Part shown: in pieces, positions 1-64,000 of the stretch
How positions within the stretch are numbered: the stretch's first letter is position 1
Layout: each line of letters opens with the position of its first letter
Source of the DNA: Fidelibacterota bacterium
GTDB lineage: Bacteria; Fidelibacterota; UBA8477; JABMPR01
NCBI GenBank assembly: GCA_034716895.1
Contig: JAYEKW010000062.1
Coordinates: forward strand, 17,885 to 81,884
DNA: 64,000 nucleotides
Reading direction: 5' to 3'
Notes under the pieces: model-generated
Database searches by the model: none
Told to the model about the DNA's origin: nothing
What the model saw: only the letters and a program-made list of their open reading frames with translations
Position numbers and translations under genes: made by a program

Positions 1-1489
1 TTTTCTCAAGACGGTTGGCGATCTGTATGTCAGAATAGCCCCGCCGCTTGTATTCCAAGATGCTTTCAGTAACCAGTTGAGGAGCAGGGTCGAGAGCAAG
101 TTCCTGGATCTGATACAGAAACCAGGGATCAATCCCGGTGATCTGATGCAAAGTGTCCAGATCTACGCCTTCTTCAAAAGCTTTCCAGATCTTTACTAAA
201 CGGAAAGCCGTAGCAAAGCGCATCTTGTTGAGATCAAGATCACGACCAGCAGTAGTTTTGGGCTCCAGGCCAATCAAGCCGGTTTCCAGAGAGCGAAACG
301 CTTTTTGAAGGCTTTCTTTGAAGGTCCGACCAATTGCCATGACTTCTCCCACCGATTGCATCTGAACACCCAGAATACCGTCGGCAGTGGGGAATTTCTC
401 AAAATCAAAGCGGGGAACTTTGGTTACGATGTAGTCAATGCTGGGTTCGAAAGCAGCCAGGGTCTTTCCGGTGATCTCATTGGGCAGTTCATCCAGATGA
501 TAGCCCACTGCCAGTTTGGCAGCAATCTTTGCAATAGGGAAGCCGGTGGCTTTGGATGCCAGAGCTGAAGAGCGGCTAACTCGCGGATTCATCTCTATGA
601 CGATCATTCTTCCAGAAATAGGATCAACCGCAAACTGAACATTGGAGCCACCTGTCTCAACTCCAATGACTCGCAGACATTGCAACGACCAGTTACGCAT
701 TTTTTGATATTCTTTGTCTGTGAGGGTCATGGCGGGGGCAACGGTAACCGAATCTCCAGTATGCACCCCCATGGGATCAATATTTTCAATGGAACAGACG
801 ATGATGGCGTTGTCGTTTTGGTCACGAACAACCTCCATCTCAAATTCCTTCCAGCCCAGTAATGATTCTTCAATAAGGACTTCCGAGATAGGGCTGGCAG
901 ATAATCCATTTTCTACCATTTCCCGGAATTCTTCATGATTGTAGGCGGTTGCGCCACCGGTGCCTCCCATGGTGAAAGAGGGTCTAATGATAGCTGGGAA
1001 GCCAGTAGTCTCAACAATGCTCAAGGCCGAGGGAACGCTATGGGCAAACCCGCCTTTGGCTGTATCGATACCCACTGTATCCATGATGGACTTGAATTTT
1101 TCCCGATCTTCGGCCTTCTTGATGGCATCCACATCAGCTCCGATGAGTTCGACTTCAAATTGGCTTAGAACCCCCTGCTCATCCAGCTTGATGGCCAGAT
1201 CCAAGGCGGTTTGTCCGCCAACAGTAGGTAGGATGGCATCTGGACGTTCTTTTTTGATGATGGATGCAACGATGGTTGGGGTCAGCGGCTCAAGGTAGGT
1301 GGCATCGGCCAGATCGCGATCCGTCATGATGGTAGCAGGGTTGGAATTCACCAGGATAATGCGATATCCCTCCTCCCGCAGAGCTCGACAAGCCTGGGTC
1401 CCGGAATAATCAAATTCGCAAGCTTGGCCGATCACAATGGGACCCGCCCCCAGGATCATGATCGAACGAAGATCAGTTCTTTTTGGCAT
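1..1489 (-). CDS. carB: Carbamoyl-phosphate synthase large subunit, N-terminal ~496 aa; the gene continues beyond the window start
   Basis: Reverse-strand translation from the ATG (complement of 1487-1489) reads [57 protein letters not shown]..., the canonical CarB ATP-grasp N-terminus. The +strand ORFs in the track at 305-1298 are antisense artefacts. Confidence 0.93.
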
Positions 1490-1603
1490 GGGCATCCATG
1501 AGTCTATTTATTAAACCGCGAATTACGCGAAAATACGCGAAGTGAAAAACAGGAGTAATAGTCTTTCTTAGATATAATTTTGCCAGTCAATGAGAGCCTT
1601 GGC

Positions 1604-2698
1604 TTAATCAAGAGCACCTTTCATCATATCGGTGAATTCTTTGAATAAATAACGGGAGTCATGGGGACCGGGACTGGCTTCCGGGTGATACTGGACCGAG
1701 AAGGCCGGGCTCTGATTACAGCGCACCCCTTCCAGGGTATTGTCATTTAGATTTACATGGGTGATCTCCAGGGTCGCTGGTAGAGAGGTCGGGTCGACGG
1801 CAAAACCATGGTTCTGACTGGTGATCTCAACCTTGTCGTTGAGTTTATTCTTTACCGGATGATTGCCACCACGATGACCGAATTTAAGCTTGTAGGTTTT
1901 TGCCCCCAGAGCCAGAGAGAGGATTTGATGTCCCAGACAGATTCCGAAGATCGGGAGCTTGCCAACCAGATTTGTAACTGTTTCTATGGCATAATCAACG
2001 GGCTCGGGGTCACCCGGACCATTTGAAAGAAAGATACCGTCAGGGTCTAATGCCAGAATATCATCAACTGGAGTATTTGCCGGAACAATGGTGATGTTGC
2101 AATGGTGCTCTGCCAGTTGTCGGAGAATATTGTATTTGATCCCAAAATCCAGGGCAACCACCCGATAGGATTTTGAGGCTGATTCCCCAGGCCAACTCCA
2201 GATACTTGAACACGTTACCTGTTTGACCAGATCTTGACCCGTCATGGGTGGAATCTGATCCAATTTTGCTTGCAGCGCCTGGTGGTCAAGAGACTCACTG
2301 CTGATGATTGCGTTCATGGCTCCCTCATTCCGCAGAATACGTGTTAAGGCACGTGTATCAATTCCCTGGATTCCCACGATCCCAGCCTGGTCTAGATATT
2401 CAGCTAAACTTTGGGTGGATCGGTAATTGGATGGAATAGGGCTGGCATCCTTAACAATAAAACCCTGGACCTGGATCCGGGCACTTTCAATATCTTCAGG
2501 GTTTACCCCGTAATTTCCAATTTGAGGGCTGGTCATGGTCACCATTTGACCACGGTAGGATGGATCCGTCAGGATCTCCTGGTAGCCGGTCATGCTGGTA
2601 TTAAAGCAAACCTCTCCACCGGTGGTGCCGGTAGCGCCAAAAGAAAATCCTTTAAAGTGGAGTCCGTTTTCCAGAAGCAGGATGGCGGGTGTTTTCAT
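1604..2698 (-). CDS. carA: Carbamoyl-phosphate synthase small subunit (glutamine amidotransferase)
   Basis: 364 aa. Has the CarA N-domain (MTGYQEILTDPSYRGQ) and a class-I GATase C-domain (GICLGHQ, HPEASPGPHD). Sits immediately upstream of carB on the same strand. Confidence 0.93.
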   Translation of the reverse strand: MKTPAILLLENGLHFKGFSFGATGTTGGEVCFNTSMTGYQEILTDPSYRGQMVTMTSPQIGNYGVNPEDIESARIQVQGFIVKDASPIPSNYRSTQSLAEYLDQAGIVGIQGIDTRALTRILRNEGAMNAIISSESLDHQALQAKLDQIPPMTGQDLVKQVTCSSIWSWPGESASKSYRVVALDFGIKYNILRQLAEHHCNITIVPANTPVDDILALDPDGIFLSNGPGDPEPVDYAIETVTNLVGKLPIFGICLGHQILSLALGAKTYKLKFGHRGGNHPVKNKLNDKVEITSQNHGFAVDPTSLPATLEITHVNLNDNTLEGVRCNQSPAFSVQYHPEASPGPHDSRYLFKEFTDMMKGALD

Positions 2699-2820
2699 TA
2701 AAGCCTAATGTCAACTTTAATGAGGGATGTGCAACCTCAAAATCAGTTATTAAAAAAATAGTAACCGCCAATTTCGCCAATTTCACAAATTGTTTTACAT
2801 GCAAATCACCTTAATTCCAT

Positions 2821-2960
2821 GGGATGGTCCTCTCCTCGGGGGGGTAGCCCTTAGGGCTGGAGGGGGTTCCTGGACGGATCCGAAATCTCATGAGTGATAA
2901 CAAAGCCAAATGCATGGAAGAACCCCTCCTTAATCCAGAAGGGCCGGCCCTGTCTTTCCC
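2821..2960. other. GC-rich structured element of unknown function in the carA 5' intergenic region; candidate small RNA, leader or repeat
   Basis: Several G/C runs can pair, e.g. ggagggggttcc (2866-2877) with ggaagaacccctcc (2917-2930). It lies in an otherwise AT-rich spacer and shares the cctc(t/c)cctcggggg motif with the hairpin at 47503-47540. Confidence 0.25.
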
Positions 2961-3059
2961 GGGGGAGGGAATATTCATGCCTGAAAAACTTTAGCTGCTT
3001 TCTTCAACGATTAACAAAAAAGCTGGATTAATGATAAATATTATCCTTTATTATCGTAG

Positions 3060-3485
3060 ATGAAAATAAGGGTTATGATGTCAATATTTAGCAACAGAAT
3101 GAACCGTGAAGCAGAAACCATCAAGGTCATGGTTGGAATCTATTGTGGTCATCACCATCAGTTGAAAGTCTCTGATTGTGAAACGTGTTCGGTGATTCAA
3201 AACTACGCCCTGGACCGACTCCATTTCTGTCCTTATCAGGAAGGTAAGACTTCGTGTAAAAACTGTCCGATCCATTGTTATAAACCCGCTATGAAAGATG
3301 AAGTTAAAAAGGTGATGCGGTTTGCTGGCCCAAGAATGGCCTTAAGGCACCCCATTCTCACAATATTTCATTTTATTGATGATCGTCGCAAGGAGCCTGT
3401 CGTAGCCCCTAAAAAGAGTAGAACTATCGGTGTAGATGAGGATTGCGACGTCTGTCCTGGTCCACTTAATTCATCTGCTTCTTAG
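3060..3485 (+). CDS. YgbA-like 'nitrous oxide-stimulated promoter' family protein (small Cys/His-rich protein)
   Basis: Has REAETIKVMVGIYCGHHH...CETC...CPYQEGKTSCKNCPIHCYKP, which resembles the YgbA_NO family. The true start may be an internal Met near 3075. Confidence 0.55.
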   Translation: MKIRVMMSIFSNRMNREAETIKVMVGIYCGHHHQLKVSDCETCSVIQNYALDRLHFCPYQEGKTSCKNCPIHCYKPAMKDEVKKVMRFAGPRMALRHPILTIFHFIDDRRKEPVVAPKKSRTIGVDEDCDVCPGPLNSSAS

Positions 3486-3774
3486 CAGAACCCAGCATCA
3501 CATAACCCTTTGCAAATGGTCACGGTTTTGTGAGTTTCCGCACATAACTCGGTTAATTCGTTGATTACTTTTCGTTTACCACCCCTGCTTATTGTGAGCA
3601 AACCTACTGGGGTTATACCATTTTCAGTTCGATCTGTCTGGTAGAGTTGTCATTGCCAGTCCCTTTGGGACGTAGCAATCTCCAGAATTATGGTAGGCTT
3701 CAGAGTTCGCCGCGCGTTGCTCGCGAAGACGAATACCGCGCATATTGAACTGTAATTGGGGTTAGACCTTGGAA

Positions 3775-5070
3775 TCATTGATCCCCTGCAGCGTGTTTAA
3801 TATGAATATCGTGTTGGGGAAACGGAATTTCGATATTGTTGGACTTTAGAGTATCCCAAATTTTAAAAAGGACTTCACTTTTAATGTTTCCAATGCCATT
3901 CTTGGGGTCACGAATCCAGATGCTCAAGGCAAAATCAATAGAACTATCTCCAAACCCAGTGAGTAAACACAGCGGTGGAGGGGTCTTTATGATTCGCGGC
4001 ATTCCCTTAATGGCCTGAAGCACCAATTTAGCAACCTGGTGAGGATCGGAACTATAGGCAACTCCGAAAGGGATTTTTAGACGAATACGTGTATTTGAGT
4101 AAGACCAGTTGATCACCTGTTGCGTGATCAGGTCTTCATTTGGTATGAGATGTTCATGGCCATCCCGGGTATCCACACTGATGTAACGGGCTTTCATGCG
4201 TGTAACCCAGCCATAGACATTCCCGATTTGGATGACATCACCCGGTTTTATTGAATGATCACTAAGCAAAATGATCCCGCTCAATAAATTTGAAGCCACC
4301 TTTTGTAATCCAAATCCGATACCAACCCCCAGCGCACCTCCAAATACGGTAAGAGCAGTAAAATTAACGCCAATGCTATTGAGTACTACCACGCCAATGC
4401 TAAAATAGACTACGCCACTAACAGTCTTGCTGATCAGAACTGAAGCCGAGGGGGTGAGACCAGGAATCTTCCCGATTTGTTTGCTTAGATACTTGCTGAA
4501 CCAGCTCCCTGCACGTAAAGCGACCAGCAAAAATAGACCCGCCTTAACCATGGATAAAATAGTTATTCGGATTGTACCGAATGTGAATCCCATTTGGTCT
4601 AGAAAGTTCAGCATGGGTTCCAGTACATCAAGAATGCTCAAAGCTGCTATAATCCATGCGGCAATAGAGACAGTGAGCGCCCAAAAATGATCCAACACAA
4701 CAGAGGTGACCAGCTTAATGGTTATCCACACAACAAGGAGAGTTAGTACCAGATTTATTAGTATGGGCGTCGTCCCAAACTCACTATAAATGAGGCTGGA
4801 GATTCCCAGGAGTACTGTCAGATGAGTTGCTGTGACCTGTTCAACCAGAGCATTGAGGAAATTGGTGAATAATTGTTGGGATGGAGGAATATTTTTGGTC
4901 TTGTCCAGGAAGAGGGGGCGCACCTGTCGGCTAATCAGGATACTTGCACCCAGAAGAATGAAAATTATGAATAGTTGAACCAGATTTTGTATGATGAACA
5001 CATTGTCTATAAACCAGGTTTTCCAAATATGAAACAGGTTGACTAACGTTTGAGAATCAAATTTTGGCAT
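3775..5070 (-). CDS. Mechanosensitive ion channel, MscS family
   Basis: 431 aa with multiple N-terminal TM helices and the MscS core PGDVIQIGNVYGWVTRMKARYISVDTRDGHEHLIPNEDLITQQVINWS. Confidence 0.85.
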   Translation of the reverse strand: MPKFDSQTLVNLFHIWKTWFIDNVFIIQNLVQLFIIFILLGASILISRQVRPLFLDKTKNIPPSQQLFTNFLNALVEQVTATHLTVLLGISSLIYSEFGTTPILINLVLTLLVVWITIKLVTSVVLDHFWALTVSIAAWIIAALSILDVLEPMLNFLDQMGFTFGTIRITILSMVKAGLFLLVALRAGSWFSKYLSKQIGKIPGLTPSASVLISKTVSGVVYFSIGVVVLNSIGVNFTALTVFGGALGVGIGFGLQKVASNLLSGIILLSDHSIKPGDVIQIGNVYGWVTRMKARYISVDTRDGHEHLIPNEDLITQQVINWSYSNTRIRLKIPFGVAYSSDPHQVAKLVLQAIKGMPRIIKTPPPLCLLTGFGDSSIDFALSIWIRDPKNGIGNIKSEVLFKIWDTLKSNNIEIPFPQHDIHIKHAAGDQ

Positions 5071-5469
5071 GATGTGAATAACTCAAATTTCAGGTTGGGT
5101 TTTAATTTCTTCGACTGCTTCACGGTGGGCTATTTCTCCGTGAAGCCCCTTTATCCGTTGATCCAGTTCACTGGACAAGCCGGTGATCGTCAAGGCGATG
5201 GCAGCAACCCGGGTCACCACTAATGAAAGTGTTCTGATGAGTAGAAGAGATAGGATTGAGATCATTGCGTGAGACTTAATTCCTTAATAATCAATAATAT
5301 GTACCGCTTAAGGCAGAGATTGAAATCTTATTTATCCTGTAGATATTTCACTGCCACCCAACGGACTACAAGATTACAATATACGCTACTAGATATTGAT
5401 ATTGAAGGTATTAAAAGTATTTATTATGAAATAATTGAATGTGTCTTTTAAGCAATAGGGAATTGTCAG

Positions 5470-7899
5470 ATGAGTGAACAAGAGCAGAAAGGTTTTGGTA
5501 CTTTTGGGGGCGTTTTTGTACCCAATATTTTAACGATTCTAGGTGTGATCATGTACCTACGGATGGGCTGGGTCGTTGGTAATGCCGGCTTATTCAACAC
5601 CATTATTATTATGCTTATTGCCCAGAGTATCACTTTATTCACGGCCCTTTCCATGAGTGCCATCGCCACCAACATGAAAGTTAAAGGCGGGGGTGCTTAC
5701 TTCATGATCTCTCGCTCGTTTGGCGCTGAGGCTGGTGGAGGGGTTGGAATTCCGCTCTACATTGCTCAAACAATTGGTATTGGGCTCTACATTGTTGGTT
5801 TTTCTGAATCCGTTATTTCCCTGTATCCAGATGCGAATCAACTTTTTGTGGGTATCCTTGCCCTTGTCATTCTCACTTCGATTGCATTGGTTAGTTCTAA
5901 TATTGTGGTCAAGATCCAATATGTCATATTTGGGGTCGTCATTTTATCCATCATATCCTTCTTCTCTGGTAAATCACCTGATCTGACAACGGTTTCCCTG
6001 GCTTCTAATTATGGAACAGGATATGGGTTCTGGGCTGTATTTGCTGTATTCTTTCCTGCGGTAACGGGCATTTTGTCAGGGGTGAGCATGAGTGGTGATC
6101 TCAAGAATCCCCAAAGAAGCATCCCGACCGGAACCTTATTAGCAGTGGGAGTGGGTTCAGTCATCTACCTGGCAATTGCTATTTGGCTTTCAGCTACTGC
6201 TTCCCCCTCTGAGCTGACCTCAAACAACGCTATTATGATCCAGCTTTCTCGTTGGAGTCCGCTGATCTATGCAGGTATCTGGGGCGCCACCCTTTCTTCT
6301 GCTATAGCAAACTTATTGGCCGCACCTCGTACCATGCAGGCCCTTTCCAGTGATGGGATTCTCTTAAAAATTCTCAAAAAGGGTCGAGGAGAAATGAATG
6401 AACCGGTCATAGCCACACTCATCACTTTTGTTTTTGCCGCAGGGGTGATTGCGATTGGTGATTTGAATGCAATCGCTCCTATTCTGACCATGTTCTTTTT
6501 GATTACTTATGGTTCTATTAACCTGATTTCCTTTATCGAGGGTTTGATCGATCGTCCCAGCTATCGGCCAACATTTAAGATTCATTGGGCATTTTCATTT
6601 ATGGGAGCCCTGGGAACGATTGCCGTTATGTTTATCATTAATGTGTGGGCATGTATCCTGGGCTTTGGCTTCGTTCTGGCTCTTTATATTATGATTAAAA
6701 AATCTCAGATGAAAAAGAATTGGGGAGATGTCCGGCGAGGGATCTGGAGTTCGGTTATCCAGTTTTCATTAAAGCAGCTGGATAATCATCTCGAACATCC
6801 CCAAAACTGGCGACCTAATATTCTACTCTTTTCAAAGAATAACGCTGCGAGGAGACAACTTGCTCATGTTGCTAATTCCTTGGCTAAACGCCGAGGGTTT
6901 ATAACCTTTATTAATTTATTGGAACAGGATCAGGAAGATATCAGCGATGCTGCTGAAGAGATGAAAGCTTTCAAGAAATTTCTTAAAGAAGAGGAAATAT
7001 CAGGTTTTGCCAATGTTGCCATAACCGACAATATGTTGATGGGACAATTAATGTCCGCTCAGGTTCACGGCATTGGACAATATAAACAAAACACGATCAT
7101 GCTGGAGTGGAGTGACACTGGTAGTAAATGGATGCTGTTCCAGAACAATGAAATGCGCCAGCTCTTTAAGTTATTGCGATTATATCGGAAATTAAATATG
7201 AGCCTCCTGTTTCTCTCCATCAGCAAGCGGTATACGATGATGAATAAGAAGCATCTGGTTATCTGGTGGGATCCAACTCAGGATAATGGGAGTTTTAGTT
7301 TATTACTGGCTCATCTCCTGGCCACCAGTGATGAATGGGAAGATGCTGAGATTCATTTGAAGTCAGTCGTGCTGAGGGACAAGGTACAGGAAACGCGCTT
7401 ATTGCTGGAAGAACTGGTTGAAAAATCACGGATTGAGGCCAGCATAGATGTCTACTATCCTGATCCTGAATTGATTGGGAGGATAGAGCACCAATCAGAC
7501 CTTGTAGACAAACTGACAGGAAAGGATGGCCTCTTGAAAATAAAAGATGCTATCAAATCAGCTTTTGTTTCAAACGATGATCAGGAGTATGCCAACGATG
7601 AGGACCTGGAACAGCAAGGTGAAGAGCTTGGTGAGCTTGATGAGGAGTCAGAAGAAGAAACTGAAATTAAACAACGAATTTCCGACCAGATCAATACCAC
7701 AGATGAGGAGTTACTCGATAGAACCATTAAGGATATTATTGTTAAAGAATCTGCGAATAGCGATTTGGTTATACTTGGGTTCAATTTACCTGATCAAGGT
7801 GGGGAAGTGGCCTATATTCGCAAGATGAATACGCTCCTTGAAGAATTACCAACTACGCTGCTGGTCAATAGTCCCTTTGATGTGGACTTGTTTGGATAG
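5470..7899 (+). CDS. Bacterial cation-chloride cotransporter (SLC12/CCC family, APC superfamily) with a large cytoplasmic C-terminal domain
   Basis: 809 aa. The N-terminus FGTFGGVFVPNILTILGVIMYLRMGWVVGNAGL matches the SLC12 signature. About 12 TM segments are followed by a ~370-aa soluble domain ending in a strongly acidic stretch (DEDLEQQGEELGELDEESEEETE). Confidence 0.8.
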   Translation: MSEQEQKGFGTFGGVFVPNILTILGVIMYLRMGWVVGNAGLFNTIIIMLIAQSITLFTALSMSAIATNMKVKGGGAYFMISRSFGAEAGGGVGIPLYIAQTIGIGLYIVGFSESVISLYPDANQLFVGILALVILTSIALVSSNIVVKIQYVIFGVVILSIISFFSGKSPDLTTVSLASNYGTGYGFWAVFAVFFPAVTGILSGVSMSGDLKNPQRSIPTGTLLAVGVGSVIYLAIAIWLSATASPSELTSNNAIMIQLSRWSPLIYAGIWGATLSSAIANLLAAPRTMQALSSDGILLKILKKGRGEMNEPVIATLITFVFAAGVIAIGDLNAIAPILTMFFLITYGSINLISFIEGLIDRPSYRPTFKIHWAFSFMGALGTIAVMFIINVWACILGFGFVLALYIMIKKSQMKKNWGDVRRGIWSSVIQFSLKQLDNHLEHPQNWRPNILLFSKNNAARRQLAHVANSLAKRRGFITFINLLEQDQEDISDAAEEMKAFKKFLKEEEISGFANVAITDNMLMGQLMSAQVHGIGQYKQNTIMLEWSDTGSKWMLFQNNEMRQLFKLLRLYRKLNMSLLFLSISKRYTMMNKKHLVIWWDPTQDNGSFSLLLAHLLATSDEWEDAEIHLKSVVLRDKVQETRLLLEELVEKSRIEASIDVYYPDPELIGRIEHQSDLVDKLTGKDGLLKIKDAIKSAFVSNDDQEYANDEDLEQQGEELGELDEESEEETEIKQRISDQINTTDEELLDRTIKDIIVKESANSDLVILGFNLPDQGGEVAYIRKMNTLLEELPTTLLVNSPFDVDLFG

Positions 7900-7970
7900 G
7901 TTGGTATAAAAAGGGTTGACCATTCGATCAACCCTTTTTTGTTGCTGAAAGCAATCAAGCCTGACAACTA

Positions 7971-8336
7971 TCAAGGTAGCTTGGATGGAAATATCCAGCT
8001 TCTAGCGGCCTCAACATTTTCAGGTTCAAAGTGTTGAATTTCTACTTCAAGAAATCGGTTGAATAAGTTCAATATTATTTCGTTAAAGCTGGAATCCGAT
8101 ACAATGGCCAGACGCTTTAAGTGGGTACTGTATTTCTTATAAAAGTCATAGTTAGTCAGCATAATTTTTAGAGCATAGGATTCTAAAGTCTGAGCATCAA
8201 ATAATACATGAATAGCATAATTCTGGGTGCATAATGACTCTAGTTGGTGGATGACCTGGATGAACTCATCATCAGTGATGGTACCACTTAATTGAAATTC
8301 AATTTTGCCAGTATCCTGCCATATGACTTGGTACAT
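7971..8336 (-). CDS. SpoIIAA/STAS-like small protein (DUF3478-like)
   Basis: 121 aa. Pattern W..GKIEFQLSGTITDDEF...LAIVSD...VEIQHFEPENVEAARSWI resembles SpoIIAA-like DUF3478 proteins. A paralog lies at 25875-26249. Confidence 0.5.
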   Translation of the reverse strand: MYQVIWQDTGKIEFQLSGTITDDEFIQVIHQLESLCTQNYAIHVLFDAQTLESYALKIMLTNYDFYKKYSTHLKRLAIVSDSSFNEIILNLFNRFLEVEIQHFEPENVEAARSWIFPSKLP

Positions 8337-8343
8337 ACATGAC

Positions 8344-8742
8344 CTACTTTACGATGAATGACTTTGTGGCAAGTGCATCACCATCTTCATTAATAATTCT
8401 GACCTTCCAGGCACCGCGAAGCTCACTATTCACCTTTTTACTGGTCCATGTACGCCACTTGCCAGACTTTTTAATGTTCAGCTCTTTGCGGAACACTTCT
8501 TCGCCTTCATATTTCCAGACATGAGTAATGTGTCTGCTAGTGTCCCCATTTGCGAAGGTAGTATGGCAGTAAAGCTTTTCTGCTGAAGCACTGAATACTG
8601 TATCTACACCCACAGCTTCTCGCTCAATCACATCCGTACAGATAGAGACTTTCAATACTTCAATTCCTTTTTCGGTCTGGGCGCTTACACTGATAGCAAG
8701 CACTCCAATTAAAACAATAAAGACGAATAGCGTTTTTTTCAT
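8344..8742 (-). CDS. Secreted hypothetical protein (DUF2914-like)
   Basis: 132 aa. Has a signal peptide (MKKTLFVFIVLIGVLAISVSAQ) and a Cys pair. No catalytic motif recognised. Confidence 0.5.
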   Translation of the reverse strand: MKKTLFVFIVLIGVLAISVSAQTEKGIEVLKVSICTDVIEREAVGVDTVFSASAEKLYCHTTFANGDTSRHITHVWKYEGEEVFRKELNIKKSGKWRTWTSKKVNSELRGAWKVRIINEDGDALATKSFIVK

Positions 8743-8921
8743 GTTGTTCCTTCTCTCTGTCCCTTGATTTGGACCTGGTTAATTTGTATTATCTAACGGT
8801 AATACTGCATTATGAGTAAAAAAACAAGGATAATGTATCAAAGCAGTACCGAAATAAATGACAGATTATTTCTTAAATTGGTCGATTGGAAACAAAATTA
8901 TCATTCAAGGAAAGTGAAAGC

Positions 8922-9314
8922 ATGAGGAAAAGAAAATACTCTCCTGACAAAATGGCAAAAATATTTGCCGATAGAAGTCCTGAATTATCTGTGCGAAAAG
9001 TTGCCGAACTGCATGGAATAAGTGAATCGACTTATTACCGATGGAAAAGAGATTACAGCAACATAAATGACTGTGGTGATCAACTTGTCAAACAAAAAGT
9101 AGAGTTGAAGTCCCAGCAAAAATCCATTGCTTTGCTATCCCTTGATAAAGCGATGCTACTGGATATCCTACAGGGTCTACAGATCAAACCTGGGCAGAAG
9201 CGTGTTCTCGTGGATTATTTGCGAAAAACTTATATGGTAAGTGAGCGTAGAGCTTGCAAGCTGCTTCAGCTTAGCAGAACCAGTTATCGATATCTGGGTA
9301 AAAAACCGAAGTAG
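8922..9314 (+). mobile_element. IS3-family transposase remnant: OrfA HTH fused in-frame to the first ~25 residues of OrfB, with the DDE core missing
   Basis: MRKRKYSPDKMAKIF...GISESTYYRWKRDY...leucine zipper...SERRACKLLQLSRTSYRYLGKKPK then a stop. The RRAC..L..SRS.YYY motif is the start of the IS3 OrfB integrase, which is absent. The ORF in the track starts at 8886, but Met-13 is the likely start. Confidence 0.7.
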
Positions 9315-9316
9315 AA

Positions 9317-10210
9317 TCAATCATTAAACCTGGTTTTTTTCAGCATGACCCCATTTTCCCCAATGCGGGTCCATAAACCAACTTTTTTTCCAGCCTTATA
9401 TGCTCCTGCGACTTTAGGTGAACCATTTTCCCACCAAGTGCTATAAAACCCTACTATGTTACCCATTCGATAGGCTTTTTCTTCCTTTATTTTGCCGCTG
9501 GGATACCAGGTTTTCCAGGCACCATCGAGCTTGCCAGCTATATAGGCGCATATTTTTTTCTTCTGTCCATTCTTGTACCAGTAGGTTTGGACTCCCTGTA
9601 AGATTCCATTCTTATAGCTGGTCCGCGATACTTCACATCCCTCAGAAGTCCACTCTTTCCAGATCCCTTCTTTTTTTCCGTGCAAGAAATTTCCGGCCAT
9701 TCTTTCCCTGCCATTATCATGATAAGTTATCCAAGAGCCACTTTTTAGCCCCTCAGAGTAGCTCGAGGTAGAGGATCTCTGAATACTTATTTGCCAGCTT
9801 GTCCAGATGCTGTCCTTTTTACCGAATCTGAAAAACCCATTTTCCGTAATTGAACCACCCTCTCCGAAGTAAATCCACTCCCCATGTTTGAGATTTTCTT
9901 TAAACTTCCCCTTTTTTTTCACTAATGTGCTATTCGCATGGTAGTATGTCCAAACCCCGTCTTTTTCTCCCGCCAGAATGTAGCCATCAAACTTCTTGTG
10001 ATGCTCTGTAAGGTTTTCTACGGACCCACTGTATGGAGTATCAGAACCCTGAACGAAAAATAATTTGTTTCTGATTTCCAGGCTGTCATACTGAGCTATT
10101 TCTTTTGCCTGTAAAGGAAAACTAAGTAGCAATAAAATTAAAGTGATATTTATAATCAAGATCGTTTCCAGTTTTTTAAAAATTAAATACTCATTCCAAT
10201 ACATGCTCAC
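9317..10210 (-). CDS. MORN-repeat protein (YwqK-like)
   Basis: 297 aa. N-terminal signal/TM followed by tandem G.W..W..nG..k..G.Y..Gk..G.W repeats. Confidence 0.75.
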   Translation of the reverse strand: MSMYWNEYLIFKKLETILIINITLILLLLSFPLQAKEIAQYDSLEIRNKLFFVQGSDTPYSGSVENLTEHHKKFDGYILAGEKDGVWTYYHANSTLVKKKGKFKENLKHGEWIYFGEGGSITENGFFRFGKKDSIWTSWQISIQRSSTSSYSEGLKSGSWITYHDNGRERMAGNFLHGKKEGIWKEWTSEGCEVSRTSYKNGILQGVQTYWYKNGQKKKICAYIAGKLDGAWKTWYPSGKIKEEKAYRMGNIVGFYSTWWENGSPKVAGAYKAGKKVGLWTRIGENGVMLKKTRFND

Positions 10211-10597
10211 GGAGCTCGGACAATTATTCCAGAATTAACCAAGGAAGATTGTCTTGCTAGATTCAGAAGCTCGAACAATCAAGCCATTGAAAATTAATTA
10301 TATCCACCATTATTTATGACAGTAATATTATTAAATATTGGTATCATCGAAAAACATAACCCTGCAGCAAGGTAAGCCAAAGAAGTAATTAGGCCAGACC
10401 TGGTAATAATTATGTGCCAGTGTTTGCTTTCAACGAGTAAGCTTAAGAATTATAGATTATGGCATATAAAATGGTACCGAATTGGTATAAAATGTGCATT
10501 TTATACAAGGGACGTACTTTTAGCTGGACAACTTGATGAAATAATCTTGAGTTGCCATTGAAGAAAAAATATTTGGACTGTTTAGGACGGAGAGAAA

Positions 10598-11266
10598 ATG
10601 AAACTATGGAAAAAAATGAGGGGTGGAGCTGCAGCTGTTGCAGCGCTGACGAAAACACAGGTCGAGGTTTCTGAAGTAAGCCAACTTCAGGCTGAAGTAG
10701 ATGAGTTACGGGCAGCTATTGGTGTAACATTTACTGGTCTGGGGAGCGCATATTATGACTATGCCAGCGAAAGTAAGGTGGAGGGGATTCCCAACGAAAT
10801 TGATGAACAGCTCAAGCTTTTATTTGACATGCATCATAAGTTGGCAGAGAAAGAACAACAACTCGCCGGAATAAAAGCAGAATATGAGGAACAGACCTTA
10901 TCATTGAGTCACTTTCGTGAATTCAAGGAGGCTCTTGATGAGGCGGGGGGCTCGATTGAATACGTCACCGTTGAGGAATCATCTCCCTTTTTGTACAGGA
11001 CCGTCAGTGAGATGGGATTCCCAGAGGATATTCTGGCTGGCATGATCATACGCATGGGCAACGCTTTGATTCCAGGGGGGGATACTCGCATCGAAGTAAA
11101 CGATAAAATTGTTCTCCTGGGCAAGAAGGAAGCTGTCGTCGGGCTACTGCATAAATTTAAAAGTGAAGGGGAACAGGAAATTGTTCCCGCCAAGAATGAT
11201 GAAAAAGATAAACCTACACCATCAACAAAGCCTGGCACAAAAAAAGCAACAGCAAAAAAGAGGTAG
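10598..11266 (+). CDS. Coiled-coil protein with a C-terminal TrkA-C (RCK_C) domain
   Basis: 222 aa. The C-terminal FLYRTVSEMGFPEDILAGMIIRMGNALIPGGDTRIEVNDKIVLLGKKEAV is a typical TrkA-C fold. It has an N-terminal coiled coil and a basic tail. Confidence 0.6.
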   Translation: MKLWKKMRGGAAAVAALTKTQVEVSEVSQLQAEVDELRAAIGVTFTGLGSAYYDYASESKVEGIPNEIDEQLKLLFDMHHKLAEKEQQLAGIKAEYEEQTLSLSHFREFKEALDEAGGSIEYVTVEESSPFLYRTVSEMGFPEDILAGMIIRMGNALIPGGDTRIEVNDKIVLLGKKEAVVGLLHKFKSEGEQEIVPAKNDEKDKPTPSTKPGTKKATAKKR

Positions 11267-11365
11267 AGGCAAAAACAGAAGGAATGAAAGCAGATGCTAA
11301 ATCTGAGTATCTAAAATAATTAGCTACTTTAAAAGATGGAAGAAAAGATCTTCAAAGCAAGTATG

Positions 11366-11513
11366 ACGCCACCGCAAAAAGTTCCTTACGGTTGGAAAAT
11401 CATGCAATATGCACGTACATCAATAATAATAACCAGATAGTATAATATTGACTATGTCTATAAATACCAATACTATGCGACCTCGCGGTTAGACTTTTTG
11501 CGAGGCCGTCAAT
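11366..11513 (-). repeat. MITE-like element, copy C (diverged, minus orientation)
   Basis: ccaccgcaaaaagttccttacggttggaaaatcatgcaatatgc matches the reverse complement of the 3' end of copies A and B. The far end (agactttttgcgaggccgtcaat) matches the rc of the 5' TIR. Confidence 0.7.
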
Positions 11514-11612
11514 ATTTGCCTTGTTATCGAAAAAAATCCCCGCGACTTTTTGCACATCTCATGCTTAACATAAGACTGGTTTAATTCAAGAAAGAGCACT
11601 AAATATCATTCG

Positions 11613-12500
11613 ATGAAAGAGAATAACATGAAAAAAAATGTATCATTAGTACTGTCTGGCGGAGGAGCGAGAGGAATCGCACATATTGGGGTAATTGAAG
11701 AACTGGAAAAGCAGGGCTATAATATTCACTCTATAACAGGGACCTCTATGGGCGCAGTGGTTGGTGGGGTATATGCTGCTGGAAAACTTAAGGAGTACAA
11801 GAGTTGGATAACATCACTCGATAAAATGGATGTGTTTAAACTGCTTGATTTTACGGTTGGTAAGCAAGGTTTTCTTAAGGGGAACAAGGTCTTTGAAGCG
11901 CTGAAAGAATTTATACCAGATTTGAGAATTGAGGATATGGAAATTAATTATTCTGCAACAGCTACTGATTTAACAAACAAAAAAGAAGTTCTTTTCACAA
12001 AGGGCAGTCTTTATGACGCAATGAGGGCGTCTGTTGCAATACCAAATGTCTTAACGCCAGTCAAATACAAGGGATCCATACTTGTAGATGGTGGAGTGGT
12101 AAATAATATTCCAATCAATTGTGCAAAACGAATTAAGAATGATATTTTAATTGCAGTTGATGTTAATGCTAACGTTCCTTTAATTAAAGTAAAAGACAAA
12201 CATGATAATTCTAAGGATAAAGACTCTTCATATTATCAGAAAGCACTAAGGAAAATTCAAAAGCAATTAAACATGGATATATCTTCTACAGATGAGGTTA
12301 GCTTAAGCTCTTTTGATATTATGAGTAAATCTTACGAAATGATGAGCGACAAAATAGTTGCCATGGCCCTTGATGTAAATCCACCTGATATTTTAATAGA
12401 AATATCAGGTGAGAGTTGTAGCATATATGATTTCTATGAGGCCGAAAGGTTGATCAGAATTGGACAAAAAGCCACAGTAAAAAGCGTGAATGGAAGTTAA
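11613..12500 (+). CDS. Patatin-like phospholipase (RssA-like)
   Basis: Has SLVLSGGGARGIAHIGVIEELEKQGY (oxyanion Gly-rich loop + R) and GTSMGA (GxSxG serine). Length 295 aa. The coding sequence is AT-rich. Confidence 0.85.
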   Translation: MKENNMKKNVSLVLSGGGARGIAHIGVIEELEKQGYNIHSITGTSMGAVVGGVYAAGKLKEYKSWITSLDKMDVFKLLDFTVGKQGFLKGNKVFEALKEFIPDLRIEDMEINYSATATDLTNKKEVLFTKGSLYDAMRASVAIPNVLTPVKYKGSILVDGGVVNNIPINCAKRIKNDILIAVDVNANVPLIKVKDKHDNSKDKDSSYYQKALRKIQKQLNMDISSTDEVSLSSFDIMSKSYEMMSDKIVAMALDVNPPDILIEISGESCSIYDFYEAERLIRIGQKATVKSVNGS

Positions 12501-12778
12501 TATTTAGTTTGAGTACTGTAGGCAAATCGAGGAGATGCATTTTATATGGGATGCAACGCAGAAGGAATTTAGCGAACTCAAAGAAGCCAGCGAAGAATCC
12601 TGGGAAGATCTTAAATCTGGAGTTGAGCTTTCGTGGAATTCACTCGGTAAGGCGGTGAGATCTGCCATTTCGAGGTTTAAATGAAATAGCCTAACAATCG
12701 CATGCACTCGGACATCAAAAAGCGTCGCTCCCCGTTCCTCGTCGCGTTGCTTTTTGCTGTCGATGATGGGCGTTATAC

Positions 12779-13099
12779 GTGAATGGATTAAATATGAAAA
12801 ATATTATTAAATGGATTATCGTATTACTCATAAGTAGTAGTTTTCTTGTTAATTGTGAGGGAAAAACAAAAAAACAAAAAAACCAATCAACGAATAAACC
12901 TATCGAAAAGATATCTCAGGATGCAAACATAAAAAAAGATAGCACTCCAAGTGGAAACCCTAGGATAATTCAAAAACAAATAAAATCTGTTGATGATATA
13001 GTAAAAATAGATGCGAAATTTGTAAAACCAATTGACTATACAAATGTGATTTCTCTAAATGAGTTAACTGTTCTGGAAAAAAAAGAAAAAATTTATTGA
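12779..13099 (+). CDS. Small lipoprotein, hypothetical
   Basis: Signal peptide with lipobox (LLISSSFLVNC). Lys-rich and extremely AT-rich coding sequence. Confidence 0.5.
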   Translation: MNGLNMKNIIKWIIVLLISSSFLVNCEGKTKKQKNQSTNKPIEKISQDANIKKDSTPSGNPRIIQKQIKSVDDIVKIDAKFVKPIDYTNVISLNELTVLEKKEKIY

Positions 13100-13253
13100 T
13101 TTAATACTGCCTGGGATTCTAATTGCTAAATATAAATATTCTCAATTACTCGAGAAAGTAAAAGTTATTTCTAAGAAGGAAACAAAGACGGCAAAAGAAC
13201 AAGAACACATAGATGAATTAATTAAAACATACAGTGCCAAGGATGTAGAAGAC

Positions 13254-13697
13254 TTGAAAAACCGTTTATTAACGCACCCAACAAGCATTATTTTGGCTCA
13301 AGCTTCTATAGAAAGTGGCTGGGGAACATCTCGCTTTTTTCTTCAAGGAAGAAATCTTTTTGGTGTTTGGTCTTTTAATAAAAATGAACAGAGAATTCAA
13401 ACTAAAGGAACCCGAGACGGGAAACATATGTATGTAAAAAAATATTCTACTATTTCTGAATCAATCGAAGATTATTTTAAAATATTAGCCAGAGGAGGAG
13501 CATATGTCCGATTCAGGGCAAGAAGAGCATCGACAAATAATCCTTATGAAATAATTAAGACTCTTGATAAATACTGTGAACTTAGAGAAAAATATGTTGT
13601 TAAATTAAAGAACCAAATTAGTTATAATAAATTTGAAAAATATGATGCGTATGAATTAGATCCTCAATACCTGCGCAATTTTCATTTGATGATGTAA
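13254..13697 (+). CDS. Glucosaminidase-domain protein (FlgJ/Bax-type mannosyl-glycoprotein endo-beta-N-acetylglucosaminidase family)
   Basis: ILAQASIESGWGTSRF is the family signature, and LFGVW follows it. The TTG start is uncertain. AT-rich. Confidence 0.65.
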   Translation: MKNRLLTHPTSIILAQASIESGWGTSRFFLQGRNLFGVWSFNKNEQRIQTKGTRDGKHMYVKKYSTISESIEDYFKILARGGAYVRFRARRASTNNPYEIIKTLDKYCELREKYVVKLKNQISYNKFEKYDAYELDPQYLRNFHLMM

Positions 13698-13836
13698 AAA
13701 GGGGAAATGTGCGCCAGCCAAGCGAAGCTGGTGCTTTCAAGCTGGACAATCCAGGCCACACAAAGGCTGGTAAGTAAGTGTGGTTATCTTAAAGTGAACA
13801 TTACCCCAACAAAAACGTTAGGACCCCCTGGAGGGG

Positions 13837-14448
13837 ATGATGAATACATTTGTTAATGTAATAATATTGATGTTGATGCTTTTGAACCCGTTTCTGTTGG
13901 TTGTTTATCTCACTGACATCATGAGAAATAAAAGTGACAGATATTTTGCAAGGTTAATGTTTTCATCAGGCCTGATTTCTATAACTGTATTTTCTCTATT
14001 TGCAGCAGTGGGTGATTATATATTTAGAACTGTACTGCAAGCTGAAATGGCTTCCTTTCAAATATTTGGTGGGATTATATTTCTCATTATTGCTTTAAAA
14101 TTTGTATTCAACAGCGAATCTGCAATGGACAGTTTGCGAGCCGATTCAAAACATCTAAGTACAAATATCGCTATGCCAATCATGGTTGGCCCCGGAACCA
14201 TTGGCGTGAGTATAATGGCTGGTGAAAGACTCGAGTTAAAGATGGCTATTCTTGCGGTTGTAGTGAGTGTAACCATATCAATCACTATCATCGTTCTTCT
14301 GAAGAAGCTATTTGATGTTATTGCCAGAAAACGAGAGTCCCTGATTGAGCAATACATCGCTGTTTCAGGTAAAGTAACCGCCTTGATCCTGGGGACTTAT
14401 TCTATTGATATGATAATGGCAGGATTAAAAATCTGGCTAAATAAATAG
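13837..14448 (+). CDS. MarC family (UPF0056/NAAT) integral membrane protein
   Basis: 203 aa with six hydrophobic segments. N-terminal NPF...Y motif typical of MarC. Confidence 0.7.
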   Translation: MMNTFVNVIILMLMLLNPFLLVVYLTDIMRNKSDRYFARLMFSSGLISITVFSLFAAVGDYIFRTVLQAEMASFQIFGGIIFLIIALKFVFNSESAMDSLRADSKHLSTNIAMPIMVGPGTIGVSIMAGERLELKMAILAVVVSVTISITIIVLLKKLFDVIARKRESLIEQYIAVSGKVTALILGTYSIDMIMAGLKIWLNK

Positions 14449-14613
14449 CAACGTAAGTAGCCCGTATATTTTATAAAGCAGTACTCTTTGACTTGTTATT
14501 CCAATTTCTGACTGCTTATGTCGGAATAAATCGGTCTTCAACGGTCATACCGTCCGTTTTCGGTTAATGGTAAAGCCAAACAAATCTAGAACAAAATTAA
14601 ATTACACAACTAT

Positions 14614-14849
14614 GATGGTCTCGCAAAAAGTACCTCTCGCCCGCCTGCGTATAACTTCGTGCGGGCAGGCAGAGCACGCAGAGCGTTGTATTGAGCCCTT
14701 CGGTTAAGCTCAGGAACCACCTGTCGAAATAGTGCAGAGTATTGATATTAATGGATATAGAAGTATTTGCGTTATGTGGTAAAGATTAAATGAGTTAGGG
14801 CGTATTTGATGATTTTTCAACCGTAAGGAACTTTTTGCGGTTTCGTCAA
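14614..14849 (+). repeat. MITE-like intergenic element, copy A (with a ~55-bp internal insertion relative to copy B)
   Basis: Near-identical to 17941-18121 apart from the extra block cgttgtattgagcccttcggttaagctcaggaaccacctgtcgaaatagtg. The termini tctcgcaaaaagtacc / ggaactttttgcggtttcg form terminal inverted repeats. Confidence 0.85.
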
Positions 14850-15236
14850 CTTTCAATCCAGATATAGTATGATCTAGTCATATACAACCGAATTTCGCGT
14901 TTTCCAGTCAGATCAGTGCAAACTCCAGTAAATACAAATCTCGCACACAGGAAGTCAAACACAATGACAGTGCTTGCATTTAAGCATGTGGCATGGTAAT
15001 ATATCGTGAACTAATCATTAGTGGACATATAGTAGCGCATGCTATTATTAGTATACTGTTATATTGTTTTGTAATAAGCAAAAAGAAAAGACGTGAAGGG
15101 GGATAGGGGACGAGCAAACTTCTGGAGCAACAACACCAGGTTATCCAATACAGTATACGACAGGTAATGGGTATGTTTAGGCTGGAGAAAACAAAAACTA
15201 AGAAAAAACCGATTATGGGACAGAATTTATAACATT

Positions 15237-15905
15237 ATGAAAGTACAAAAAAAAGAACCTCTGGTAATTAAGGATTGTGCGCTTATCGCCCTGGCAACTG
15301 GCAGGAAAGCTCGGACACTCAAAGAACTACGCGATAATCTTGAAATAATTGAATCGGAAAGTATTTACTACCATTTCTGGGGCAGTCTTCTGCGCCCCCG
15401 TTTTGAGGATGCGGAATATCATAATGATTTTGCTGCGTGGGCCGCTCATAGTTTGAATGATAAAAAAATGGCCGAACAACTCGGGGTGGTGGATCCTACA
15501 ACATTTACAACCATGGATAATCTGCGATTTGAGTTACTGGAAATTATTGATGAAAGAATAGATGAGTTAGATGTTTTGCCCACAGCAAGCCGGGATAAGC
15601 AATTTGAATTTATCAGCTCAGAGATTGTTGTGTTTACAACCATGCAGACAGTCATTGAACCTGAGATAATGAAAACGCTTGTGTTAGAACTATCACTGGG
15701 CAGTATTTTTTATCACTTTATCGATGCGCGACGCAGGACATCCGAATCAATTGATGATTTCAGCCATTGGCTCATGTCATTTGGTGATGAATATGAAGAT
15801 GCCATCAACGGCATCGCCGATATTGACCCATACTTTTCACCCCTCACCGATTTACGCAATCAGTTGAGTGAAACCCTAATGAACCAGATACAGGATAAAA
15901 AATGA
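15237..15905 (+). CDS. Conserved hypothetical protein, translationally coupled to treT
   Basis: 222 aa, acidic and soluble. Its stop overlaps the treT start (ATGA at 15902-15905). No recognisable catalytic motif. Confidence 0.6.
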   Translation: MKVQKKEPLVIKDCALIALATGRKARTLKELRDNLEIIESESIYYHFWGSLLRPRFEDAEYHNDFAAWAAHSLNDKKMAEQLGVVDPTTFTTMDNLRFELLEIIDERIDELDVLPTASRDKQFEFISSEIVVFTTMQTVIEPEIMKTLVLELSLGSIFYHFIDARRRTSESIDDFSHWLMSFGDEYEDAINGIADIDPYFSPLTDLRNQLSETLMNQIQDKK

Positions 15906-17143
15906 ATCGTTTGATATTTGATTACGCGCCGATAACAGGACTGGATGTAATTGAACAGCTCCAACAGTTAGCCAAACCGCTTAAAGGGTTGCGCGTTGTG
16001 CATGTCAATTCCACCAAAGCCGGGGGTGGGGTTGCAGAAATATTGGATAAAATGATCCCGCTCATGAACGATTTGGGAATTGATACGAGCTGGGAAGTTA
16101 TCAATGGAAATCCTGATTTTTATAGCTGCACCAAACATTTCCACAATGCTATTCAAGGCAATAATGTACAGATACCAGCGCGTTTGCTACAGGCTTACGA
16201 GAGGACAAACACGGAAAATGCCAGTCGTCTGGAAGCAAAACTCCGCGATGCAGATGTGGTCTTTATACATGATCCGCAACCGGCTCCACTGCTGCAAAAC
16301 ATTAAAGGCAGAAAGGGAAAATGGATCTGGAGATGTCACATCGATGCAAATAAACCTAACAGGCCAGTTTGGAAGTATTTGCGAAATTATATCGCTCAGT
16401 ATGATGCCAGTATATTCTCCCTGGCTGCTTTCGCCCAACCCATGCCGCATCCTGTTTATCTCATTCCTCCCAGTATTGATCCATTGAATGAGAAAAATAT
16501 TGAGTTGGATACCAATGAGATATCTTCAGTTTGTGATCAGTTCAATATCGACCGGGATGCCCCTTTGTTGGTGCAGATCTCTCGTTTCGATCGCTTTAAG
16601 GACCCCATTGGAGTCATTCAGGCTTTGAAGCATGCAAAAAAGTTTGTACCCAATCTGCAATTGGTTCTTGCAGGGGGTGGCGCCAGCGATGATCCTGAAG
16701 GTGAGGAAGTATTAGAGGAAGTGAGATTGGCCTCAAATGGTGATCCGGATATTCACATTTTAGAGCTTCCCAACGATGCTCATCGCCAAATAAACGCACT
16801 TCAATCAGCGGCTACCATCGTCATTCAGAAATCAATTAGGGAAGGCTTTGGCTTAACCGTTACTGAGGGTATGTGGAAGCAAAAACCAGTTATCGGGGGA
16901 GATACTGGTGGGATACGACTCCAAGTGATAAATCATCATACGGGTTTTTTGGTTAATTCTCCTGAAGGGGCTGCCTTGCGTATTCGACATCTTCTTGGTA
17001 ACCCACAAAAATTATCAGAAATGGGTGTGAAGGCAAAAAAGTTTGCGAGAGAAAACTTTTTAATCACAAGGCATATCCGTGAATACTTGACTCTCATGCT
17101 TTCGTTGGTAAGCGGCACAAAACACAGAATTGACCTAAAATAA
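15902..17143 (+). CDS. treT: Trehalose glycosyltransferring synthase TreT (GT4; NDP-glucose + glucose to trehalose)
   Basis: 413 aa. Collinear with archaeal/bacterial TreT blocks: VHVNSTKAGGGVAEIL, FHNAIQGN, HDPQPAPL, WIWRCHID, PPSIDPLNEKNIEL, QISRFDRFKDP, DDPEG, SIREGFGLTVTEGMWKQKPVIG, HTGFLV, AKKFARENFLITRH. Confidence 0.8.
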   Translation: MNRLIFDYAPITGLDVIEQLQQLAKPLKGLRVVHVNSTKAGGGVAEILDKMIPLMNDLGIDTSWEVINGNPDFYSCTKHFHNAIQGNNVQIPARLLQAYERTNTENASRLEAKLRDADVVFIHDPQPAPLLQNIKGRKGKWIWRCHIDANKPNRPVWKYLRNYIAQYDASIFSLAAFAQPMPHPVYLIPPSIDPLNEKNIELDTNEISSVCDQFNIDRDAPLLVQISRFDRFKDPIGVIQALKHAKKFVPNLQLVLAGGGASDDPEGEEVLEEVRLASNGDPDIHILELPNDAHRQINALQSAATIVIQKSIREGFGLTVTEGMWKQKPVIGGDTGGIRLQVINHHTGFLVNSPEGAALRIRHLLGNPQKLSEMGVKAKKFARENFLITRHIREYLTLMLSLVSGTKHRIDLK

Positions 17144-17166
17144 AACCATTACTGGAAGATTATTAT

Positions 17167-17940
17167 ATGAAGAGACTAAACAATGATATAGACCTGCGTA
17201 AATTTTATAAAAAGCTGGATTCGGATGGCCCAAAATTGCTCTTCTTGGATTATGATGGAACATTGGCACCTTTCTGCGATGACCCACAGTTGGCCTATCC
17301 ATATCCAGGTATAAAAAGTATGCTTGATGCAATCATCAGTAATCCCACAGTACGGCTAGTTATTATCACGGGAAGGTCTATTAGCGAACTGCAAGCTTTA
17401 CTTGACCTGAAACAGGATGTAGAGATATGGGGCACCCACGGTCATGAGCACCTGCTCCCCAATGGAGACTATTCCTTGGTTGATCTTAGCCCGAATCAAA
17501 ACATGGGTTTAAGCTTGGGTGTTGATGCGGCTTTGTCTGTAGAGCCTTTGCTCAGGGTAGAAGAGAAACCTGGTGCGGTTGCTTTTCATTGGCGAACTAT
17601 TCAAGCCAAAGATGTTGAGAGATTTCAAAACCAATTAACAATGAAACTTGAAAATATTTCCCAGCATCACGAGTTGGTACTTAAGAAATTTGATGGGGGG
17701 CTGGAGCTTATCTCACCAACAATGGACAAAGGTAGGGCTGTTCGAGAAGTGCTGCGAGAAGTAACCCCAAATACGACAGTGGCTTACCTTGGAGATGATC
17801 TTACGGATGAGGATGCTTTCTGGGAACTAAAATATAAAGGACTGACAGTACTTGTTAGAGATGAATTGCGTGAAACACAGGCGAACCTCTGGATACAACC
17901 ACCTGACGAGCTTCTTCAGTTTTTAGAAAAATGGAAATAG
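17167..17940 (+). CDS. otsB: Trehalose-6-phosphate phosphatase (HAD family)
   Basis: LLFLDYDGTLAPF (HAD motif I), LVIITGRS, and YLGDDLTDEDAF (motif III). 257 aa. Confidence 0.85.
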   Translation: MKRLNNDIDLRKFYKKLDSDGPKLLFLDYDGTLAPFCDDPQLAYPYPGIKSMLDAIISNPTVRLVIITGRSISELQALLDLKQDVEIWGTHGHEHLLPNGDYSLVDLSPNQNMGLSLGVDAALSVEPLLRVEEKPGAVAFHWRTIQAKDVERFQNQLTMKLENISQHHELVLKKFDGGLELISPTMDKGRAVREVLREVTPNTTVAYLGDDLTDEDAFWELKYKGLTVLVRDELRETQANLWIQPPDELLQFLEKWK

Positions 17941-18121
17941 GATGGTCTCGCAAAAAGTACCTCTCGCCCGCCTGCGTATAACTTCGTGCGGGCAGGCAGA
18001 GCACGCAGAGGCGCAGAGTATTGATATTTATGGATTTAGGGGTATTTGCGTTATGTGGTTAATATTAAATGGGTTAGGGCGTATTTGATGATTTTTAAAT
18101 TACTTTTTGCGGTTTCGTCAA
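17941..18121 (+). repeat. MITE-like intergenic element, copy B, inserted between otsB and otsA
   Basis: Begins at the base after the otsB stop codon. 181 bp, with the same TIRs as copy A. Confidence 0.85.
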
Positions 18122-18167
18122 ATAGAAGAAACTGAACGAAAAATTATCCAAGAGGTAAGCAAAAAAA

Positions 18168-19643
18168 ATGAATATGAAACGCCACAGATTAATTATCGTA
18201 TCAAATAGGTTGCCAGTTGTAGTAAATAAAAATATAAGTGGATCACTAGAGGTGAAGCCGGGATCGGGAGGACTGGTCACGGCGCTTGCCCCCGTTTTAC
18301 GTAACCGCGGAGGTGTTTGGCTTGGGTGGTCCGGACTAACTACAGAAAATCCTCGAAAGATTGGGAATTTGCTGTCTTCTCTCGATGACAGAATTGGGTA
18401 TTCACTGGAATCTGTAACATTGGATGAGAACGAGATTGAAAACTACTATAAGGGATTTTCCAATGAAACTTTATGGCCTCTTTTCCATGATCTGATTGAC
18501 CATTGTAAATTTAAACCAGAGTATTGGAAGACCTACCAAAGTGTCAATATGAAATTTGCTCAATCATTAAAAAAGATCATTAAAAAAGATGATTTTATCT
18601 GGATTCATGACTATCACCTGATAAGCATGATCCGTTTTCTAAGAGAGCTGGGTGTAAACAATAAAATTGGTTTCTTCCTGCATATACCCTTTCCGCCTAC
18701 AGATATCTATACACGCCTACCTTGGCGAGTTGATATCTTAGGTGATCTTCTGCAATATGACCTGGTTGGATTTCAATCAGCTCGCGATAGGAGGAATTTC
18801 ACAAGCAGTGTTCGGACACTGATCGACAAACCAAAAATTGAAGGGAAGGGGCAAGTCATTAACATCGTGCGAAAAACACGAACTATGAGGGCTGGAGTCT
18901 TTCCGATCAGCATAGATTATAAAGAATTCGACGACTCAGCAAGTTCAAAACCTGTGACACACAAGGTGGTGACGAAAGAAAAATATTTTGAGGAGCAAAA
19001 GGTAATACTGGGCGTTGATCGTTTAGATTACACAAAAGGTATCCCTGAGCGTCTGGAAGCATTCAGAGAGGCTCTCCGAAGGTATCCAGTCCTGTTGGGC
19101 AAGTTGAGCTTGATCCAAATTCTAGTCCCAAGTCGCAGAGATATACCACATTATGAGAACCTCAAAATTAAAATTGAAAGATTGGTTAGTGAGATAAATG
19201 GGGAGTTTTCACATTCCGGGTGGACACCAATTGAATACCACTTCCGAGCAGTCAGCCGAGATGCATTGTTATCCTATTATCGAATTGCTGAGATCGCGAT
19301 TGTGACTCCATTGAAGGATGGGATGAATCTGGTAGCAAAAGAGTACTGTGCATCAAATCCAGAAGGTATTCTCATCTTGAGTGAATTTGCCGGCGCGGCG
19401 GCTCAGCTAAAATCTGGAGCTTTACTTGTCAATCCACATGACTCGGTAGCGTGTGCTGAAGCAATTCAAAGAGCGGTGCACATGCCAGAATCCGAACGTA
19501 AGGTTAGGATGAAGAAACTCAGAAAAAATGTACATCGCTACGATATTTATTGGTGGGTAGAGAATTTCTTGGATGCCGCATTTGCATCGAAGTTGAGTGA
19601 GTTTTCTCTTATTGCAGACTATACCCCCCTCGCAGAAGGATGA
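18168..19643 (+). CDS. otsA: Alpha,alpha-trehalose-phosphate synthase (GT20)
   Basis: RLIIVSNRLPVVV...GSGGLVTALAPVLRNRGGVWLGWSG...IWIHDYHL...LGVDRLDYTKGI...NPHD are canonical OtsA motifs. 491 aa. Confidence 0.9.
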   Translation: MNMKRHRLIIVSNRLPVVVNKNISGSLEVKPGSGGLVTALAPVLRNRGGVWLGWSGLTTENPRKIGNLLSSLDDRIGYSLESVTLDENEIENYYKGFSNETLWPLFHDLIDHCKFKPEYWKTYQSVNMKFAQSLKKIIKKDDFIWIHDYHLISMIRFLRELGVNNKIGFFLHIPFPPTDIYTRLPWRVDILGDLLQYDLVGFQSARDRRNFTSSVRTLIDKPKIEGKGQVINIVRKTRTMRAGVFPISIDYKEFDDSASSKPVTHKVVTKEKYFEEQKVILGVDRLDYTKGIPERLEAFREALRRYPVLLGKLSLIQILVPSRRDIPHYENLKIKIERLVSEINGEFSHSGWTPIEYHFRAVSRDALLSYYRIAEIAIVTPLKDGMNLVAKEYCASNPEGILILSEFAGAAAQLKSGALLVNPHDSVACAEAIQRAVHMPESERKVRMKKLRKNVHRYDIYWWVENFLDAAFASKLSEFSLIADYTPLAEG

Positions 19644-19727
19644 ATAAGACAACGGTTAAATTTCATGAAACAACTGGAGCATGAAGCCCAGTTATCGTGA
19701 CGAAAACTTGACATCAAGGAGGAAAGC

Positions 19728-20471
19728 ATGTTACGTAGCGTAAAAGAAATTATGGCGTGTAGTCTAGAATCTAAGTCTGGGGAAATTGGTAAATCAAAAG
19801 ACTTATTATTTGATGATGACAAGTGGGTGATCCGATATTTAGTGGCGGATACGGGTAAATGGCTTCTGAGAAGGCAAATTCTTATTTCCCCGATTTCGTT
19901 GAAGGGAATAGATTGGGATACACAGCAATTACCCGTTGACCTTTCCAAAGAACAAATAGAGTCTGCACCCAGTATAGAAACAGATATGCCCGTTTCCAGG
20001 CAGTTTGAAATTGAATTGTCCAAGCATAACAATTGGCCTTATTACTGGACCGGTGAGCAGGCAATGGGAGCTATGCTGACACCGGGAGGCGCATACCCAA
20101 CTATCTTTGATAAAGACAAGTCGGAGGCTGATGTTAAACGTGATAAGCATCTCCGCTCAGTAAATGAGGTTACAGGCTACCATCTCTTAGCGGAAGATGG
20201 AGAGATCGGTCATGTTGAAGACTTTATTGTTGATGATGAGGCTTGGGCAATCCGCTATATCGTTGTGAATACTCGGAACTGGCTCCCCGGTAAAAAGGTT
20301 CTGGTTTCACCATTTTGGTCCAAAACAATTGATTGGGCTGAAAGGAAAATCCTGTTCGGGGTTACCATGGAGCAGATCAAAAACAGTCCAGAGTATGACC
20401 CAACAAAGTCTATCACTCCAGATTATGAGGATCTTCTGTTCGATTATTACGGAATACTGAAAGACATTTAA
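19728..20471 (+). CDS. Tandem PRC-barrel domain protein
   Basis: Two repeats of G..IG.V.DF..DD..W.IRY.V....W...K.L.SP. Confidence 0.65.
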   Translation: MLRSVKEIMACSLESKSGEIGKSKDLLFDDDKWVIRYLVADTGKWLLRRQILISPISLKGIDWDTQQLPVDLSKEQIESAPSIETDMPVSRQFEIELSKHNNWPYYWTGEQAMGAMLTPGGAYPTIFDKDKSEADVKRDKHLRSVNEVTGYHLLAEDGEIGHVEDFIVDDEAWAIRYIVVNTRNWLPGKKVLVSPFWSKTIDWAERKILFGVTMEQIKNSPEYDPTKSITPDYEDLLFDYYGILKDI

Positions 20472-21031
20472 GAGCATGAGTAACATCTGTATCAAATAAA
20501 AGTATGTTCATTTAACAACAATCTGAGAATATACCGGACCATAGATCAAGACAGATTAGCATAGCTGCAATTAATAATAATGGTTCATCATAATAATGCG
20601 TACCTGGATACAATCATTAAGATTGGGGGTCAATAAAATATTCTGGGGTACAAAGGTATAAGGGTTATAAAGACTGTGTGAGAATAGGGCAACTCTTACC
20701 CCATGCTTCAGCTTGGGGTTTAACCGACCACAAGAAATTCGGGGGGGGCTATAGCCCAACTGTGTAGCTGATTAATCTTGGGCTAAAGCCCTTTTTTGTG
20801 TGGATTCTAGATCCCCAAGCTGCATTTCGATAAACTCAATAACCAGCATAGGGTAATTGATAAGTTATTGTTATTCATGTCATTGCATAAGCTCAGTGTA
20901 TCATAATCGTTGTAACTGACTCAAATACAGGTGATTACAGATTTTCGTGAGAAACTTCTGTTGTTAATGTCCCTCCCGTTGGCGAGGAGTATACAAACCG
21001 TAAGAGTCCAAGAAAAATTAATATAGTAATA

Positions 21032-21045
21032 GTTAGTGCACTAAC
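21032..21045. promoter_or_regulatory. Perfect 14-bp palindrome GTTAGTGCACTAAC, candidate MarR-family operator
   Basis: Located ~80 bp upstream of the marR-like gene start. MarR dimers bind such palindromes. Confidence 0.4.
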
Positions 21046-21123
21046 AACTTGTGTAGAGATGATTCGTTTGATATATTCAGCCGTGACTTAAAGAAATAAA
21101 TCAAACGTGAAGAGTAAATTAAA

Positions 21124-21639
21124 ATGACCAAAACAACTGATTCAAAACCCGAAGATAGACAGCTCCCATTTGATCTTCAAATCTTGCAGGCGTTACGTCA
21201 AATTATTCGTGCCATTGATATTCATTCACGGAAACTTAAATCCACCTACAATACCACGACCCCCCAGCTCATTTGCCTGGGTATTATTAAAGATCACGGT
21301 TCTTCCACAGTTACTCGAATTGCCGGGCAAGCCTATTTGAGCACAAGTACGGTAGTGGGAATCCTGGATCGTCTGGAAAAAGAAAGCTTGATATTGAGGG
21401 AAAGAGATAAAAAGGATCGTCGGCTCTGGAATGTCATTCTCACAGAAAAAGGGAAAGCACTTTTAAAGCAGATTCCGTCCCCGTTGCACGATGGTTTACT
21501 CAATGCTTTGCAAAATCTTCCAGAGCGTGAGCAAGCCAATATTGCAGTCTCCCTGTTAAAGATCGTTAATCTGATGGGTGCTGAATCAGTAGAAGCTGCT
21601 CCTATTTTGGAGACCGCACAGATACTCCCCGTAAAATAA
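21124..21639 (+). CDS. MarR-family transcriptional regulator
   Basis: 171 aa with a winged HTH (ITRIAGQAYLSTSTVVGILDRLEKESLILRERDKKDRR). Confidence 0.8.
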   Translation: MTKTTDSKPEDRQLPFDLQILQALRQIIRAIDIHSRKLKSTYNTTTPQLICLGIIKDHGSSTVTRIAGQAYLSTSTVVGILDRLEKESLILRERDKKDRRLWNVILTEKGKALLKQIPSPLHDGLLNALQNLPEREQANIAVSLLKIVNLMGAESVEAAPILETAQILPVK

Positions 21640-21766
21640 AATACATCTATGAATAATACCAATAACCCACAATAACCATTATGCTGAGAACCAAATTTAT
21701 TCTATAACAATCAACTGTTTTACCTCTTGTTACCATCATACCAATTATTTTTTCAGGAAAGCGAAG

Positions 21767-22045
21767 GTGAACATGTTTTCCATATCGGAAACTGCAAAAA
21801 CACGCTTATCAGAAGCTAAAAAAGAACTAAAAGGTCATGCAGGAATGGTCGTGCGGCTCGATGCTTCAACTGATCACAAGGGAGCATTCAAACTATACAT
21901 TGATACAATCCACCCAGGCGATTATAAAATCTATGGTGATGATGAAGAACCAATCCTGGTTTTAGAGGAAACCCTTTTACCCAAACTGGCAAAAACTGGA
22001 CTAGAGTACGATGAACAGTTCTCGTTCGTTCATGTGAGTGACTAG
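21767..22045 (+). CDS. Small hypothetical protein, probably co-transcribed with the downstream symporter
   Basis: 92 aa, soluble. Only 20 bp separate it from the SSS gene. Confidence 0.45.
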   Translation: MNMFSISETAKTRLSEAKKELKGHAGMVVRLDASTDHKGAFKLYIDTIHPGDYKIYGDDEEPILVLEETLLPKLAKTGLEYDEQFSFVHVSD

Positions 22046-22065
22046 GTCTACATAAAGGAGTTCTT

Positions 22066-23493
22066 ATGGCTTTTCTAGATTATGTAATTTTCGTCATCTA
22101 TATGTTGATCATCCTGGGGGTTGGCTATTATTTCTATCGTAAAAATGAATCAGCTGAAGATTACTTCGTAGGTGGTCGTAGCATTTCTCCAACTCATATT
22201 GGTTTGTCAATTGCTGCTACAGATGTTGGTGGTGGCTTTTCAATCGGTTTGGGGGGTCTTGGATATCTGATGGGACTCTCAGGAAGCTGGTTATTATTTA
22301 CAGGGTTATTGGGAGCTTGGTTATCGGCTGTTTTTATTATTCCTCGACTAAAAACTTTGGATTTAGAGCAAGGTTTTATGACTTATCCTGACTTTCTACG
22401 TCATCGGTACAATGGAAAAGTCGCCATGGTAGCAGCTGTGATCTCAGGTGTTGGGTATCTGGGATTTACCAGTGGTCAAATCCTGGCAGGAGCGAAGCTC
22501 ATGTCTGGTTCAGTGATCTCAACAGCACCCTGGGGACTTGAACCACTCACATTCTCTATCTATGTCATCGGGTTTATCATCGTGGCTTACACAGCTCTCG
22601 GTGGTTTGAAGGCAGTTATTTACACCGATACTGTACAATGGATCATCTTAATTAGTGGTCTTATCCTGTTTGCCATCCCCTTTGCCATCATGGAAACTGG
22701 TGGTCTTGGGGCCTTGCGTGAGCAACTCCCTGTGGAATATTTTTCTTTCTCGAACATACAGCCAATTACATTTATCAACTGGCTCCTGACCATCGTACCA
22801 ATTTGGTTGGTAGCCATGACTTTGTATCAACGGGTCTTTGCCAGTCGCTCGGTTAAAGATGCTCAAAAAGCCTGGTATATTGCCGGTGCTTTTGAATATC
22901 CCGTCATGGCTTTTACCGGTGTCATCCTGGGTATGATTGCCCGGGTATTATTCCCTGGTGTTGAAGCGGAAATGGGAGTGCCCATTCTGTTAAGGGAAGT
23001 ACTGCCAATAGGAATTACGGGAATTGTAATTGCGAGTTACTTCTCCGCTATAATGTCCACAGCAGATAGCTGCATACTTGCTTCATCCGGAAATTTTGTA
23101 AATGATTTAATCGAGAAATTGAGTCCCAAATCATATAATGTAAAACAGCTGATCCATATTTCGCAGCTTGTAACCTTAGCAGTTGGAATAATTGCCATTC
23201 TTTTGGCCAGCTCTTTCACCACGGTTCTGGAAACCATACTGTATGCCTATCAGTTCATGGTTGCCGGGCTTTTTATACCAACTCTGGCTGCATTCTTCTG
23301 GAAAAAAGCAACTCCGCTAGCTGCATTATGGGCTATGATTGGTGGTGGCACGTCTGCCCTGACTATGATTATTACCCAGGTCGATTTGCCTTTGGGCTTG
23401 GATCCCACGTTTTATGGTATGCTAATTTCCGCAGTTACACTCGTTGCAGTTTCATATTTAAGGAAGGATGAGGTGAACCATCTCCAAGACTGA
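22066..23493 (+). CDS. Sodium:solute symporter family (SSS) transporter
   Basis: 475 aa, ~13 TM. The N-terminus DYFVGGRSISP...GLSIAATDVGGGFSIGLGGLGY is typical of PutP/PanF-type SSS carriers. Confidence 0.85.
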   Translation: MAFLDYVIFVIYMLIILGVGYYFYRKNESAEDYFVGGRSISPTHIGLSIAATDVGGGFSIGLGGLGYLMGLSGSWLLFTGLLGAWLSAVFIIPRLKTLDLEQGFMTYPDFLRHRYNGKVAMVAAVISGVGYLGFTSGQILAGAKLMSGSVISTAPWGLEPLTFSIYVIGFIIVAYTALGGLKAVIYTDTVQWIILISGLILFAIPFAIMETGGLGALREQLPVEYFSFSNIQPITFINWLLTIVPIWLVAMTLYQRVFASRSVKDAQKAWYIAGAFEYPVMAFTGVILGMIARVLFPGVEAEMGVPILLREVLPIGITGIVIASYFSAIMSTADSCILASSGNFVNDLIEKLSPKSYNVKQLIHISQLVTLAVGIIAILLASSFTTVLETILYAYQFMVAGLFIPTLAAFFWKKATPLAALWAMIGGGTSALTMIITQVDLPLGLDPTFYGMLISAVTLVAVSYLRKDEVNHLQD

Positions 23494-23557
23494 CATCACA
23501 ATTAACTATAAAACCTGTCAACTTCAACATGGTCCGTTAAGCGATCGGGTCTATATC

Positions 23558-24328
23558 ATGAAAATTGTACCAGAAAGAGTACAGGACGTACTGGCATTGG
23601 CGGAATCGTTGGCTCTTGAGCATCATTACTCCAAGATATTTGCCAAGATACCCATAGCTCTCATACCAGAGTTTATGGCCCAGGGATATGAGGAAGAAGC
23701 ACGCATTCCAGGTTTAGGTGAAAAGCCCAAAGGAATCGCTTTTATGTCAAACTTTATTACCAAGAAACGTAAAAAGCCACATAAAACGAGCGAGATAATG
23801 AAAGTAAAGTCTGCCACACTTACACAGGGGCTTTCACGAAAAAGCACAATACTTTCAAAGGATTATTCAATTAAAGAAGCTGAAATAAAAGATAGCCCAG
23901 GCTTGGCATTACTCTACCGTGAGATTTTTGCGAGCTATCCGTTTCCAATTACGGATCCAATTTTTGTCGCTCAAAGCATGGCTGAAAATGTGCGTTATTT
24001 TGTGATCAGACACAAACGGGAAATTGTGGCTGTAGCTGCGGCCGAAATGGACTATGATTGTCGAGCTGTGGAAATGACTGATTTTGCTACAATTCCAGCC
24101 TATAGAGGAAATCAGCTGGGACAAATGCTTTTGGATCACATGGAAACAGCTATGCTTACAGAACCCATAGATACAGCCTATACCATTGCCAGGGCTGTGT
24201 CTTACGGAATGAATATTACCTTTGGACGGGCAGATTACGAATTCGCCGGCACGCTAATTAATAATACTCATATCGGCGGATCCATCGAAAGCATGAATGT
24301 CTGGTATAAACAACTCATCCATATTTAA
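23558..24328 (+). CDS. ablB: GNAT acetyltransferase, putative beta-lysine N6-acetyltransferase
   Basis: 256 aa. Has a C-terminal GNAT fold (AAAEMDYDCRAVEMTDFATIPAYRGNQLGQMLL). It lies immediately upstream of a lysine 2,3-aminomutase in the same orientation, the arrangement known for N-epsilon-acetyl-beta-lysine synthesis. Confidence 0.65.
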   Translation: MKIVPERVQDVLALAESLALEHHYSKIFAKIPIALIPEFMAQGYEEEARIPGLGEKPKGIAFMSNFITKKRKKPHKTSEIMKVKSATLTQGLSRKSTILSKDYSIKEAEIKDSPGLALLYREIFASYPFPITDPIFVAQSMAENVRYFVIRHKREIVAVAAAEMDYDCRAVEMTDFATIPAYRGNQLGQMLLDHMETAMLTEPIDTAYTIARAVSYGMNITFGRADYEFAGTLINNTHIGGSIESMNVWYKQLIHI

Positions 24329-24351
24329 TCAACAAAAACTGGAGTCTTCTT

Positions 24352-25839
24352 ATGCATGGAAAACTACATTCAAACAAAGAATTTAATAAATATCAAACTG
24401 CTGAGACTATTGATGATCTACCTGACCTCGTGACTGATCATTCTGAACTTGATGAAATTAGCGAGATTGAGATACCGGATGCTATTAAAGATCCAGTAAC
24501 TCTGCAGGATCTAGCGCACCGAGACTTTTCGTCAGATTTGTTTTGGCAGAAAATCCCAGCTTTTAAAAATGTAGACCGCGAAACTTTTATGGACGTGAGC
24601 TTCCAAAATAGCAATTCTGCAACAAAAGTAGATCATCTTGATGAGCTTTTGGAAGATTTGGTTCCCGCAGCTTTCCTTGATGATGTGCGTGAAGGAATGA
24701 GGTTGGCGCCCATGAATCTGCGCCTTTCCCCCTATGTTATTAGTCTCATCGATTGGGATAACCCCTATGATGATCCGCTTCGGATTCAATTTATTCCGGT
24801 GGCATCCACGCGTTTGGCTGATCATCCAAAATTGTCATTAGATTCCCTGGAGGAGCAGGCGGATTCTCCTACATCGGGTCTGGTGCATCGATATTTTGAT
24901 AAAGTGCTTTTTCTACCCACTGATGTGTGTCCGGTCTATTGTCGGTTCTGTACGCGCAGTTATGCCATTGGGAGTGATACAGATCAGGTGACAAAAATGA
25001 GTTTTAAGGCGGTCCCCAATACTTGGAATAAGGCGTTTGCCTACATTGCTTCGAGACCGGAAATTGAAGATGTCGTCATTTCTGGTGGAGATACTTACAT
25101 GTTAAAACCTCACCGCATTAAACAAATCGGTGAAACACTATTAGCCATACCCCATGTACGACGGTTGCGCTTTGCCACAAAAGGGCCAGCAGTGATGCCC
25201 ATGAAAATTATTTCTCAACCGGAGTGGACAAATGCCATAATCGACATTGTCAATCAGGGACGGGAAATGAGCAAAGAGGTGGTCGTTCATACTCATTTCA
25301 ATCATAGCAGCGAGATTACGTCCATTACCCGAGAAGCCATGGATCTGTTTTTTAAAGCCGGTGTTACGGTACGCAATCAGAGTGTGCTCTTACGGGGTGT
25401 TAACGATACACCAGAAGCAATGATCAACCTGGTAAGACAATTATCACTCATGAATGTTCAGCCCTACTATGTCTATCAACATGATATGGTTCAAGGGACT
25501 GAAGAATTGAGGACCACGCTAAAAGATGGTCTAGAGCTGGAACGCCACGTGAGAGGTGCGACTGCTGGATTTAACACCCCCACATTTGTAACGGATGCGC
25601 CTGGTGGTGGTGGGAAGAGAGATATCCATAGTTATGATTATTATGACGAGGTAACGGGAATTTCTGTTTACCGCAGCCCCAGTGTTGAAGATGAAATGGT
25701 CTATCTCTATTATGATCCCATTCACCTGTTGTCAGAAAAAGGTCAAAAACTCTGGGAGGATCCTTCGATGCATGAAAAAATGATCCTGGATGCCATTGAG
25801 AAGGCGGGTTACCAGGATTTTTCACAGGCTTATGAATAG
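24352..25839 (+). CDS. ablA: Lysine 2,3-aminomutase (radical SAM, KamA/AblA family)
   Basis: Has CPVYCRFCTRSYAIG (CxxxCxxC) and the KamA N-terminal SPYVISLIDWDNPYDDPLRIQFIP. The ORF carries a ~50-aa N-terminal extension, and the true start may be an internal Met. Confidence 0.85.
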   Translation: MHGKLHSNKEFNKYQTAETIDDLPDLVTDHSELDEISEIEIPDAIKDPVTLQDLAHRDFSSDLFWQKIPAFKNVDRETFMDVSFQNSNSATKVDHLDELLEDLVPAAFLDDVREGMRLAPMNLRLSPYVISLIDWDNPYDDPLRIQFIPVASTRLADHPKLSLDSLEEQADSPTSGLVHRYFDKVLFLPTDVCPVYCRFCTRSYAIGSDTDQVTKMSFKAVPNTWNKAFAYIASRPEIEDVVISGGDTYMLKPHRIKQIGETLLAIPHVRRLRFATKGPAVMPMKIISQPEWTNAIIDIVNQGREMSKEVVVHTHFNHSSEITSITREAMDLFFKAGVTVRNQSVLLRGVNDTPEAMINLVRQLSLMNVQPYYVYQHDMVQGTEELRTTLKDGLELERHVRGATAGFNTPTFVTDAPGGGGKRDIHSYDYYDEVTGISVYRSPSVEDEMVYLYYDPIHLLSEKGQKLWEDPSMHEKMILDAIEKAGYQDFSQAYE

Positions 25840-25874
25840 TCCTGAGTTAAATGCGATACTAAATAGGAGCATAT

Positions 25875-26249
25875 ATGCCATTTCAATTTAGTGTTGAATA
25901 TCCACTGGATATTGTGATTGGAAGAGTTGTGGGAGAAGGGAACTTTTCAGAAACCTTTGGTGAGATCAAGAAATCAATTATTACCAAGCAAGGGGAGGGA
26001 ATAACCAGACGTTTGTATGATTTCCAAGATAGTGACTTCTTTTTTGATATTGATAAGGCTATCCAACTCGTTAACATTATTCAGCATACTGGCAAAATGT
26101 TAAACTCTAAAAAGATAGCCCTCCTTTTTCAGGAAATCCCTGAGACATTCGATCTGGAGCAATTAGCCCCACACTTGGAGTCAGAAGATGTTTCCATCGG
26201 AATTTTTATCGAACAGGCTAAAGCAGTAGAATTCCTAAATCAAAAATAG
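25875..26249 (+). CDS. SpoIIAA/STAS-like small protein (DUF3478-like), paralog of 7971-8336
   Basis: 124 aa, collinear with the other small protein (..G..SETF..I...L.YDF.D...V.I.EQAKAVEFL). Confidence 0.45.
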   Translation: MPFQFSVEYPLDIVIGRVVGEGNFSETFGEIKKSIITKQGEGITRRLYDFQDSDFFFDIDKAIQLVNIIQHTGKMLNSKKIALLFQEIPETFDLEQLAPHLESEDVSIGIFIEQAKAVEFLNQK

Positions 26250-26465
26250 AAAGGAGTCTGATTCCACCTGGCAGATTATAAGGAGAATTTAGGGATATAG
26301 TTCATTATGTTTTTTTGCCATACATAATGGTAAGAAAATTAGCACTAAAAGGGCGAGGATATACAATCTTGACGAAACCGCTAGAAGTATCTGAAAATTC
26401 ATGAAATGTGCCCTAAAACCATTAAATACAACCACATATAGTGAATGCTCCTAATCCATATATAT

Positions 26466-26560
26466 CAACACTTTGCGTCATTTCGATGAACTCAATACAA
26501 CGCTCTGCGCGCTCTGCGCCCTGCGAGAGGGACTTTTTGCGAAGGCGTCAATCTTAAAAG
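26466..26560 (-). repeat. Partial MITE-like element (5' portion, minus orientation)
   Basis: The rc reads attgacgccttcgcaaaaagtccctctcgcagggcgcagagcgcgcagagcgttgtattgag, collinear with the 5' end of copy A but lacking its internal hairpin. Confidence 0.65.
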
Positions 26561-26571
26561 AAGGATTAAGT

Positions 26572-27222
26572 ATGAAAATTAAAAGAGGGAAACAGCTTGG
26601 TTTATTCGTCATCATATTAAGTATGTTTATGCTTATAGCTTGTGAACCGGGGAATCAGGAAAATGTCGATATCAAAACAAGTCAACAGGCATTGGTTGAG
26701 CAAGATGAAATTAAAGAAGTCATCAAACGAGCTGAGGCCGCTGAAGCTCGGATGGCAGAACTGGTGAGCAGACTTGAGAACATTGAAGATCAGTTGGGCG
26801 AAAGAGATCAAAAGGTCTCAGAGCTAAAGCAGCAATTGGTTAACTACAAGAGAGCTATAACTGTTTTTGTCATAATTGTTTTTGTATTACTACTAATTAT
26901 TCTCTACAGTATGCGTGAAAATATCCAAAGCCTCAAATCATTTCCTATGGAATTCACCAGGTTTGGTCAGCGTTTGAGGAAAGCAACAAAACGCAGTTCT
27001 GGTAGGAGCGGTCGTGGAAAAGAAAAGTCTGGGGAGAAAATAAAAAAAGCACAACCAGGTTCTTCTCGATCAGCCAGAAAGAAGATGAGCAGGAAGCCAG
27101 GAAAAACAGATGAACCCAAATCAAAAGCTGAACCAAATTCAACCCGGACCAGCACCAGGAAAACCAAAGATATTGGGAAAAAGACAGTCCCAAAGCCTGC
27201 TTCAGGAAAACCTAAAAAATAG
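26572..27222 (+). CDS. Coiled-coil lipoprotein with a second TM segment and a basic Lys/Arg/Ser-rich tail
   Basis: Start MKIKRGKQLGLFVIILSMFMLIAC (lipobox), preferred over the ORF-track start at 26473, which lies inside the repeat. Confidence 0.55.
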   Translation: MKIKRGKQLGLFVIILSMFMLIACEPGNQENVDIKTSQQALVEQDEIKEVIKRAEAAEARMAELVSRLENIEDQLGERDQKVSELKQQLVNYKRAITVFVIIVFVLLLIILYSMRENIQSLKSFPMEFTRFGQRLRKATKRSSGRSGRGKEKSGEKIKKAQPGSSRSARKKMSRKPGKTDEPKSKAEPNSTRTSTRKTKDIGKKTVPKPASGKPKK

Positions 27223-27239
27223 ATTGGGATGGAACTGAG

Positions 27240-27914
27240 ATGAAAGTTCAAAAATTTATTGTTCGAATATTACTCGGGATGAGCCTGCTATTGTTTATGA
27301 GCTGTTTTGGGAACAATAGCGAATTGCTTCAGGAAAAGGACAAGGAGCTTGACCAACTTCGGGCGGAACTTGAGCAGTTGGATAAACAGCTGGAAGACGA
27401 GAACAAACAAGTTCAAAGGTTTAAAGATGAGCTTGAGAAAAAAAATGAGGATATTACTCAGGAGATACTACGAAGTCAGGCCTATAAAAAAGAAGTAGAA
27501 AAACTAGAAAAGGAACTGAGAGGGACCTTTGTTCTAAGTAATCGTATTCTATTGCCCAACTCAGTATTGTTTAAGTCGGGGAGCGCAGAGTTAAGCGAGA
27601 GAGGACAGCAATTTATTGCTGAAATTGGCGAGACTTTAAGTAGCCATCCACATCGGGAAATCCTAGTTGAGGGGCATAGTGATACGGTTCCAATTAGCTC
27701 AAAATATCGTTGGAAATATACCAGTAACTGGGAACTGTCTTCGGCTAGGGCGTTGGCTGTGCTTCATTATCTTCAGGATGAGGGGCAGATTGCTCCAAAA
27801 CGCTTAGGGGCAGTCTCATACGGAGAATACCACCCTATCACCAGTAATGCCAGATCAGCAGGACGGGCTCAAAATCGTCGGGTAGAAATTGTCATTGGGC
27901 GTCCGCTTAAATAG
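27240..27914 (+). CDS. OmpA-family lipoprotein with an N-terminal coiled coil
   Basis: Lipobox (LLFMSC), then a coiled coil, then a C-terminal OmpA-like domain (SNWELSSARALAV..., NRRVEIVI). Confidence 0.8.
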   Translation: MKVQKFIVRILLGMSLLLFMSCFGNNSELLQEKDKELDQLRAELEQLDKQLEDENKQVQRFKDELEKKNEDITQEILRSQAYKKEVEKLEKELRGTFVLSNRILLPNSVLFKSGSAELSERGQQFIAEIGETLSSHPHREILVEGHSDTVPISSKYRWKYTSNWELSSARALAVLHYLQDEGQIAPKRLGAVSYGEYHPITSNARSAGRAQNRRVEIVIGRPLK

Positions 27915-28110
27915 TTAGTAACAGCTTCGAGCGCTCCACGGTTGTCTCAAAAACCCTAAAAGCCGTCTCAAAGTCAACGTGTCATCGTTTTAGACAATTT
28001 GAGACAGGTCGGATCATTTACAAAATTTTCCGAGCTACTTTTCTCCAACTGATTGTAGTAGCGGTTTATTTTTTCGGATCTCAAGCTTCTTATTTTGCCA
28101 TTAAAATGTG

Positions 28111-28183
<73 letters not shown>

Positions 28184-28430
28184 ATTAAATTTTCAAGCTA
28201 TCCTTTCAGCTAAATCTGATTCTTCGCATCTCGACTCCACTCGATGTGACGATTAAGGATATATTTCAAAATTCTACAGTTTGCAATCTTGCCTGTGTTT
28301 AAAAAAGCTGGTGAATATAGAATTTGCCACATGCTGCTGCAAGTCTTGAGGAAAATGTTAGTTTGTTTTCACTTAATTGGCAGCAATTTTGTTGCTTAAG
28401 AATACTAATGACACGCAAGGGGAAAATAGA

Positions 28431-31400
28431 ATGCATCTGAATATCCGTAAAACATCAATAGTCGTTTTATTCCTAATAGCTGCGATCAGCCAGGTCAACG
28501 CTTTGGAACTGACTTTTCAAAATGATAAAACTGAAATTCGGCTTAGCCAATTAGATCAGAATACAGCTAAATTTGAAATAAGTATTCAGAACATCTCGAT
28601 CGAAGCCATCACCTTACCACAAGGGGAGTTCACCCAGCTCAATATACCCGGATTTCACCGCACTCTGGAAACAGGCGTCCCGCAACTGCCCAGTATGAAC
28701 CGTCTCATCGAATTGCCTCAGGGCGATAATTTTCAAGTTTCACTGATCTATTCAGAAACAGAGACCCTCAATTTGCGAGCATTAGGCTTTGATGCGCCCG
28801 TTTTTCCAGCTCAACCTTCCCTGGCCAAAAATATTGATCCCAACACCGTCCCCTTTCTTATGAATGATGATCTTTACACAGAAGATAATTATCTGGATCA
28901 AGAGCAACTCCAGCTGGACATGCTGGGACAAATGCGAGATGCCAATATTGGACTGCTGAAAATTCAGCCTGTTGAGTATAATCCGGTGACTGGTGAATTA
29001 CGGATACATCATCGACTTAAGCTCCAAATCGACCTCTCTCAGTCTGATTGGCCATTAACCCAGACCAGAAAATCTCAAAAACAAACCGCTGTCTTTTCAG
29101 TATTGCATCGCCAGATCACTTCCCTGGTTCAGCAAGATGGTGTTCGTGAAGATCTGGTCACAGCACCGATCAAAATGGCTATTGTTGCTCACAGCATGTT
29201 CAGCGACGCCCTCCAACCATTTATCCAATGGAAACAGCGGCAAGGCTATACCATCATTGAAGGTTATCTGGGAGAAGGTGACCTGGGAAGCACTTCTACA
29301 TCGATTGAAAACTGGCTGACAGACCTATATAATGGCGGAACGGCTGAAGACCCGGCCCCCAGTTTCGTTCTCCTGGTTGGAGACCGGGCTCAAGTACCGG
29401 CACCCAATGGAAATCACGGATCCCATGTAACGGATCGATATTACGCAGAGGTGACGGGTGACATGCTTCCCGATATGTATTTGGGACGTTTTCCTGCTGC
29501 TTCGGTCAGTCAGCTGGAAGCTATGATCGCTAAGACCCTCATGTATGAGCAATACACAATGACCGACCCCAGCTATTTGGGCGAAGTGGTTATGATCGCC
29601 GGTATGGACGGTACCTTCGGTCCTACTCACGGTAACGGTCAGATCAATTATGGCACGCAGCATTATTTTAATCCCGAACATGGGATTCTTTCGCATACCT
29701 ATCTTTATCCGGTCTCTGGTTCCAGTGCCGCAGCCATCAGAGCGGATTTGTCAGCAGGAGTCGCTTTTGCTAATTATACTGCACACGGAAGCGCCACTAC
29801 CTGGCATGACCCCTATTTATCTATTTCTAATGTCAATGCCTTGACCAACAGCCAGGCATATTTCACCGCCATTGCCAATGCCTGTCTTACTGCAAAATTT
29901 GACACACCTGAATGCATTGGCGAAGCCTTTCTCAGGGCTCCTGACAAAGGAGCCATTGGCTACATCGGCGGTACCAACAGCACATATTGGGATGAAGATT
30001 ATTATTGGGGTGTTGGAAATGGTCCCGTAGTACCATCAGGTGCCACCTATGAACAAACCAGCTGGGGCATGTATGATGGTCTGTTTCATGATCATGGTGA
30101 ACCGGAATCAGAATGGACCATCACCAATTCCGCCATGGTCTATCGTGGCAATCTGGCTGTCACCGAAAGTTCGTCTTCCCGAGCCAATTATTATTGGGAA
30201 ATTTACCAGTTGTTTGGGGATCCCTCTCTTATGACCTATATGGGTGTCCCTGAAACTGCAAGTGTCAGTGTTCCAGATGCAGTTGTCATGGGCAGCAGTG
30301 AAATTGTTATTTCAGCGCCTCCATTTTGCTATGCTTCACTGAATATCAATAATGCAAATATCACAGCTGTGCAAGTTGATGGCATGGGGAATGCCACATT
30401 GTTCTTTGATCCCACTGACCTGATACCAGGTGTCGCTGAACTAGTGGTTACCGGGCAAAATCTGCAACCCTGGTTTGGGGAGATCAATATCATTACGCCA
30501 GATGGTGCCTACCTTATTGTAGATCATATCATACTGGACGATTCACCACAGGGCAATGGTAATGGACAGGCTGATTTTGGTGAAACATTGGATATCTATT
30601 TTACCCTTCATAATGTTGGTGTTGATACGGCGTATAATGTCATTGGTGATCTGAGTACCTGGGATCCCTATGTAACCACTCTGATACAAGCGGCTCAAGT
30701 GGATCTCTTGGCACCTGATTCTACAGTTGCCCAGGGACCCTTCACGATCATGGTCGGATCAGATTGTCCGGATAACCATCTGGCTGAGTTATCTCTTTCG
30801 CTGATGGCTGGTCTGGGACAGTGGACAGCAGATTTTGAGCTTCTGCTACGGGCTCCCCATGTGGTGATGAGCGATATCCTCGTGAATGATGATGATAATC
30901 ACCGACTGGATATTGGTGAAAGCACTATTTTGACCCTATCAATGGAGAACCAGGGAGGCAGCGATCTTTCTACCCTCCAGGTGACCCTCTCTTCTGATGA
31001 TGGATACATCACGTTGCCAGATGCTCCAGTAATTCTATATGATCTGCTGAGTAGTGAGTTACAGGTGGCAGATTTTGCTATTTCTGTTATTCCAGCCACC
31101 CCGGTAGAGCATAACATTACCTTTAACTGGCTGGCAACCGGGGATCTGGGATATACTGCCCAGGGACAATTCAGGTTAGTAGCCGGTCTTATTGTAGAAG
31201 ATTTTGAAAGTGGTAATTTTTCGGCTTTTGATTGGGAATTGGCAGGTCACGTAGATTGGCTGGTTCAATCCCAAGATGTTTTCGAAGGTAACTATGCAGC
31301 CTACTCAGGCAATGTTGGTGATAGTCAGAATGCTGAACTCAGTCTCATTCTGGATGTAACTGAACCAGGTGATCTTTCCTTCATGTACAAGGTCTCTTCC

Positions 31401-31865
31401 GAATCCAGTACATCAGGATATTATGATGGACTTAAATTTTTCATGGATGGGGCGCTTGTGGAACAATGGCAGGGCGAAATATCATGGACAGAAGCAAGCT
31501 ATGCGGTGACCCCTGGATTGCATGAATTCAGCTGGAAATATGAAAAAGACGGATCCGTTTCTCACGGAAGTGACTGCGCCTGGATCGATTTTGTGATCAT
31601 GCCACCCACTTCAAGTTCCGGTGGCGGTTTGGGTGACCTTAACTCAGACGGACAGGTCAATATCCAGGATGTTGTCCGTTTGGTCAATATCATTTTAGGT
31701 CAAGGGGCTGAGCCCACCGATCTGGAATTATTTTATGCCGATCTAAATGGTGATGATAGGGTAGATATTGGAGATCTCGTTTCCATGGTGAATATCATTA
31801 TTGGCGGGAATCAAACTGTGGCAGTGGAGCTCATAAACAAAAGTGCTGAAATTCGAATCAAATAG
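28431..31865 (+). CDS. Secreted gingipain-like cysteine peptidase (peptidase family C25) with a C-terminal dockerin-type Ca-binding repeat pair
   Basis: Has a signal peptide (MHLNIRKTSIVVLFLIAAISQVNA). The C25 catalytic region includes ANYTAHGS (His) and AIANACLTAKFD (Cys). Ig-like middle domains follow. The C-terminus DLNSDGQVNIQDVVRLVNIILG...DLNGDDRVDIGDLVSMVNIIIG is dockerin-like. Confidence 0.75.
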   Translation: MHLNIRKTSIVVLFLIAAISQVNALELTFQNDKTEIRLSQLDQNTAKFEISIQNISIEAITLPQGEFTQLNIPGFHRTLETGVPQLPSMNRLIELPQGDNFQVSLIYSETETLNLRALGFDAPVFPAQPSLAKNIDPNTVPFLMNDDLYTEDNYLDQEQLQLDMLGQMRDANIGLLKIQPVEYNPVTGELRIHHRLKLQIDLSQSDWPLTQTRKSQKQTAVFSVLHRQITSLVQQDGVREDLVTAPIKMAIVAHSMFSDALQPFIQWKQRQGYTIIEGYLGEGDLGSTSTSIENWLTDLYNGGTAEDPAPSFVLLVGDRAQVPAPNGNHGSHVTDRYYAEVTGDMLPDMYLGRFPAASVSQLEAMIAKTLMYEQYTMTDPSYLGEVVMIAGMDGTFGPTHGNGQINYGTQHYFNPEHGILSHTYLYPVSGSSAAAIRADLSAGVAFANYTAHGSATTWHDPYLSISNVNALTNSQAYFTAIANACLTAKFDTPECIGEAFLRAPDKGAIGYIGGTNSTYWDEDYYWGVGNGPVVPSGATYEQTSWGMYDGLFHDHGEPESEWTITNSAMVYRGNLAVTESSSSRANYYWEIYQLFGDPSLMTYMGVPETASVSVPDAVVMGSSEIVISAPPFCYASLNINNANITAVQVDGMGNATLFFDPTDLIPGVAELVVTGQNLQPWFGEINIITPDGAYLIVDHIILDDSPQGNGNGQADFGETLDIYFTLHNVGVDTAYNVIGDLSTWDPYVTTLIQAAQVDLLAPDSTVAQGPFTIMVGSDCPDNHLAELSLSLMAGLGQWTADFELLLRAPHVVMSDILVNDDDNHRLDIGESTILTLSMENQGGSDLSTLQVTLSSDDGYITLPDAPVILYDLLSSELQVADFAISVIPATPVEHNITFNWLATGDLGYTAQGQFRLVAGLIVEDFESGNFSAFDWELAGHVDWLVQSQDVFEGNYAAYSGNVGDSQNAELSLILDVTEPGDLSFMYKVSSESSTSGYYDGLKFFMDGALVEQWQGEISWTEASYAVTPGLHEFSWKYEKDGSVSHGSDCAWIDFVIMPPTSSSGGGLGDLNSDGQVNIQDVVRLVNIILGQGAEPTDLELFYADLNGDDRVDIGDLVSMVNIIIGGNQTVAVELINKSAEIRIK

Positions 31866-31877
31866 GAAAGCGTGTGA

Positions 31878-33080
31878 TCAAGGGCTTGTTGGAATATAGA
31901 CATAGCTATCAGCGTTTTTTTCTGCTTTGATCACTACTGTCAGACCAGTAGGATCCTGTCCTTTTAAATACGTATCAAAAAAGTAAACCGTGCTACGCCT
32001 GATAAGACTATTTAGCCTTATGGGATCCCGGGTGGCAGTGTATCCGATATAGAGTGAAAAAGGGGTAAAGAGGGGCATGTCTGTATAATCAGTGTGTTGA
32101 GTACCGGGAATTAGCAATTTAAAGATCGCCCCACTGCTATTAGCCAACAAGCGGTCCATCCGTTGATAATTTATTGGATCGCCCCATTCCTTTTGTCCCA
32201 GATGAAAGATCGGTTGATCAACACCCTGTGAGATCACTGTATCCGGAACCGGAATGTACCAGCCATCCAAAACCATAATAGCCCCGATTCTTGGATCGAT
32301 AGCTGCTGCATTAACAATGGCAGCTCCGCCCAAAGAATGGCCGATCACACCAATTCTACTAAAGTCATAAGGAAGCCCGTTGAGGAATGATCTGGAGTCA
32401 CCAGCATTGACCTTATCCAGGATAAAACTCAGATCTTCAACGATGATTGAAAGTTGGCTGAGATCAATATTTTCCAACCGATCTCCCTTTAGTACGCGAC
32501 GTTTACCTGCTCGATATTCAGCCGTTTCTCCGTTTTCAAAGATTGTGATATTGGCTTCATAACTATGATCAGCGGCAAAGACCACATAGCCCTGGCTGGC
32601 TAATTCTTCCATGAGGGAGGTGTTTTGGAAGCGCATTCCACTCAATCCATGGGAAAAGAGGACTACCGGGAAGACAGTCTGGAATTCATTTATGTGAACT
32701 GCAGTATCGGAATGGGTCTTTACTCTATCAAAGTGCTTGAAGAGTACGACTGGAAGTCTCAACTGTTTGGCAATTGCCGGTAGACGGTGGACCGGGTCAT
32801 CGATATACAGGTTGGGAACCCCCCTATTTGTTTCCTTGGTTGGATACCAGACCTGTACCACAATTCTGCGGTAATCCTGTTCTTTGGTAAAGGTCTCCTC
32901 CCGGGAACTATCAGTCCAGGTAACTGTCCGAGTTGCCACGTAGTAGGAGCCAGTCGGCTCAGGCAGGTCAGCAAAAGGAGCAATCACAGGGAAGACCACA
33001 GAGCAATTTCCCAGGAAAATCAGACCCAGAAAAAAGGGGATTAAAAAAAATATGTGACTGAATCGGATGCTGATCAACAT
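31878..33080 (-). CDS. Secreted alpha/beta-hydrolase of the PAF-acetylhydrolase-like lipase family
   Basis: Has FSHGLSG (oxyanion) and GHSLGG (nucleophile elbow), plus an N-terminal signal/TM. Confidence 0.7.
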   Translation of the reverse strand: MLISIRFSHIFFLIPFFLGLIFLGNCSVVFPVIAPFADLPEPTGSYYVATRTVTWTDSSREETFTKEQDYRRIVVQVWYPTKETNRGVPNLYIDDPVHRLPAIAKQLRLPVVLFKHFDRVKTHSDTAVHINEFQTVFPVVLFSHGLSGMRFQNTSLMEELASQGYVVFAADHSYEANITIFENGETAEYRAGKRRVLKGDRLENIDLSQLSIIVEDLSFILDKVNAGDSRSFLNGLPYDFSRIGVIGHSLGGAAIVNAAAIDPRIGAIMVLDGWYIPVPDTVISQGVDQPIFHLGQKEWGDPINYQRMDRLLANSSGAIFKLLIPGTQHTDYTDMPLFTPFSLYIGYTATRDPIRLNSLIRRSTVYFFDTYLKGQDPTGLTVVIKAEKNADSYVYIPTSP

Positions 33081-33132
33081 GCGAACAAAGTAGTCAGTAC
33101 TGATCCAGCTGGAAATATTTATCTCAGAAGGG

Positions 33133-34632
33133 TTGTCCTGCGTGATAGCCGTTCAGGTACCTCAAATATTTTATGATTCGAAGTGTCTTGGAGTCTTTGT
33201 GACAATTGATTTCCGATTATCTTCAATGCGTATGATTAGTCGAATTCCCAAGAATATTCTCAGCGTCCTGCATGCTGCCGGTCGTTTGGCTCAAGAGTCA
33301 GATCTGGAATGCTATACTGTGGGTGGCTTTGTCCGGGATCTTATTCTTAATGTTCCCAGTAAAGATGTGGATATTATGGTCATAGGCGATGGTGTGGCCT
33401 TTGCCCGGAAATTAGGGAAGCATCTTGAGGTGCCTGAAATAGTTGAGTACGGGGAATTCGGGACAGCTCTGATTCCCTATGGTGAATTTCTGATCGAAGT
33501 GGCTTCGGCTCGTACTGAAACTTACGAAGCTGATTCCCGGAAACCCAAGGTGGTATATACCGACCTTAAAGGCGATCTCAGTCGACGAGATTTCACGGTG
33601 AATGCCATGGCTCTGAACCTTGCTCCAGATCATTTTGGTGATCTGATAGATGAATACGGAGGAATTCAGGATATCCAGGATAAGATCTTGCGGACACCCC
33701 TGGATCCCGTAAAAACCTTCGATGATGACCCCTTGCGCATGATGCGAGCAGCTCGTTTTTCAGCTCAATTGGAATTCGATCTGGTGCCGGAAGCTTTGGA
33801 AGCCATGCAGGGTTTGGTGGAGAGGATCAAGATCGTTTCACAGGAACGGGTGACGGATGAGTTGATCAAAACACTGAGAACTAAAGTGCCATCAATTGGT
33901 TTTTATGTGATGCAGGCTGCTGGTCTGCTTCCGTTGGTTTTTCCAGAGATCGCTGTATTGGGGGGCGTAGAAGATCGCGATGGACAAAGTCACAAGGATG
34001 TTTTTCACCATACTTTGAAGGTGGTGGACAATACAGCAGAACGCACGGATAAAATGCAGTTGCGTTTTGCTGCTCTGGTGCATGATATTGGAAAACCAGC
34101 GACCAAAAAATTCATTCCTGGTACAGGCTGGAGTTATCATGGTCATGAAGAACTGGGTCGTATGATGCTCAAGGAAATTGGTCCGCGTCTGCGTCTTTCG
34201 CGCAAGTTAACTGCTTATCTGAAACGGATGACTCGACTTCACCTAAGACCCATCGCTCTGGCTCAGACTGAGGTCACTGATTCTGGAATTCGCAGACTCA
34301 TTGTGGAAGCTGGAGAAAATCTGGATGACCTGATGATTTTAGTACGAGCTGATGTTACCTCCAAGGATCCCCGTCGCGTAAAACGTTATTATGGTAATTT
34401 CGATCGGGTCATGGAACGGATTGAAGTAGTTGTGGAGAAGGATGCTTTACGCGCTTTTCAGTCGCCCCTGCGTGGAAATGAGATCATCGAATTGTTGGGT
34501 ATACCACCGGGTCCTGTAATTGGTCGCATTAAAACAGCGATTGAGGAAGCGATCCTGGATGGTGAGATTCCCAACGAGTATGAAGCCGCGAAAGCATATT
34601 TTTTTAAGATTAAAAACGATTTTCTGGACTAG
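33133..34632 (+). CDS. cca: CCA-adding tRNA nucleotidyltransferase / poly(A) polymerase family with an HD domain
   Basis: Head domain GGFVRDLIL..DVDIM, RDFTVNAMA, and HD motif LVHDIGKP. The start is probably an internal Met near 33226. Confidence 0.8.
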   Translation: MSCVIAVQVPQIFYDSKCLGVFVTIDFRLSSMRMISRIPKNILSVLHAAGRLAQESDLECYTVGGFVRDLILNVPSKDVDIMVIGDGVAFARKLGKHLEVPEIVEYGEFGTALIPYGEFLIEVASARTETYEADSRKPKVVYTDLKGDLSRRDFTVNAMALNLAPDHFGDLIDEYGGIQDIQDKILRTPLDPVKTFDDDPLRMMRAARFSAQLEFDLVPEALEAMQGLVERIKIVSQERVTDELIKTLRTKVPSIGFYVMQAAGLLPLVFPEIAVLGGVEDRDGQSHKDVFHHTLKVVDNTAERTDKMQLRFAALVHDIGKPATKKFIPGTGWSYHGHEELGRMMLKEIGPRLRLSRKLTAYLKRMTRLHLRPIALAQTEVTDSGIRRLIVEAGENLDDLMILVRADVTSKDPRRVKRYYGNFDRVMERIEVVVEKDALRAFQSPLRGNEIIELLGIPPGPVIGRIKTAIEEAILDGEIPNEYEAAKAYFFKIKNDFLD

Positions 34633-34837
34633 ACCAGGATTTGATCCTTGTCTGGATGAAAATAGTTGTAATTTCTCATGCAGTTTTGAAGTCCAATTGG
34701 TATAAGTACTTGCAGAGAAAAAAAGTCAAACTCAAGCATAATTCTTCAATGAATTGCCGTCATGGCAATACATATTAAAAGGTTATGGATCATAAAGTTG
34801 TAATATGGCAATGATATCAAAGTTAGGGTAGTTAAGA

Positions 34838-36232
34838 ATGCTTAGGTCTGAAATTGACAATTCAATCAATAAATTAATTAGGTCTATTGAAGAGTGTGAG
34901 CTGGTTGAGGTCTTCACTGCAATTTTGGAGAATGAGGGCGAGACGAATCCAACAGTTGCGCTTCATTCTTTTAGCAAATTTCTGGAAATAACCCAGTCGT
35001 ATAATGCCTTTGAGCATAAGCTGTTAAAGATGTTTGAGTTGGAAAAGCTCAAAGATACTGCCTTTTGGGCAGCAATATTAAAACCGGACGGCCAGGATCT
35101 TAAGCGGGATATTGAAAAAGTTTGTGCTTCGATCAGATTTACGCTTGATTACCTCCCAAAAGTCCTCTCGCTAACTGGAGAGAATTTAGAAAAGATCACA
35201 TCAACAGCAGTAGAAGAGGGTAAAAAAAGTGGACTGCAATACGTAAGGTTATCGGTTGTGGTGATCGAGGAACAGGAGCTTTCATCACCCAAACGTCTAA
35301 TATTGATGTTAGAAGCGATTCAGGGACTATACGAAGTTGTGGGGCGAATTAAGAATTTGCCAGTGCGTGATCTGATTGTCACAGCATGTGATTCAGGTAA
35401 TGACAAAAAGTTTGATTTTCTAGGATCATCTGAGGCTATTGAGGGCGTAAAAGCCATCATTCTCAGTTTATGGGATGGCATCATGTTCTACAGAGATGAC
35501 AAGACGGGCAAACAAATCGAACTTATTGCTCAATCATTGCCAGTATTAGATGAGATCAATGATCTGGAAAAGACTGGCGCTTTTGGGCAGGAAGAAGCAG
35601 AGATTCTTAGACGGCGGACAATTCTATCTGTAAATAAGTTTTCACAAGCAGGAGTAACCATTCCTGAGATGGAGGATTTTACCAGATATGACCCGCGGGA
35701 GCTAATGCGTCCTGATCAAAAAATCTTGACAGCATCCAGTGAACTTGAGACATCTTCTGAACAGGAGAAATTCGCTGAACAAGTCGAGTCACCCGAACCT
35801 GCAGCGCGTGTTGAGTCGGATGGATTCGCTGAGCAAGTTGATCAACCTGAACCGGTTGCATCTGTCAAACCTGAGGAGTCAGTTGAATTAGATGACTTTA
35901 CCGCACCTGCCGCTCCGACTCAGCCAGAGCAATCACTTGAATTGGTGGACTTCACTGAATCGGATGAAACCGATGAGTTAGTGGATTTTGCCAAGCCTGA
36001 GACATCGGCTCAATCGGATGAAGCAGCTGAGTTGGTGGACTTCACTGAACCTGCTGATTCTCCCGAGCAGGAAGAAGCAACTGAATCAGATGATTCTCCT
36101 GAATCCACACCAGAATCAACCAAAGAAAAACAGTCCATTGCCCCAGTGGAAAGTGACTCTGATGAGGATAGTATCTTTAAGCGTATGGCTGCAGGCTATT
36201 TAGAGGCAAATCGCAAGACAACAAAAAAGTAG
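34838..36232 (+). CDS. Hypothetical protein with an acidic C-terminal tandem-repeat region
   Basis: 464 aa. The C-terminus carries ~4 imperfect repeats of ...E(L)VDFTEP..(S)DE.... Confidence 0.5.
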   Translation: MLRSEIDNSINKLIRSIEECELVEVFTAILENEGETNPTVALHSFSKFLEITQSYNAFEHKLLKMFELEKLKDTAFWAAILKPDGQDLKRDIEKVCASIRFTLDYLPKVLSLTGENLEKITSTAVEEGKKSGLQYVRLSVVVIEEQELSSPKRLILMLEAIQGLYEVVGRIKNLPVRDLIVTACDSGNDKKFDFLGSSEAIEGVKAIILSLWDGIMFYRDDKTGKQIELIAQSLPVLDEINDLEKTGAFGQEEAEILRRRTILSVNKFSQAGVTIPEMEDFTRYDPRELMRPDQKILTASSELETSSEQEKFAEQVESPEPAARVESDGFAEQVDQPEPVASVKPEESVELDDFTAPAAPTQPEQSLELVDFTESDETDELVDFAKPETSAQSDEAAELVDFTEPADSPEQEEATESDDSPESTPESTKEKQSIAPVESDSDEDSIFKRMAAGYLEANRKTTKK

Positions 36233-36464
36233 GCTAGTAATCCTTCTGGAGCATTCTGATACCTCGCCCGAGGTGCTCTTGAAGCATGACACATAACGCC
36301 CCTCATAAATCAAAATAACAAGTCAGGTTGTGCTGTCTCATGAAATATGTGGGCAAAATGGTATTTCATCATCCCGGTGTGACGAGGAGTGTTTTTTTCA
36401 GCAACAAATGCTTTGTGTGTCCTGCGACCTCTGTGGTTGAAAAAAGTTCTTGCAAAACCAGTTG

Positions 36465-36496
36465 TGTTGGTGTTATAGTAATGTAGAACACCAATA
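36465..36496. promoter_or_regulatory. Inverted repeat TGTTGGTGTT-N12-AACACCAATA overlapping the gntR promoter; candidate autoregulatory operator
   Basis: 9/10 inverted repeat, 15-45 bp upstream of the GntR start. Confidence 0.35.
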
Positions 36497-36510
36497 GAGG
36501 TGAAAGAACT

Positions 36511-36879
36511 ATGAATTTTGATCAAAAAACACCGATCTACCAACAGCTGGCTGAGTCTATTCGCCAGGATATACTCGCAGGGACGCTACCAGAGGGGATT
36601 GCAATTCCCTCCATCCGGCAGATCTCAAGTGAGTATAGCCTGAACCCCCAGACCGTATTAAATGCCACTCAATTATTAATTCAGGAGGGTCTCTTGGAAA
36701 AACGCAGAGGATTGGGCTTGTTTGTACAAAAGAATGCCCCCAAACAGCTCAGCAGGATTGCCTGTGAACGGTTTAAGAATGAAACTATTCAAGCATTGAT
36801 AGAAGAGGCTCAGCTGCTTTCCATATCAGAGAAAGATCTGATCAAACTCATTCAGAAAAATTATGGAGAGGAAGTCTAA
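36511..36879 (+). CDS. GntR-family transcriptional regulator, YtrA-like short subfamily
   Basis: 122 aa. Winged HTH TPIYQQLAESIRQDILAGTLPEGIAIPSIRQISSEYSLNPQTVLNATQLLIQEGLL. The stop overlaps the ABC ATPase start. Confidence 0.85.
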   Translation: MNFDQKTPIYQQLAESIRQDILAGTLPEGIAIPSIRQISSEYSLNPQTVLNATQLLIQEGLLEKRRGLGLFVQKNAPKQLSRIACERFKNETIQALIEEAQLLSISEKDLIKLIQKNYGEEV

Positions 36880-37736
36880 TGTCTGCACTGATCGAGTTAA
36901 AGAATATTGGTAAAACCTATGGAAAGCTGCAGGCACTGGATGGGGTGAGCCTGGAGATTCCTGCTGGTCGTATTGTCGGCCTGGTAGGACCCAACGGAGC
37001 CGGGAAGACCACGCTTCTGCGGGCACTGACCGGTGAGTTGGATTATACAGGAAGTGCCAAGGTTTTAGGCTATGAACCCCGTTCCCACAGAGCACAGCTC
37101 ATGCTTAAAACAGGCGTGATTCAGGATATCTCAGTTTTACCCTCCTGGATGAAAGTTAGTGAACTTCTGGCATTCATGGTTGGAATACACCCCAATTTTG
37201 ATTGGAACAAAGCGGAAGCCTTTCTAAAAACCACCACCATTCCCATGGAAAAAAAGATTAAAACACTCAGTAAGGGAATGAAAACCCAACTGCATCTGGC
37301 AATTACTTTGGCCACCGATACTAAACTATTGATCCTGGATGAACCCACTCACGGCCTGGATATTCTATTTCGAAAACAACTCTATAGCAGTGTGCTGGAG
37401 GATTATTTCGATGAAGAAAAATCCATATTGATTTCTACTCACCAGATCGAAGAAGTGGAGCATATCCTCAGTGATGTTATCTTTATTAATAAGGGGAAGA
37501 TCCTCTTGTACGCCAGTATTGAAGAACTGGGAGAGCGCTTTACGCAATTGACCATTCCTGCTGACCAGGCGGATGAACTCCGTGAAAAACTGAAACCAAT
37601 GAGTGAATATGGTATTCTCGGATCACGGGTCTTTTTATTGGAGCATGCTGATCAAAAAGCGTTAGTGAATCAGGGTGATATTCAAACACCCTCTGTGGCA
37701 GATATTTTTGTAGCGCTCATGGGAGGTGCAGCATGA
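36879..37736 (+). CDS. ABC transporter ATP-binding protein
   Basis: Walker A GPNGAGKTT, signature LSKGMK, and Walker B LLILDEP. Confidence 0.9.
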   Translation: MSALIELKNIGKTYGKLQALDGVSLEIPAGRIVGLVGPNGAGKTTLLRALTGELDYTGSAKVLGYEPRSHRAQLMLKTGVIQDISVLPSWMKVSELLAFMVGIHPNFDWNKAEAFLKTTTIPMEKKIKTLSKGMKTQLHLAITLATDTKLLILDEPTHGLDILFRKQLYSSVLEDYFDEEKSILISTHQIEEVEHILSDVIFINKGKILLYASIEELGERFTQLTIPADQADELREKLKPMSEYGILGSRVFLLEHADQKALVNQGDIQTPSVADIFVALMGGAA

Positions 37737-38728
37737 AACCAATGATGATCTTATTGAAACGCGAATGGCTGGAATGGAAACGAGTGATTATCGGAACTAT
37801 CCTGGTTATCACTTTCCTGAATCTATTAATGCTTCTGTCAGTCTCACGTGGTTCAAACTGGTTTCATGAAACCCTAGAGCGTGATGGTGAGATCAAGATG
37901 GAAGACATCAAGATCAATAATGAGGAAGTTGGTGATGTAACCATTCACATGCAGGGTGAAGACTTCGAAATCCAATTTGAGGGAGATGGACCTACCAAAT
38001 CAGTTGATAAAGCGCTAAAAAAGGCAGCTCAACCAATTGCATTTGGGCTGCAACTGGGGATGCAGACCACTTTCGCGTTCGTTCTGTTTCTCAGTCTATT
38101 CTATTTTTCCGATGCCATTTATAAAGAACGAGCAGATAACAGTACCCTGTTCTTCCGCAGTTTACCAGTAAGTGATCATATACTATTGGGGTCAAAGATC
38201 TTAGCCGGATTAGTGGGCGTTATAGGGTTAACGCTCTTTCTCTCAATCGAATATCTGCTTTTCGCACGTATAGCTATCATGATTATGGGGGAACCTCTCT
38301 ATACCATGGCATCCGCTGTGTTTGACCAGATCTCCTTTATTGGTCTCATCTGGAGATGGTTCTCATATCTTCTATATGCAGCCATTCGCATGGCACCTCT
38401 GGCACTATTTCTCATGCTGGTGGGAACATACGTCAAGGGAAGACCTCTTCTCATTGGGATCGGTGGACCTTTTTTGTTTGCCATAAGTTGGGCGATCATT
38501 TTCAAGAGTGGAGCACTGTTCAAGCTTATAGGAAAATTTTTCTGGGGTTTCAACCTGGCCAAGATCGACCCCTTATCAAAAATGCTTAATGACGCAGATG
38601 GAGGGCTTTCTTATGGAAATCCGTGGGAATATATTTTCAACCTGGAAACCCTCACAATTTTGTTGGTATCGGGATTGCTTTACTATGGGCTATGGATGAT
38701 TTACAAAAAGAACATACCCACCGGATAA
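37733..38728 (+). CDS. ABC-2-type transporter permease
   Basis: 331 aa polytopic membrane protein. Its start overlaps the ATPase stop. Confidence 0.65.
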   Translation: MKPMMILLKREWLEWKRVIIGTILVITFLNLLMLLSVSRGSNWFHETLERDGEIKMEDIKINNEEVGDVTIHMQGEDFEIQFEGDGPTKSVDKALKKAAQPIAFGLQLGMQTTFAFVLFLSLFYFSDAIYKERADNSTLFFRSLPVSDHILLGSKILAGLVGVIGLTLFLSIEYLLFARIAIMIMGEPLYTMASAVFDQISFIGLIWRWFSYLLYAAIRMAPLALFLMLVGTYVKGRPLLIGIGGPFLFAISWAIIFKSGALFKLIGKFFWGFNLAKIDPLSKMLNDADGGLSYGNPWEYIFNLETLTILLVSGLLYYGLWMIYKKNIPTG

Positions 38729-38760
38729 GTGTAAAGTCTCCGGAGAAAAGGAAAGAAGTC

Positions 38761-39585
38761 ATGAAAACCAAAACAGCCTTAACACTAGCCGTGATTCTGG
38801 GACTGATTACTTACAGTTTGCCCCTTTATGCAGCTACCAACAAGGCCTACCATGTTGAAGAGCGTACGGTGATTGAAATTCCGGTTGTCGGAAAGATCAC
38901 AACTCTTACCAGTAGCTATCTCTCCGGCTGTAAGCTCAAAGAAACAACCCTGATCAAAATGCATAACACCTTGGTCAAAATGATCAGTGATTCTGATGGA
39001 AAAAGCCAGGAGATTTTGCTCTCTGATCTGTGTGATAAGATCAGGTGGCGCTATGATGAGAACAAACAGGTTTACAGTAGTGTTTCTTTTGAGGAAGTGA
39101 GGCAGGAACGAGTTCGTCAGGAAGCAGAAAATGAACTTCAGATTGATATGGAGTCAGATCAAAATGATATAGATGACTCGCCTCGCTTGACTCACGAGAT
39201 AATGGGCTATGAAAAAAATATAAATGGCTTTAAAGCTCGTAAAGTAGTGACCAGGGTTTATGTCAAAAGTATTGATAATCCGATAATCATCGAAGAGTAT
39301 TATGCTGCTGATACCAAACCGCTGAAGAAGATTACTGTTGCCAGGGAAAAAGTGGCGCAGGAAATGGGGGCAGGTGACAATCATATTGATGGGGTTCCCG
39401 GTTTCATCATGGCTGCATATGATGGTATGCGTCAGGATAAGGAATTAGCCCGTCCTGAGGGTGAGGTCGTTCGCTTTGTGATCAGTTTACTTGATAATGA
39501 TGATGACCCCATCTTTTCGATGAAGTATGATGTACTTAAAGCTGAAAAAATTGCGTATCAGCCGGATCATTTTGCTTTGAAGTAA
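38761..39585 (+). CDS. Secreted hypothetical protein
   Basis: MKTKTALTLAVILGLITYSLPLYAA signal peptide. The ORF-track start at 38623 overlaps the permease and is rejected. Confidence 0.55.
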   Translation: MKTKTALTLAVILGLITYSLPLYAATNKAYHVEERTVIEIPVVGKITTLTSSYLSGCKLKETTLIKMHNTLVKMISDSDGKSQEILLSDLCDKIRWRYDENKQVYSSVSFEEVRQERVRQEAENELQIDMESDQNDIDDSPRLTHEIMGYEKNINGFKARKVVTRVYVKSIDNPIIIEEYYAADTKPLKKITVAREKVAQEMGAGDNHIDGVPGFIMAAYDGMRQDKELARPEGEVVRFVISLLDNDDDPIFSMKYDVLKAEKIAYQPDHFALK

Positions 39586-39706
39586 GTTCGCTATTATGTA
39601 GAGAAAATAAAGTTAGGGAAATAGCATAAATAATTGCGTGGCATATTGATTGCCATTGAATAGAATAGTCTTTGTGGGTTGGATCGGCTCATGATAACTA
39701 TAAGAA

Positions 39707-40543
39707 ATGACACCTATACCGATTCTCAAGTATTCGAGGGATATCCTAATGGGAAACACATCACGTTTACAACGCTTTATAGATTTATTCTTTGTTCCAA
39801 GTCGAGCCTTTGATGATTTTGTTAATGGTGTTTCATTCAAAGACTGGTTAATCCCACTACTCATTGTTACAGCTGCCATTGTAATTTTACCTTTTTTCTT
39901 CAGGGATGTGAGTTTTTATGAGGCAGAGCAACGGTTAATAAAAACCGAACAATCAATAGCCAACAATCCAGATATCCCGGATGACACCAAGGAAATGATA
40001 TCAGAACGCATGCATGATGCCCGGGAAAAGATCAACGACTCACGTGAAAATCCATTAGCCTTAAGAAATTTATGGGGTTACCCGTTAATTCCCATAATGC
40101 TGTTTATAATGGCCGCTTTCTTTTCAGCGATCCTTTTGCTTGTTGGTAATTTTGGGTTGGGTGGTCAGGTGAAGTTTTTCCAGATATTCAGTATGGTGAT
40201 GATGACTTATCTCATTAGTGGAAATGGATTCTTCATGAATATGATTCCTGGTGTAGGAACCCTGGAGCTGCTTGTTAAAACGCCCTTGATTATGATCAAG
40301 GAATCAACGGATATGATATTTAGCCCCGGACTAATTTTCGATGATATAGATTCATTTTTTAAACAATTTTTAAACCAGCTGGATATCTTTCGCATTTGGG
40401 GTATGGTGGTAATGGGATTTGGATTTGCCAAACTCTATAACAAGCCCACTGCAACTGGCATGATCGCAGTAGGCATCCCCTGGTTGATCCTGGTCTCTCT
40501 TGGTGCTGCTCTCCTCCAGGCTAATTCTGTTGGAATGGGCTAG
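39707..40543 (+). CDS. Yip1-domain-like integral membrane protein
   Basis: An N-terminal cytoplasmic segment is followed by 5 TM. The start is possibly Met at 39749. Confidence 0.5.
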   Translation: MTPIPILKYSRDILMGNTSRLQRFIDLFFVPSRAFDDFVNGVSFKDWLIPLLIVTAAIVILPFFFRDVSFYEAEQRLIKTEQSIANNPDIPDDTKEMISERMHDAREKINDSRENPLALRNLWGYPLIPIMLFIMAAFFSAILLLVGNFGLGGQVKFFQIFSMVMMTYLISGNGFFMNMIPGVGTLELLVKTPLIMIKESTDMIFSPGLIFDDIDSFFKQFLNQLDIFRIWGMVVMGFGFAKLYNKPTATGMIAVGIPWLILVSLGAALLQANSVGMG

Positions 40544-40599
40544 GTTCTTCCAACTTACCAGACAATTAATCAATAATTTTTAAAACTACAGGACTATCA

Positions 40600-41868
40600 A
40601 TGCTCTATAGACCAGGCAAATTATTCATATTCATCCTTCTAAATATCCCCATGCTTGCCTTTAGCCAGGGTCAAAAAACGCTGAACCTGGATGAGTGTAT
40701 TGAGTTAGGATTGAAGCAAAACCAATCCTTACAGATCAACCGCTTTGAGACTGATCGGAGTGTTTCTCAGGCTAAAAGTAATATCGGTATGATATTACCC
40801 AGCGTGAATTATTCTCTCTCAGGTTCTTCCACTGATATTGGAGGCTTGGGCTGGAACGAGCGTTACAGTACTTCCCTAAGTATTTCGCAGAATATCTGGG
40901 ATGGTGGTCGCTGGTGGAACACCCTGAAATCAGCTGAAGTGGCTCAGGATCTGGCTGATATTCAGTTGACCAGCTACGAATTGAGTACCGTTTACCAGGT
41001 CAAGGTGGCGTTCTATAACTATCTCTCAACCCTGAAATTATTGGATGTGTATCGCGAAAATCGTGCGACTAGTGAATATCAACATCAATTAACTCTGGAA
41101 CGCTTCAAGCTTGGAGCAGCTTCACAAAATGATACTCTGAAAACCAGGGTGAACATAGAACAATCAAGATTGCAAATAATCAATGGAGAAGCTGACCTGC
41201 AAGCAAAGGCTCGTGATATGAATATAATTCTGGGCCGCGAGTGGGATACTGAGTTAACGCTTCTGGAACCTGCATGGGTGGCAGTGAAAGTTCCCGAATT
41301 ACAGAATATACTTGAAGATGTATTGGCGGCGAATCCTCAATTAAAATTGCTGGATCGAAATAAGGAAGTTTCCGGTTATAATGTAAAAATAGCCAGAGCC
41401 GGCTATATCCCCTCGTTGGGAATGAACGCATCCTACACCAATGGAGGTTCAGAATTCGGGGATGTATTTGGTGATAACACTGCCTCGCTTTCAACTGGTT
41501 TGAATCTGACCTGGAACTTGTTTAATGGAACGCGTACTCGGCGGAGTGTTGAGCAAAGTAAGATCAGTGCAAAGATTGCTGTTGAGAACTATGATCTGGC
41601 AGAGCGAAATTTGAGAAAAAATTTGGCGCAAACGTTGGAGAGTATGGAAACCCTTGGGACATCAGTAGAAATATCACAATTGATCCTGAATGCTTCTGAA
41701 CAGGATTTGCTCCTGGCTCAGGAACAATATAAAATTGGGTCGCTCTCAATTTTAGACGTTTTGCGCATCACAGCTAGCTACGAGGATGCCAGATTAAGCT
41801 TGATCAGGGCTCAATATAATTTGAAAATAGCCGAAGCAGGACTCCACCAGCTCATGGGAAAACAATAA
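40600..41868 (+). CDS. TolC-family outer membrane efflux protein
   Basis: 422 aa with signal peptide. Has two repeated OEP-type segments. Confidence 0.8.
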   Translation: MLYRPGKLFIFILLNIPMLAFSQGQKTLNLDECIELGLKQNQSLQINRFETDRSVSQAKSNIGMILPSVNYSLSGSSTDIGGLGWNERYSTSLSISQNIWDGGRWWNTLKSAEVAQDLADIQLTSYELSTVYQVKVAFYNYLSTLKLLDVYRENRATSEYQHQLTLERFKLGAASQNDTLKTRVNIEQSRLQIINGEADLQAKARDMNIILGREWDTELTLLEPAWVAVKVPELQNILEDVLAANPQLKLLDRNKEVSGYNVKIARAGYIPSLGMNASYTNGGSEFGDVFGDNTASLSTGLNLTWNLFNGTRTRRSVEQSKISAKIAVENYDLAERNLRKNLAQTLESMETLGTSVEISQLILNASEQDLLLAQEQYKIGSLSILDVLRITASYEDARLSLIRAQYNLKIAEAGLHQLMGKQ

Positions 41869-41877
41869 GAGGAAATC

Positions 41878-43122
41878 ATGACCAAAAAGAAAATAATTAT
41901 AATCGTTGTTGCAGTGGTCCTCCTGGGAGTCATTGGATATTTTGCAGTCAATAAGGAAAAAGGAAGCAGCAAGGATGTTCAGGCAGCCAGGGTTGAAAGA
42001 GGAGAGGTTGTCCACAAGGTAGCTGCCTCTGGTAAGATTCAACCTGTGGTAGAGGTTGCTGTTAGTGCCGATGTTGCTGGTCGCGTAATTAAAATGGCGG
42101 TTAAAGAAGGTGACTGGGTCAAAAAAGGACAATTCCTGGCACAACTGGATGCGACTCGTTACAAAGCAGATGTCGATCGGGCTGAACAAGTGCAGGCATC
42201 GGCTGATGCATCGCTTTCCCTGGCAGCCCTGGAAAAAAATCAACAATATAAACTTTATCAAAAGCAGATGGTGAGTGAGCTGATCTTTCAAAGCGCTATG
42301 GTTCGTTACCAACAAGCCCTGTCATCTACAAAACAAGCCCAGGCCGCTCTGACTCAATCGCGTGATAATTATAATAAAACCATAATGTTTGCTCCTATGT
42401 CAGGTACGGTAACACTGGTCAACAAGGAAGTTGGGGAGATGGCTCTGGGGTCAGCATTCAGTCGTGATATCATTATGGTTATTGCGGATCTAAACGATAT
42501 GGAAGTATTAGTTGATGTCAACGAGAATGATGTTGTTGATGTGACTCTAGGAGATACCACTGAGATCGAAATAGATGCTTTACAGGACACCATGTTTACG
42601 GGGATTGTCACTGAGATAGCCCATAGTGCCCAAAACAGTAATCTGGGGAGCCTGGACCAAGTAACCAATTTTAAAGTACATATCCGCTTAATGGATCCGC
42701 CCGATGAAATACGTCCCGGAATGTCTGCTGCAGTGGATATTCGGACGAATGTTCAACGGGATGTCTTATTTGTGCCTATTCAAAGTGTAACCATGCGGAA
42801 ACCACGGCAACTTGAAGAAAAACAGGATAAAGAGTTAAGCCGGGCGGATAGCAGCATGGATAATGAGGATGAAGACCTTGACCCAGTTGAGGTTGTATTT
42901 GTGATAGTGGATAATGAGAAGGGTAAGGGTCAGAAAGTCGAACAACGGGAGATCATCACTGGAATCATAGGTGAGCGTGATTTTGAGATCATCTCTGGTT
43001 TGGAGCTTGATGACCAGATCATTACCGGACCGTATAAACAAATCAGTCGTGGTCTCAATGATGGTGATAAGGTAAAGATAACCAAGCGGAAGAAGTTTAA
43101 TGCAGGGAAAGAAGAAAAATAG
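41878..43122 (+). CDS. macA: Efflux membrane-fusion (periplasmic adaptor) protein, MacA/HlyD family
   Basis: N-terminal TM, coiled-coil hairpin, lipoyl and beta-barrel regions (GKIQPVVEVAVSADVAGRV, LDATRY...), and a MacA-type C-terminus. Confidence 0.8.
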   Translation: MTKKKIIIIVVAVVLLGVIGYFAVNKEKGSSKDVQAARVERGEVVHKVAASGKIQPVVEVAVSADVAGRVIKMAVKEGDWVKKGQFLAQLDATRYKADVDRAEQVQASADASLSLAALEKNQQYKLYQKQMVSELIFQSAMVRYQQALSSTKQAQAALTQSRDNYNKTIMFAPMSGTVTLVNKEVGEMALGSAFSRDIIMVIADLNDMEVLVDVNENDVVDVTLGDTTEIEIDALQDTMFTGIVTEIAHSAQNSNLGSLDQVTNFKVHIRLMDPPDEIRPGMSAAVDIRTNVQRDVLFVPIQSVTMRKPRQLEEKQDKELSRADSSMDNEDEDLDPVEVVFVIVDNEKGKGQKVEQREIITGIIGERDFEIISGLELDDQIITGPYKQISRGLNDGDKVKITKRKKFNAGKEEK

Positions 43123-43138
43123 AATTCAGAATTCAGAA
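43121..43138. repeat. Left inverted repeat AGAATTCAGAATTCAGAA of the four-helix-bundle cassette
   Basis: Perfect 18-bp inverse complement of 43565-43582. Confidence 0.85.
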
Positions 43139-43152
43139 GACAGTAGACGAGA

Positions 43153-43503
43153 ATGCTGACTCCAGCAAGAAAATTTGAAGATTTACTGGTTTGGCAAAAA
43201 GCTCATGCGTTTGTACTATCAATCTATACCTTGTCCAAAACTTTTCCAAAAACAGAACAATTTGGTCTTACCAGTCAGTTTCGCCGAGCTGCAGTTTCAG
43301 TTCCTGCAAACATTGCAGAGGGCTGGAAGCGTAAAGGGAAAGCGGATAAGAAGCGGTTTTATAATATTGCACAGGCCTCCCTCGAAGAATGCCGTTACTA
43401 TCTATTACTCACTCATGACTTGGGATATGGTGAAACTGAAAATGCAAATTCACTTTGTATAGAAGTTTCAAAACTGCTCACTTCATATAACAGTAAAATC
43501 TGA
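43153..43503 (+). CDS. Four-helix-bundle protein (23S rRNA intervening-sequence protein family)
   Basis: 116 aa. FEDLLVWQKAHAFVLSIYTLSKTFPKTEQFGLTSQFRRAAVSVPANIAEGW...IAQASLEECRYYLLL is diagnostic of the family. It is inserted between macA and macB. Confidence 0.85.
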   Translation: MLTPARKFEDLLVWQKAHAFVLSIYTLSKTFPKTEQFGLTSQFRRAAVSVPANIAEGWKRKGKADKKRFYNIAQASLEECRYYLLLTHDLGYGETENANSLCIEVSKLLTSYNSKI

Positions 43504-43564
43504 TAAAATGACGATGATTAAAAAAACGATAAATGATTCTGACAAGAATTCTAACTACTGGATT

Positions 43565-43582
43565 CTGAATTCTGAATTCTTA
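43565..43582. repeat. Right inverted repeat TTCTGAATTCTGAATTCT of the four-helix-bundle cassette
   Basis: Perfect inverse complement of 43121-43138. Extra GAATTC/TTCTGA motifs lie at 43537-43560. Confidence 0.85.
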
Positions 43583-43593
43583 AAGGAATATCC

Positions 43594-44289
43594 ATGCCCC
43601 TAATCCAAGTCAAAGACCTCCATAAGATATATCAAATGGGAATTACTGAAGTTCGCGCATTGGATGGTGTTTCTATTAACATTGAATCCAATGAATATAT
43701 ATCAATCATGGGACCCTCAGGTTCAGGGAAATCCACGCTTATGAACTTGATCGGTTGCCTGGATACTCCTACCTCAGGTGATTTCTTTATGGATGGTGTG
43801 AATGTAGCCACCATGACAGATGATGAATTAGCTCATATCAGAAATAAGCAGATCGGTTTCGTTTTTCAAACTTTTAACCTGCTGTCCAAATCAACCAGTC
43901 TCAGGAATGTTGAACTGCCTTTGATCTACAATGGATCCATCAAAGCCGCTGATCGTAAAGGAATGGCCATCGCTGCTCTTGAGCGGGTGGGATTGGGTGA
44001 TCGGACTCATCACAAACCGAATGAATTATCTGGAGGACAGCGCCAGCGTGTGGCCGTAGCCAGAGCTCTGGTAAATGATCCCGCTATCATCCTGGCTGAT
44101 GAACCGACTGGAAATCTGGACTCGAAAACAGGTGAGGAGATCATGGCTCTGTTTGATGATCTACACGAACAGGGTAATACCATCATTTTGGTTACCCATG
44201 AAGAACACATTGCCGCTCACGCCAACCGGGTTGTCAGGCTTCTGGATGGTAAAATTGCTGTGGATGAATCAACACAACGAGCGAAGTAA
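43594..44289 (+). CDS. macB: ABC transporter ATP-binding protein, MacB/LolD type
   Basis: Has [12 protein letters not shown] and [15 protein letters not shown], plus [11 protein letters not shown]. Confidence 0.9.
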
Positions 44290-45510
44290 ATGAAAAGCTT
44301 CTTCTGGGAGAATTTACGCATCGCTCTGTCCGAACTTTGGGCACACAAGACTCGGACCATCTTGACCGGGACAGGTATTGTCATTGGCATCATTGCTGTG
44401 TCGCTTATGTCGACCCTGATCAGTGGTGTGGACGGTTTATTTGAAGACAGCATGAAATTTTTAGGTCGTGGAAACCTGTATGTTGAGAAATGGCCCTGGT
44501 TTGGTGATGAGGATTGGTGGACCTTAAGAAATAGACCGCGAATTGAACTTGATATGGCTGATGATATTCGAAACCGTTCTGAATATGCTCTGGAAGTTGC
44601 CACAGAAAGAGGACGCTCAGCGAACCTTAGTTATCAAGAATACTCTGCTGAGAATATTTTTATTCATGGAGTAACCTCAAATTACCCTGAAGTATCCACT
44701 GTAGATGTGGAATTTGGCCGATTTTTTACTGATTCTGAAGATCGAACAGGAGCCCAGATCATCCTGCTTGGCTCAGAAGTAGCCAAAACTCTTTTTCCCC
44801 AGGAAAACCCTCTTGATAAACTAATATTTGCTGGTTCAAAGCGTTTCAGGGTTATCGGGGTGCTGGCGGAGATGGGCAAGTTTATGGGCGCGTTTTCTCA
44901 AGATACCCAGGTTTTGATTCCCATGGAAACCTTTAATAAAATCTTTCACGGTCCCTGGGGGATGCGTCGTATTACCGTTAAAGTTCCTGAGGAACATGTT
45001 GAAGATGCCAAGGAAGAACTCCGTGGAGTTGTGCGAGTATTGCGGGGCTTGAAACCTGAAGAAAAAGATGATTTTGCAGTTAATCAACAGGATTCTTTCC
45101 GCCAAACTTACCAAGGGATCAAGATGGCCATTGGGGGAACGGGTCTAATCATTACGGCACTATCACTGTTAGTTGGGGGTATTGGTATAGCAAATATCAT
45201 GTTTGTCTCTGTTAAAGAACGTACCCGTGAGATTGGTGTACGCAAAGCGTTGGGGGCTACGCGCTCGCAGATTCAGGGGCAGTTTATGATCGAAGCCATG
45301 TTGATCACTGCTACTGGTGGCCTGGTTGGACTTCTGGTATCTACTGCTGCCAGTTTGGCTATCAGCAAATTTCTATTTCCAGCCAGCATGTCTTTCGGAA
45401 TCGCTTTCGGAGCAATTGCCCTGAGTATTGCAGTAGGACTTTTTGCCGGCCTTGCCCCTGCCAGAAAAGGAGCCAAGCTGGATCCGATCGAGGCACTTCG
45501 CTATGAATAA
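44290..45510 (+). CDS. ABC transporter permease, FtsX/MacB-like
   Basis: N-terminal TM, a large periplasmic domain, and a C-terminal FtsX-type 3-TM bundle (IGIANIMFVSVKERTREIGVRKALGA). Confidence 0.85.
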   Translation: MKSFFWENLRIALSELWAHKTRTILTGTGIVIGIIAVSLMSTLISGVDGLFEDSMKFLGRGNLYVEKWPWFGDEDWWTLRNRPRIELDMADDIRNRSEYALEVATERGRSANLSYQEYSAENIFIHGVTSNYPEVSTVDVEFGRFFTDSEDRTGAQIILLGSEVAKTLFPQENPLDKLIFAGSKRFRVIGVLAEMGKFMGAFSQDTQVLIPMETFNKIFHGPWGMRRITVKVPEEHVEDAKEELRGVVRVLRGLKPEEKDDFAVNQQDSFRQTYQGIKMAIGGTGLIITALSLLVGGIGIANIMFVSVKERTREIGVRKALGATRSQIQGQFMIEAMLITATGGLVGLLVSTAASLAISKFLFPASMSFGIAFGAIALSIAVGLFAGLAPARKGAKLDPIEALRYE

Positions 45511-45534
45511 AACAACAGTTATTACTATTTCTAC

Positions 45535-45563
45535 TTGCCACAAAGGCACAAAGACACGAAGCG
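45535..45563. repeat. Left inverted repeat of the GxxExxY cassette
   Basis: tgccacaaaggcacaaagacacgaag is the perfect 26-bp inverse complement of 46090-46115. Confidence 0.85.
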
Positions 45564-45606
45564 AATTAAGTAGATATTGTTGAAGTAGAGGTAGTTTATC
45601 AACGCG

Positions 45607-46020
45607 TTGGCATACAAAGGATTTCACGAGAGATATGAATCTCTTACAGAAAGAGAAGAGTCTATAGCAGAACAAATTGTAGATGCTGCTTTTACTGTTC
45701 ATAAAAGATTAGGACCAGGGTTACTAGAAAATATTTATGAAGTTTGCTTCTGCTATGAGCTGGAAAAACGTGGTTTGATAATCAAAAGGCAAGTAAATAT
45801 TCCAATCAAATATGATGGATTGGTATTTGATAAAGGACTACGTCTAGATGTCTTGGTCGATGACTTGATAATTTGCGAATTGAAGGCTGTTGACAAAATG
45901 AATCCAGTATGGAAGGCTCAAATTCTCAGCCACCTAAGAATGTTAAATAAAAGACTGGGGTTCTTGATAAATTTCAATGTTCCAACCATAAAAAATGGTA
46001 TCAAAAGAATTATTTTGTAA
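45607..46020 (+). CDS. GxxExxY protein (PD-(D/E)XK nuclease-fold family)
   Basis: 137 aa. Has the GPGLLENIYEVCFCYEL (GxxExxY) motif. It is inserted between two permease genes. Confidence 0.85.
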   Translation: MAYKGFHERYESLTEREESIAEQIVDAAFTVHKRLGPGLLENIYEVCFCYELEKRGLIIKRQVNIPIKYDGLVFDKGLRLDVLVDDLIICELKAVDKMNPVWKAQILSHLRMLNKRLGFLINFNVPTIKNGIKRIIL

Positions 46021-46087
46021 GGATTCGAAAGTGTTCATAGACATAGCCAACCAAGAGCCTATCCGTTGTTCAATTACTTTTATTAAA

Positions 46088-46116
46088 ACTTCGTGTCTTT
46101 GTGCCTTTGTGGCAGG
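46088..46116. repeat. Right inverted repeat of the GxxExxY cassette
   Basis: cttcgtgtctttgtgcctttgtggca is the inverse complement of 45537-45562. It lies ~30 bp upstream of the next permease start. Confidence 0.85.
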
Positions 46117-46137
46117 TAAAACAACTGACAAAAAGGG

Positions 46138-47406
46138 TTGATTCGAATGTATATTAGAACATCAATTAAAACCTTAAGTGATGCTTTCTTTATGGCTCTG
46201 GAAGCGATTCGGGACAATCTTTTGCGGTCCATTTTAACCTTGTTGGGTATTGTTATTGGTGTATTTGCCATCATTGCGGTGATGACAGCTATCCGTACCC
46301 TGGAATCATCCATTAATTCCGGCTTAAACGTATTTGGTTCGGATGTGATCTTTGTCCAAAAATCGCCGGTGATTCAAATGGGTGATCATAGCAGTCGCCG
46401 CAAATACTGGCGTAGACCGAACATTACCTATGATATGGCTTTGGAACTGAAAGAGCGCATGGTCGGAGCAGAGTTTGTCAGTGTTGCAGATGGTAGTGGA
46501 GGAAAGACCCTGCGCTATCAAAAAGAGAAAACCAACCCGAATGTGGGAGTACAGGGAGTTGATGAATGGGGTTTGGAAGCATCCAGCTACTCTCTGGACT
46601 ATGGCCGTAATTTTATCCCGGAGGATATAGAATATAATCGCCGGGTTGTGGTGCTTGGGACGGATGTAATTGAAAAGCTTTTCCCTTATATGAATCCCAT
46701 GGATCAAACCGTTACCATCAACGGGATCGGATTTAATGTGGTGGGAGTAATGAAGCGCAAGGGGGAAATGTTCGGCCAAAGTCAGGATAATTTTGTGGTG
46801 ATTCCCATTACCACTTACCTGCAACACTTCAGTAGTCGTTGGACATCTTTGGGCATATCTATCAAAGCACCGGATGCGGAAGGTTTTGATACAGTCAAGG
46901 AAGAAGTTATCGATCAGATGCGTATCGTCAGGGGTTTGGGTCCTGATGAGGAAAATGATTTTGAAGTTACATCAAATGATGCGCTTATCGAAACTTTTGG
47001 CTCATTTACAGCAGGGATTAAAATGTTTGCCGGAGCAGTAAGCGTGATTGCATTGGTGGTTGCGGGAATAGGTATCATGAACATCATGTTGGTTTCTGTC
47101 AGCGAGCGCATCAAGGAAATCGGAATTCGCAAAGCCATCGGCGCCACTCGGAACAACATTCTGTTTCAGTTTCTCTTGGAGGCAGTTTTTCTGTCACTGA
47201 TCGGGGGTGTGATCGGTGTGTTGCTGGGGGTTGGGGCAGGGAATATGATTACCCTGGTTCTTAAGAGTGTGGATACCGTGATTCCTATTGATTGGGTCTT
47301 TATCGGACTCTTTACCTGTTCTTTCATCGGGATCGTTTTTGGTATTTATCCAGCTTACAAAGCCGCTGCACTGGATCCCATTGAATCCCTCAGACATGAA
47401 AAGTAA
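46138..47406 (+). CDS. ABC transporter permease, FtsX/MacB-like (second copy)
   Basis: Same architecture as 44290-45510 (GIMNIMLVSVSERIKEIGIRKAIGA). The true start is probably the ATG at 46147. Confidence 0.85.
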   Translation: MIRMYIRTSIKTLSDAFFMALEAIRDNLLRSILTLLGIVIGVFAIIAVMTAIRTLESSINSGLNVFGSDVIFVQKSPVIQMGDHSSRRKYWRRPNITYDMALELKERMVGAEFVSVADGSGGKTLRYQKEKTNPNVGVQGVDEWGLEASSYSLDYGRNFIPEDIEYNRRVVVLGTDVIEKLFPYMNPMDQTVTINGIGFNVVGVMKRKGEMFGQSQDNFVVIPITTYLQHFSSRWTSLGISIKAPDAEGFDTVKEEVIDQMRIVRGLGPDEENDFEVTSNDALIETFGSFTAGIKMFAGAVSVIALVVAGIGIMNIMLVSVSERIKEIGIRKAIGATRNNILFQFLLEAVFLSLIGGVIGVLLGVGAGNMITLVLKSVDTVIPIDWVFIGLFTCSFIGIVFGIYPAYKAAALDPIESLRHEK

Positions 47407-47740
47407 ATCACCAAGCTTCGCTTAAGAGCTTTACCCCGGTAAACTTGATTAAACATTTTTTGTGCAATAAAAGCAATCGCGAATTTCGCTAATTGCACGA
47501 ATAATCCTCCCTCGGGGGAGGTGCTCCGCAGGAGCGGAGGGAGTTTGCAGGCAAAGCTACAGATTTAAAAAAAGTCCCACTATTCCTGACAGGGGCAGCT
47601 GATATCAAAACCTGTTTTCAAGCGCTCCTGGCTTCGTTTTTTTACTTCGCCGTAACAAGTAGAACTCAAACAGGCTTAAGCACCCCCAAAAAATGTCCCC
47701 TGAAACCAGTTTGGCTTCGCTGGAAACTAGTTTCGGAATA

Positions 47741-49222
47741 TCAATACGCCTTCGCGAAAATCACCAACTGCGAACCCTCCTCACCGGTATAGACACAACT
47801 CCCACTTTCAGCAGGCTGGTCAAACGGAATACAGCGAATGGTAGCTTTGGTCTCATTCTTGATCTTTTCCTCAACTTCTGCTGACCCATTCCAGTAGGCT
47901 TTGATAAATCCACCCTTATTCTCGAGAACGTCTTTGAATTCATCCCAGCTGTCAACTGTATGAGTATTTGATTCACGGAAATCCAGAGCCCGTTGAAAAA
48001 GCTCATCCTGAACCGTAATTATTTGTTCACTGAGGAAATTTACCAGTTCACTTAATTGAATGAAGTGCTTCTCTCCAGAATGTCTGATGACAATCACTGC
48101 CTGACCCTTTTCAATGTCTTTCGGTCCCAGCTCAACTCGCATGGGCACACCACGCATTTCCCATTCATTGAACTTGAAACCAGGTGAAGCTTTTTCATCA
48201 TCATCAACATGGACGCGAACATCAGCATGACGCAAATCAGCAACCAGCTCATCCACTTTACTCATAACCAATTCTTTTGTGTTGTTCCGGAATATGGGAA
48301 TAATGACGACTTGATAAGGAGCAATCTTAGGTGGTAAAATCAAACCCTTATCATCACCATGAGACATGATCAGACCACCAACCAGGCGAGTACTGACCCC
48401 CCAGCTGGTGGCGTAAACCAGTTCTTCTTTATTATCTTTATTCTGAAAGGTTACTTCGAAGGCTTTAGCGAAATTCTGTCCCAGATTATGGCTAGTTCCA
48501 GCCTGCAATGCTTTGGTATCACGCATCATGGCTTCGATGGAATAGGTGCTCACCGCCCCAGCAAATTTTTCAGATTCAGTTTTCTTGCCTGTGATAACTG
48601 GCATAGCCATGTATTCTTCCGCAAATCGGCGATAAACATTCAACATGGTGAGGGTCTCTTCCTGAGCCTCCTTCTCTGTCGCATGAGCAGTATGACCTTC
48701 CTGCCATAAGAACTCAGTCGTCCGCAGGAATAAGCGCGTACGCATCTCCCAACGAACAACATTGGCCCACTGATTGATCAATAGGGGAAGATCCCGATAG
48801 GATGAGATCCATTTTTTGTACATGTGCCAGATGATGGTTTCTGAAGTAGGGCGTACAACCAAGGCTTCATCCAGTTTTTTACCACCAGCATGGGTAACTA
48901 CAGCAACTTCAGGGGCAAAACCCTCAACATGCTCAGCTTCCTTTTTTAAAAAGTGTTCAGGGATGAACATGGGGAAGTAAGCATTTACATGACCGGTGTC
49001 TTTAAACATTTGATCCAGGACGCCTTGAAATTTCTCCCAAATAGCATATCCATACGGTCGAATAACCATGGTTCCTTTGACTGGACCATAATCAGCCAGT
49101 TTGGCTTGTCTAACCACATCAGTATACCATTTTGAAAAATCTTCGCTTTGTTTTGTTACCCCTTTTGACACAACGGGCATCCTTTCTATAACTGAGAACC
49201 GCTCATTCGGCACAGACTGCAA
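47741..49222 (-). CDS. proS: Prolyl-tRNA synthetase, archaeal/eukaryotic-type class II
   Basis: Class II motifs and a ProRS C-terminal domain. ~490 aa without a YbaK insertion. The start may be Met at 49180. Confidence 0.85.
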
Positions 49223-49398
49223 TCATAACATGTACACCCCCCCAACACAATGAGGAAAAGTACTATCTGGAGGCTGAGCACAGTCGAAGCCCTGGTTCAT
49301 ATCGTACATGGGGATTAGACATTTCGATGAACTCAATGTCCTTGATCTACAAGTGACCCTGCGCAAAGCCTGAAATTCAGGGACAATCAAATCTTGTC

Positions 49399-50862
49399 TT
49401 GAACACCAGCAAGTACTACAATATCGGCCAATACGGAAAGGTCATTCAGATCAGAAAAATAATTTTCATAGTTGCGCTGTACAGCTTAACCAATCTGGGA
49501 TTTTCGGCTTCTGAACCGGATACTACAAAATTTGACAGGGAAACCCGTGGTCGCCCCTTTAGTCTTGAAGATTTTTCGCAAAAACCGACTCCGAAAAAAC
49601 TTAAATCGAATCCCGATGGGGTTCCCGCATGGGTTCGTTCCGGTGAACTTCAATCTGATACAGCTTACTATGGAATTGGGAGATCCACCATTTCAGCAGA
49701 TGAAGCTGACGACGATGCCCGTCTCCGATTTGCTCAATATGTTGAAGTAAGTGTTCAAAGTATTGCTACCCAGCAGATTGCTGAGAATCGGGATCGCCTG
49801 GAAGAAAATTATAACTATGAGTCATTGGTATCTACCAATATGAATCTGCGCAGTATTAAGATTAGTGAGCGCTATCTTAGCAAAGATTCAACCTTTTATA
49901 GTTTGATCAAATATGGGAAGTCGGAATACCATGCTTTGGTCACTCAGGAGATCCAAATATCCCTGGAAACTGATATTCGCAAACAGGAACTGGCTCATCA
50001 GGCAGCAGAAGCCTTGAGTGCTGATTCTCTTCGTCATAAGCTGATGATGGACAGCCTGACTTTGGGTCGTAGGCAGGCTGTCATTGACTCTCTGGATCAT
50101 ATCCTCAAGCTGGAAGAAGCCCGGCAGCGTCAGGAACAAGACCGCATTGATCTGGTCAAAAACCAGTATTCAGCTTTTCTCAAAATCATTCCGCGCTATC
50201 AATTAATAGACGTACCCAGCGCTGTTACTCCGCAGAGTTGGTTCCACATTTCCAGTCGTTGGAATCCAGATACGCAGGATATCAGGCAGGTCAAAGTCGG
50301 AGGATCAGTTAGTCTTGTCAGCATTGAAACCAGTTTTTGGGCAACCGAGTCCACCATTGATCAGGGTGATCTGTCCCTTAAACTTCAGATTCTTCCAGAA
50401 CGAGGTGAAATATACCCGGTTAGCCTGGCTCTGGGCTGGGTCGGATATCTCGCAGCTTTTTCACCCGATAACCTGATCAATCTGAGAGAAAGTCCGACCA
50501 CCGATCAAATATGGGAAGCACTAAACGATGAACTCTCTGATCCCTCTTCACAAGGATCTAGTTTTTTTCTTACTGCTACGGTTGGAGTTCCACAGGTCAA
50601 CAATCATATTTCAGTCTATGCCGATAAACGAAAAGTATCTCTAGCCGGCATCTGGTATCCTTTCCCGCGTCACATGGGGGAGGCGATCAGCATTATCAAT
50701 CAGATCGATTACATCAGTGCTGATGAATACCACAACAGATTTGGTGACCAATTTCAGTGGCAGTTTGGTCTGAGATTGATAGCCATCTCAAATCGCTTTG
50801 CCACCATGATTAGCTATGAGGATCATGAGGTCTGGATGCTGAATTTTGAATTTCAGTATTAA
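49399..50862 (+). CDS. Secreted hypothetical protein, possibly outer membrane (LPP20-like N-terminal region, C-terminus ends in aromatic residues)
   Basis: 487 aa. TTG start, hydrophobic signal-like N-terminus, ends ...NFEFQY. Confidence 0.4.
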   Translation: MNTSKYYNIGQYGKVIQIRKIIFIVALYSLTNLGFSASEPDTTKFDRETRGRPFSLEDFSQKPTPKKLKSNPDGVPAWVRSGELQSDTAYYGIGRSTISADEADDDARLRFAQYVEVSVQSIATQQIAENRDRLEENYNYESLVSTNMNLRSIKISERYLSKDSTFYSLIKYGKSEYHALVTQEIQISLETDIRKQELAHQAAEALSADSLRHKLMMDSLTLGRRQAVIDSLDHILKLEEARQRQEQDRIDLVKNQYSAFLKIIPRYQLIDVPSAVTPQSWFHISSRWNPDTQDIRQVKVGGSVSLVSIETSFWATESTIDQGDLSLKLQILPERGEIYPVSLALGWVGYLAAFSPDNLINLRESPTTDQIWEALNDELSDPSSQGSSFFLTATVGVPQVNNHISVYADKRKVSLAGIWYPFPRHMGEAISIINQIDYISADEYHNRFGDQFQWQFGLRLIAISNRFATMISYEDHEVWMLNFEFQY

Positions 50863-51131
50863 AATGAAACCACGGATTTCACTGAACAGGGATAATCGCG
50901 AATTACGCTAATTACACGAAATCTTTTCTCGCGCAGACGAGACGCAGAGAACGTGAAGGTTTATAGTCTAAAGATTTCAAAATTCTACATTTGTTAATCG
51001 ATGTTCAGAATGAAAATCCTCAACATTCAGATCAATTGTTTCTGAATCCTGTCCCCCTCTATGTTTATATATTTACGTTTCACTACGATGCACAATTCAA
51101 ATTATCATGGGTAAACTTCTGAATTCTGATT

Positions 51132-52304
51132 TTAAATCTTCACAAAAATTTTCTTATAATACAGATACCACAGAATCCCCAGCCAGAACAGGATAAAGGT
51201 AATTGCAAACAGGAGTGAGCCATTCAATTCACCTGCCAGTGGAACAAAGAAACCGTTGTATAGCGCGTGTTTGATCGAAATGATGGCTCCTTCTGAATCA
51301 GTGGTTTTTATCCGATACATCAATCGTCCAATGATTCCAGATCCCACAAATACCACCAGGGGATTGCTGCCGAAAACAATGGCAGGTTTGGTCCAGAAAG
51401 TCATTTTTTTTACATCGATAAGGTAAGAGGAAATAACGATCATCAGGATTGCCAGTCCATCCATGACGATAACATAGGAAACCGTCCACAATTGTTTATT
51501 AATTGGTTCTATCAGGCTGAGCAGTGATCCTGCAATAAAAAGGATGATTCCAATTACAGTCAGATTTGTCAATTTCTCCTGATGGCCAATTGGACGACGT
51601 AGATATTCACCCAGCCAAAAGCCACTCATGAGTGTTACCGCTGCCGGCAGGGTGGATAACAGGCCCTCTGGATCAAATGGCAATCCCATACCGCCGTATA
51701 TATGAGCTTCACCCAGAATGAGGATATCCAGATAACGGACAAAATTATATTCCAGCTCAAAACTACCGGCACCCCAACCTTCAATTAGCGGAACCCGCAT
51801 AAAGAACTCGTAGATCAGGATGAGTACTGCAACGGACAGAATCCTATCCCTGTTTTTCGGGAAGTAAAGAATGATCAATCCACCGATCAGATAGCTCAAG
51901 CCAATTCTTTGCAAGACGCCCACAAAACGCAATGTTTCAAATCGGCGGAATATGTCGAGGAATTCAAAATCAGCAGCCATTTGAGCATTAAGCGGGATGT
52001 TGAATGGGAAACCATTCAAAAACAAACCGAATCCGATGATGATAGCAGTCCGGGACCAGACTTTTTTCTTCAAATCCCTTACATCAGCACCAGCTTCCAC
52101 CCGTTTTCCGAAACTGAGCGCCATGGCTACACCCACAATAAACAGGAAGAAAGGGAATACCAGATCTGTTGGTGTCCAACCGTGCCATTTGGCGTGTCGA
52201 AGCGGACCATATATGTGGGACCAGCTACCCGGATTGTTGACCAGGATCATGAGACCAACTGTCAATCCCCGAAAAACATCCAACGATATCATCCGACCTT
52301 TCAT
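51132..52304 (-). CDS. DUF1624/HGSNAT-like integral membrane acyltransferase
   Basis: N-terminal RMISLDVFRGLTVGLMILVNNPG is typical of DUF1624 (heparan-alpha-glucosaminide N-acetyltransferase-like) proteins. ~10 TM. Confidence 0.65.
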   Translation of the reverse strand: MKGRMISLDVFRGLTVGLMILVNNPGSWSHIYGPLRHAKWHGWTPTDLVFPFFLFIVGVAMALSFGKRVEAGADVRDLKKKVWSRTAIIIGFGLFLNGFPFNIPLNAQMAADFEFLDIFRRFETLRFVGVLQRIGLSYLIGGLIILYFPKNRDRILSVAVLILIYEFFMRVPLIEGWGAGSFELEYNFVRYLDILILGEAHIYGGMGLPFDPEGLLSTLPAAVTLMSGFWLGEYLRRPIGHQEKLTNLTVIGIILFIAGSLLSLIEPINKQLWTVSYVIVMDGLAILMIVISSYLIDVKKMTFWTKPAIVFGSNPLVVFVGSGIIGRLMYRIKTTDSEGAIISIKHALYNGFFVPLAGELNGSLLFAITFILFWLGILWYLYYKKIFVKI

Positions 52305-52827
52305 ACACTCTCCTTTAAAGCTTTATTAATTGCCACAAAGACACCAAGTCACAAAGACGCATATTGGGAAGCCATTGCGTGGTTTAGTATTTTCAAGATA
52401 GTTTGGTATCTATGCACTCATATAGGATCCAAAATAGGGTTAAAGTGAAAAATAGCCACATTAGATTTTGGAAAAGTCATGCAAACAGCCAATTGCTTGC
52501 TTCGCAAGAATTCATATGATGCAAGACATCTCTCCCCTCCAAGAGAGATACCCACAGAGGAGGGGGGGTTCAAAAGTCCAACATTTTGATTTCAGCCCTC
52601 AAAACATCGATGAGTGAGAATAATATCAGAATTCTCAGGATGAAAATAATCCCTCCAATCACATCAAACTGGTTTAATATTTGCTTCGAGCAATCATGAA
52701 TAATCCACATCAGTTAGCTAAATGGTAAATTGATGCAGTGAGTTCACACTTGAAATTTGGACTGGGAAGTTGTTATTTATCCCGTGTTTGATCAACTTAG
52801 CCTTAACCATAGATTGGAGCTAGTATC

Positions 52828-53616
52828 GTGACAGGTATTGATACTGAACTATACCCGAAAGCAGAAACTCGCCATAGTCAGCAGAGCAGTGCTTTTAAAA
52901 AAGCCAAAAGAGCTTTGCTGGATGAACGCATCAGTGCTCTAACTGGAGCCTTTTTGGCATTTTTTATTCTAGGTCACCTCATACTGGAAAGCAGTATTCT
53001 GGTGAGCGCCCAACTATATGAAGATATTGCATATTTCATGGAACATACTGTTCCCATGGCGCAGCCCCTGATCTTTATCGTAACCATCGTCTTTTTTGTT
53101 CACTTTGTCTGGGCCGGAAGGAAAATCCCGGGCAAATTACGGGATCGCAAAATAATGTTGGAATTGGGTAATAAACTAGAGACTTCTCGTAAGGGTTGGC
53201 AGCAAGATCCCAAATCTGCAATAAAGCTACGCTCTCATTTTGAGACCTCACTGTGGATCACACAGGTCCGAACCGGCATGATCGTTCTGGCTACCGGAGC
53301 TTTTCACCTCTTCCTGGTTATGTGGAATATTTTCACTGATATGGGAATCGTTGGACAAACCGTTGGGTTGACCATGGAAGTTGCTACTTCCCGTGTGGAA
53401 AGTGGGCTCTGGATTTTGTATGCAATTCTTATGATCAGTGTTGTTGCTCACATGGCCATTGGCGTTTACCGGCTGTTGGTCAAATGGCTGGCTGACACCT
53501 GGTTTGTCCGCAACTATGCCAAAGCACTTTTCTACTTACTGTTTTGGTTCTACACGATCTTGGGAACTGCTACTGTACTGGCTATGGCCGGTTCACTGAA
53601 AGGAATTCTCTCATGA
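52828..53616 (+). CDS. sdhC: Succinate dehydrogenase/fumarate reductase cytochrome b membrane anchor (single large type-B subunit)
   Basis: 262 aa, 5 TM with conserved His residues. It lies directly upstream of sdhA with a 4-bp overlap. Confidence 0.7.
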   Translation: MTGIDTELYPKAETRHSQQSSAFKKAKRALLDERISALTGAFLAFFILGHLILESSILVSAQLYEDIAYFMEHTVPMAQPLIFIVTIVFFVHFVWAGRKIPGKLRDRKIMLELGNKLETSRKGWQQDPKSAIKLRSHFETSLWITQVRTGMIVLATGAFHLFLVMWNIFTDMGIVGQTVGLTMEVATSRVESGLWILYAILMISVVAHMAIGVYRLLVKWLADTWFVRNYAKALFYLLFWFYTILGTATVLAMAGSLKGILS

Positions 53617-55562
53617 AAGTCATAACCACAGAAGTACTTATTATAGGTGCAGGTCTAGCGGGTGAGCGAGCAGCAATTGCCAGCGCTCAGGCTGGACTTG
53701 ATGTAACCATGTTATCCCTGGTTCCCCCAAGAAGAAGTCATTCAGCTGCTGCGCAAGGTGGTATGCAGGCCTCTTTAGGTAACTCAATTAAGGGAAAAGG
53801 TGATAATGCCACTATTCACTGGCTGGATACTGTAAAAGGCTCGGATTGGGGTGCAGATCAGGAAGTGGCTCGAATTTTTGCTGACAATGCGCCCATCGCC
53901 ATGCGCGAAATGGCCCATTTTGGGGTACCCTGGAATCGGGTCGAGGGTGGTCCTCGTGATGTTTTTATCAAGGGCAAGAAAACAACTATTGTTGAAGATT
54001 TTGATAAAGAAGGCCTCATTACTGCCCGTAGTTTTGGTGGAACTGCCAAATGGCGAACCTGCTATACTGCAGATGGTACAGGCCATACTGTCTTATACGC
54101 TATGGATAATTTGGCAGTGCAATTGGATATCACTATTCATGACCGAATGGAAGCTCTCAGCCTGATTCACGAGGATGGCATCTGTATGGGTGCCATTGTA
54201 CGTTCCCTGAGAACGGGTGAAATCATGGCCTACATGTCCAAAGCTACAGCCATTGCCACAGGTGGTTATGGCCGGATCTATGGTGAATCAACCAACGCAA
54301 TTATTAATGAAGGCACTGGCTCCTGGATTGCCTTGCAAACCGGTATCGTTCCTTTAGGTAATATGGAAGCAGTCCAGTTTCACCCAACAGGAATTGTTCC
54401 TACGGACATTTTGGTAACGGAAGGTTGCCGTGGTGACGGTGGTTTACTTCTTGATGTTGATGAATATCGCTTTATGCCCGATTATGAGCCTGTTGCTCAG
54501 GAGCTTGCTTCCCGGGATGTGGTTTCACGACGGATGAAGGAACACATGCTTAAGGGTAAAGGTATTAAAAGTTCCTACGGAGAACATCTTTGGCTGGATC
54601 TGCGGCATCTTGGTGCTGACCATCTACACACTAAGCTACGTGAAGTATATGATATTTGTATGTACTTTGTTGGCGTAGACCCCATTAAGGAACTAATTCC
54701 CGTAAGACCCACACAACACTATTCCATGGGAGGTATCAGAGTCAATAAGGACGGACACGCTTATGGTTTAAAAGGTTTATTCGCTCTGGGTGAAGTATCG
54801 AATTGGGATATGCACGGCTTTAACCGTTTGGGCGGTAACTCGCTGGCGGAAACAGTGGTTGCCGGTATGATTGTTGGTAAAAAAGTTGCTGCTTATGCCC
54901 AATCTGCTGAGTTGAATGCAAATGGAACATTAGCGGAACAATTTGCCAAACAGCAAACTGATAAAATCGCTCATTTGATGAACAATACAGGTAAAGAAAA
55001 CGTCTATAAAATTCGTGATGAGATAGCTTATTTCCTCAGAGAAGATGTTCATATTTTCAGAACTGGTGAAAAACTGCAAAATGCTGTTAATGGTCTTAAG
55101 GATATCCTGGGTCGCATTGATCAGATAAAAGTTCAATCAACTGCTCCTGGCATGAATCCTGAACTTTCACAAGCGCTTCGTATCGAAGGTATGGCCAAGC
55201 AAGCTTATATTATCGCCAAGGGTGCTTTGTTAAGAACAGAATCTCGTGGAGCTCACACCCGTGAGGACTATCCTGCTCGTGATGATAAGAACTGGTTGAA
55301 TAGAACCCTGACTACCTGGCCAGTGGGGGCAGACGAGCCTGAATTCAATTATGAACCTGTGGGTCAGTTGGACCTACCTCCGGGTGATCGTGGCTACGGT
55401 GGGGGGCAAATGGTTGAAATGGATTTGACTTTGGAGGAATACAATGCCAAGGTCGATGCGGCACAAACCGCATTTGGTAAACACCCAACGTCTGAACCCA
55501 TGGGAACTCGTATCCCAAAAGAAGCCTGGCGTGAGGAATCACCCTATAAGGATGCAAAATAA
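53613..55562 (+). CDS. sdhA: Succinate dehydrogenase/fumarate reductase flavoprotein subunit
   Basis: MKVITTEVLIIGAGLAGERAA (FAD Rossmann) and SHSAAAQGGMQA (FAD histidine region). The ORF-track start at 53544 is rejected. Confidence 0.9.
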   Translation: MKVITTEVLIIGAGLAGERAAIASAQAGLDVTMLSLVPPRRSHSAAAQGGMQASLGNSIKGKGDNATIHWLDTVKGSDWGADQEVARIFADNAPIAMREMAHFGVPWNRVEGGPRDVFIKGKKTTIVEDFDKEGLITARSFGGTAKWRTCYTADGTGHTVLYAMDNLAVQLDITIHDRMEALSLIHEDGICMGAIVRSLRTGEIMAYMSKATAIATGGYGRIYGESTNAIINEGTGSWIALQTGIVPLGNMEAVQFHPTGIVPTDILVTEGCRGDGGLLLDVDEYRFMPDYEPVAQELASRDVVSRRMKEHMLKGKGIKSSYGEHLWLDLRHLGADHLHTKLREVYDICMYFVGVDPIKELIPVRPTQHYSMGGIRVNKDGHAYGLKGLFALGEVSNWDMHGFNRLGGNSLAETVVAGMIVGKKVAAYAQSAELNANGTLAEQFAKQQTDKIAHLMNNTGKENVYKIRDEIAYFLREDVHIFRTGEKLQNAVNGLKDILGRIDQIKVQSTAPGMNPELSQALRIEGMAKQAYIIAKGALLRTESRGAHTREDYPARDDKNWLNRTLTTWPVGADEPEFNYEPVGQLDLPPGDRGYGGGQMVEMDLTLEEYNAKVDAAQTAFGKHPTSEPMGTRIPKEAWREESPYKDAK

Positions 55563-56308
55563 TGGCTCGTATACTAACGTTTAAAATATTCAGATATAAT
55601 CCAACCAAAGATAATGATGAACCACATATTGAAAGTTATGAGCTGGAAGAAACGCCTCGGTTAAATGTGTTTACAGCATTGCATCGGATTCGTGAGCAGC
55701 AAGCACCAGATATGATGTTTGACTTTGTCTGTCGAGCTGGTATCTGTGGGTCCTGTTCCATGATGATCAATGGTCGTCCGACATTAGCATGTCGCACTTT
55801 GACATCTGATCTGACTGATACTATTGAGCTTTTTCCACTACCATTTTTTAAATTGCTGGGCGATTTGTCTGTGGATACAGGAGTTTGGTTTCATGATATG
55901 GCCAAAAGGGTGGAATCCTGGATTCATACTCAAAAAGAATTTGATCCTGAAGCCATTGAAGAAAAAATGGATAACGCCACTGCGATCAAAATATATGAAG
56001 CTGATCGCTGTATCGAATGTGGATGTTGTATTGCTGGTTGTGCTACGGCCCAGGTTTACCCTGATTTTCTCGGAGCCACTGGCCTTAATCGGATTGGTCG
56101 CTTTATGTTTGATCCTCGGGACCAACGAGGTGAGCAGGAATGGTTTGAGTTGGTCTCAACCGATGTCGGTGTTTTTGGATGTATTGGAATGATGGCTTGT
56201 GACGATGTCTGTCCCAAGGATCTGCCATTACTGGAGGTTTTTGCTTACATTCGCCGTAAGATGAATTCCGGTGTTCAAGTTGCTGTGAAGGATCTTGAGC
56301 TTACATAG
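55562..56308 (+). CDS. sdhB: Succinate dehydrogenase/fumarate reductase iron-sulfur subunit
   Basis: CRAGICGSC (2Fe-2S), CIECGCCIAGC (4Fe-4S), and the C-terminal Cys cluster for 3Fe-4S. Confidence 0.9.
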   Translation: MARILTFKIFRYNPTKDNDEPHIESYELEETPRLNVFTALHRIREQQAPDMMFDFVCRAGICGSCSMMINGRPTLACRTLTSDLTDTIELFPLPFFKLLGDLSVDTGVWFHDMAKRVESWIHTQKEFDPEAIEEKMDNATAIKIYEADRCIECGCCIAGCATAQVYPDFLGATGLNRIGRFMFDPRDQRGEQEWFELVSTDVGVFGCIGMMACDDVCPKDLPLLEVFAYIRRKMNSGVQVAVKDLELT

Positions 56309-56436
56309 CGCGTTGCATGTTTGGGTTAGGAGATTCCTGAACTTGTCGAAGAGGCAGTAAAGGATTTGCAACTATCCTAACATAATCTGAAATATGTTTG
56401 GCTACGCGAAAACAGGTTTCATGTACAATAAGATTC

Positions 56437-56475
56437 AAAACTCAGGGCTGACAATTGTCAGCCCTGAGTTTTTTT
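56437..56475. terminator. Bidirectional rho-independent terminator
   Basis: aaaa-ctcagggctgaca-att-tgtcagccctgag-ttttttt: a ~12-bp perfect stem with an A-run 5' and a T-run 3'. It lies between the convergent sdhB and FG-GAP genes. Confidence 0.8.
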
Positions 56476-56551
56476 AGCCAAAACCTGTTTTCAGGGAGCA
56501 GAACGAGACAAACAGGTTTCAGGATTTTATTCCTCCGGAAACGGGTTGGAT

Positions 56552-58513
56552 TTACTGTAAATATACCATCTTAATCACATCACTTAACCTGCCAGCTGTG
56601 AATCTGGCAAAGTACACACCAGTACTGACCTGGAGATTGGCGTTGTTCAAGCCGTTCCACCTCACGGTGTGCTGACCAGCAGATCTATCAGCTTTCAGAA
56701 GATTCTTTACCACGTGACCCTGGACATCATAGATAATGATTGATACATCAGCGCTTTCCAGTAGATCATACTTGATCGTAGTGGTCGGGTTAAATGGATT
56801 TGGGAAAGCTGGATATAGTTTGACCTGCTGTGGTTGAACAGGAGACTCATCAATACTCACGATCGCTAGATTTTCATAATAATTAAAGGTGCCGTCGTAG
56901 TTTCCAATAGCCAGGTCCAGATCCCCATCACCGTTCAGATCCACCAGAGCTGGTGTGGCATTTTGACTGGCAGTTAACCCGGCAACCTCATCTGGATACT
57001 CTACCCAACTACCGCTTTCATAACTAAAGAATTGAATTTCATGAAACAGATCACCTGTGATCATATCTAAATTACGATCCAGATTTACATCACCCAAAGT
57101 CAGGATCGCATTACTGCCCACATCGAAACCGCTGAACAGACCGAGGTTTTCAGTCCATTGGGCATCAGCGGCCGTACCAGTGTTTTCAAAATAGGATATG
57201 CCGCCATCTTCCCGGCCAATGAACAGATCCAGATCATGGTCAAGATCAAAATCATATAACCGGGGACTGGACCATCCACCAGCATTGATCCCGGAGAACA
57301 TCCCGGACTGGTAGCTAAACCCGTTCTCAGTATTATGATGATAGTAAAGGTTACCACTGAGATCACCCACAACCAGATCGATCAGACCATCATCATCCAG
57401 ATCACCGGCAGCAACAGCTGAATAAATGGAATGATCAATACTGCTAAAGATACTGTGATCGGCGCTCCAGGCTGGTCCGTACATATTACCAGTATTTTCA
57501 AAGTATTTTAGGTCACCCATCTGACTACCACTGACCAGGTCCAGGTCTCCGTCCCCATCAAAATCAATGAATACGGGATTACTGGCACCACCCACATCCA
57601 GGACCCCGCCAAATAGCGAGGTGACGGCTGTCCAACTGGCTGAGCTATTGGTACCGCTATTTTCGTAGTATTGCAGTGGACCTGAAGCAGATCCATGCAC
57701 CAGATCAGGCTTGCCATCTCCGGTGAGATCGACCAGGCAGGGAGAGTTCCAATAAGTGGTTTGACCCACACTGGAAAACTGCGTGCTGGCATCACTCCAG
57801 TTCCAATTCGATTCATCACCATCGTTACGATAATAATAAAAACCATAGCCATCCCGACCAACAAGCAGATCAGTATCTCCGTCAGAATCCAGGTCAGAGA
57901 ACCAGGGATAAGCGTACAAGCCAACATCGAACCAGGTTTCAGACTCACTCTCCAGGAAAATGGCACTCTCTGACGTTCCCAAGTTTTGGTAATAGCGCAC
58001 ATTGCCGCTTTCACTGTAGCCAACCACCAGGTCATTGTCTCCATCATTGTCCAAATCAGCAAAATGGGGGACGGGGTTGGTGCCCACACTGAGATCGACG
58101 AAAAAATCATCAATTCGAACAAAATCTCCATTTACTGCATCACCGATATTGTCATAGAGTTGGAGCCCGGTAAACCCACCAGAAATAAAATCCAGGTCAC
58201 CATCTGCATCCAGATCGATACACACACCCACCTCACAGTCCAGCTCCTCAACCTCAGCAAACAGGTCTGCACCAGGTTGAAAATGAGGGCTGCTTGCTGA
58301 TCCAGTATTTTCAAAATAGCGGGGTGCAGCACTGATACTCCCCAGGATCAGGTCCTGATCACCATCACCATCCAAATCAGCAAAACGCGGTTGTGAGAAT
58401 GGCAGGGACGGAATGCCACTGGGGTTAAAGATATTATCATTCTGTTGCCACATCTGGGCATATCCCAGACTTGTTAAAAGCAAGGTGCTGATCAGATATT
58501 TAATAAATGGCAT
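56552..58513 (-). CDS. FG-GAP/VCBS repeat beta-propeller protein with a T9SS-type C-terminal sorting domain
   Basis: Has a signal peptide and many DLDGDGDQDL / DLDNDGDNDL FG-GAP Ca-binding repeats. The last ~80 aa (...GVYFARFTAGRLSDVIKMVYLQ) resemble a Por-secretion CTD. Confidence 0.7.
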   Translation of the reverse strand: MPFIKYLISTLLLTSLGYAQMWQQNDNIFNPSGIPSLPFSQPRFADLDGDGDQDLILGSISAAPRYFENTGSASSPHFQPGADLFAEVEELDCEVGVCIDLDADGDLDFISGGFTGLQLYDNIGDAVNGDFVRIDDFFVDLSVGTNPVPHFADLDNDGDNDLVVGYSESGNVRYYQNLGTSESAIFLESESETWFDVGLYAYPWFSDLDSDGDTDLLVGRDGYGFYYYRNDGDESNWNWSDASTQFSSVGQTTYWNSPCLVDLTGDGKPDLVHGSASGPLQYYENSGTNSSASWTAVTSLFGGVLDVGGASNPVFIDFDGDGDLDLVSGSQMGDLKYFENTGNMYGPAWSADHSIFSSIDHSIYSAVAAGDLDDDGLIDLVVGDLSGNLYYHHNTENGFSYQSGMFSGINAGGWSSPRLYDFDLDHDLDLFIGREDGGISYFENTGTAADAQWTENLGLFSGFDVGSNAILTLGDVNLDRNLDMITGDLFHEIQFFSYESGSWVEYPDEVAGLTASQNATPALVDLNGDGDLDLAIGNYDGTFNYYENLAIVSIDESPVQPQQVKLYPAFPNPFNPTTTIKYDLLESADVSIIIYDVQGHVVKNLLKADRSAGQHTVRWNGLNNANLQVSTGVYFARFTAGRLSDVIKMVYLQ

Positions 58514-58730
58514 GAGTCTCTCCCTAAGGGTTTGTTTTTCAGATCAAACGTATAATACTAAATTGGATTTCAAAAGTGCATCATAAAGTTAAAACATTTT
58601 TACTTCACCTAAGAAATGGGTAAAGTGCTTGAGCATAAATCAAGTTTGATGGGATTTATTCTGACTGGCCTATTCAATGCTTTGTTTGATATCCACGAAA
58701 CACCCCGGCTTGTCCTGACAGAGTAAGATA

Positions 58731-59966
58731 TCACTCAAAAGTTGAGGCCTTCACCAACAATTCCTCCCACTCACCTTGCCAGTCAGAATCAATAGTAATA
58801 CCGCCTCCACTTCCCAGGCTTAGCCTGGATCCTTGCTGGACCAACGTGCGGATCGCAATATTAAAGCTGAAATCACCATCCGGGTGAAAATACCCCATGG
58901 AACCAGTGTAGATCTCTCGTGGAGAATTCTCCAGCTCATCGATCACTTCTAAGGCACGCCGTTTGGGACACCCGGTAATTGAGCCACCGGGAAACATGGA
59001 CAATAAAGCCTCGATCGGCTGGAGTCCCGCGTTTAGTTTGCCGGAAATTCGTGAATAAGTGTGCCATACCCTGGGTAGTTTTCTCAGTTTCTTTATCGCC
59101 TCAAGCTTGATGCTGTTTATCTCGCAGACTTTCCCCAGGTCATTGCGCAATAGATCAGTAATCATGAATAGTTCTGCCTGTTCCTTTTCACTATTCAGCA
59201 ATTCAAGTCTAAGGATATTGTCCTCGGTCTCATCCTTGCCTCGGGGACGGGTGCCCTTGATTGGCTCAGTTGTCAGAATTCCATCAGCATAGTGTAAAAA
59301 CAATTCAGGTGAGAGTGAATGGATCGCCAAATTGTCCTGTTGAAAATAACAGGCATGTGCGGCGGGGTGATGTCTGATCATTTTCGAGTACAAAGCTCTA
59401 GAGGCAGTCTCGGTCTCAGCATGGAGCCGTTGGGTGTAATTGATCTGATAGAAATCCCCGGCTCGTATATAATTGTGGATGAGTCCAATATTCTGAGCGT
59501 ATTCGTTCTGCCTGACCGAGGACTCAAAGTGCAGGGGAAGATATTCACTCAGTGGATCTGGATCTTTATTAAGTAATTGTATAAGTGTTTCTTTAAAAAT
59601 GCTGTTTGAACCAATGATATTTACAGTTTCTGGCTCAATTTCCAACCAGTTCTCGAAGACATGAAAAATGGCCAGGGGCATTTGTCTTGAGTGTCTTGAA
59701 GGAAGTTGATGCAGGTTGAGTCCCAGATCATAGCTCAGATAACCGGCACACAATTTATCCCGATGCTCATGCAGAAATGATCGGAAGTCAGGCAGTTGTG
59801 TTATTTTTTCAAGGATGAATGTTTGGGATGGATTGAAAGCCATTAGCTGCCGCCAGGTACTCCTGTCATTACCATCGGTTCTAAATATTGCCTGTGTGTC
59901 CTGAGGTAGGCGTGACCACAGGTCGGCAAGTTGATCATGGGTCAGATAGCCTGTAATGTCGGTCAT
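58731..59966 (-). CDS. pabB: Aminodeoxychorismate/anthranilate synthase component I (chorismate-binding; size fits PabB)
   Basis: C-terminal chorismate-binding motifs (GGSITGCPKRRALEVIDELE, PREIYTGSMGY). 411 aa. A GATase gene lies immediately upstream. Confidence 0.75.
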   Translation of the reverse strand: MTDITGYLTHDQLADLWSRLPQDTQAIFRTDGNDRSTWRQLMAFNPSQTFILEKITQLPDFRSFLHEHRDKLCAGYLSYDLGLNLHQLPSRHSRQMPLAIFHVFENWLEIEPETVNIIGSNSIFKETLIQLLNKDPDPLSEYLPLHFESSVRQNEYAQNIGLIHNYIRAGDFYQINYTQRLHAETETASRALYSKMIRHHPAAHACYFQQDNLAIHSLSPELFLHYADGILTTEPIKGTRPRGKDETEDNILRLELLNSEKEQAELFMITDLLRNDLGKVCEINSIKLEAIKKLRKLPRVWHTYSRISGKLNAGLQPIEALLSMFPGGSITGCPKRRALEVIDELENSPREIYTGSMGYFHPDGDFSFNIAIRTLVQQGSRLSLGSGGGITIDSDWQGEWEELLVKASTFE

Positions 59967-59967
59967 T

Positions 59968-60528
59968 CTAAAGTACCAGGAAATTGCTGATTATCTGATC
60001 GCCGATAGGATCCATCAGGAAGGATTCCGGGTGAAATTGAAGACCAAAAAGGGGCAGAGATTGATGCTCCATGGACATGATATCGCCTGACTCATCCGTG
60101 GAAGTAATGGTGAACCCTTCTGGAACACCATCGATGGCCAATGAGTGATACCGGGCAGCTTGAAATGTTTCGGGAAGCCCCTTCAATAATCTGGAGCCGG
60201 TTTGAGTGACAGCTGTGGTTTTTCCAAAGATCAGTTTTTTGGCAGATGTGATGTGCTGACCAAATGCAAGCGCCAGACACTGATGACCCAGGCAGATTCC
60301 CAAAATGGGTGTTGATCGATGGAAAGATTGAATCACAGGGATACAAACACCAGAGTCCAGTGGTGTTCTGGGGCCAGGACTAATGACAATTTTATCCGGT
60401 TTAAGGGCTTGAATTTGCTCCAGGTCAAGCTCATTATTCTTGATGATCTCACTTTCACCACCCAATCGGGCTATCTGTTGATACAGGTTATAAGTAAAAG
60501 AGTCGTAGTTGTCGATAAGAAGTATTAT
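59968..60528 (-). CDS. pabA: Glutamine amidotransferase component II (PabA/TrpG); start codon is non-canonical or uncertain
   Basis: Has GICLGHQ and HPES. The conserved N-terminus IILLIDNYDSFTYNLYQQ lies upstream of any ATG/GTG/TTG in frame. The only ATG (60548) is in another frame and hits a stop after 7 codons. Confidence 0.7.
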   Translation of the reverse strand: MILLIDNYDSFTYNLYQQIARLGGESEIIKNNELDLEQIQALKPDKIVISPGPRTPLDSGVCIPVIQSFHRSTPILGICLGHQCLALAFGQHITSAKKLIFGKTTAVTQTGSRLLKGLPETFQAARYHSLAIDGVPEGFTITSTDESGDIMSMEHQSLPLFGLQFHPESFLMDPIGDQIISNFLVL

Positions 60529-60821
60529 TTGTGAATCCTAATTAGCATTACATAATAATTTTGGAATTTTTAGTTACCGATATCAAATTATTGGGAAAAT
60601 TAAGCAATTCACAAGCAATGTACGCCAACAGAACATGCCAGGGAACAATTAATAATACCAACCGTCAGGAAAGGACACATGAAACAAGTTTCAATCACTC
60701 AGCGCCACCAGCAAGGAGCCAATTGGTTGCTTGTCATCTATTTGGACTTCGGATTTCCTGAAAATGATCTGGCAAACCCAGACGATGGAAAACCAACCCT
60801 GATCTTTTCCCAGGGTTTGTA

Positions 60822-61454
60822 ATGCGGACACTCCCAACGTTGCTGATACTAATCTCTCTCACCGTCTCCGGGCAGGAGCTAACTCCCCTGGATTCTTTAT
60901 ACGCAGGTGATTCACTTGGTCTTGGAATGCAGATTATCCTCAAACCCATTCAATGGTGGCAGCATTTCAGTTACTCTCAGCCTGCTCTGAACTGTCAATT
61001 TGAAAGTTCCTGTTCCAATTTTATGGTTGAAGCGCTTCAACAGAAGGGTCTCATTTCCGGATTGATCGTTGGCACTGATCGGATCGTCCGTTGTAATCCT
61101 GCTGCTCGACATTACCATTTGCAACAACCCCATTCACAGATCAATTATGATGGTCGCTTATTAGATCCAGTTGATTGGACTGCAGTGGAAAAACCAGGTA
61201 AAAGCCCTGGGTTGGCCGTTGCTCTATCCATTGTTCCCGGGTTGGGCAGAACCTACGCAGGACATCCCATGGACGGATTTTTCAGTTTGCTTTTGGTGGG
61301 TGGATTCGCTTTTAATACCTATAACCAAAGTCTGGCCGAAAACCCAATCCGGACAGGACTTAACGCCGGGTTCATGACCCTGTTCTGGGTCGCTGATATC
61401 TATGGCGCTTACCGGACTGCCAAAATGGCACCGTCAGATAATTCCACACCTTGA
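60822..61454 (+). CDS. YidD-like (membrane protein insertion efficiency factor / haemolytic domain) protein with a hydrophobic C-terminal extension
   Basis: CQFESSCSNFMVEALQQKGLISGLIVGTDRIVRCNP fits the YidD C.F.PSCS.Y...R..RC.P pattern. Signal peptide at the N-terminus and ~100 extra C-terminal aa with hydrophobic segments. Confidence 0.55.
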   Translation: MRTLPTLLILISLTVSGQELTPLDSLYAGDSLGLGMQIILKPIQWWQHFSYSQPALNCQFESSCSNFMVEALQQKGLISGLIVGTDRIVRCNPAARHYHLQQPHSQINYDGRLLDPVDWTAVEKPGKSPGLAVALSIVPGLGRTYAGHPMDGFFSLLLVGGFAFNTYNQSLAENPIRTGLNAGFMTLFWVADIYGAYRTAKMAPSDNSTP

Positions 61455-61937
61455 TATTTCATTTGACTACAAATTATTGAAAAGAACAAACGCCCATTAA
61501 TCAAGGTCCTGATGTGTGAAAAGCTATTCTGAGTCCCAAGTTGGTATTCTATCAATTGGTCTTTAAAACACGCACTTTGCGTCTTCGAGAGAGTGTAACG
61601 AACGTGGCGATCTCCAAATATCAATTGCATTTCCAAAGTGCACGATAAATTCAAGGGATCACCCTACACTTTGCAAGTTACGGGAGACAAGGTTTTTCCA
61701 GCAACGAATAGAACACGCACTTCGAAGTGAAATTGGCATTGTCGTTCCCCTCAGTTTTATCCGCGAAAATCTGCGAATATCTACGGCTAAAATGAAAGGG
61801 CTTGAAACACCTGCAAAAATGGTTTGAAAAAATTTGCAGTATTGAATTGGCAGCCACTTTACAATAGATTAATCGTCTTAAACAAAGAATGAAATCCGGT
61901 CTCAAATTGGGTAGACCATAAGCTCGTTAGGGGAATT

Positions 61938-63200
61938 ATGAAAAAGATTAAATTTGCACTTCTTACCCTGATCATCCTGGCCTTGGCCGGTATTGTCATC
62001 ACTTGCAGCAGCAATCCGTACGTTCAAGAAATTCCGAAAGAACAGTACGTTGTGATGCTCTCCCTGGATGGGTGTCGTTGGGATTATCCCCAGATGGCCG
62101 ATATGCCCAATCTGGAATCCATTGCTCGCCGGGGTGTGAAATTGGAGTCGTTACAACCTTCCTTTCCCAGTAAAACCTTTCCCAATCACTATAGTATTGC
62201 CACAGGACTTTACCCGGATCATCATGGAATTGTCCAAAATTCATTCTATGACCCCAACATGGATGCGTACTATAAAATTCGAGATCGTGAAGCAGTAGAG
62301 AATGGTGATTTTTATGGTGGTGAGCCAATTTGGGTAACCGCCGAAATGCAAGGACTTAAAACAGCCTCTTTCTTCTGGGTGGGTAGCGAAGCACCGGTAA
62401 AAGGTGTTTATCCTTCTCGCTGGAAACGATACGATCACAATTTCCCATACGAAGCCAGGGTCGATAGTGTCATAGCCTGGCTGCAATTACCAAAATCCGA
62501 ACGACCCCGCCTGATTACCTGGTATTACCCAGAGCCAGATGGTGTCGGTCATCGCTATAGTCCGGAAAGTCAGGAAGTGATAGATCAGGTAGAGTACCTT
62601 GACAGTTTGATCGGTGATTTTCTCACAAAATTGGCAAAATTACCCATCGCCGATCAGGTCAATGTTATCGTGACTTCAGATCATGGCATGGCCCGCATTT
62701 CAGGTGATAAAGCCATTTATTTTGATGACTATCTCCAGACTACCTGGCTGGATACCTCATTAGGCTCAAATCCAGTGTGGATGTTTGATGCCAAAGAGGG
62801 TTTTGTTGACTCTGTTTATCTAAACCTTAAACGGGTTGACCATCTGCAAGTCTGGAAAAAAGACAGCATCCCTGAGAATCTCCATTACGGTTGTAATCCC
62901 CGAGTTATGGATATAGTCGCTACTCCGGATATCAACTGGAGTATTGGCTGGCGTAAGCGTGAATTACCGCCAGATTTTGTAGGTGGCACCCACGGTTATG
63001 ATCCCCATTATAAAGAAATGCATGCCATCTTTTATGCAGCTGGTCCGGCTTTTAAAACTGGCTTTGTGCATCCTCAGGTTGAAAATGTGAACATTTATCC
63101 GCTTATTGCCAAGATTCTTGATCTGAAACCAGCCAAGACTGATGGTAAGCTTGAGAATATAAGCCGAATACTGAAACCTAAACTGCTGCTGGATGACTAG
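61938..63200 (+). CDS. Ectonucleotide pyrophosphatase/phosphodiesterase (type I phosphodiesterase, alkaline-phosphatase superfamily) lipoprotein
   Basis: Lipobox (IVITCSS). VMLSLDGCRWDY...FPSKTFPNHYSIATGLYPDHHGIVQN...TSDHGM are NPP-family metal-site motifs. Confidence 0.85.
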   Translation: MKKIKFALLTLIILALAGIVITCSSNPYVQEIPKEQYVVMLSLDGCRWDYPQMADMPNLESIARRGVKLESLQPSFPSKTFPNHYSIATGLYPDHHGIVQNSFYDPNMDAYYKIRDREAVENGDFYGGEPIWVTAEMQGLKTASFFWVGSEAPVKGVYPSRWKRYDHNFPYEARVDSVIAWLQLPKSERPRLITWYYPEPDGVGHRYSPESQEVIDQVEYLDSLIGDFLTKLAKLPIADQVNVIVTSDHGMARISGDKAIYFDDYLQTTWLDTSLGSNPVWMFDAKEGFVDSVYLNLKRVDHLQVWKKDSIPENLHYGCNPRVMDIVATPDINWSIGWRKRELPPDFVGGTHGYDPHYKEMHAIFYAAGPAFKTGFVHPQVENVNIYPLIAKILDLKPAKTDGKLENISRILKPKLLLDD

Positions 63201-63304
63201 GTATGTTTGATCTGGTCTTCCCAGGTGGACTCTATTTTTTTGGGGGAGTGGTCGTGATCTTACTGACTGTTTATCGTTGGATAAATAAGGCGAACAAGTG
63301 AGGA

Positions 63305-64000
63305 TGAGAGCTTCAGGATCTGTTCAACGCATGTTGTTTCTCACAGCCCTCCTTGTGGGGCTCAACTCCTGCTATTTACCGGACATCCATTTACATGAAA
63401 CCCTCCGGCCTCTCCGCAAATTATTCAATCAGGAACGAAATTATTGGACGGATAGAATGGAGCTTAAAGGGGTAACGGGGATAGAACTGGTCTATTATAA
63501 AAATGGTCGACCTGCCCTCCAACGTTATTTCAATAAAGCCGGACTGTTGGAAACAGTGACCTATCTGGGCCGCAATGGTGCGCCGATCAGGCTGGACTCC
63601 CTGGCTTATTCAAAGGGTCAGCTGATCGCTGGTTATTATTACTCAGAACCGGGTCACAGTCTGAGCTTGCGTTTTCTGAACTACAAACAACAAGGTCAGC
63701 TTAGTCAACGATCCTGGTTCGGTAGTGCAGGAGAACTGCTAAGTCGTGAATTCTTTCTATTTGATCGCAATGGTCATCGTCGCACTCGCATGATCTTCGA
63801 TGAAAATGATGTACTGCTCTATTCTGAAACCTATAACCCCAAGCTTGATCAACTCGATGTTCAGAATACTTATGCGGACAATGGAGCCTTGGTGAGTCAG
63901 GTACGGTATGAACCGAATCAGTCAGCGTATCGCTATGATTTTGATGCTTTTGAAAGGGTGATCAAGATAACTGATCTGAATCATGCTGACATTCCGCTTT
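63305..64000 (+). CDS. Hypothetical lipoprotein (5' part; continues beyond the window end)
   Basis: MRASGSVQRMLFLTALLVGLNSC (lipobox). The frame is open to the end of the window. Confidence 0.5.

Follow-up and report, generated by a model that had tools for sequence, protein, structure and literature searches.

We propose that positions 43121-43580 of the window, by which we mean the whole 64,000-nt stretch of DNA that was analysed, are probably a selfish minigene cassette of the type known from 23S rRNA intervening sequences (IVSs). In this cassette, a stem encloses an open reading frame (ORF) and would bridge the host genes on either side, and its arms are not ends recognised by a transposase. 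Because the stem would bridge the host genes, we interpreted the arms as a structure through which the host can tolerate the insert. All window features described below lie on the + strand.

The minigene and its host operon

The cassette is located in an efflux operon. A gene for a TolC-like outer-membrane factor (40600-41868; PF02321 OEP, E 2.4e-61) lies upstream of a macA-like membrane-fusion protein gene (41878-43122; HlyD_D23 / HlyD_3), which ends at a TAG stop codon (43120-43122). A macB-like ABC ATPase gene follows (43583-44289; PF00005, E 1.6e-31), with an SD-like AAGGA at 43583-43587 and an ATG at 43594. Two MacB-type permease genes, both with MacB_PCD and FtsX domains, are found at 44290-45510 and 46138-47406; the latter probably starts with the ATG at 46147, as its relatives do, according to the alignment with empty junctions.

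The 116-aa four-helix-bundle (4HB) gene between macA and macB (43153-43503), recognised in the preliminary description, was assigned to the 23S_rRNA_IVP / S23p family (PF05635, E 1.6e-37; TIGR02436, E 1.3e-34; PDB 2GSC, E 7e-19). It splits the operon, as had been claimed, since relatives without the insert carry the same two genes 12-69 nt apart. The 4HB protein is under purifying selection, with dN/dS of approximately 0.1 against its orthologues (pN 0.16-0.19 versus pS 0.69-0.95). A search for a terminator or an own promoter gave no signal above shuffles, and no terminator-like site was present in 43100-43600, in agreement with the earlier view that the element is not a transcriptional terminator. 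Rfam detected one tRNA only in the window and no RNA family at the cassette. When the exact window proteins were searched elsewhere, the source locus was the sole match.

Arms of the 4HB cassette

The left repeat starts at the last two bases of the macA stop codon, as first reported, and its perfect 18-nt core (AGAATTCAGAATTCAGAA, 43121-43138) has its exact reverse complement at 43563-43580. The preliminary description had identified the repeat and its left arm correctly but had placed the right arm at 43565-43582, 2 nt off. Extended inward, the inverted repeat comprises 26 nt (43121-43146 and 43555-43580) with 92% pairing, and the distance between the arms is 408 nt. The left arm consists of the heptamers AGAATTC AGAATTC AGAAGAC AGTAG; the sequence reads on as AGTAGAC GAGA ATG, placing heptamers directly before the minigene start, and the arm spans the position where the ribosome-binding site of the minigene would sit. 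The right arm is the complementary array (GAATTCT)n at 43537-43580, in which 43555-43580 is the pairing part and degenerate units reach back to approximately 43537. The further array noted earlier at 43537-43560 does exist, although its copies are degenerate (TRF: 5 copies of GAATTCT, 71% match, 43546-43580). On the right side, the seventh base of the heptamer also flips, from A to T. This switch shows that the right arm is a true inverse copy and not a directly repeated unit whose core happens to be palindromic.

With three or fewer mismatches, the 18-mer had 5 matches in the window versus 0.24 expected, a number reached in none of 100 shuffles. In a whole-window scan, the repeat of the 4HB cassette ranked second among long-range inverted repeats, the best one bracketing another minigene 2.4 kb downstream. 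The shuffles and this ranking ruled out chance or low complexity as the source of the arms. The terminal stem was formed in both the MFE and the centroid folds (z -5.1). The cassette closely abuts the stop codon of the upstream host gene and the start region of the downstream one, with 13 nt from the end of the stem to the macB-like ATG. The heptamer is AT-rich and unable to form a quadruplex.

Orthologous junctions in relatives

We compared 15 orthologous operons of Neomarinimicrobia; the macA-like gene was 81-87% identical to its orthologues in L001-L014. The macA-macB junction was occupied, empty or marked by remnants. The 4HB gene was missing or degraded in 11 of the 15 operons, which were otherwise intact, and was retained in four lineages. 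Junctions lacking the gene were present in L001, L003, L007, L010-L012 and L014, and several of these look like deletions rather than never-occupied sites because they retain left-arm heptamers. In addition, a solo arm was found at L008 J1 and an ORF-less hairpin with the same arms at L013 J2. In the operon set, every one of the 18 minigenes pointed in the same direction as its host operon.

The arms differed even between orthologous 4HB copies at the macA-macB site, and every other copy has different arms, contrary to the idea of terminal inverted repeats shared by the family. The 4HB gene at this site is scattered over the tree, remnants of either arm occur in other lineages and synonymous sites are saturated; given these observations and the low dN/dS, the cassette looks old and vertically inherited here, not recently mobile. 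The notion of a mobile cassette therefore holds insofar as the unit is inserted and dispensable, but not as regards recent mobility. The flanks read AAAAAT directly before AGAATTC on the left and TAAAGG directly after GAATTCT on the right, and the target-site duplications expected at the outer edges of the repeat were not convincingly present.

Second and third cassette types

A second cassette was found in the window at 45529-46121. Its left arm (45529-45561) consists of 8-mer repeats (CACAAAGG CACAAAGA CACGAAG) and forms with the right arm (46089-46121) a 33-nt inverted repeat of 94%, the best in the window, which was paired in both the MFE and the centroid folds (z -5.9). The enclosed 137-aa GxxExxY (PD-(D/E)XK) minigene at 45607-46020 (PF13366, E 7e-38; TIGR04256, E 1e-39) is named by NCBI as a GxxExxY protein of Candidatus Marinimicrobia. 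A 25-mer core of the arm occurred only at the two arm positions within the window, and a candidate 9-nt direct repeat (TAAAACAAC) was seen around this cassette only.

In related Marinimicrobia, GIY-YIG cassettes occupied the same operon junctions, where empty sites, solo arms and ORF-less hairpins were also found; analogous cassettes occupy different junctions of the same efflux operon. The GIY-YIG arm had no other copies within the window. These second and third minigene families share the layout of the 4HB cassette, and two of the three families have nuclease folds. In these neighbouring cassette types, the inserted DNA runs 14-60 nt past the arms. Tandem ORF-less hairpin copies varied from one to four between the near-identical contigs L108, L110 and L111. 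A Flavobacterium GIY-YIG gene had ORF-less hairpins on both sides, with an arm family shared with Marinimicrobia. No relatives of GxxExxY or GIY-YIG were found on viral contigs.

Survey of the 4HB family

Among 69 relatives of the 4HB gene (53-76% identity), a period-7 tandem array was present upstream in 33 and downstream in 35, as compared with 3 in 243 control windows (6 when arrays of all periods were counted). The heptamers vary by locus (AGGAGTC, AGAAGAC, AGTAGGG, TAGCTAG and GGGAATC). Nevertheless, arms from the same locus paired better than sampled arms from different loci (-48.5 versus -35.5 kcal/mol, p 5e-10), showing that arm pairing is conserved across the family despite changing sequence. 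We used this comparison instead of column-wise covariation on four orthologues because shifts of the heptamer register make the alignment ambiguous. The median distance from the upstream stop codon to the left arm was 9 nt, and that from the end of the right arm to the downstream start was 22 nt. For the wider metagenome set, we saw no more than a bias in orientation (+/+ 20, -/- 7). None of 20 related metagenome loci tested with Rfam had an rRNA context; the link to the IVS therefore rests on architecture and the literature.

The family with such arms also occurs in unrelated contexts, including accB-accC and many other neighbourhoods. Similar units thus interrupt conserved operons of distant bacteria: in Xanthomonas, an XCC0516-type 4HB gene, the product of which has been crystallised, splits accB-accC. 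Its left arm is made of GGGAATC-type heptamers and its right arm of the complementary ones; the right arm ends at the accC ATG, and the cassette fold had a z of -8.7. Our literature search, which had incomplete coverage and so gives absence of evidence only, returned no paper tying PF05635 genes to non-rRNA heptamer arms.

Comparison with known systems

The cassette shares its layout with the 23S rRNA IVS of Coxiella burnetii, in which an S23p ORF lies in the loop of an inverted-repeat stem with mapped RNase III sites, and AGAAGA, three copies of GACAGAT and GACAGAA stand ahead of the ATG (PMC4990558); ORF-containing IVSs also occur in Leptospira, as cited therein. S23p is the PF05635 protein. 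Both elements are approximately 430-470 nt in size and have tandem heptamers and a purine-rich SD-like motif right before the ATG, a stretch that reads GACAGAAGACAGAATG in the orthologue L005; the heptamer copy number of the IVS varies among strains, and the element is regarded as selfish and sporadic in distribution. The preliminary description had held that no unit bounded by inverted repeats was defined for this family; the ORF-carrying IVS, with heptamers before its ATG, is one (PMC4990558). In CPR bacteria, rRNA insertions other than introns have also been found to contain PF05635 and GIY-YIG ORFs (PMC11270868). However, the host site here is the intercistronic spacer of a protein-coding operon, macA-macB, rather than 23S helix 45, and only copies located in rRNA (Coxiella and others) are known to be excised by RNase III with no subsequent religation. 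The ORF in the window is under purifying selection, whereas that of Coxiella is decaying and probably untranslated.

The GGGAATC repeats of Xanthomonas (Rehm et al. 2015, PMC4692102) are likewise intergenic tandem heptamers that occur as plus/minus-strand pairs and can form stem-loops, with 70-75 convergent pairs. They have been viewed as G-quadruplex-forming simple repeats with no gene family linked, and most of the pairs probably lack an ORF. REP/REPIN elements with RAYT genes (PMC3116915) resemble the cassettes in that a short repeat, present in inverted orientation on the two sides, flanks a small gene, and in that hairpins lacking the ORF are dispersed in intergenic DNA. However, RAYT is an HUH (Y1) transposase and REP is conserved within a genome, whereas the gene flanked here encodes a four-helix bundle, not an HUH (Y1) transposase, and the arms vary by copy.

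The accessory protein Avd of diversity-generating retroelements (DGRs) belongs to the same four-helix-bundle superfamily; the matches to bAvd and NF033474 were weak and fell below the family cut-offs (26.3 versus 40 bits and 31.8 versus 80 bits, respectively). Neither a reverse transcriptase nor template-variable repeats were present next to the 4HB gene, the neighbours of which are the membrane-fusion protein and ABC ATPase genes. The free-standing homing endonuclease genes of T-even phages (seg and mob) are also small, optional and patchy among relatives, lie between conserved co-transcribed genes, and have the GIY-YIG fold in common with the third cassette type. Unlike these, the 4HB protein is not a nuclease, and the minigenes in the window have no DNA-binding extensions. 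To our knowledge, no bracketing stems have been described for seg or mob.

Proposed function of the stem and alternative explanations

In the proposed cassette, the left purine-rich heptamers cover the ribosome-binding region of the minigene and pair with the complementary right heptamers into a long stem around the ORF. In the operon transcript, folding of this stem would bring the macA stop codon and the macB ribosome-binding site to within approximately 15 nt, and the 470-nt insert would be functionally bridged. The ribosome-binding region of the minigene may be masked by the stem and become accessible once the first arm has been opened by a ribosome that terminates at the end of macA. RNase III could also cut the stem, by analogy with rRNA-borne copies. 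However, the strand-asymmetry tests do not favour a stem in the sense RNA: arm mismatches were G.U in the transcript in 40 cases versus A.C in 74 (p 0.002), and the antisense duplex was more stable in 45 loci versus 27 (p 0.04), results that arm composition and multiple registers may confound. Moreover, ORF-less hairpins, solo arms and changes in copy number show DNA-level dynamics beyond an RNA role alone.

These observations bear on the possibility of a DNA-level hairpin element, similar to REP/RAYT, which we consider unlikely, though less so than the other alternatives. The arrays would be DNA substrates, as single-strand hairpins or cruciforms, that the minigene product binds, cuts or spreads, with GIY-YIG or PD-(D/E)XK proteins as nucleases and the 4HB protein in a binding role; arrays that lack an ORF would be non-autonomous progeny. 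The same-arm hairpin at L013 J2, the tandem copies in L108/L110/L111, the solo arm, the Flavobacterium gene between hairpins and the convergent pairs in Xanthomonas agree with this possibility, as do the nuclease folds and the strand tests. However, the 4HB protein has neither a nuclease nor a recombinase fold, the arms of its cassette lack the sequence conservation expected of a substrate for a sequence-specific enzyme, stems with 400-nt loops are poorly extruded from duplex DNA, and RNase III has been found experimentally to cut the same architecture (PMC4990558).

A classical non-autonomous transposon, MITE-like with a passenger gene and 18-bp ends recognised in trans by a transposase, is improbable and already largely refuted. 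A small gene bracketed by an inverted repeat, a junction polymorphic among relatives and ORF-less derivatives would suit it. Nevertheless, the 18-mer occurs only here within the window, an outcome named in advance as a refutation, and the arms differ in every copy, including orthologues. No target-site duplication was seen and no transposase lies next to the cassette; the inserted DNA of the neighbouring cassette types does not end at the arms, and the cassette looks old at its site. Still more doubtful is a genuine role of the 4HB gene within the efflux operon, with a stem that serves host regulation through attenuation, mRNA stability or coupling. The gene does share the host orientation, shows purifying selection and persists in four lineages, but its absence or degradation in most of the orthologous operons, the same family and arms in unrelated contexts and unrelated minigenes at the same junctions all argue against membership. 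Of these readings, we favour the IVS-type cassette.

Wider significance

We tentatively suggest that minigene cassettes bracketed by stems, the 4HB cassette among them, may form a general class that has gone largely undescribed, in which at least three unrelated small-protein families with their own arms occupy operon junctions and rRNA helices, the latter as IVSs. If so, its members would include PF05635 four-helix bundles with 7-mer arms, GxxExxY PD-(D/E)XK proteins with 8-mer arms and small GIY-YIG proteins with arms of an approximately 25-nt motif. Each family would carry its own set of periodic, self-complementary arms along and colonise tight junctions of conserved operons across phyla, such as macAB, accBC and metK-ahcY. 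The heptamer simple repeats of Xanthomonas, so far unexplained, would then be arms and ORF-less remnants of cassettes, and repeats in other bacteria might match; the pentameric 4HB protein could be a factor acting on the arms. A single architecture fits the ORF-containing rRNA IVS, the erratic four-helix-bundle, GxxExxY and GIY-YIG minigenes present in many genomes and the inverted heptamers of Xanthomonas. Bridging of the inserts by the stem, or their processing out, offers a testable reason why they are tolerated in tightly coupled operons. The cassettes are also relevant to annotation and operon prediction; if bridging holds, it would be a natural design for placing a gene in an operon without polar effects. 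The 30-year-old question of what IVS elements and S23p proteins are would also move to a tractable organism, X. campestris, where the accB-XCC0516-accC locus encodes a protein of solved structure.

Paired arms enclose two minigenes of the efflux operon

The four-helix-bundle (4HB) minigene at 43153-43503 encodes 116 aa (PF05635, E = 1.6e-37; TIGR02436 'four helix bundle protein', E = 1.3e-34) and also matched the crystallised Xanthomonas protein XCC0516 (PDB 2GSC, E = 7e-19). The operon order is Yip1-like, TolC-like OEP, HlyD-type membrane-fusion protein, the 4HB minigene, ABC ATPase and two MacB_PCD/FtsX permeases. We confirmed the perfect 18-nt inverted repeat noted around the minigene in the preliminary description, including its sequence and its left arm (AGAATTCAGAATTCAGAA, 43121-43138); the right arm had been placed at 43565-43582, whereas the exact reverse complement lies at 43563-43580. 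The left arm shares its first two bases with the end of the macA-like stop codon TAG (43120-43122). Pairing reaches inward over 26 nt at 92% (43121-43146 with 43555-43580), and on the right side degenerate GAATTCT units run back to about 43546. Repeat matches numbered 5 against 0.24 expected from shuffles, and only one inverted repeat with arms no more than 1.5 kb apart ranked higher across the 64-kb window. The observation is real and lies well beyond chance. The terminal stem was present in the MFE and centroid structures (z = -5.1).

A GxxExxY (PD-(D/E)XK) minigene lies between the two permease genes at 45607-46020 (137 aa; PF13366, E = 7e-38; TIGR04256, E = 1e-39). Its arms (45529-45561 and 46089-46121; 33 nt, 94%; cassette span 45529-46121) form the highest-ranking long-range inverted repeat in the window and are made of the 8-mers CACAAAGG CACAAAGA CACGAAG. 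The terminal stem was again found in both structures (z = -5.9). No promoter-like or terminator-like signal stood out at either cassette, and an Rfam search returned no match at either. A direct repeat, TAAAACAAC(A/T)G, occurs at 45508-45518 and 46116-46126, just outside and at the edge of the GxxExxY arms, and could be a target duplication.

Tandem arrays with 9-10-nt units (CGCGAATTA, CGCCAATTT, GCACGCAGA, CGCTCTGCG) were also observed in intergenic spacers of the window (1517-1541, 2766-2791, 14630-14684, 17966-18020, 26501-26519, 47477-47502, 50897-50920 and 61758-61782), and a ~55-nt element occurs twice among these sites. Given their resemblance to the arms of the GxxExxY cassette in the related operon L006, they may represent remnants that have no ORF. 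The ORF at 8886-9314, which carries an IS3-type transposase HTH (HTH_Tnp_1), bears no relation to the cassettes. At 56396-56504, flanked by one gene on the + strand and one on the - strand, a 24-nt inverted repeat encloses a perfect 18+18-nt palindrome (56437-56472).

Arms are conserved in architecture across 4HB relatives

We fetched 80 metagenomic 4HB relatives (53-70% identity); together with three orthologues, 69 loci had sufficient flank. A tandem array stood directly upstream of the ATG in 42/69 loci (period 7 in 33) and directly after the stop codon in 41/69 (period 7 in 35); only 6/243 control windows held any tandem array. The unit varied by locus (AGGAGTC, AGAAGAC, GAAGTCA, AGTAGGG, TAGCTAG, CGGATAC, AGCCAGG and others), and in each locus the downstream array was the complement of the upstream one. 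Arm duplex energy was -48.5 kcal/mol within a locus versus -35.5 kcal/mol across loci (p = 5e-10), and in 18/73 loci the own partner was better than all 20 random partners, compared with ~3.5 expected by chance. The arms are a trait of the 4HB family; the arm sequence is not. The stem began a median of 9 nt past the upstream stop and ended a median of 22 nt ahead of the downstream start. The genomic context was almost always protein-coding, with an rRNA context in 0/20 loci tested. Orientation favoured the strand of the neighbours, though not absolutely (+/+ 20, -/- 7).

The J1 4HB cassette looks old, and other cassettes show signs of movement

The window derives from a Candidatus Neomarinimicrobia (Marinimicrobia/SAR406) genome. 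We compared it with 14 related operons, whose membrane-fusion proteins share 81-87% identity, at three junctions: membrane-fusion protein/ATPase (J1), ATPase/permease 1 (J2) and permease 1/permease 2 (J3). None of the three was occupied in L007, L010, L011 and L012, whose spacers measured 43-63, 10-11 and 7-8 nt, respectively. A 4HB gene occupied J1 in the window, L005, L006 and L009, and a different 4HB gene occupied J3 of L008. The window and L006 carried GxxExxY genes at J3, which share 44% identity with one another; L014 had one at J2, with 69% identity to the gene of the window. A third minigene type, a small GIY-YIG gene (PF01541, E = 1e-16), was found at J1 (L002, L013), J2 (L003, L004, L008, L009) and J3 (L004, L009), with arms GTCATCCCGAGCGGAGTCGAGGGA and complement in nearly all instances, pairing at up to 27/27. 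Its right arm codes for the C-terminal SLDSARDD; at J2 the ORF runs through this arm and its end overlaps the permease start as ATGA or GTGA, which is classic translational coupling and an adaptation parallel to the stem. Minigenes were co-oriented with the operon in 18/18 instances of this set, and junction occupancy was patchy on the tree of flanking proteins. An independent case is L021 (CPR, Moraniibacteriota), whose own 4HB gene (7500-7940) lies between ABC ATPase and permease of a similar transporter operon, bracketed by a 12/13 inverted repeat.

Several junctions retained partial cassettes. At J1, both 4HB arms were kept around an internally deleted ORF in L004; only the right 4HB arm remained in L013, adjoining the incoming GIY-YIG cassette; and in L002 the left 4HB arm and a ATGCTGAGC stub preceded the GIY-YIG cassette. 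Left-arm-like heptamers (TCAGAATACAGTAGAAT) were joined to the ATPase leader in L007, L010 and L012, and J1 of L008 contained a solo GIY-YIG arm. J2 of L013 contained an ORF-less 13-bp hairpin from both GIY-YIG arms. The four intact J1 4HB genes were 72-76% identical (pN 0.16-0.19, pS 0.69-0.95), with dN/dS ~0.1 and saturated synonymous sites. This value and the J1 decay series therefore indicate that the J1 4HB cassette is old: it was inherited, and some lineages have maintained it under selection whereas it has decayed elsewhere. The mobile cassette proposed earlier was thus partly right; the evidence for movement comes not from the J1 4HB cassette but from other cassettes, in which a given type recurs with the same arms at more than one junction, and from the broader distribution.

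GxxExxY relatives numbered >8000 at E <= 1e-10, and we took the best 120 (72-100% identical), whose few named sources include Cloacimonetes, Desulfobacterales and Marinimicrobia. Among these, the gene was flanked either by metK and ahcY or by a nucleotidyltransferase/kinase gene and dapB, with arms of the same 8-mer family, GCCAC[AT]AAGGCACAAAG and complement. In three near-identical contigs (L108, L110, L111; about 1700-2800), metK and ahcY enclose an identical GxxExxY gene; tandem ORF-less arm hairpins number 1 or 2 to its left and 2 to 4 to its right, which shows rapid change in unit number. In Flavobacterium sp. (L134, 1000-1700), a GIY-YIG gene has an ORF-less hairpin on each side; their arms, TGTCACCCCGAGCGCAGTCGAGGGG, belong to the arm family of the Marinimicrobia GIY-YIG cassettes.

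The unit has the layout of an rRNA intervening sequence

In Coxiella burnetii, the 428-nt 23S rRNA intervening sequence (IVS) carries an S23p (PF05635) ORF in the loop of an inverted-repeat stem (PMC4990558). Its 5' part reads AGAAGA, then GACAGAT three times and one GACAGAA immediately ahead of the ATG; strains differ in heptamer number, and the stem is cut by RNase III at sites mapped by RACE (PMC4990558). Since this IVS has the same architecture, the statement that no inverted-repeat-bounded unit had been defined for the 4HB family was incorrect, and such a unit is not new for it. Similar pre-ATG sequences occur in the Marinimicrobia orthologue L005 (...CAGAAGACAGAAGACAGAATG) and the window (...CAGAAGACAGTAGACGAGAATG), suggesting that all three are the same kind of unit. 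PF05635 and GIY-YIG ORFs are both found in non-intron rRNA insertions of CPR bacteria (PMC11270868). The unit at 43121-43580 is an IVS-type cassette in an operon junction. In the literature searched, no description was found of such a unit in protein-coding operons or of the generality of periodic arms, and both appear undescribed.

In Xanthomonas, an XCC0516-type 4HB gene splits accB-accC (order aroQ-accB-[4HB]-accC), within brackets of GGGAATC-type heptamers (L128, 1420-1875; L132, 1480-1935). The left flank reads TGA TTTGAC GGGAATC GGGAGTG GAGAATC GGGAATC and the right flank CCATTCC CCATTCT CGACTCC CTATTCCC ATG, the ATG being the accC start. In the fold (z = -8.7), the terminal stem consists of 6-bp blocks separated by a mismatch at each seventh position. 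GGGAATC is a heptamer repeat enriched in Xanthomonas and studied as a G-quadruplex motif (Rehm et al. 2015; PMC4692102); 70-75 convergent inverted pairs per genome were reported, with no gene linked to them (PMC4692102).

Proposed role of the arms

The arms had been described as terminal inverted repeats; the best-supported reading is that they form a structural stem and are not transposase ends. In the operon transcript, the stem would close off the 470-nt insert and bring the macA stop within ~15 nt of the macB ribosome-binding site (AAGGA, 43583-43587). AGGAG or AGAAG occurs in many units of the left arm, whose final unit often reaches into the ATG (...GTCAGAATG); these SD-like units running into the ATG would therefore place the minigene's ribosome-binding region under the stem, which would mask it. 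A ribosome halting at the macA TAG, overlapping the first arm, would open the stem, and RNase III may cut it, as in rRNA.

Sense-strand arm mismatches were A.C in 74 cases versus G.U in 40 (p = 0.002), and the antisense duplex was slightly more stable than the sense duplex (45 versus 27 loci, p = 0.04). Neither observation is consistent with simple selection on a sense-RNA helix; the strand asymmetry may arise from the purine/pyrimidine composition of the arms and from multiple registers. Solo arms, ORF-less hairpins and changes in unit number also show much DNA-level activity, and we therefore regard a DNA-hairpin model of the REP/RAYT type as the chief rival; the Flavobacterium layout, a GIY-YIG gene between ORF-less hairpins, is similar to REP/RAYT systems. 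We found neither a convincing target-site duplication nor a recombinase, and the 4HB protein has no catalytic fold.

At least three minigene families, that of the 4HB cassette among them, share this design. The pattern extends to Xanthomonas accBC, a cultured case; therefore, the IVS-type cassette is testable by experiment.

Follow-up and report, generated by a model that had tools for sequence, protein, structure and literature searches.

In the 64-kb window (the whole stretch of DNA that was analysed), two MacB-type permease genes are separated by a GxxExxY gene that belongs to a family of compact, single-gene cassettes bounded by inverted repeats (IRs), which have their own arm grammar, an exclusive link between arms and gene, gene-less derivatives, sense insertion within operons, polymorphism at the junctions that they occupy and, in some copies, 8-bp target-site duplications (TSDs). 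On balance we lean towards a reading in which the cassette is mobile now or was so recently, depends on read-through transcription, is looped out by its arms at a probable RNase III site that would occlude the start codon, and encodes a nuclease that would read the arms as a dimer. The window copy would thus be one of a very large family of cassettes of 0.45-0.6 kb, each with one promoterless gene for a PD-(D/E)XK protein of ~130 aa.

In the window, which comes from a Candidatus Marinimicrobia (Neomarinimicrobiota) MAG, the insert measures about 0.6 kb and interrupts an operon with the order TolC, membrane-fusion protein (MFP), ABC ATPase, MacB permease 1 and MacB permease 2. On its 5' side is permease 1 (44290-45510, + strand; PF12704 MacB_PCD and PF02687 FtsX, with orthologs in loci L121-L128) and on its 3' side permease 2 (46147-47406, + strand; orthologs of 418-419 aa), for which the ATG at 46147 is favoured over a TTG at 46138. 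The perfect 26-bp inverted repeat that a sequence-only reading had reported around a 137-aa GxxExxY gene at this place is present, with coordinates that had been shifted by +1: the core TGCCACAAAGGCACAAAGACACGAAG occupies 45536-45561 (+) and its exact reverse complement 46089-46114. Among 100 dinucleotide-preserving shuffles of the window there was no match to this repeat, even with up to three mismatches allowed. Both arms extend imperfectly outward, the left one over 45529-45535 and the right one to 46121, which gives a repeat of 33 nt with 94% complementarity (45529-45561 and 46089-46121, + strand), the top-ranking long-range inverted repeat across the whole 64 kb; the repeat that ranks second encloses a four-helix-bundle (4HB) gene 2 kb upstream. 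The left-arm core is composed of GCCAC and three 8-nt units (CACAAAGG, CACAAAGA and CACGAAG), and agrees with the family pattern GCCACNAAGNCACNAAGNCACNAAG at 20/20 defined positions. It is followed by a leader (45562-45606, +) with an SD-like GAGG at 45588-45591 and an in-frame TAG at 45592-45594, and then by the minigene (45607-46020, +), which starts with TTG, 96 nt past the permease 1 stop. From the end of the right arm to the permease 2 ATG there are 32 nt. A 9-bp direct repeat, TAAAACAAC, forms a candidate TSD, its left copy (45508-45516) covering the permease 1 stop codon and its right copy lying at 46117-46125.

The minigene product is a minimal nuclease with the PD-(D/E)XK fold. The 137-aa ORF exceeds the profile cut-offs of both TIGR04256 (GxxExxY; 135.5 bits against 35) and PF13366 (PDDEXK_3; 130 bits against 22), and the protein contains both the GxxExxY motif (G38-E41-Y44) and residues of the PD-(D/E)XK catalytic type. 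Intact catalytic residues had been named as a sign of active nuclease function, and D81, E91 and K93 are indeed unchanged in 23 homologs. This PDDEXK_3 protein is encoded by the sole ORF of the cassette, and profile searches detected no transposase domain there. The family is large, with 17,629 clusters at 50% identity (E <= 0.001) from many phyla, is under strong purifying selection throughout, and includes tandem two-domain GxxExxY fusions, which suggest that the protein acts as a dimer. Several homologs in the databases begin with an N-terminal 'ATKTRRHK' that is simply the left arm translated in frame. In the window, the leader TAG removes the N-terminal extension present in close homologs (alignment with P0002, P0003 and P0011); because of this shortened extension, the TTG start and the poorly spaced SD-like motif, the window minigene may be weakly expressed or beginning to decay. 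A sequence search of the PDB returned no homologs, and PADLOC gave no defence-system match, just a weak Cas4 hit (E = 0.002). The searchable literature contains essentially nothing on the GxxExxY family, and the element itself is undescribed there, though the family has a database name.

We compared 80 metagenomic loci encoding relatives of the window protein (61-77% identical), 77 of which had usable flanks. Arms of the form GCCAC(NAAGNCAC)2NAAG stand on both sides of the gene in about 57 of these 77 loci, with typically ~7 nt from the left arm to the ATG and 4-15 nt from the stop codon to the right arm. The sequence-only reading had asked whether the repeat accompanies GxxExxY paralogs or is unique to this locus; it accompanies them family-wide. 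Each arm consists of GCCAC and three 8-nt units CACNAAGN, the whole being capped GCCAC...GTGGC. In a set of 47 unique, high-quality arm pairs, the CAC and AAG triplets are near-invariant in both arms, and the five N positions accept any base. CGC-type arms (TCTCGCAGAGNTCGCAGAG) flank the genes of another GxxExxY subfamily, which has 44% identity to the window protein; its proteins share 74% identity among themselves and 42-45% with those of the CAC type. Two cultured isolates add further variants, Bacteroides finegoldii with CRCAGAGG units and Sphingomonas parapaucimobilis with CGCGARGR units. In general, then, the arms take the form (C-R-C-N-R-A-G-N) x 3, in opposite orientation to the left and right of the gene, and arm type tracks protein clade, across phyla.

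The perfect pairing of the window arms is an outlier, found in 1/47 pairs, and is not the family rule; in a typical copy, pairing is limited to the conserved triplets. The N positions show no excess of co-variation between arms (66 Watson-Crick pairs vs 75.3 ± 6.4 with shuffled partners), mismatches at these positions are slightly enriched among the 47 pairs, and G-U compatibility is equal on the two strands (33 vs 31). Lack of co-variation and equal G-U compatibility together provide no positive evidence for selection on the RNA stem itself. The middle base of CAC is partly compensated (6 cases vs 1.2 ± 1.1), largely in one CTC-type lineage. Selection for a perfect stem was considered and rejected, as N co-variation is absent from gene-bearing cassettes and from gene-less hairpins, the null for the latter set being biased by the many arms that were picked by an exact-26-mer search. 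Age-related decay was likewise rejected as the source of the N mismatches, given that the TSD-intact loci L051, L058, L075/L096, L086 and L104 match at only 0-3 of the five N positions. When the window is compared with the orthologous insertion in L122, N bases are shared at 4/5 positions in the right arm and only 2/5 in the left, an asymmetry suggestive of a recent copying of one window arm onto the other. Exact copies of the window 26-mer were found in 29 genomes belonging to many phyla, which we do not accept as proof of cross-phylum horizontal transfer: ~20 of the 26 positions are fixed by the motif and 5-6 are free, and with very many arms exact identity is therefore expected by chance. 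The oddest feature of the cassettes is this period-8 pattern of three conserved bases and a free one, in arms that are inverted and do not co-vary; a protein could contact each arm sequence-specifically, or could recognise a helix in which mismatches recur at regular intervals.

The arms were also followed through 570 kb of arm-rich DNA, in which 313 of them were located. All consecutive +/- arm pairs more than 350 nt apart (58/58) enclose a GxxExxY gene. Closer pairs include 33 tight hairpins that have no gene and loops of <60 nt, and 13 MITE-like pairs with 60-350 nt between the arms. The hairpins also occur as tandem arrays, with copy numbers that vary by strain, and decayed genes were seen in L006, L122/L123 and L025. 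Between the arm pairs formed by these 313 arms there is no transposase, and no autonomous IS sharing these ends was seen in the 570 kb.

The cassettes are inserted at numerous sites that have no relation to each other, among them MacB junctions, the metK-ahcY junction, the fabD-fabG junction (within fabD-fabG-acpP-fabF), radA and its downstream gene, and an ATPase-vWA pair. The fab site is that of Sphingomonas parapaucimobilis YK209 and the radA site that of Bacteroides finegoldii. The upstream neighbour is co-oriented with the cassette at 61/67 loci and the downstream neighbour at 53/59, that is, ~90% on each side, and both neighbours are co-oriented at 36/47 loci against a chance expectation of ~25%. 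Such a bias indicates read-through transcription and argues against the proposal, made from the sequence alone, that the right arm supplies a promoter for permease 2, and we found no sigma-70-like site on the + strand in or after that arm. Around the window cassette as a whole, neither promoter-like nor terminator-like signals rise above chance.

Orthologous operons of Marinimicrobia, whose permease 2 is 87-94% identical to that of the window, are polymorphic at three junctions, which hold two GxxExxY subfamilies, a 4HB cassette and a GIY-YIG remnant. The window operon has the 4HB cassette between MFP and ATPase, an empty junction between ATPase and permease 1 (TAA followed directly by ATG), and the CAC-type GxxExxY cassette between the permeases. 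In the same order of junctions, L121 (permease 2 at 94%) has a 4HB cassette whose left arm has grown to about nine 14-nt units, a CGC-type GxxExxY cassette, and a gene-less pair of CAC-type arms; L122/L123 (90%) have a GIY-YIG remnant with its own IR (PF01541, E = 1e-6), a decayed CGC-type GxxExxY cassette, and an intact CAC-type one; L124/L125 (89%) have an empty 67-nt gap, an empty TAAATG junction, and a 160-nt gap with no CAC arms; and L126-L128 (87%) have the 4HB cassette, an empty junction, and a CGC-type GxxExxY cassette. Distinct cassette types have thus hit the same junctions independently, and a life cycle that runs from intact gene through decayed gene to arms only can be followed across these relatives. 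The absence of the cassette from L124, the arms left alone in L121 and the other cassette at the same junction in L126 bear out the earlier idea of a selfish, insertion-type element foreign to the ancestral operon, and the operon, which had been called a double insertion target, is a multiple one, with three junctions and at least four cassette types among relatives. A phage or plasmid vector was considered and rejected, with two distant hits in 2.9 million viral contigs and 6/72,556 plasmids.

The 4HB cassette 2 kb upstream, which the sequence-only reading had also pointed out, is real and has a distinct 26-nt inverted repeat of its own. It spans 43121-43580 (+), belongs to another family of like architecture, and contains a gene for a four-helix-bundle (23S rRNA intervening sequence, IVS) protein at 43153-43503 (TIGR02436/PF05635). 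The arms are built of 7-nt units (GAATTCA/GAAGACA) and lie at 43121-43146 and 43555-43580 (26 nt, 92%); a closing stem is predicted with z = -5.8, and the cassette is missing from the orthologs L124 and L122. Arms common to the 4HB and GxxExxY cassettes were considered and rejected, since 0/4 4HB genes carry CAC-type arms. In the 23S rRNA of Coxiella, the IVS has a sense 4HB (S23p) ORF preceded by AGAAGA and tandem heptamers, inside an IR stem; the number of heptamers varies by strain, RNase III cleavage in the stem of the ORF-bearing IVS was shown experimentally, and it was argued that what matters is the IVS RNA and not the ORF (PMC4990558). Non-intron rRNA insertions of CPR bacteria encode 23S_rRNA_IVP and GIY-YIG proteins (PMC11270868), and genes for 23S_rRNA_IVP have also been described in cas operons, at a position between cmr3 and cmr2 (PMC3936711). 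The 4HB cassette of the window (GAATTCA/GAAGACA heptamers, AGAAGACAG) is a non-rRNA counterpart of the Coxiella IVS and, with 4HB and GIY-YIG cargo occurring in both settings, the guild of the MacB operon can be equated with the guild found in rRNA genes. None of the 20 largest loci related to the window cassette is set in an rRNA gene, and Rfam gave no family and no intron in the window region, and none in these 20 loci.

The first TSD test, made at 0-5 nt from the arms, was negative; the element actually ends 7-15 nt beyond the periodic arms. Between the outer flanks, direct repeats of at least 8 bp are found in 11/52 cassettes vs 2.6 expected (maximum of 7 in 200 partner shuffles), and exact 8/8 repeats abutting the extended IR ends in three cassettes vs 0.10 expected (maximum of 2 in 500). 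Clean TSDs, present in a minority of copies only, are those of L051 (AAATCAGC), L058 (AAAAATAG), L104 (CAATTTCT), L075 (CCATGGGC) and L096 (AAAAAGCA), and an 11-bp repeat (TTAAGAAAAGA) is seen on both sides of L086. The 9-bp repeat of the window is placed asymmetrically, 20 nt outside the left arm and 3 nt outside the right one, and is therefore a candidate TSD only; it was not recovered in the IR-anchored test, and repeats of at least 9 bp arise in ~1.7% of partner-shuffled flank pairs. At the tight ATPase-permease 1 junction no clean TSD was recovered. The sequence outside the arms differs between L121 and L122 at the same junction, so that the exact ends of the element are not fixed for all subfamilies.

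The cassettes may be moved by the nuclease that they encode or by a transposase supplied in trans. To our knowledge, a hydrolytic PD-(D/E)XK nuclease alone does not perform transposition that leaves TSDs, and the cassette encodes no strand-transfer enzyme of the transposase type, which speaks against self-mobilisation. The alternative that survives best, though we consider it rather improbable, is that of a non-autonomous mobile insertion cassette (MIC) or MITE whose mobility would come in trans from a DDE transposase, perhaps one of the IS66 family, encoded at another place in the genome; GxxExxY would then be a passenger of use to the element or the host in another way, for instance in addiction, repair or defence. 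It would account for the strand transfer that a hydrolytic nuclease leaves unexplained, and terminal inverted repeats, an 8-bp TSD and the lack of a transposase gene are what defines a MIC or MITE (PMC3129680). The cleanest cassettes end in GTAAC...GTTAC, which in L104, L096 and loci like them is accompanied by an 8-bp TSD, and IS66-family elements have IRs that start with GTAAGCG and make 8-bp duplications (PMC11946415); however, only ~4 nt are in common with IS66 ends, in one subfamily only, and the window ends are not GTAA. A transposase in trans also fits poorly with the 570 kb of arm-rich DNA, where every long arm pair surrounds GxxExxY and none a transposase, and with the co-variation of arm type and GxxExxY clade across phyla, which is expected if the protein reads the arms but not obviously so for a passenger.

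When positions 45511-46150 are folded as RNA, the arms pair in both the MFE and the centroid folds, with a predicted closing stem of ~31 bp and an MFE of -172 kcal/mol vs -137 ± 5 for shuffled sequences (z = -6.9). An inner predicted helix pairs the leader and covers the SD-like GAGG and the TTG start. The arm-to-arm RNA duplex of the window, at -46.6 kcal/mol, is the most stable among 47 family members, a typical duplex having ~-28 kcal/mol vs -12 for shuffled arms. Such a stem could itself be what is maintained: under this explanation, which we regard as unlikely, the arms are now mainly a host-level RNA element, either an RNase III site or a REP-like mRNA-stabilising hairpin that sets the relative expression of permease 1 and permease 2, and the minigene is incidental or decaying. 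REP hairpins stabilise upstream mRNA in E. coli operons. Besides the very stable predicted closing stem, the persistence of a gene-less arm pair at the same junction in L121 is in line with an RNA role, as is the case made for the RNA of the Coxiella IVS (PMC4990558). Yet the nearest cassette-free ortholog, L124, has the same operon without such arms, the N positions do not co-vary, the sense strand has no G-U bias, and the strong purifying selection on the protein family-wide is unexpected for an incidental ORF.

The sequence-only reading had likened the insert to a minimal IS200-like or homing-like selfish element, and in favour of an element of the IS200/IS605 or homing-endonuclease kind are the small size of its nuclease gene, the structure at its ends and its selfish distribution. 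We now find both likenesses very hard to maintain. The cassette has no HUH/Y1 transposase, its repeats are terminal and inverted and not asymmetric subterminal hairpins, and 8-bp target duplications are present, all of which speaks against IS200; as for homing, there is no intron or intein context (nothing in Rfam), and insertion at many unrelated sites (MacB, metK-ahcY, fabD-fabG, radA and others) is not the homing of a cognate allele. The idea that the inverted repeat is accidental, or is a plain intergenic terminator that happens to lie beside a small gene, has nothing more than the AT-rich intergenic setting in its favour and is practically negligible in view of the shuffles without a match, the same grammar in 57/77 independent loci and the lack of any terminator-like site.

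We thus return to a mobile, read-through-dependent cassette as the reading that we favour. Insertion would occur in sense, into short spacers between co-transcribed host genes, and recent copies would carry the 8-bp target-site duplications. With time the gene would decay, leaving gene-less hairpins or MITE-like arm pairs able to multiply into arrays. The window cassette would be transcribed within the TolC-MFP-ATPase-permease1-permease2 mRNA, where its arms would pair into a perfect duplex of 26-31 bp, with the minigene looped out and its start codon buried. This would be the geometry of the ORF-bearing IVSs of 23S rRNA, with their RNase III-cut stems; by that analogy RNase III probably cuts the cassette stem too, the operon mRNA being probably processed there and the expression of the nuclease gated by the stem. 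The encoded nuclease, probably as a dimer, would recognise the arms and would take part in mobility. A bolder version, which we offer tentatively and with rather little confidence, is that the cassettes form an autonomous new class of element whose sole protein is a minimal dimeric PD-(D/E)XK nuclease that reads structured arms with periodic mismatches (three paired positions and a free one). They would then be a PD-(D/E)XK counterpart of REP/RAYT and, together with the 4HB and GIY-YIG cassettes, would make up a guild of IR-bracketed elements that settle in transcribed spacers, and the members of it that reside in rRNA would be the IVSs.

Earlier work that met GxxExxY or 4HB minigenes in cas or other operons took them to function together with the adjacent genes (PMC3936711, PMC8934634). 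Their recognition as insertion cassettes would put right such guilt-by-association annotation, and would flag as mis-called those N-terminal extensions that are translated arms. The cassettes also offer a concrete way to test where rRNA intervening sequences come from, a question described as open since ~1990 (PMC4990558). Their arms point to an unusual pattern of nucleic-acid recognition, with conserved triplets and a free fourth base at a period of 8, and possibly to a new mechanism of mobility. For the host, a perfect 26-bp duplex between the two permease genes likely affects the processing of the operon mRNA and the ratio of the subunits.

Among known systems, the MICs and MITEs of bacterial IS families share with the cassettes terminal IRs, short TSDs (8 bp in the cassettes), the lack of a transposase gene, a small passenger ORF and gene-less miniatures. 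The cassettes differ from them in that the cargo is always one nuclease family and arm type follows the cargo clade, in the arms of three 8-nt units with free fourth positions, in the preference for sense insertion within operons, and in having no cognate autonomous IS among 313 arms in 570 kb. REP/REPIN sequences and their RAYTs are alike in their short palindromic repeats, dispersed or clustered, in a small nuclease-type gene inside inverted repeats and in BIME-like arrays; RAYT, however, is an HUH/Y1 (IS200-like) transposase, whereas GxxExxY is a PD-(D/E)XK protein, and RAYTs are mostly single-copy and vertically inherited, whereas the occupancy of orthologous sites by the cassettes is variable, and they leave TSDs behind. 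The ORF-bearing IVSs of 23S rRNA (Coxiella, Leptospira; S23p/four-helix-bundle ORF) likewise have an IR stem around a small sense ORF within a host transcript, short tandem units in the arms (heptamers in Coxiella and in the 4HB cassette of the window) and a sporadic distribution, but the GxxExxY cassette lies in the spacer of an mRNA operon and not in an rRNA helix, and its cargo is a nuclease and not a 4HB protein. With IS200/IS605 the cassettes have in common a very small size and structured DNA ends; those elements need a TnpA HUH transposase, have asymmetric subterminal hairpins and make no TSD, none of which is true of the cassette. Minimal PD-(D/E)XK nucleases such as the archaeal resolvase Hjc and Cas4 share the fold and the D...E-x-K triad with GxxExxY; Hjc, at 120-140 aa, is close to it in size, and the tandem fusions of GxxExxY suggest dimeric use. 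The cassette lacks the defining features of IS200/IS605 elements, homing genes, RAYTs and IVSs in the strict sense; it acts like a MIC or MITE and like REP/RAYT, and looks like an IVS.

At the metK–ahcY loci (L031-L040 and L129-L135), the GxxExxY gene is surrounded by tandem hairpin arrays, in which units composed either of the gene's 3' end with the right arm, or of a spacer with a hairpin, are duplicated one to four times. The copy number of these units varies from strain to strain. Two cassettes, L091 and L096, have identical arms and share their right flank but are unlike on the left, and of the two L096 alone has a clean 8-bp target-site duplication; this pattern could result from recombination between copies or from an assembly chimera. 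In the Chitinophagales copy L006, an in-frame TGA (5248-5250) replaces the conserved Cys codon of the I-C-E-L-K catalytic motif, so either this copy is a pseudogene or the stop stems from an error in sequencing.

Some family members (P0242, P0253, P0254 and others; 265-295 aa) carry two tandem GxxExxY domains, which suggests that the single-domain proteins act as dimers. Many database gene calls (P0025, P0031, P0075, P0084) start upstream, inside the left arm, and consequently acquire spurious N-terminal peptides such as SLATKTRRHK. These arm-derived extensions are a systematic annotation artefact.

Elsewhere in the window, solo arm-like motifs (CACNAAGNCAC...) occur at 33183-33205 on the minus strand and at 52331-52362 on the plus strand, neither with a recognisable partner arm. 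One of them lies in a divergent intergenic region, and the other directly upstream of a minus-strand gene (51132-52304). A perfect, loop-free palindrome of 18+18 nt (AAAACTCAGGGCTGACAA/TTGTCAGCCCTGAGTTTT) is found at 56437-56472, enclosed by an outer inverted repeat (56396-56419 and 56481-56504, 79%), so that the whole structure spans 56396-56504.

The junctions of the MacB operon have other occupants in orthologous Marinimicrobia operons. The junction between the membrane-fusion protein and ATPase genes holds a four-helix-bundle cassette in the window, whereas in L122 (2047-2343) and also in L123 it contains what is left of a GIY-YIG gene, a short ORF matching PF01541 at E = 1e-6 and accompanied by an inverted repeat of its own (GTCATaCtGAGcgGAGTCGAag). 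GIY-YIG is a third minigene family at this junction. The spacer between the two permease genes of L124, which is without a cassette, bears an unrelated and imperfect inverted repeat (33 nt, 76%; 5366-5471) that may be the leftover of another element.

In the window, the four-helix-bundle gene, encoding a 23S rRNA intervening sequence (IVS) protein, lies between arms built of the 7-nt units GAATTCA/GAAGACA (43121-43580). In the ortholog L121, the left arm of this cassette has grown to about nine units of 14 nt (2150-2290). The Coxiella 23S rRNA IVS, with heptamer repeats ahead of its S23p ORF, has the same design as the four-helix-bundle cassette of the window, whose units are likewise 7 nt long.

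Follow-up and report, generated by a model that had tools for sequence, protein, structure and literature searches.

Two short repeat motifs that flank a DUF1624-like acyltransferase gene are probably orphaned end arms, left by small elements with inverted repeats at their boundaries that decayed in place. The gene lies in a stretch of 64,000 nucleotides from a Fidelibacterota bacterium, of the group also called Marinimicrobia or SAR406 (contig JAYEKW010000062.1, positions 17,885 to 81,884; hereafter, the window). The motifs are nonrandom, are missing from orthologous loci, and are located at the edges of inserts. We regard the solo copies as ordinary relics; the interest lies in the family of elements to which they point.

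Motifs at both ends of the DUF1624 gene

The gene, its flanking motifs, and the two intact cassettes with which the motifs were compared are as follows.

43121-43580, plus strand: intact four-helix-bundle cassette, with arms at 43121-43146 and 43555-43580 and a TIGR02436 open reading frame (ORF) at 43153-43503
45529-46121, plus strand: intact GxxExxY cassette, with arms at 45529-45561 and 46089-46121 and a TIGR04256 ORF at 45607-46020
51116-51131, plus strand: heptamer motif of two units (CTTCTGA, ATTCTGA, TT), a probable relic of a heptamer-array arm
51132-52304, minus strand: HGSNAT_cat/DUF5009 (DUF1624-like) acyltransferase gene, 390 amino acids (PF07786, E = 6e-8)
52330-52360, plus strand: solo octamer-array arm (CACAAAGA, CACCAAGT, CACAAAGA), with 0 mismatches to the arm consensus
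52373-52385, plus strand: possible remnant (CATTGCGTGGTTT) of the outermost unit of a right arm since lost, read directly from the sequence and of low confidence

The inverted repeat of the four-helix-bundle cassette is 26 nt long and 92% complementary, and that of the GxxExxY cassette is 33 nt and 94% complementary. Both cassettes sit among the protein-coding genes of an efflux operon. The DUF1624 gene itself appears as a bystander between two relics; a protein 100% identical to its product carries the name Candidatus Marinimicrobia.

An earlier note on this DNA had reported two solo, diverged copies of the cassette repeats around the gene, and this observation proved real. The octamer motif (TTGCCACAAAGACACCAAGTCACAAAGACGC) lies at 52330-52360 as given there, with its units CACAAAGA, CACCAAGT, and CACAAAGA at 52334-52357, and is identical to cassette arm 45532-45561 at 25/30 positions. 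It reads as TTGCCACAAAGNCACNAAGNCACNAAG with 0 mismatches, a pattern for which the shuffle expectation is 0.00, and it has the tandem octamers (at least two to three units of CNCNRAG plus one variable base) that define an arm. Its outer terminus, TTGCCAC (52330-52336), agrees with the outer-terminus consensus (T/A)(T/A)(G/A)CCAC, read from 51 cassette left arms, and points to the DUF1624 start codon. As had been noted, the motif is just upstream of that start: 25 nt separate its outer end from the ATG (52304), and an AAGGAG ribosome-binding site falls in this gap. The left arm of a GxxExxY cassette in lineage L010 matches the motif at 22/24 positions; that cassette occupies another slot in the same operon.

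The heptamer motif (CTTCTGAATTCTGATT) occupies 51116-51131, one base away from the 51117-51132 first assigned to it, and directly adjoins the gene's TAA stop codon (51132-51134, minus strand), in line with the position at the 3' end described before. It is identical to cassette arm 43124-43139 (minus strand) at 15/16 positions, with an exact run of 14 nt in common. When the 19-mer heptamer arm was searched with up to 3 mismatches, 0.02 sites were expected per shuffled window and 1 extra site was observed. The geometry at the stop codon is the same as that of the intact cassette, where an arm overlaps the HlyD stop codon (43120-43122).

With just two units, the heptamer (GAATTCT) solo is of less certain origin than the octamer solo. 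An arm of this type was defined by at least three tandem heptamers that, together with an inverted partner, flank a TIGR02436 ORF. It is conceivable, if somewhat doubtful, that this motif alone is a chance match of low complexity or was partly duplicated, or left over, from the 3' end of the neighboring LPP20-like gene. The native end of that gene, CTGAATTTTGAATTTCAG, is identical to the motif at 12/16 positions, and 50840-50860 and 51120-51140 are 76% identical over 21 nt. Four further lineages (L013, L231, L233, and L234) also have GAATTC 0 to 17 nt past the stop codon of DUF1624, and GAATTCT arrays were found at 43 loci of viral contigs where the locus lacks a four-helix-bundle gene and the array lacks an inverted partner within 900 nt. 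Against such an origin stand the closer match to the window's cassette arm (15/16 versus 12/16), the low chance expectation, the placement against the stop codon as in the intact arm, and the absence of any GAATTC-N-GAATTC array from the 1.25 Mb of other loci compared. Four-helix-bundle cassettes bear heptamer arrays in the window and at 7 further distinct viral-contig loci, the sequence varying between cassettes.

The description of both motifs as solo holds insofar as neither has a complete arm as its partner: the window contains no antisense octamer array within ~0.8 kb of 52330, and the closest partner for the heptamer motif is a 10/12 complement 86 nt away. That weak vestige has a counterpart on the octamer side at 52373-52385, where the 9-mer CATTGCGTG is also found at the expected right-arm position of a decayed cassette in L001.

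Inserts at the DUF1624 locus and decay of cassettes

Orthologous loci were reached through homologs of the window's DUF1624 protein, and both motifs are missing from the orthologous Marinimicrobia (SAR406) loci at 83 to 88% protein identity. The window lineage has about 260 extra noncoding bases upstream of the gene and 269 downstream, and each motif forms the gene-proximal edge of one of these inserts.

50863-51131, no strand assigned: lineage-specific insert, 269 nt versus 3 nt in L001, that separates the convergent LPP20-like and DUF1624 genes
50894-50920, plus strand: arm formed by a 9-mer array (AATCGCGAATTACGCTAATTACACGAA) of repeat family D9, at the opposite edge of the 269-nt insert
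52330-52669, no strand assigned: lineage-specific noncoding spacer upstream of DUF1624, ~365 nt versus ~100 nt in relatives by alignment

The 9-mer arm is 93% identical to a second member of its family at 47475-47501. In the alignment, the extra DNA on the upstream side immediately precedes the conserved TAAAGGAG and has the arm at its edge, and blastn shows that a conserved block resumes at 52670. The upstream spacer is identical in L009, a strain at 99% identity. Measured from sdhC to DUF1624, the spacer is 523 nt in the window and L009 and 276 to 291 nt in L001 to L008, L012 to L014, and L231; it is longer on its own account in L010 (616 nt) and L234 (405 nt), both of which lack the octamer array. 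None of the other lineages compared carries an octamer array upstream of DUF1624, and across the Marinimicrobia loci such arrays are confined to GxxExxY cassettes and the solo.

Neither insert contains coding remnants of GxxExxY or four-helix-bundle genes detectable by tblastn or by six-frame Pfam searches at E values up to 10, and the same two methods found no GxxExxY ORF on the inner side of the octamer solo (52305-52700). The six-frame searches returned no hit to any Pfam family in either insert. Rfam families were absent from 50800-52900 at E values up to 1, and folding z-scores of 0.11 (upstream) and -0.45 (downstream 269 nt) gave no sign of structured RNA in the inserts. Intact cassettes were likewise absent from the DUF1624 flanks in the 8 further lineages compared; since relatives have no full-cassette allele there, past occupancy by a minigene is something we infer rather than see.

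The efflux operon supplies the stages that the DUF1624 locus lacks. Cassette positions vary among related genomes: the site of the window's GxxExxY cassette is empty in L010, which bears its own cassette elsewhere, and from these differing positions it follows that cassettes are both gained and lost. Intermediate stages of decay exist as well. At the slot of window 45529-46121, L001 retains an ORF shortened to 93 amino acids and a degraded right arm, and at the slot of the window's four-helix-bundle cassette, L010 retains a 93-nt relic with GAATT-like fragments. Unoccupied slots, by comparison, are seamless, with the junction TAAATG in the window and TAAtccATG in L010 and no arm left in either.

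These observations bear on the proposal, made when the motifs were first noticed, that they are footprints of insertion or excision. The insertion half of it is supported in the sense of an element terminus: the motifs are absent in orthologs and mark insert edges, and the octamer array is a hallmark of GxxExxY cassettes. A scar of clean cassette excision with one arm left behind is very unlikely for either motif. The differing cassette positions in the window and L010 would suit excision, but the empty slots carry no arm, the extra 260 to 270 nt is still present at the DUF1624 flanks, and the intermediates, with truncated ORFs and degraded arms, describe gradual decay. Clean empty slots in the same operon, together with the retained insert, look like decay in place.

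According to our preferred reading, decay in place, GxxExxY minigenes (PD-(D/E)XK nuclease fold), bracketed by inverted octamer arrays here and very widely in bacteria, and four-helix-bundle minigenes (23S-IVS protein family), bracketed by inverted arrays of cassette-variable tandem heptamers, would lodge in the gap from a stop codon to the next ribosome-binding site. Such elements, or cargo-less hairpin derivatives of them, would have inserted on both sides of DUF1624 in the window lineage. Mutation and deletion would then have eroded them, leaving about 260 to 270 nt of noncoding filler in which the arm wedged at the gene boundary is the sole part still recognizable. The gene-proximal arms may have survived because deletions removing them would damage the stop codon or the ribosome-binding site. 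The solo arms presumably have no function of their own, although room is left for a co-opted role of octamer solos, as the two in the window each precede a start codon by 20 to 25 nt and one of them is conserved at 94% protein identity. In intact elements, the arms may pair as a stem, by analogy with the RNase III-processed 23S intervening sequence (IVS), and/or serve as recognition sites of the encoded nuclease.

Octamer arms and GxxExxY genes across bacteria

In many phyla, octamer arrays go together with GxxExxY cassettes. Among 65 metagenome GxxExxY loci, chosen by protein similarity alone, a sense array was present on the left in 51, an antisense array on the right in 53, and both in 45, against a background density of 0.046 octamer arrays per kb. 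The arm signature consists of inverted arrays of 2 to 5 tandem octamers with the unit CNCNRAG plus one variable base. A scan of species genomes for the arm pattern returned at least 120 loci from many phyla, in which loops of 400 to 550 nt between arms hold GxxExxY genes; Desulfonema magnum (NZ_CP061800) and Flavobacterium denitrificans DSM 15936 are among the genomes matched. Among the matches listed, 64 arms had 1.5 kb on both sides; short cargo-less hairpins were the commonest form (31/64) and pairs with longer loops were few (3/64), with solo arms making up 26/64 (~41%). The window itself contains a second solo.

33180-33205, minus strand: second solo octamer arm, reading TTGTCACAAAGACTCCAAGACACTTC on the minus strand, 20 nt upstream of the start of the CCA-adding enzyme gene

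This solo is kept at 94% protein identity, in lineage L235.

The abundance of hairpins makes it possible, though we consider it the weaker variant of decay in place, that the solos derive from cargo-less hairpins inserted as such, in the manner of REPINs, and that a minigene was never present at the site. A possible one-unit partner 12 nt beyond the octamer solo (52373-52385) and insert interiors without coding remnants are compatible with this origin. It leaves ~280 nt of lineage-specific spacer unexplained, however, and the candidate partner is weak.

Across genomes, the outer ends of arms lie at gene stops (22 solo and 37 paired) about as often as at gene starts (19 solo and 22 paired), which has consequences for the other interpretation offered earlier, that both motifs are native promoter- or terminator-type signals borrowed by the cassettes. 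Its basis was the presence of Bacteroidetes-type TTTG boxes, and TTTG does occur twice in the antisense octamer arm, 25 nt upstream of the ATG, which resembles the Bacteroidetes sigma-AB promoter (-7 TAnnTTTG, with a -33 TTTG about 19 to 21 nt upstream). Furthermore, all orthologs keep a single cTAtTTTGtg box 35 to 41 nt upstream of the DUF1624 ATG, and the second solo precedes another start codon and is conserved. The remaining evidence nevertheless makes native signals highly improbable. The triple octamer is missing from every ortholog at 83 to 88% identity. TAnnTTTG is absent upstream of 52304, is found upstream of only 2/35 genes, and is no denser upstream of genes than window-wide (0.41 versus 0.39 per kb); TTTG shows no strand bias (39 sense versus 36 antisense). 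Scans for sigma-70 promoters and for intrinsic terminators (a G+C-rich hairpin and then a T run) call nothing at 51116-51131 or 52330-52360. The same arm recurs in many phyla, which use differing promoter types, and other arms lie in convergent spacers (47475 and 50894). The ribosome-binding site of the DUF1624 gene, AAGGAG, is also a strong one, atypical of Bacteroidetes.

The earlier note had further suggested that motifs at hundreds of gene boundaries would be generic regulatory signals and that motifs found only near the minigenes would be element termini. The data do not fall into this either/or: arm-like arrays are common at gene boundaries, probably because these are the places where the elements insert and not because the arrays are signals of the host.

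Comparison with known systems

The GxxExxY protein (TIGR04256/PF13366) has a PD-(D/E)XK fold in which D81, E91, and K93 are invariant; a PDB sequence search returned no solved relatives, and single-protein scans of viral contigs returned no GxxExxY matches. A literature search on the octamer strings and family names yielded no description of the arms, and the octamer array flanking GxxExxY minigenes in many phyla seems undescribed so far. Counts of G.U at variable arm positions (25 versus 22 on the two strands) revealed no asymmetry, so the sequence data lend no support to selection for pairing at the RNA level.

A close known system is the 23S rRNA IVS with an S23p/four-helix-bundle ORF, as in Leptospira and Coxiella. 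IVSs are sporadically distributed, with horizontal transfer suspected, and their stem is cut by RNase III (PMC4990558). They are defined by insertion in helix 9, 25, or 45 of 23S rRNA, whereas the present elements lie between protein-coding genes, not in rRNA helices, and a whole-window Rfam search found only one tRNA and no rRNA. Tandem heptamer or octamer arrays, of which the arms described here consist, have no mention in the IVS literature that we found, and the DUF1624 motifs are single arms with neither ORF nor partner.

In REP/REPIN-RAYT systems, a gene is flanked by inverted repeats, gene-less inverted doublets are far more numerous, singlets are decay products, and the repeats are extragenic, at gene boundaries. 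The likeness lies in the GxxExxY genes with arrays on both flanks (45/65) and the cargo-less short hairpins (31/64 among the matches listed); unlike RAYT, GxxExxY is not a Y1 (HUH) transposase but has a PD-(D/E)XK fold. The elements also resemble miniature inverted-repeat elements (MITEs) and the solo terminal inverted repeats of insertion sequences, in that they have nonautonomous derivatives and orphan ends that persist in intergenic DNA. They differ from both in encoding no transposase of a known family and in their inconsistent target-site duplications: the longest shared flank word averages 4.83 nt versus 4.53 nt in controls, with a few direct repeats of 8 to 9 nt.

As a tentative proposal, which we think could well be wrong, GxxExxY proteins and CNCNRAG octamer-array hairpins might constitute an undescribed, bacteria-wide mobile system like RAYT/REPIN. 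A Cas4-like PD-(D/E)XK nuclease would recognize or cut its own tandem-octamer arms and, in many phyla, spread minigene cassettes and cargo-less hairpins into the gaps from one gene's stop to the next gene's start; the four-helix-bundle/heptamer cassettes would be a parallel system, and the DUF1624 and CCA-enzyme solos would be singlet fossils.

The signature (T/A)(T/A)(G/A)CCAC-NAAG-N-CNCNRAG, repeated, marks GxxExxY cassettes, as well as the empty hairpins derived from them, in many bacterial phyla. It could be used to annotate the elements and may explain many "hypothetical" intergenic repeats and assembly breaks. The arms could provide a DNA or RNA substrate with which to probe the GxxExxY nuclease and 23S-IVS four-helix-bundle proteins, and they call for caution against misreading arrays as promoters, terminators, or CRISPR-like repeats. 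Most contigs with close GxxExxY homologs are shorter than 3 kb.

Probable solo arms at the boundaries of the DUF1624 gene

The earlier note proposed that solo, diverged copies of two cassette inverted repeats flank the DUF1624 gene, whose product is 100% identical to a database protein named from a Candidatus Marinimicrobia MAG. Both copies are real, although the heptamer coordinates were one base off, and both likenesses exceed chance: shuffling gives 0.02 occurrences per window of a 19-mer heptamer arm with ≤3 mismatches, and 0.00 of the pattern TTGCCACAAAGNCACNAAGNCACNAAG, to which the octamer solo is a 0-mismatch match. We call a minigene between inverted-repeat arms a cassette and a single arm without a full partner a solo.

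51132-52304, minus strand: HGSNAT_cat/DUF5009 (DUF1624) gene, 390 aa, from domain search
51116-51131: heptamer motif CTTCTGAATTCTGATT, adjoining the TAA stop codon of the DUF1624 gene
52330-52360: octamer motif TTGCCACAAAGACACCAAGTCACAAAGACGC, its TTGCCAC end 25 nt from the DUF1624 ATG
33180-33205, minus strand: second octamer solo, reading TTGTCACAAAGACTCCAAGACACTTC, 20 nt upstream of the CCA-adding enzyme gene
43153-43503: four-helix-bundle ORF (TIGR02436) within a 26-nt inverted repeat of GAATTCT heptamers
45607-46020: GxxExxY ORF (TIGR04256) within a 33-nt inverted repeat of CACAAAGG/CACAAAGA/CACGAAG octamers

Orthologous DUF1624 loci were reached via homologs of 83 to 99% protein identity. 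The divergent spacer between sdhC and DUF1624 spans 276 to 291 nt in most lineages, but both the window and L009, a 99%-identity strain, have 523 nt; L010 has a different one of 616 nt and L234 one of 405 nt, neither with an octamer array, and none was found upstream of DUF1624 in any other lineage compared. There, a single cTAtTTTGtg box is the sole feature common to all lineages compared. The octamer arm forms the gene-proximal edge of the window's extra DNA, directly upstream of conserved TAAAGGAG (alignment A1), with an AAGGAG ribosome-binding site between the motif and the ATG; conserved sequence beyond the insert restarts at 52670 (blastn). Downstream, the gap between convergent stop codons is 269 nt in the window versus 3 nt in the related locus L001, and the heptamer motif is the gene-proximal edge of this insert. 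Neither insert yielded a recognisable coding remnant, an Rfam family or unusual structure (Rfam search, folding). Just past the DUF1624 stop codon, L010 carries an apparent remnant of the 3' end of an LPP20-like gene.

Both reference cassettes sit in inter-gene gaps of a TolC-HlyD-ABC-FtsX-FtsX efflux operon. The FtsX1|FtsX2 slot holds the GxxExxY cassette in the window, is seamlessly empty in L010 (TAAtccATG) and in L001 (12408-12776) contains a truncated 93-aa ORF and a degraded right arm. The ABC|FtsX1 slot is filled in L010 (cassette at 14730-15354) and empty in the window (TAAATG), and the HlyD|ABC slot, where the window has its four-helix-bundle cassette, holds in L010 a 93-nt relic containing GAATT-like fragments (16060-16152). 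Occupancy of the three slots thus varies among related Marinimicrobia from intact through truncated and relic to seamlessly empty. The intact GxxExxY cassette lies between the copies of a 9-nt direct repeat, TAAAACAAC (45508-45516 and 46117-46125), and the cassette of locus L147 between those of an 8-nt one, CCATGGGC; over 64 cassettes, evidence of target duplication is weak (the longest shared word averages 4.83 nt, versus 4.53 nt in controls).

Octamer arrays and GxxExxY elements across phyla

The link between arm and cargo was tested in both directions. Scanning one genome per species with CACAAAGNCNCNAAGNCACRAA matched at least 120 loci, against a rough estimate of ~35 chance matches for 17 fixed bases in 596 Gb; the matches listed include Bacteroidota, Ignavibacteria, Chloroflexi, Cyanobacteria, Planctomycetes, Acidobacteria, Proteobacteria, Verrucomicrobia, Actinomycetota and others. 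Among these listed matches, a partner arm lay inward in 36 of 80 cases versus outward in 6. Loops of 400 to 550 nt contained GxxExxY genes in one genome each of Erythrobacter, Flavobacterium, Anaerolineaceae, Desulfobacterales and an alphaproteobacterium. Of the 64 listed arms flanked by 1.5 kb in both directions, 31 formed cargo-less hairpins (loop <200 nt), 26 (41%) were solo, 3 had longer loops and 4 had an outward partner only. Conversely, we collected 80 metagenome loci solely because they encode a GxxExxY relative; where flanks were adequate (65 loci), a sense CNCNRAG array lay to the left in 51, an antisense array to the right in 53 and both in 45, against a background density of 0.046 per kb. 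The octamer-array signature marks GxxExxY elements across phyla, and it is this, rather than the solos as ordinary relics, that is of interest; a literature search found no paper that describes heptamer or octamer arrays.

The element-terminus reading of the octamer motif is strongly supported. Its outer end matches the (T/A)(T/A)(G/A)CCAC common to GxxExxY cassette arms, and it shares 22/24 bases with the L010 cassette's arm, a closer likeness than it has to the window's own cassette; the L010 cassette lies in another slot of the efflux operon.

The account of how the parent elements work is mostly inference. At unit positions 1, 3, 5, 6 and 7 the two arms of an octamer pair are complementary essentially always, and at position 2 in 86% of cases; at the variable positions 4 and 8 the figures are 58% and 66%, versus 34% and 41% expected. 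The pairs show no G.U strand asymmetry. Conservation of the unit across phyla beyond the needs of pairing points to sequence-specific recognition. Proteins named from Cloacimonetes and Desulfobacterales share 73 to 84% identity with the window's GxxExxY protein, whereas DUF1624 matches with a non-Marinimicrobia name reach 57%, in keeping with the "multiple transfers" that have been noted for PDDEXK_3 (PMC3424549). Most contigs carrying close GxxExxY homologs are <3 kb, as expected if multi-copy repeats break assemblies. The REP/REPIN-RAYT system likewise places a gene between inverted repeats and has singlets and numerous doublets without the gene, but its enzyme differs from GxxExxY. The 23S IVS stem is cut by RNase III (PMC4990558), and the long stem of GxxExxY and four-helix-bundle elements may be analogous. 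Four-helix-bundle genes between operon genes have been noted earlier, e.g., between cmr3 and cmr2 (PMC3936711).

Relic arms, host signals and the heptamer motif

Of the note's footprint reading, the element terminus stands, strongly for the octamer and moderately for the heptamer, and clean excision does not: empty efflux-operon sites lack an arm, and therefore arm-only states look like the end point of gradual decay and not excision scars. An arm at a stop codon or ribosome-binding site would outlast the rest of its element because deletions into it would harm the gene boundary.

The other suggestion, that native promoter- or terminator-type signals were co-opted by the cassettes, is unsupported. 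TAnnTTTG lies upstream of 2 of 35 genes, the same density as in the window as a whole, TTTG favours neither the sense nor the antisense strand, and no sigma-70-like or terminator-like site was called at either motif. In a crude ORF-based count across genomes, outer ends of arms fall at gene stops (22 solo, 37 paired) about as often as at starts (19 solo, 22 paired), and convergent spacers hold other array arms of the window. Arm-like tandem triplets number 10 in 9.2 kb of intergenic DNA, where shuffles give 0.87, compared with 7 across 54.8 kb of coding DNA; their many unrelated unit sequences and intergenic bias fit gene-boundary insertion better than a host consensus signal. An octamer solo may nevertheless have been co-opted as part of a 5' leader, since the second one is also upstream of a gene (CCA-adding enzyme) and is kept in L235 at 94% protein identity. 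This solo is 24/29 identical to the DUF1624 one, including the outer flank GTG(G/A)CAATT. Upstream of the conserved arm, L235 has a perfect short hairpin absent from the window (CTCAGCCACCG...CGGTGGCTGAG, ~2395-2440, with GCCACC/GGTGGC ends).

Inverted tandem heptamers bracket four-helix-bundle cassettes in the window and at 7 further distinct viral-contig loci, with a unit that varies by cassette (GAATTCT, TCGGCNN, GAGTAGG, TTGGCTG). The idea of two inverted-repeat types was therefore right in kind, period 7 going with four-helix-bundle cargo and period 8 with GxxExxY cargo. For the GAATTCT solo itself, the odds are roughly even between a relic arm and something else. It has two units only; GAATTCT arrays in 43 viral contigs lie on loci that lack a four-helix-bundle gene, and an inverted partner is absent within 900 nt of them; the native end of the adjacent LPP20-like gene is CTGAATTTTGAATTTCAG; and four other lineages (L013, L231, L233 and L234), whose downstream genes differ, have GAATTC 0 to 17 nt past the DUF1624 stop codon. 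Against these points, the motif agrees with the window's own arm at 15/16 bases, 14 nt of them in one unbroken run; 1.25 Mb of other fetched loci contain no GAATTC-N-GAATTC array; and the motif's contact with a stop codon parallels the intact arm, which overlaps the HlyD stop codon.

Other repeats in the window

A MITE-like non-coding element occurs in four copies of ~160 to 250 nt (11358-11516, 14607-14856, 17934-18128 and 26364-26555), with termini TTGACG..CGCAAAAAGT(T/A)CCT and internal repeats of the CGCAGAG type; over common segments, two copies reach 91 to 97% identity. Further solo tandem-triplet arms with 9- to 10-nt units (AATCGCGAATTNCGCTAATTNCACGAA; CGCGAATTACGCGAAAATACGCGAAG) lie at 2763-2789, 47475-47501, 50894-50920, 1510-1545 and 61759-61788, those at 47475 and 50894 being direct repeats, 93% identical, around the ProRS and LPP20-like genes. 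Intergenic G+C-rich CCTCCC...GGGAGG hairpins (47505-47545, 2835-2880, 2925-2975 and 52533-52570; genome, 43% G+C), two of which follow 9-mer array arms, look like Shine-Dalgarno/anti-Shine-Dalgarno pairs. The window also contains an IS3-family transposase fragment (142 aa, 8886-9314) and a 54-nt-period tandem repeat within a coding region (35757-36053).
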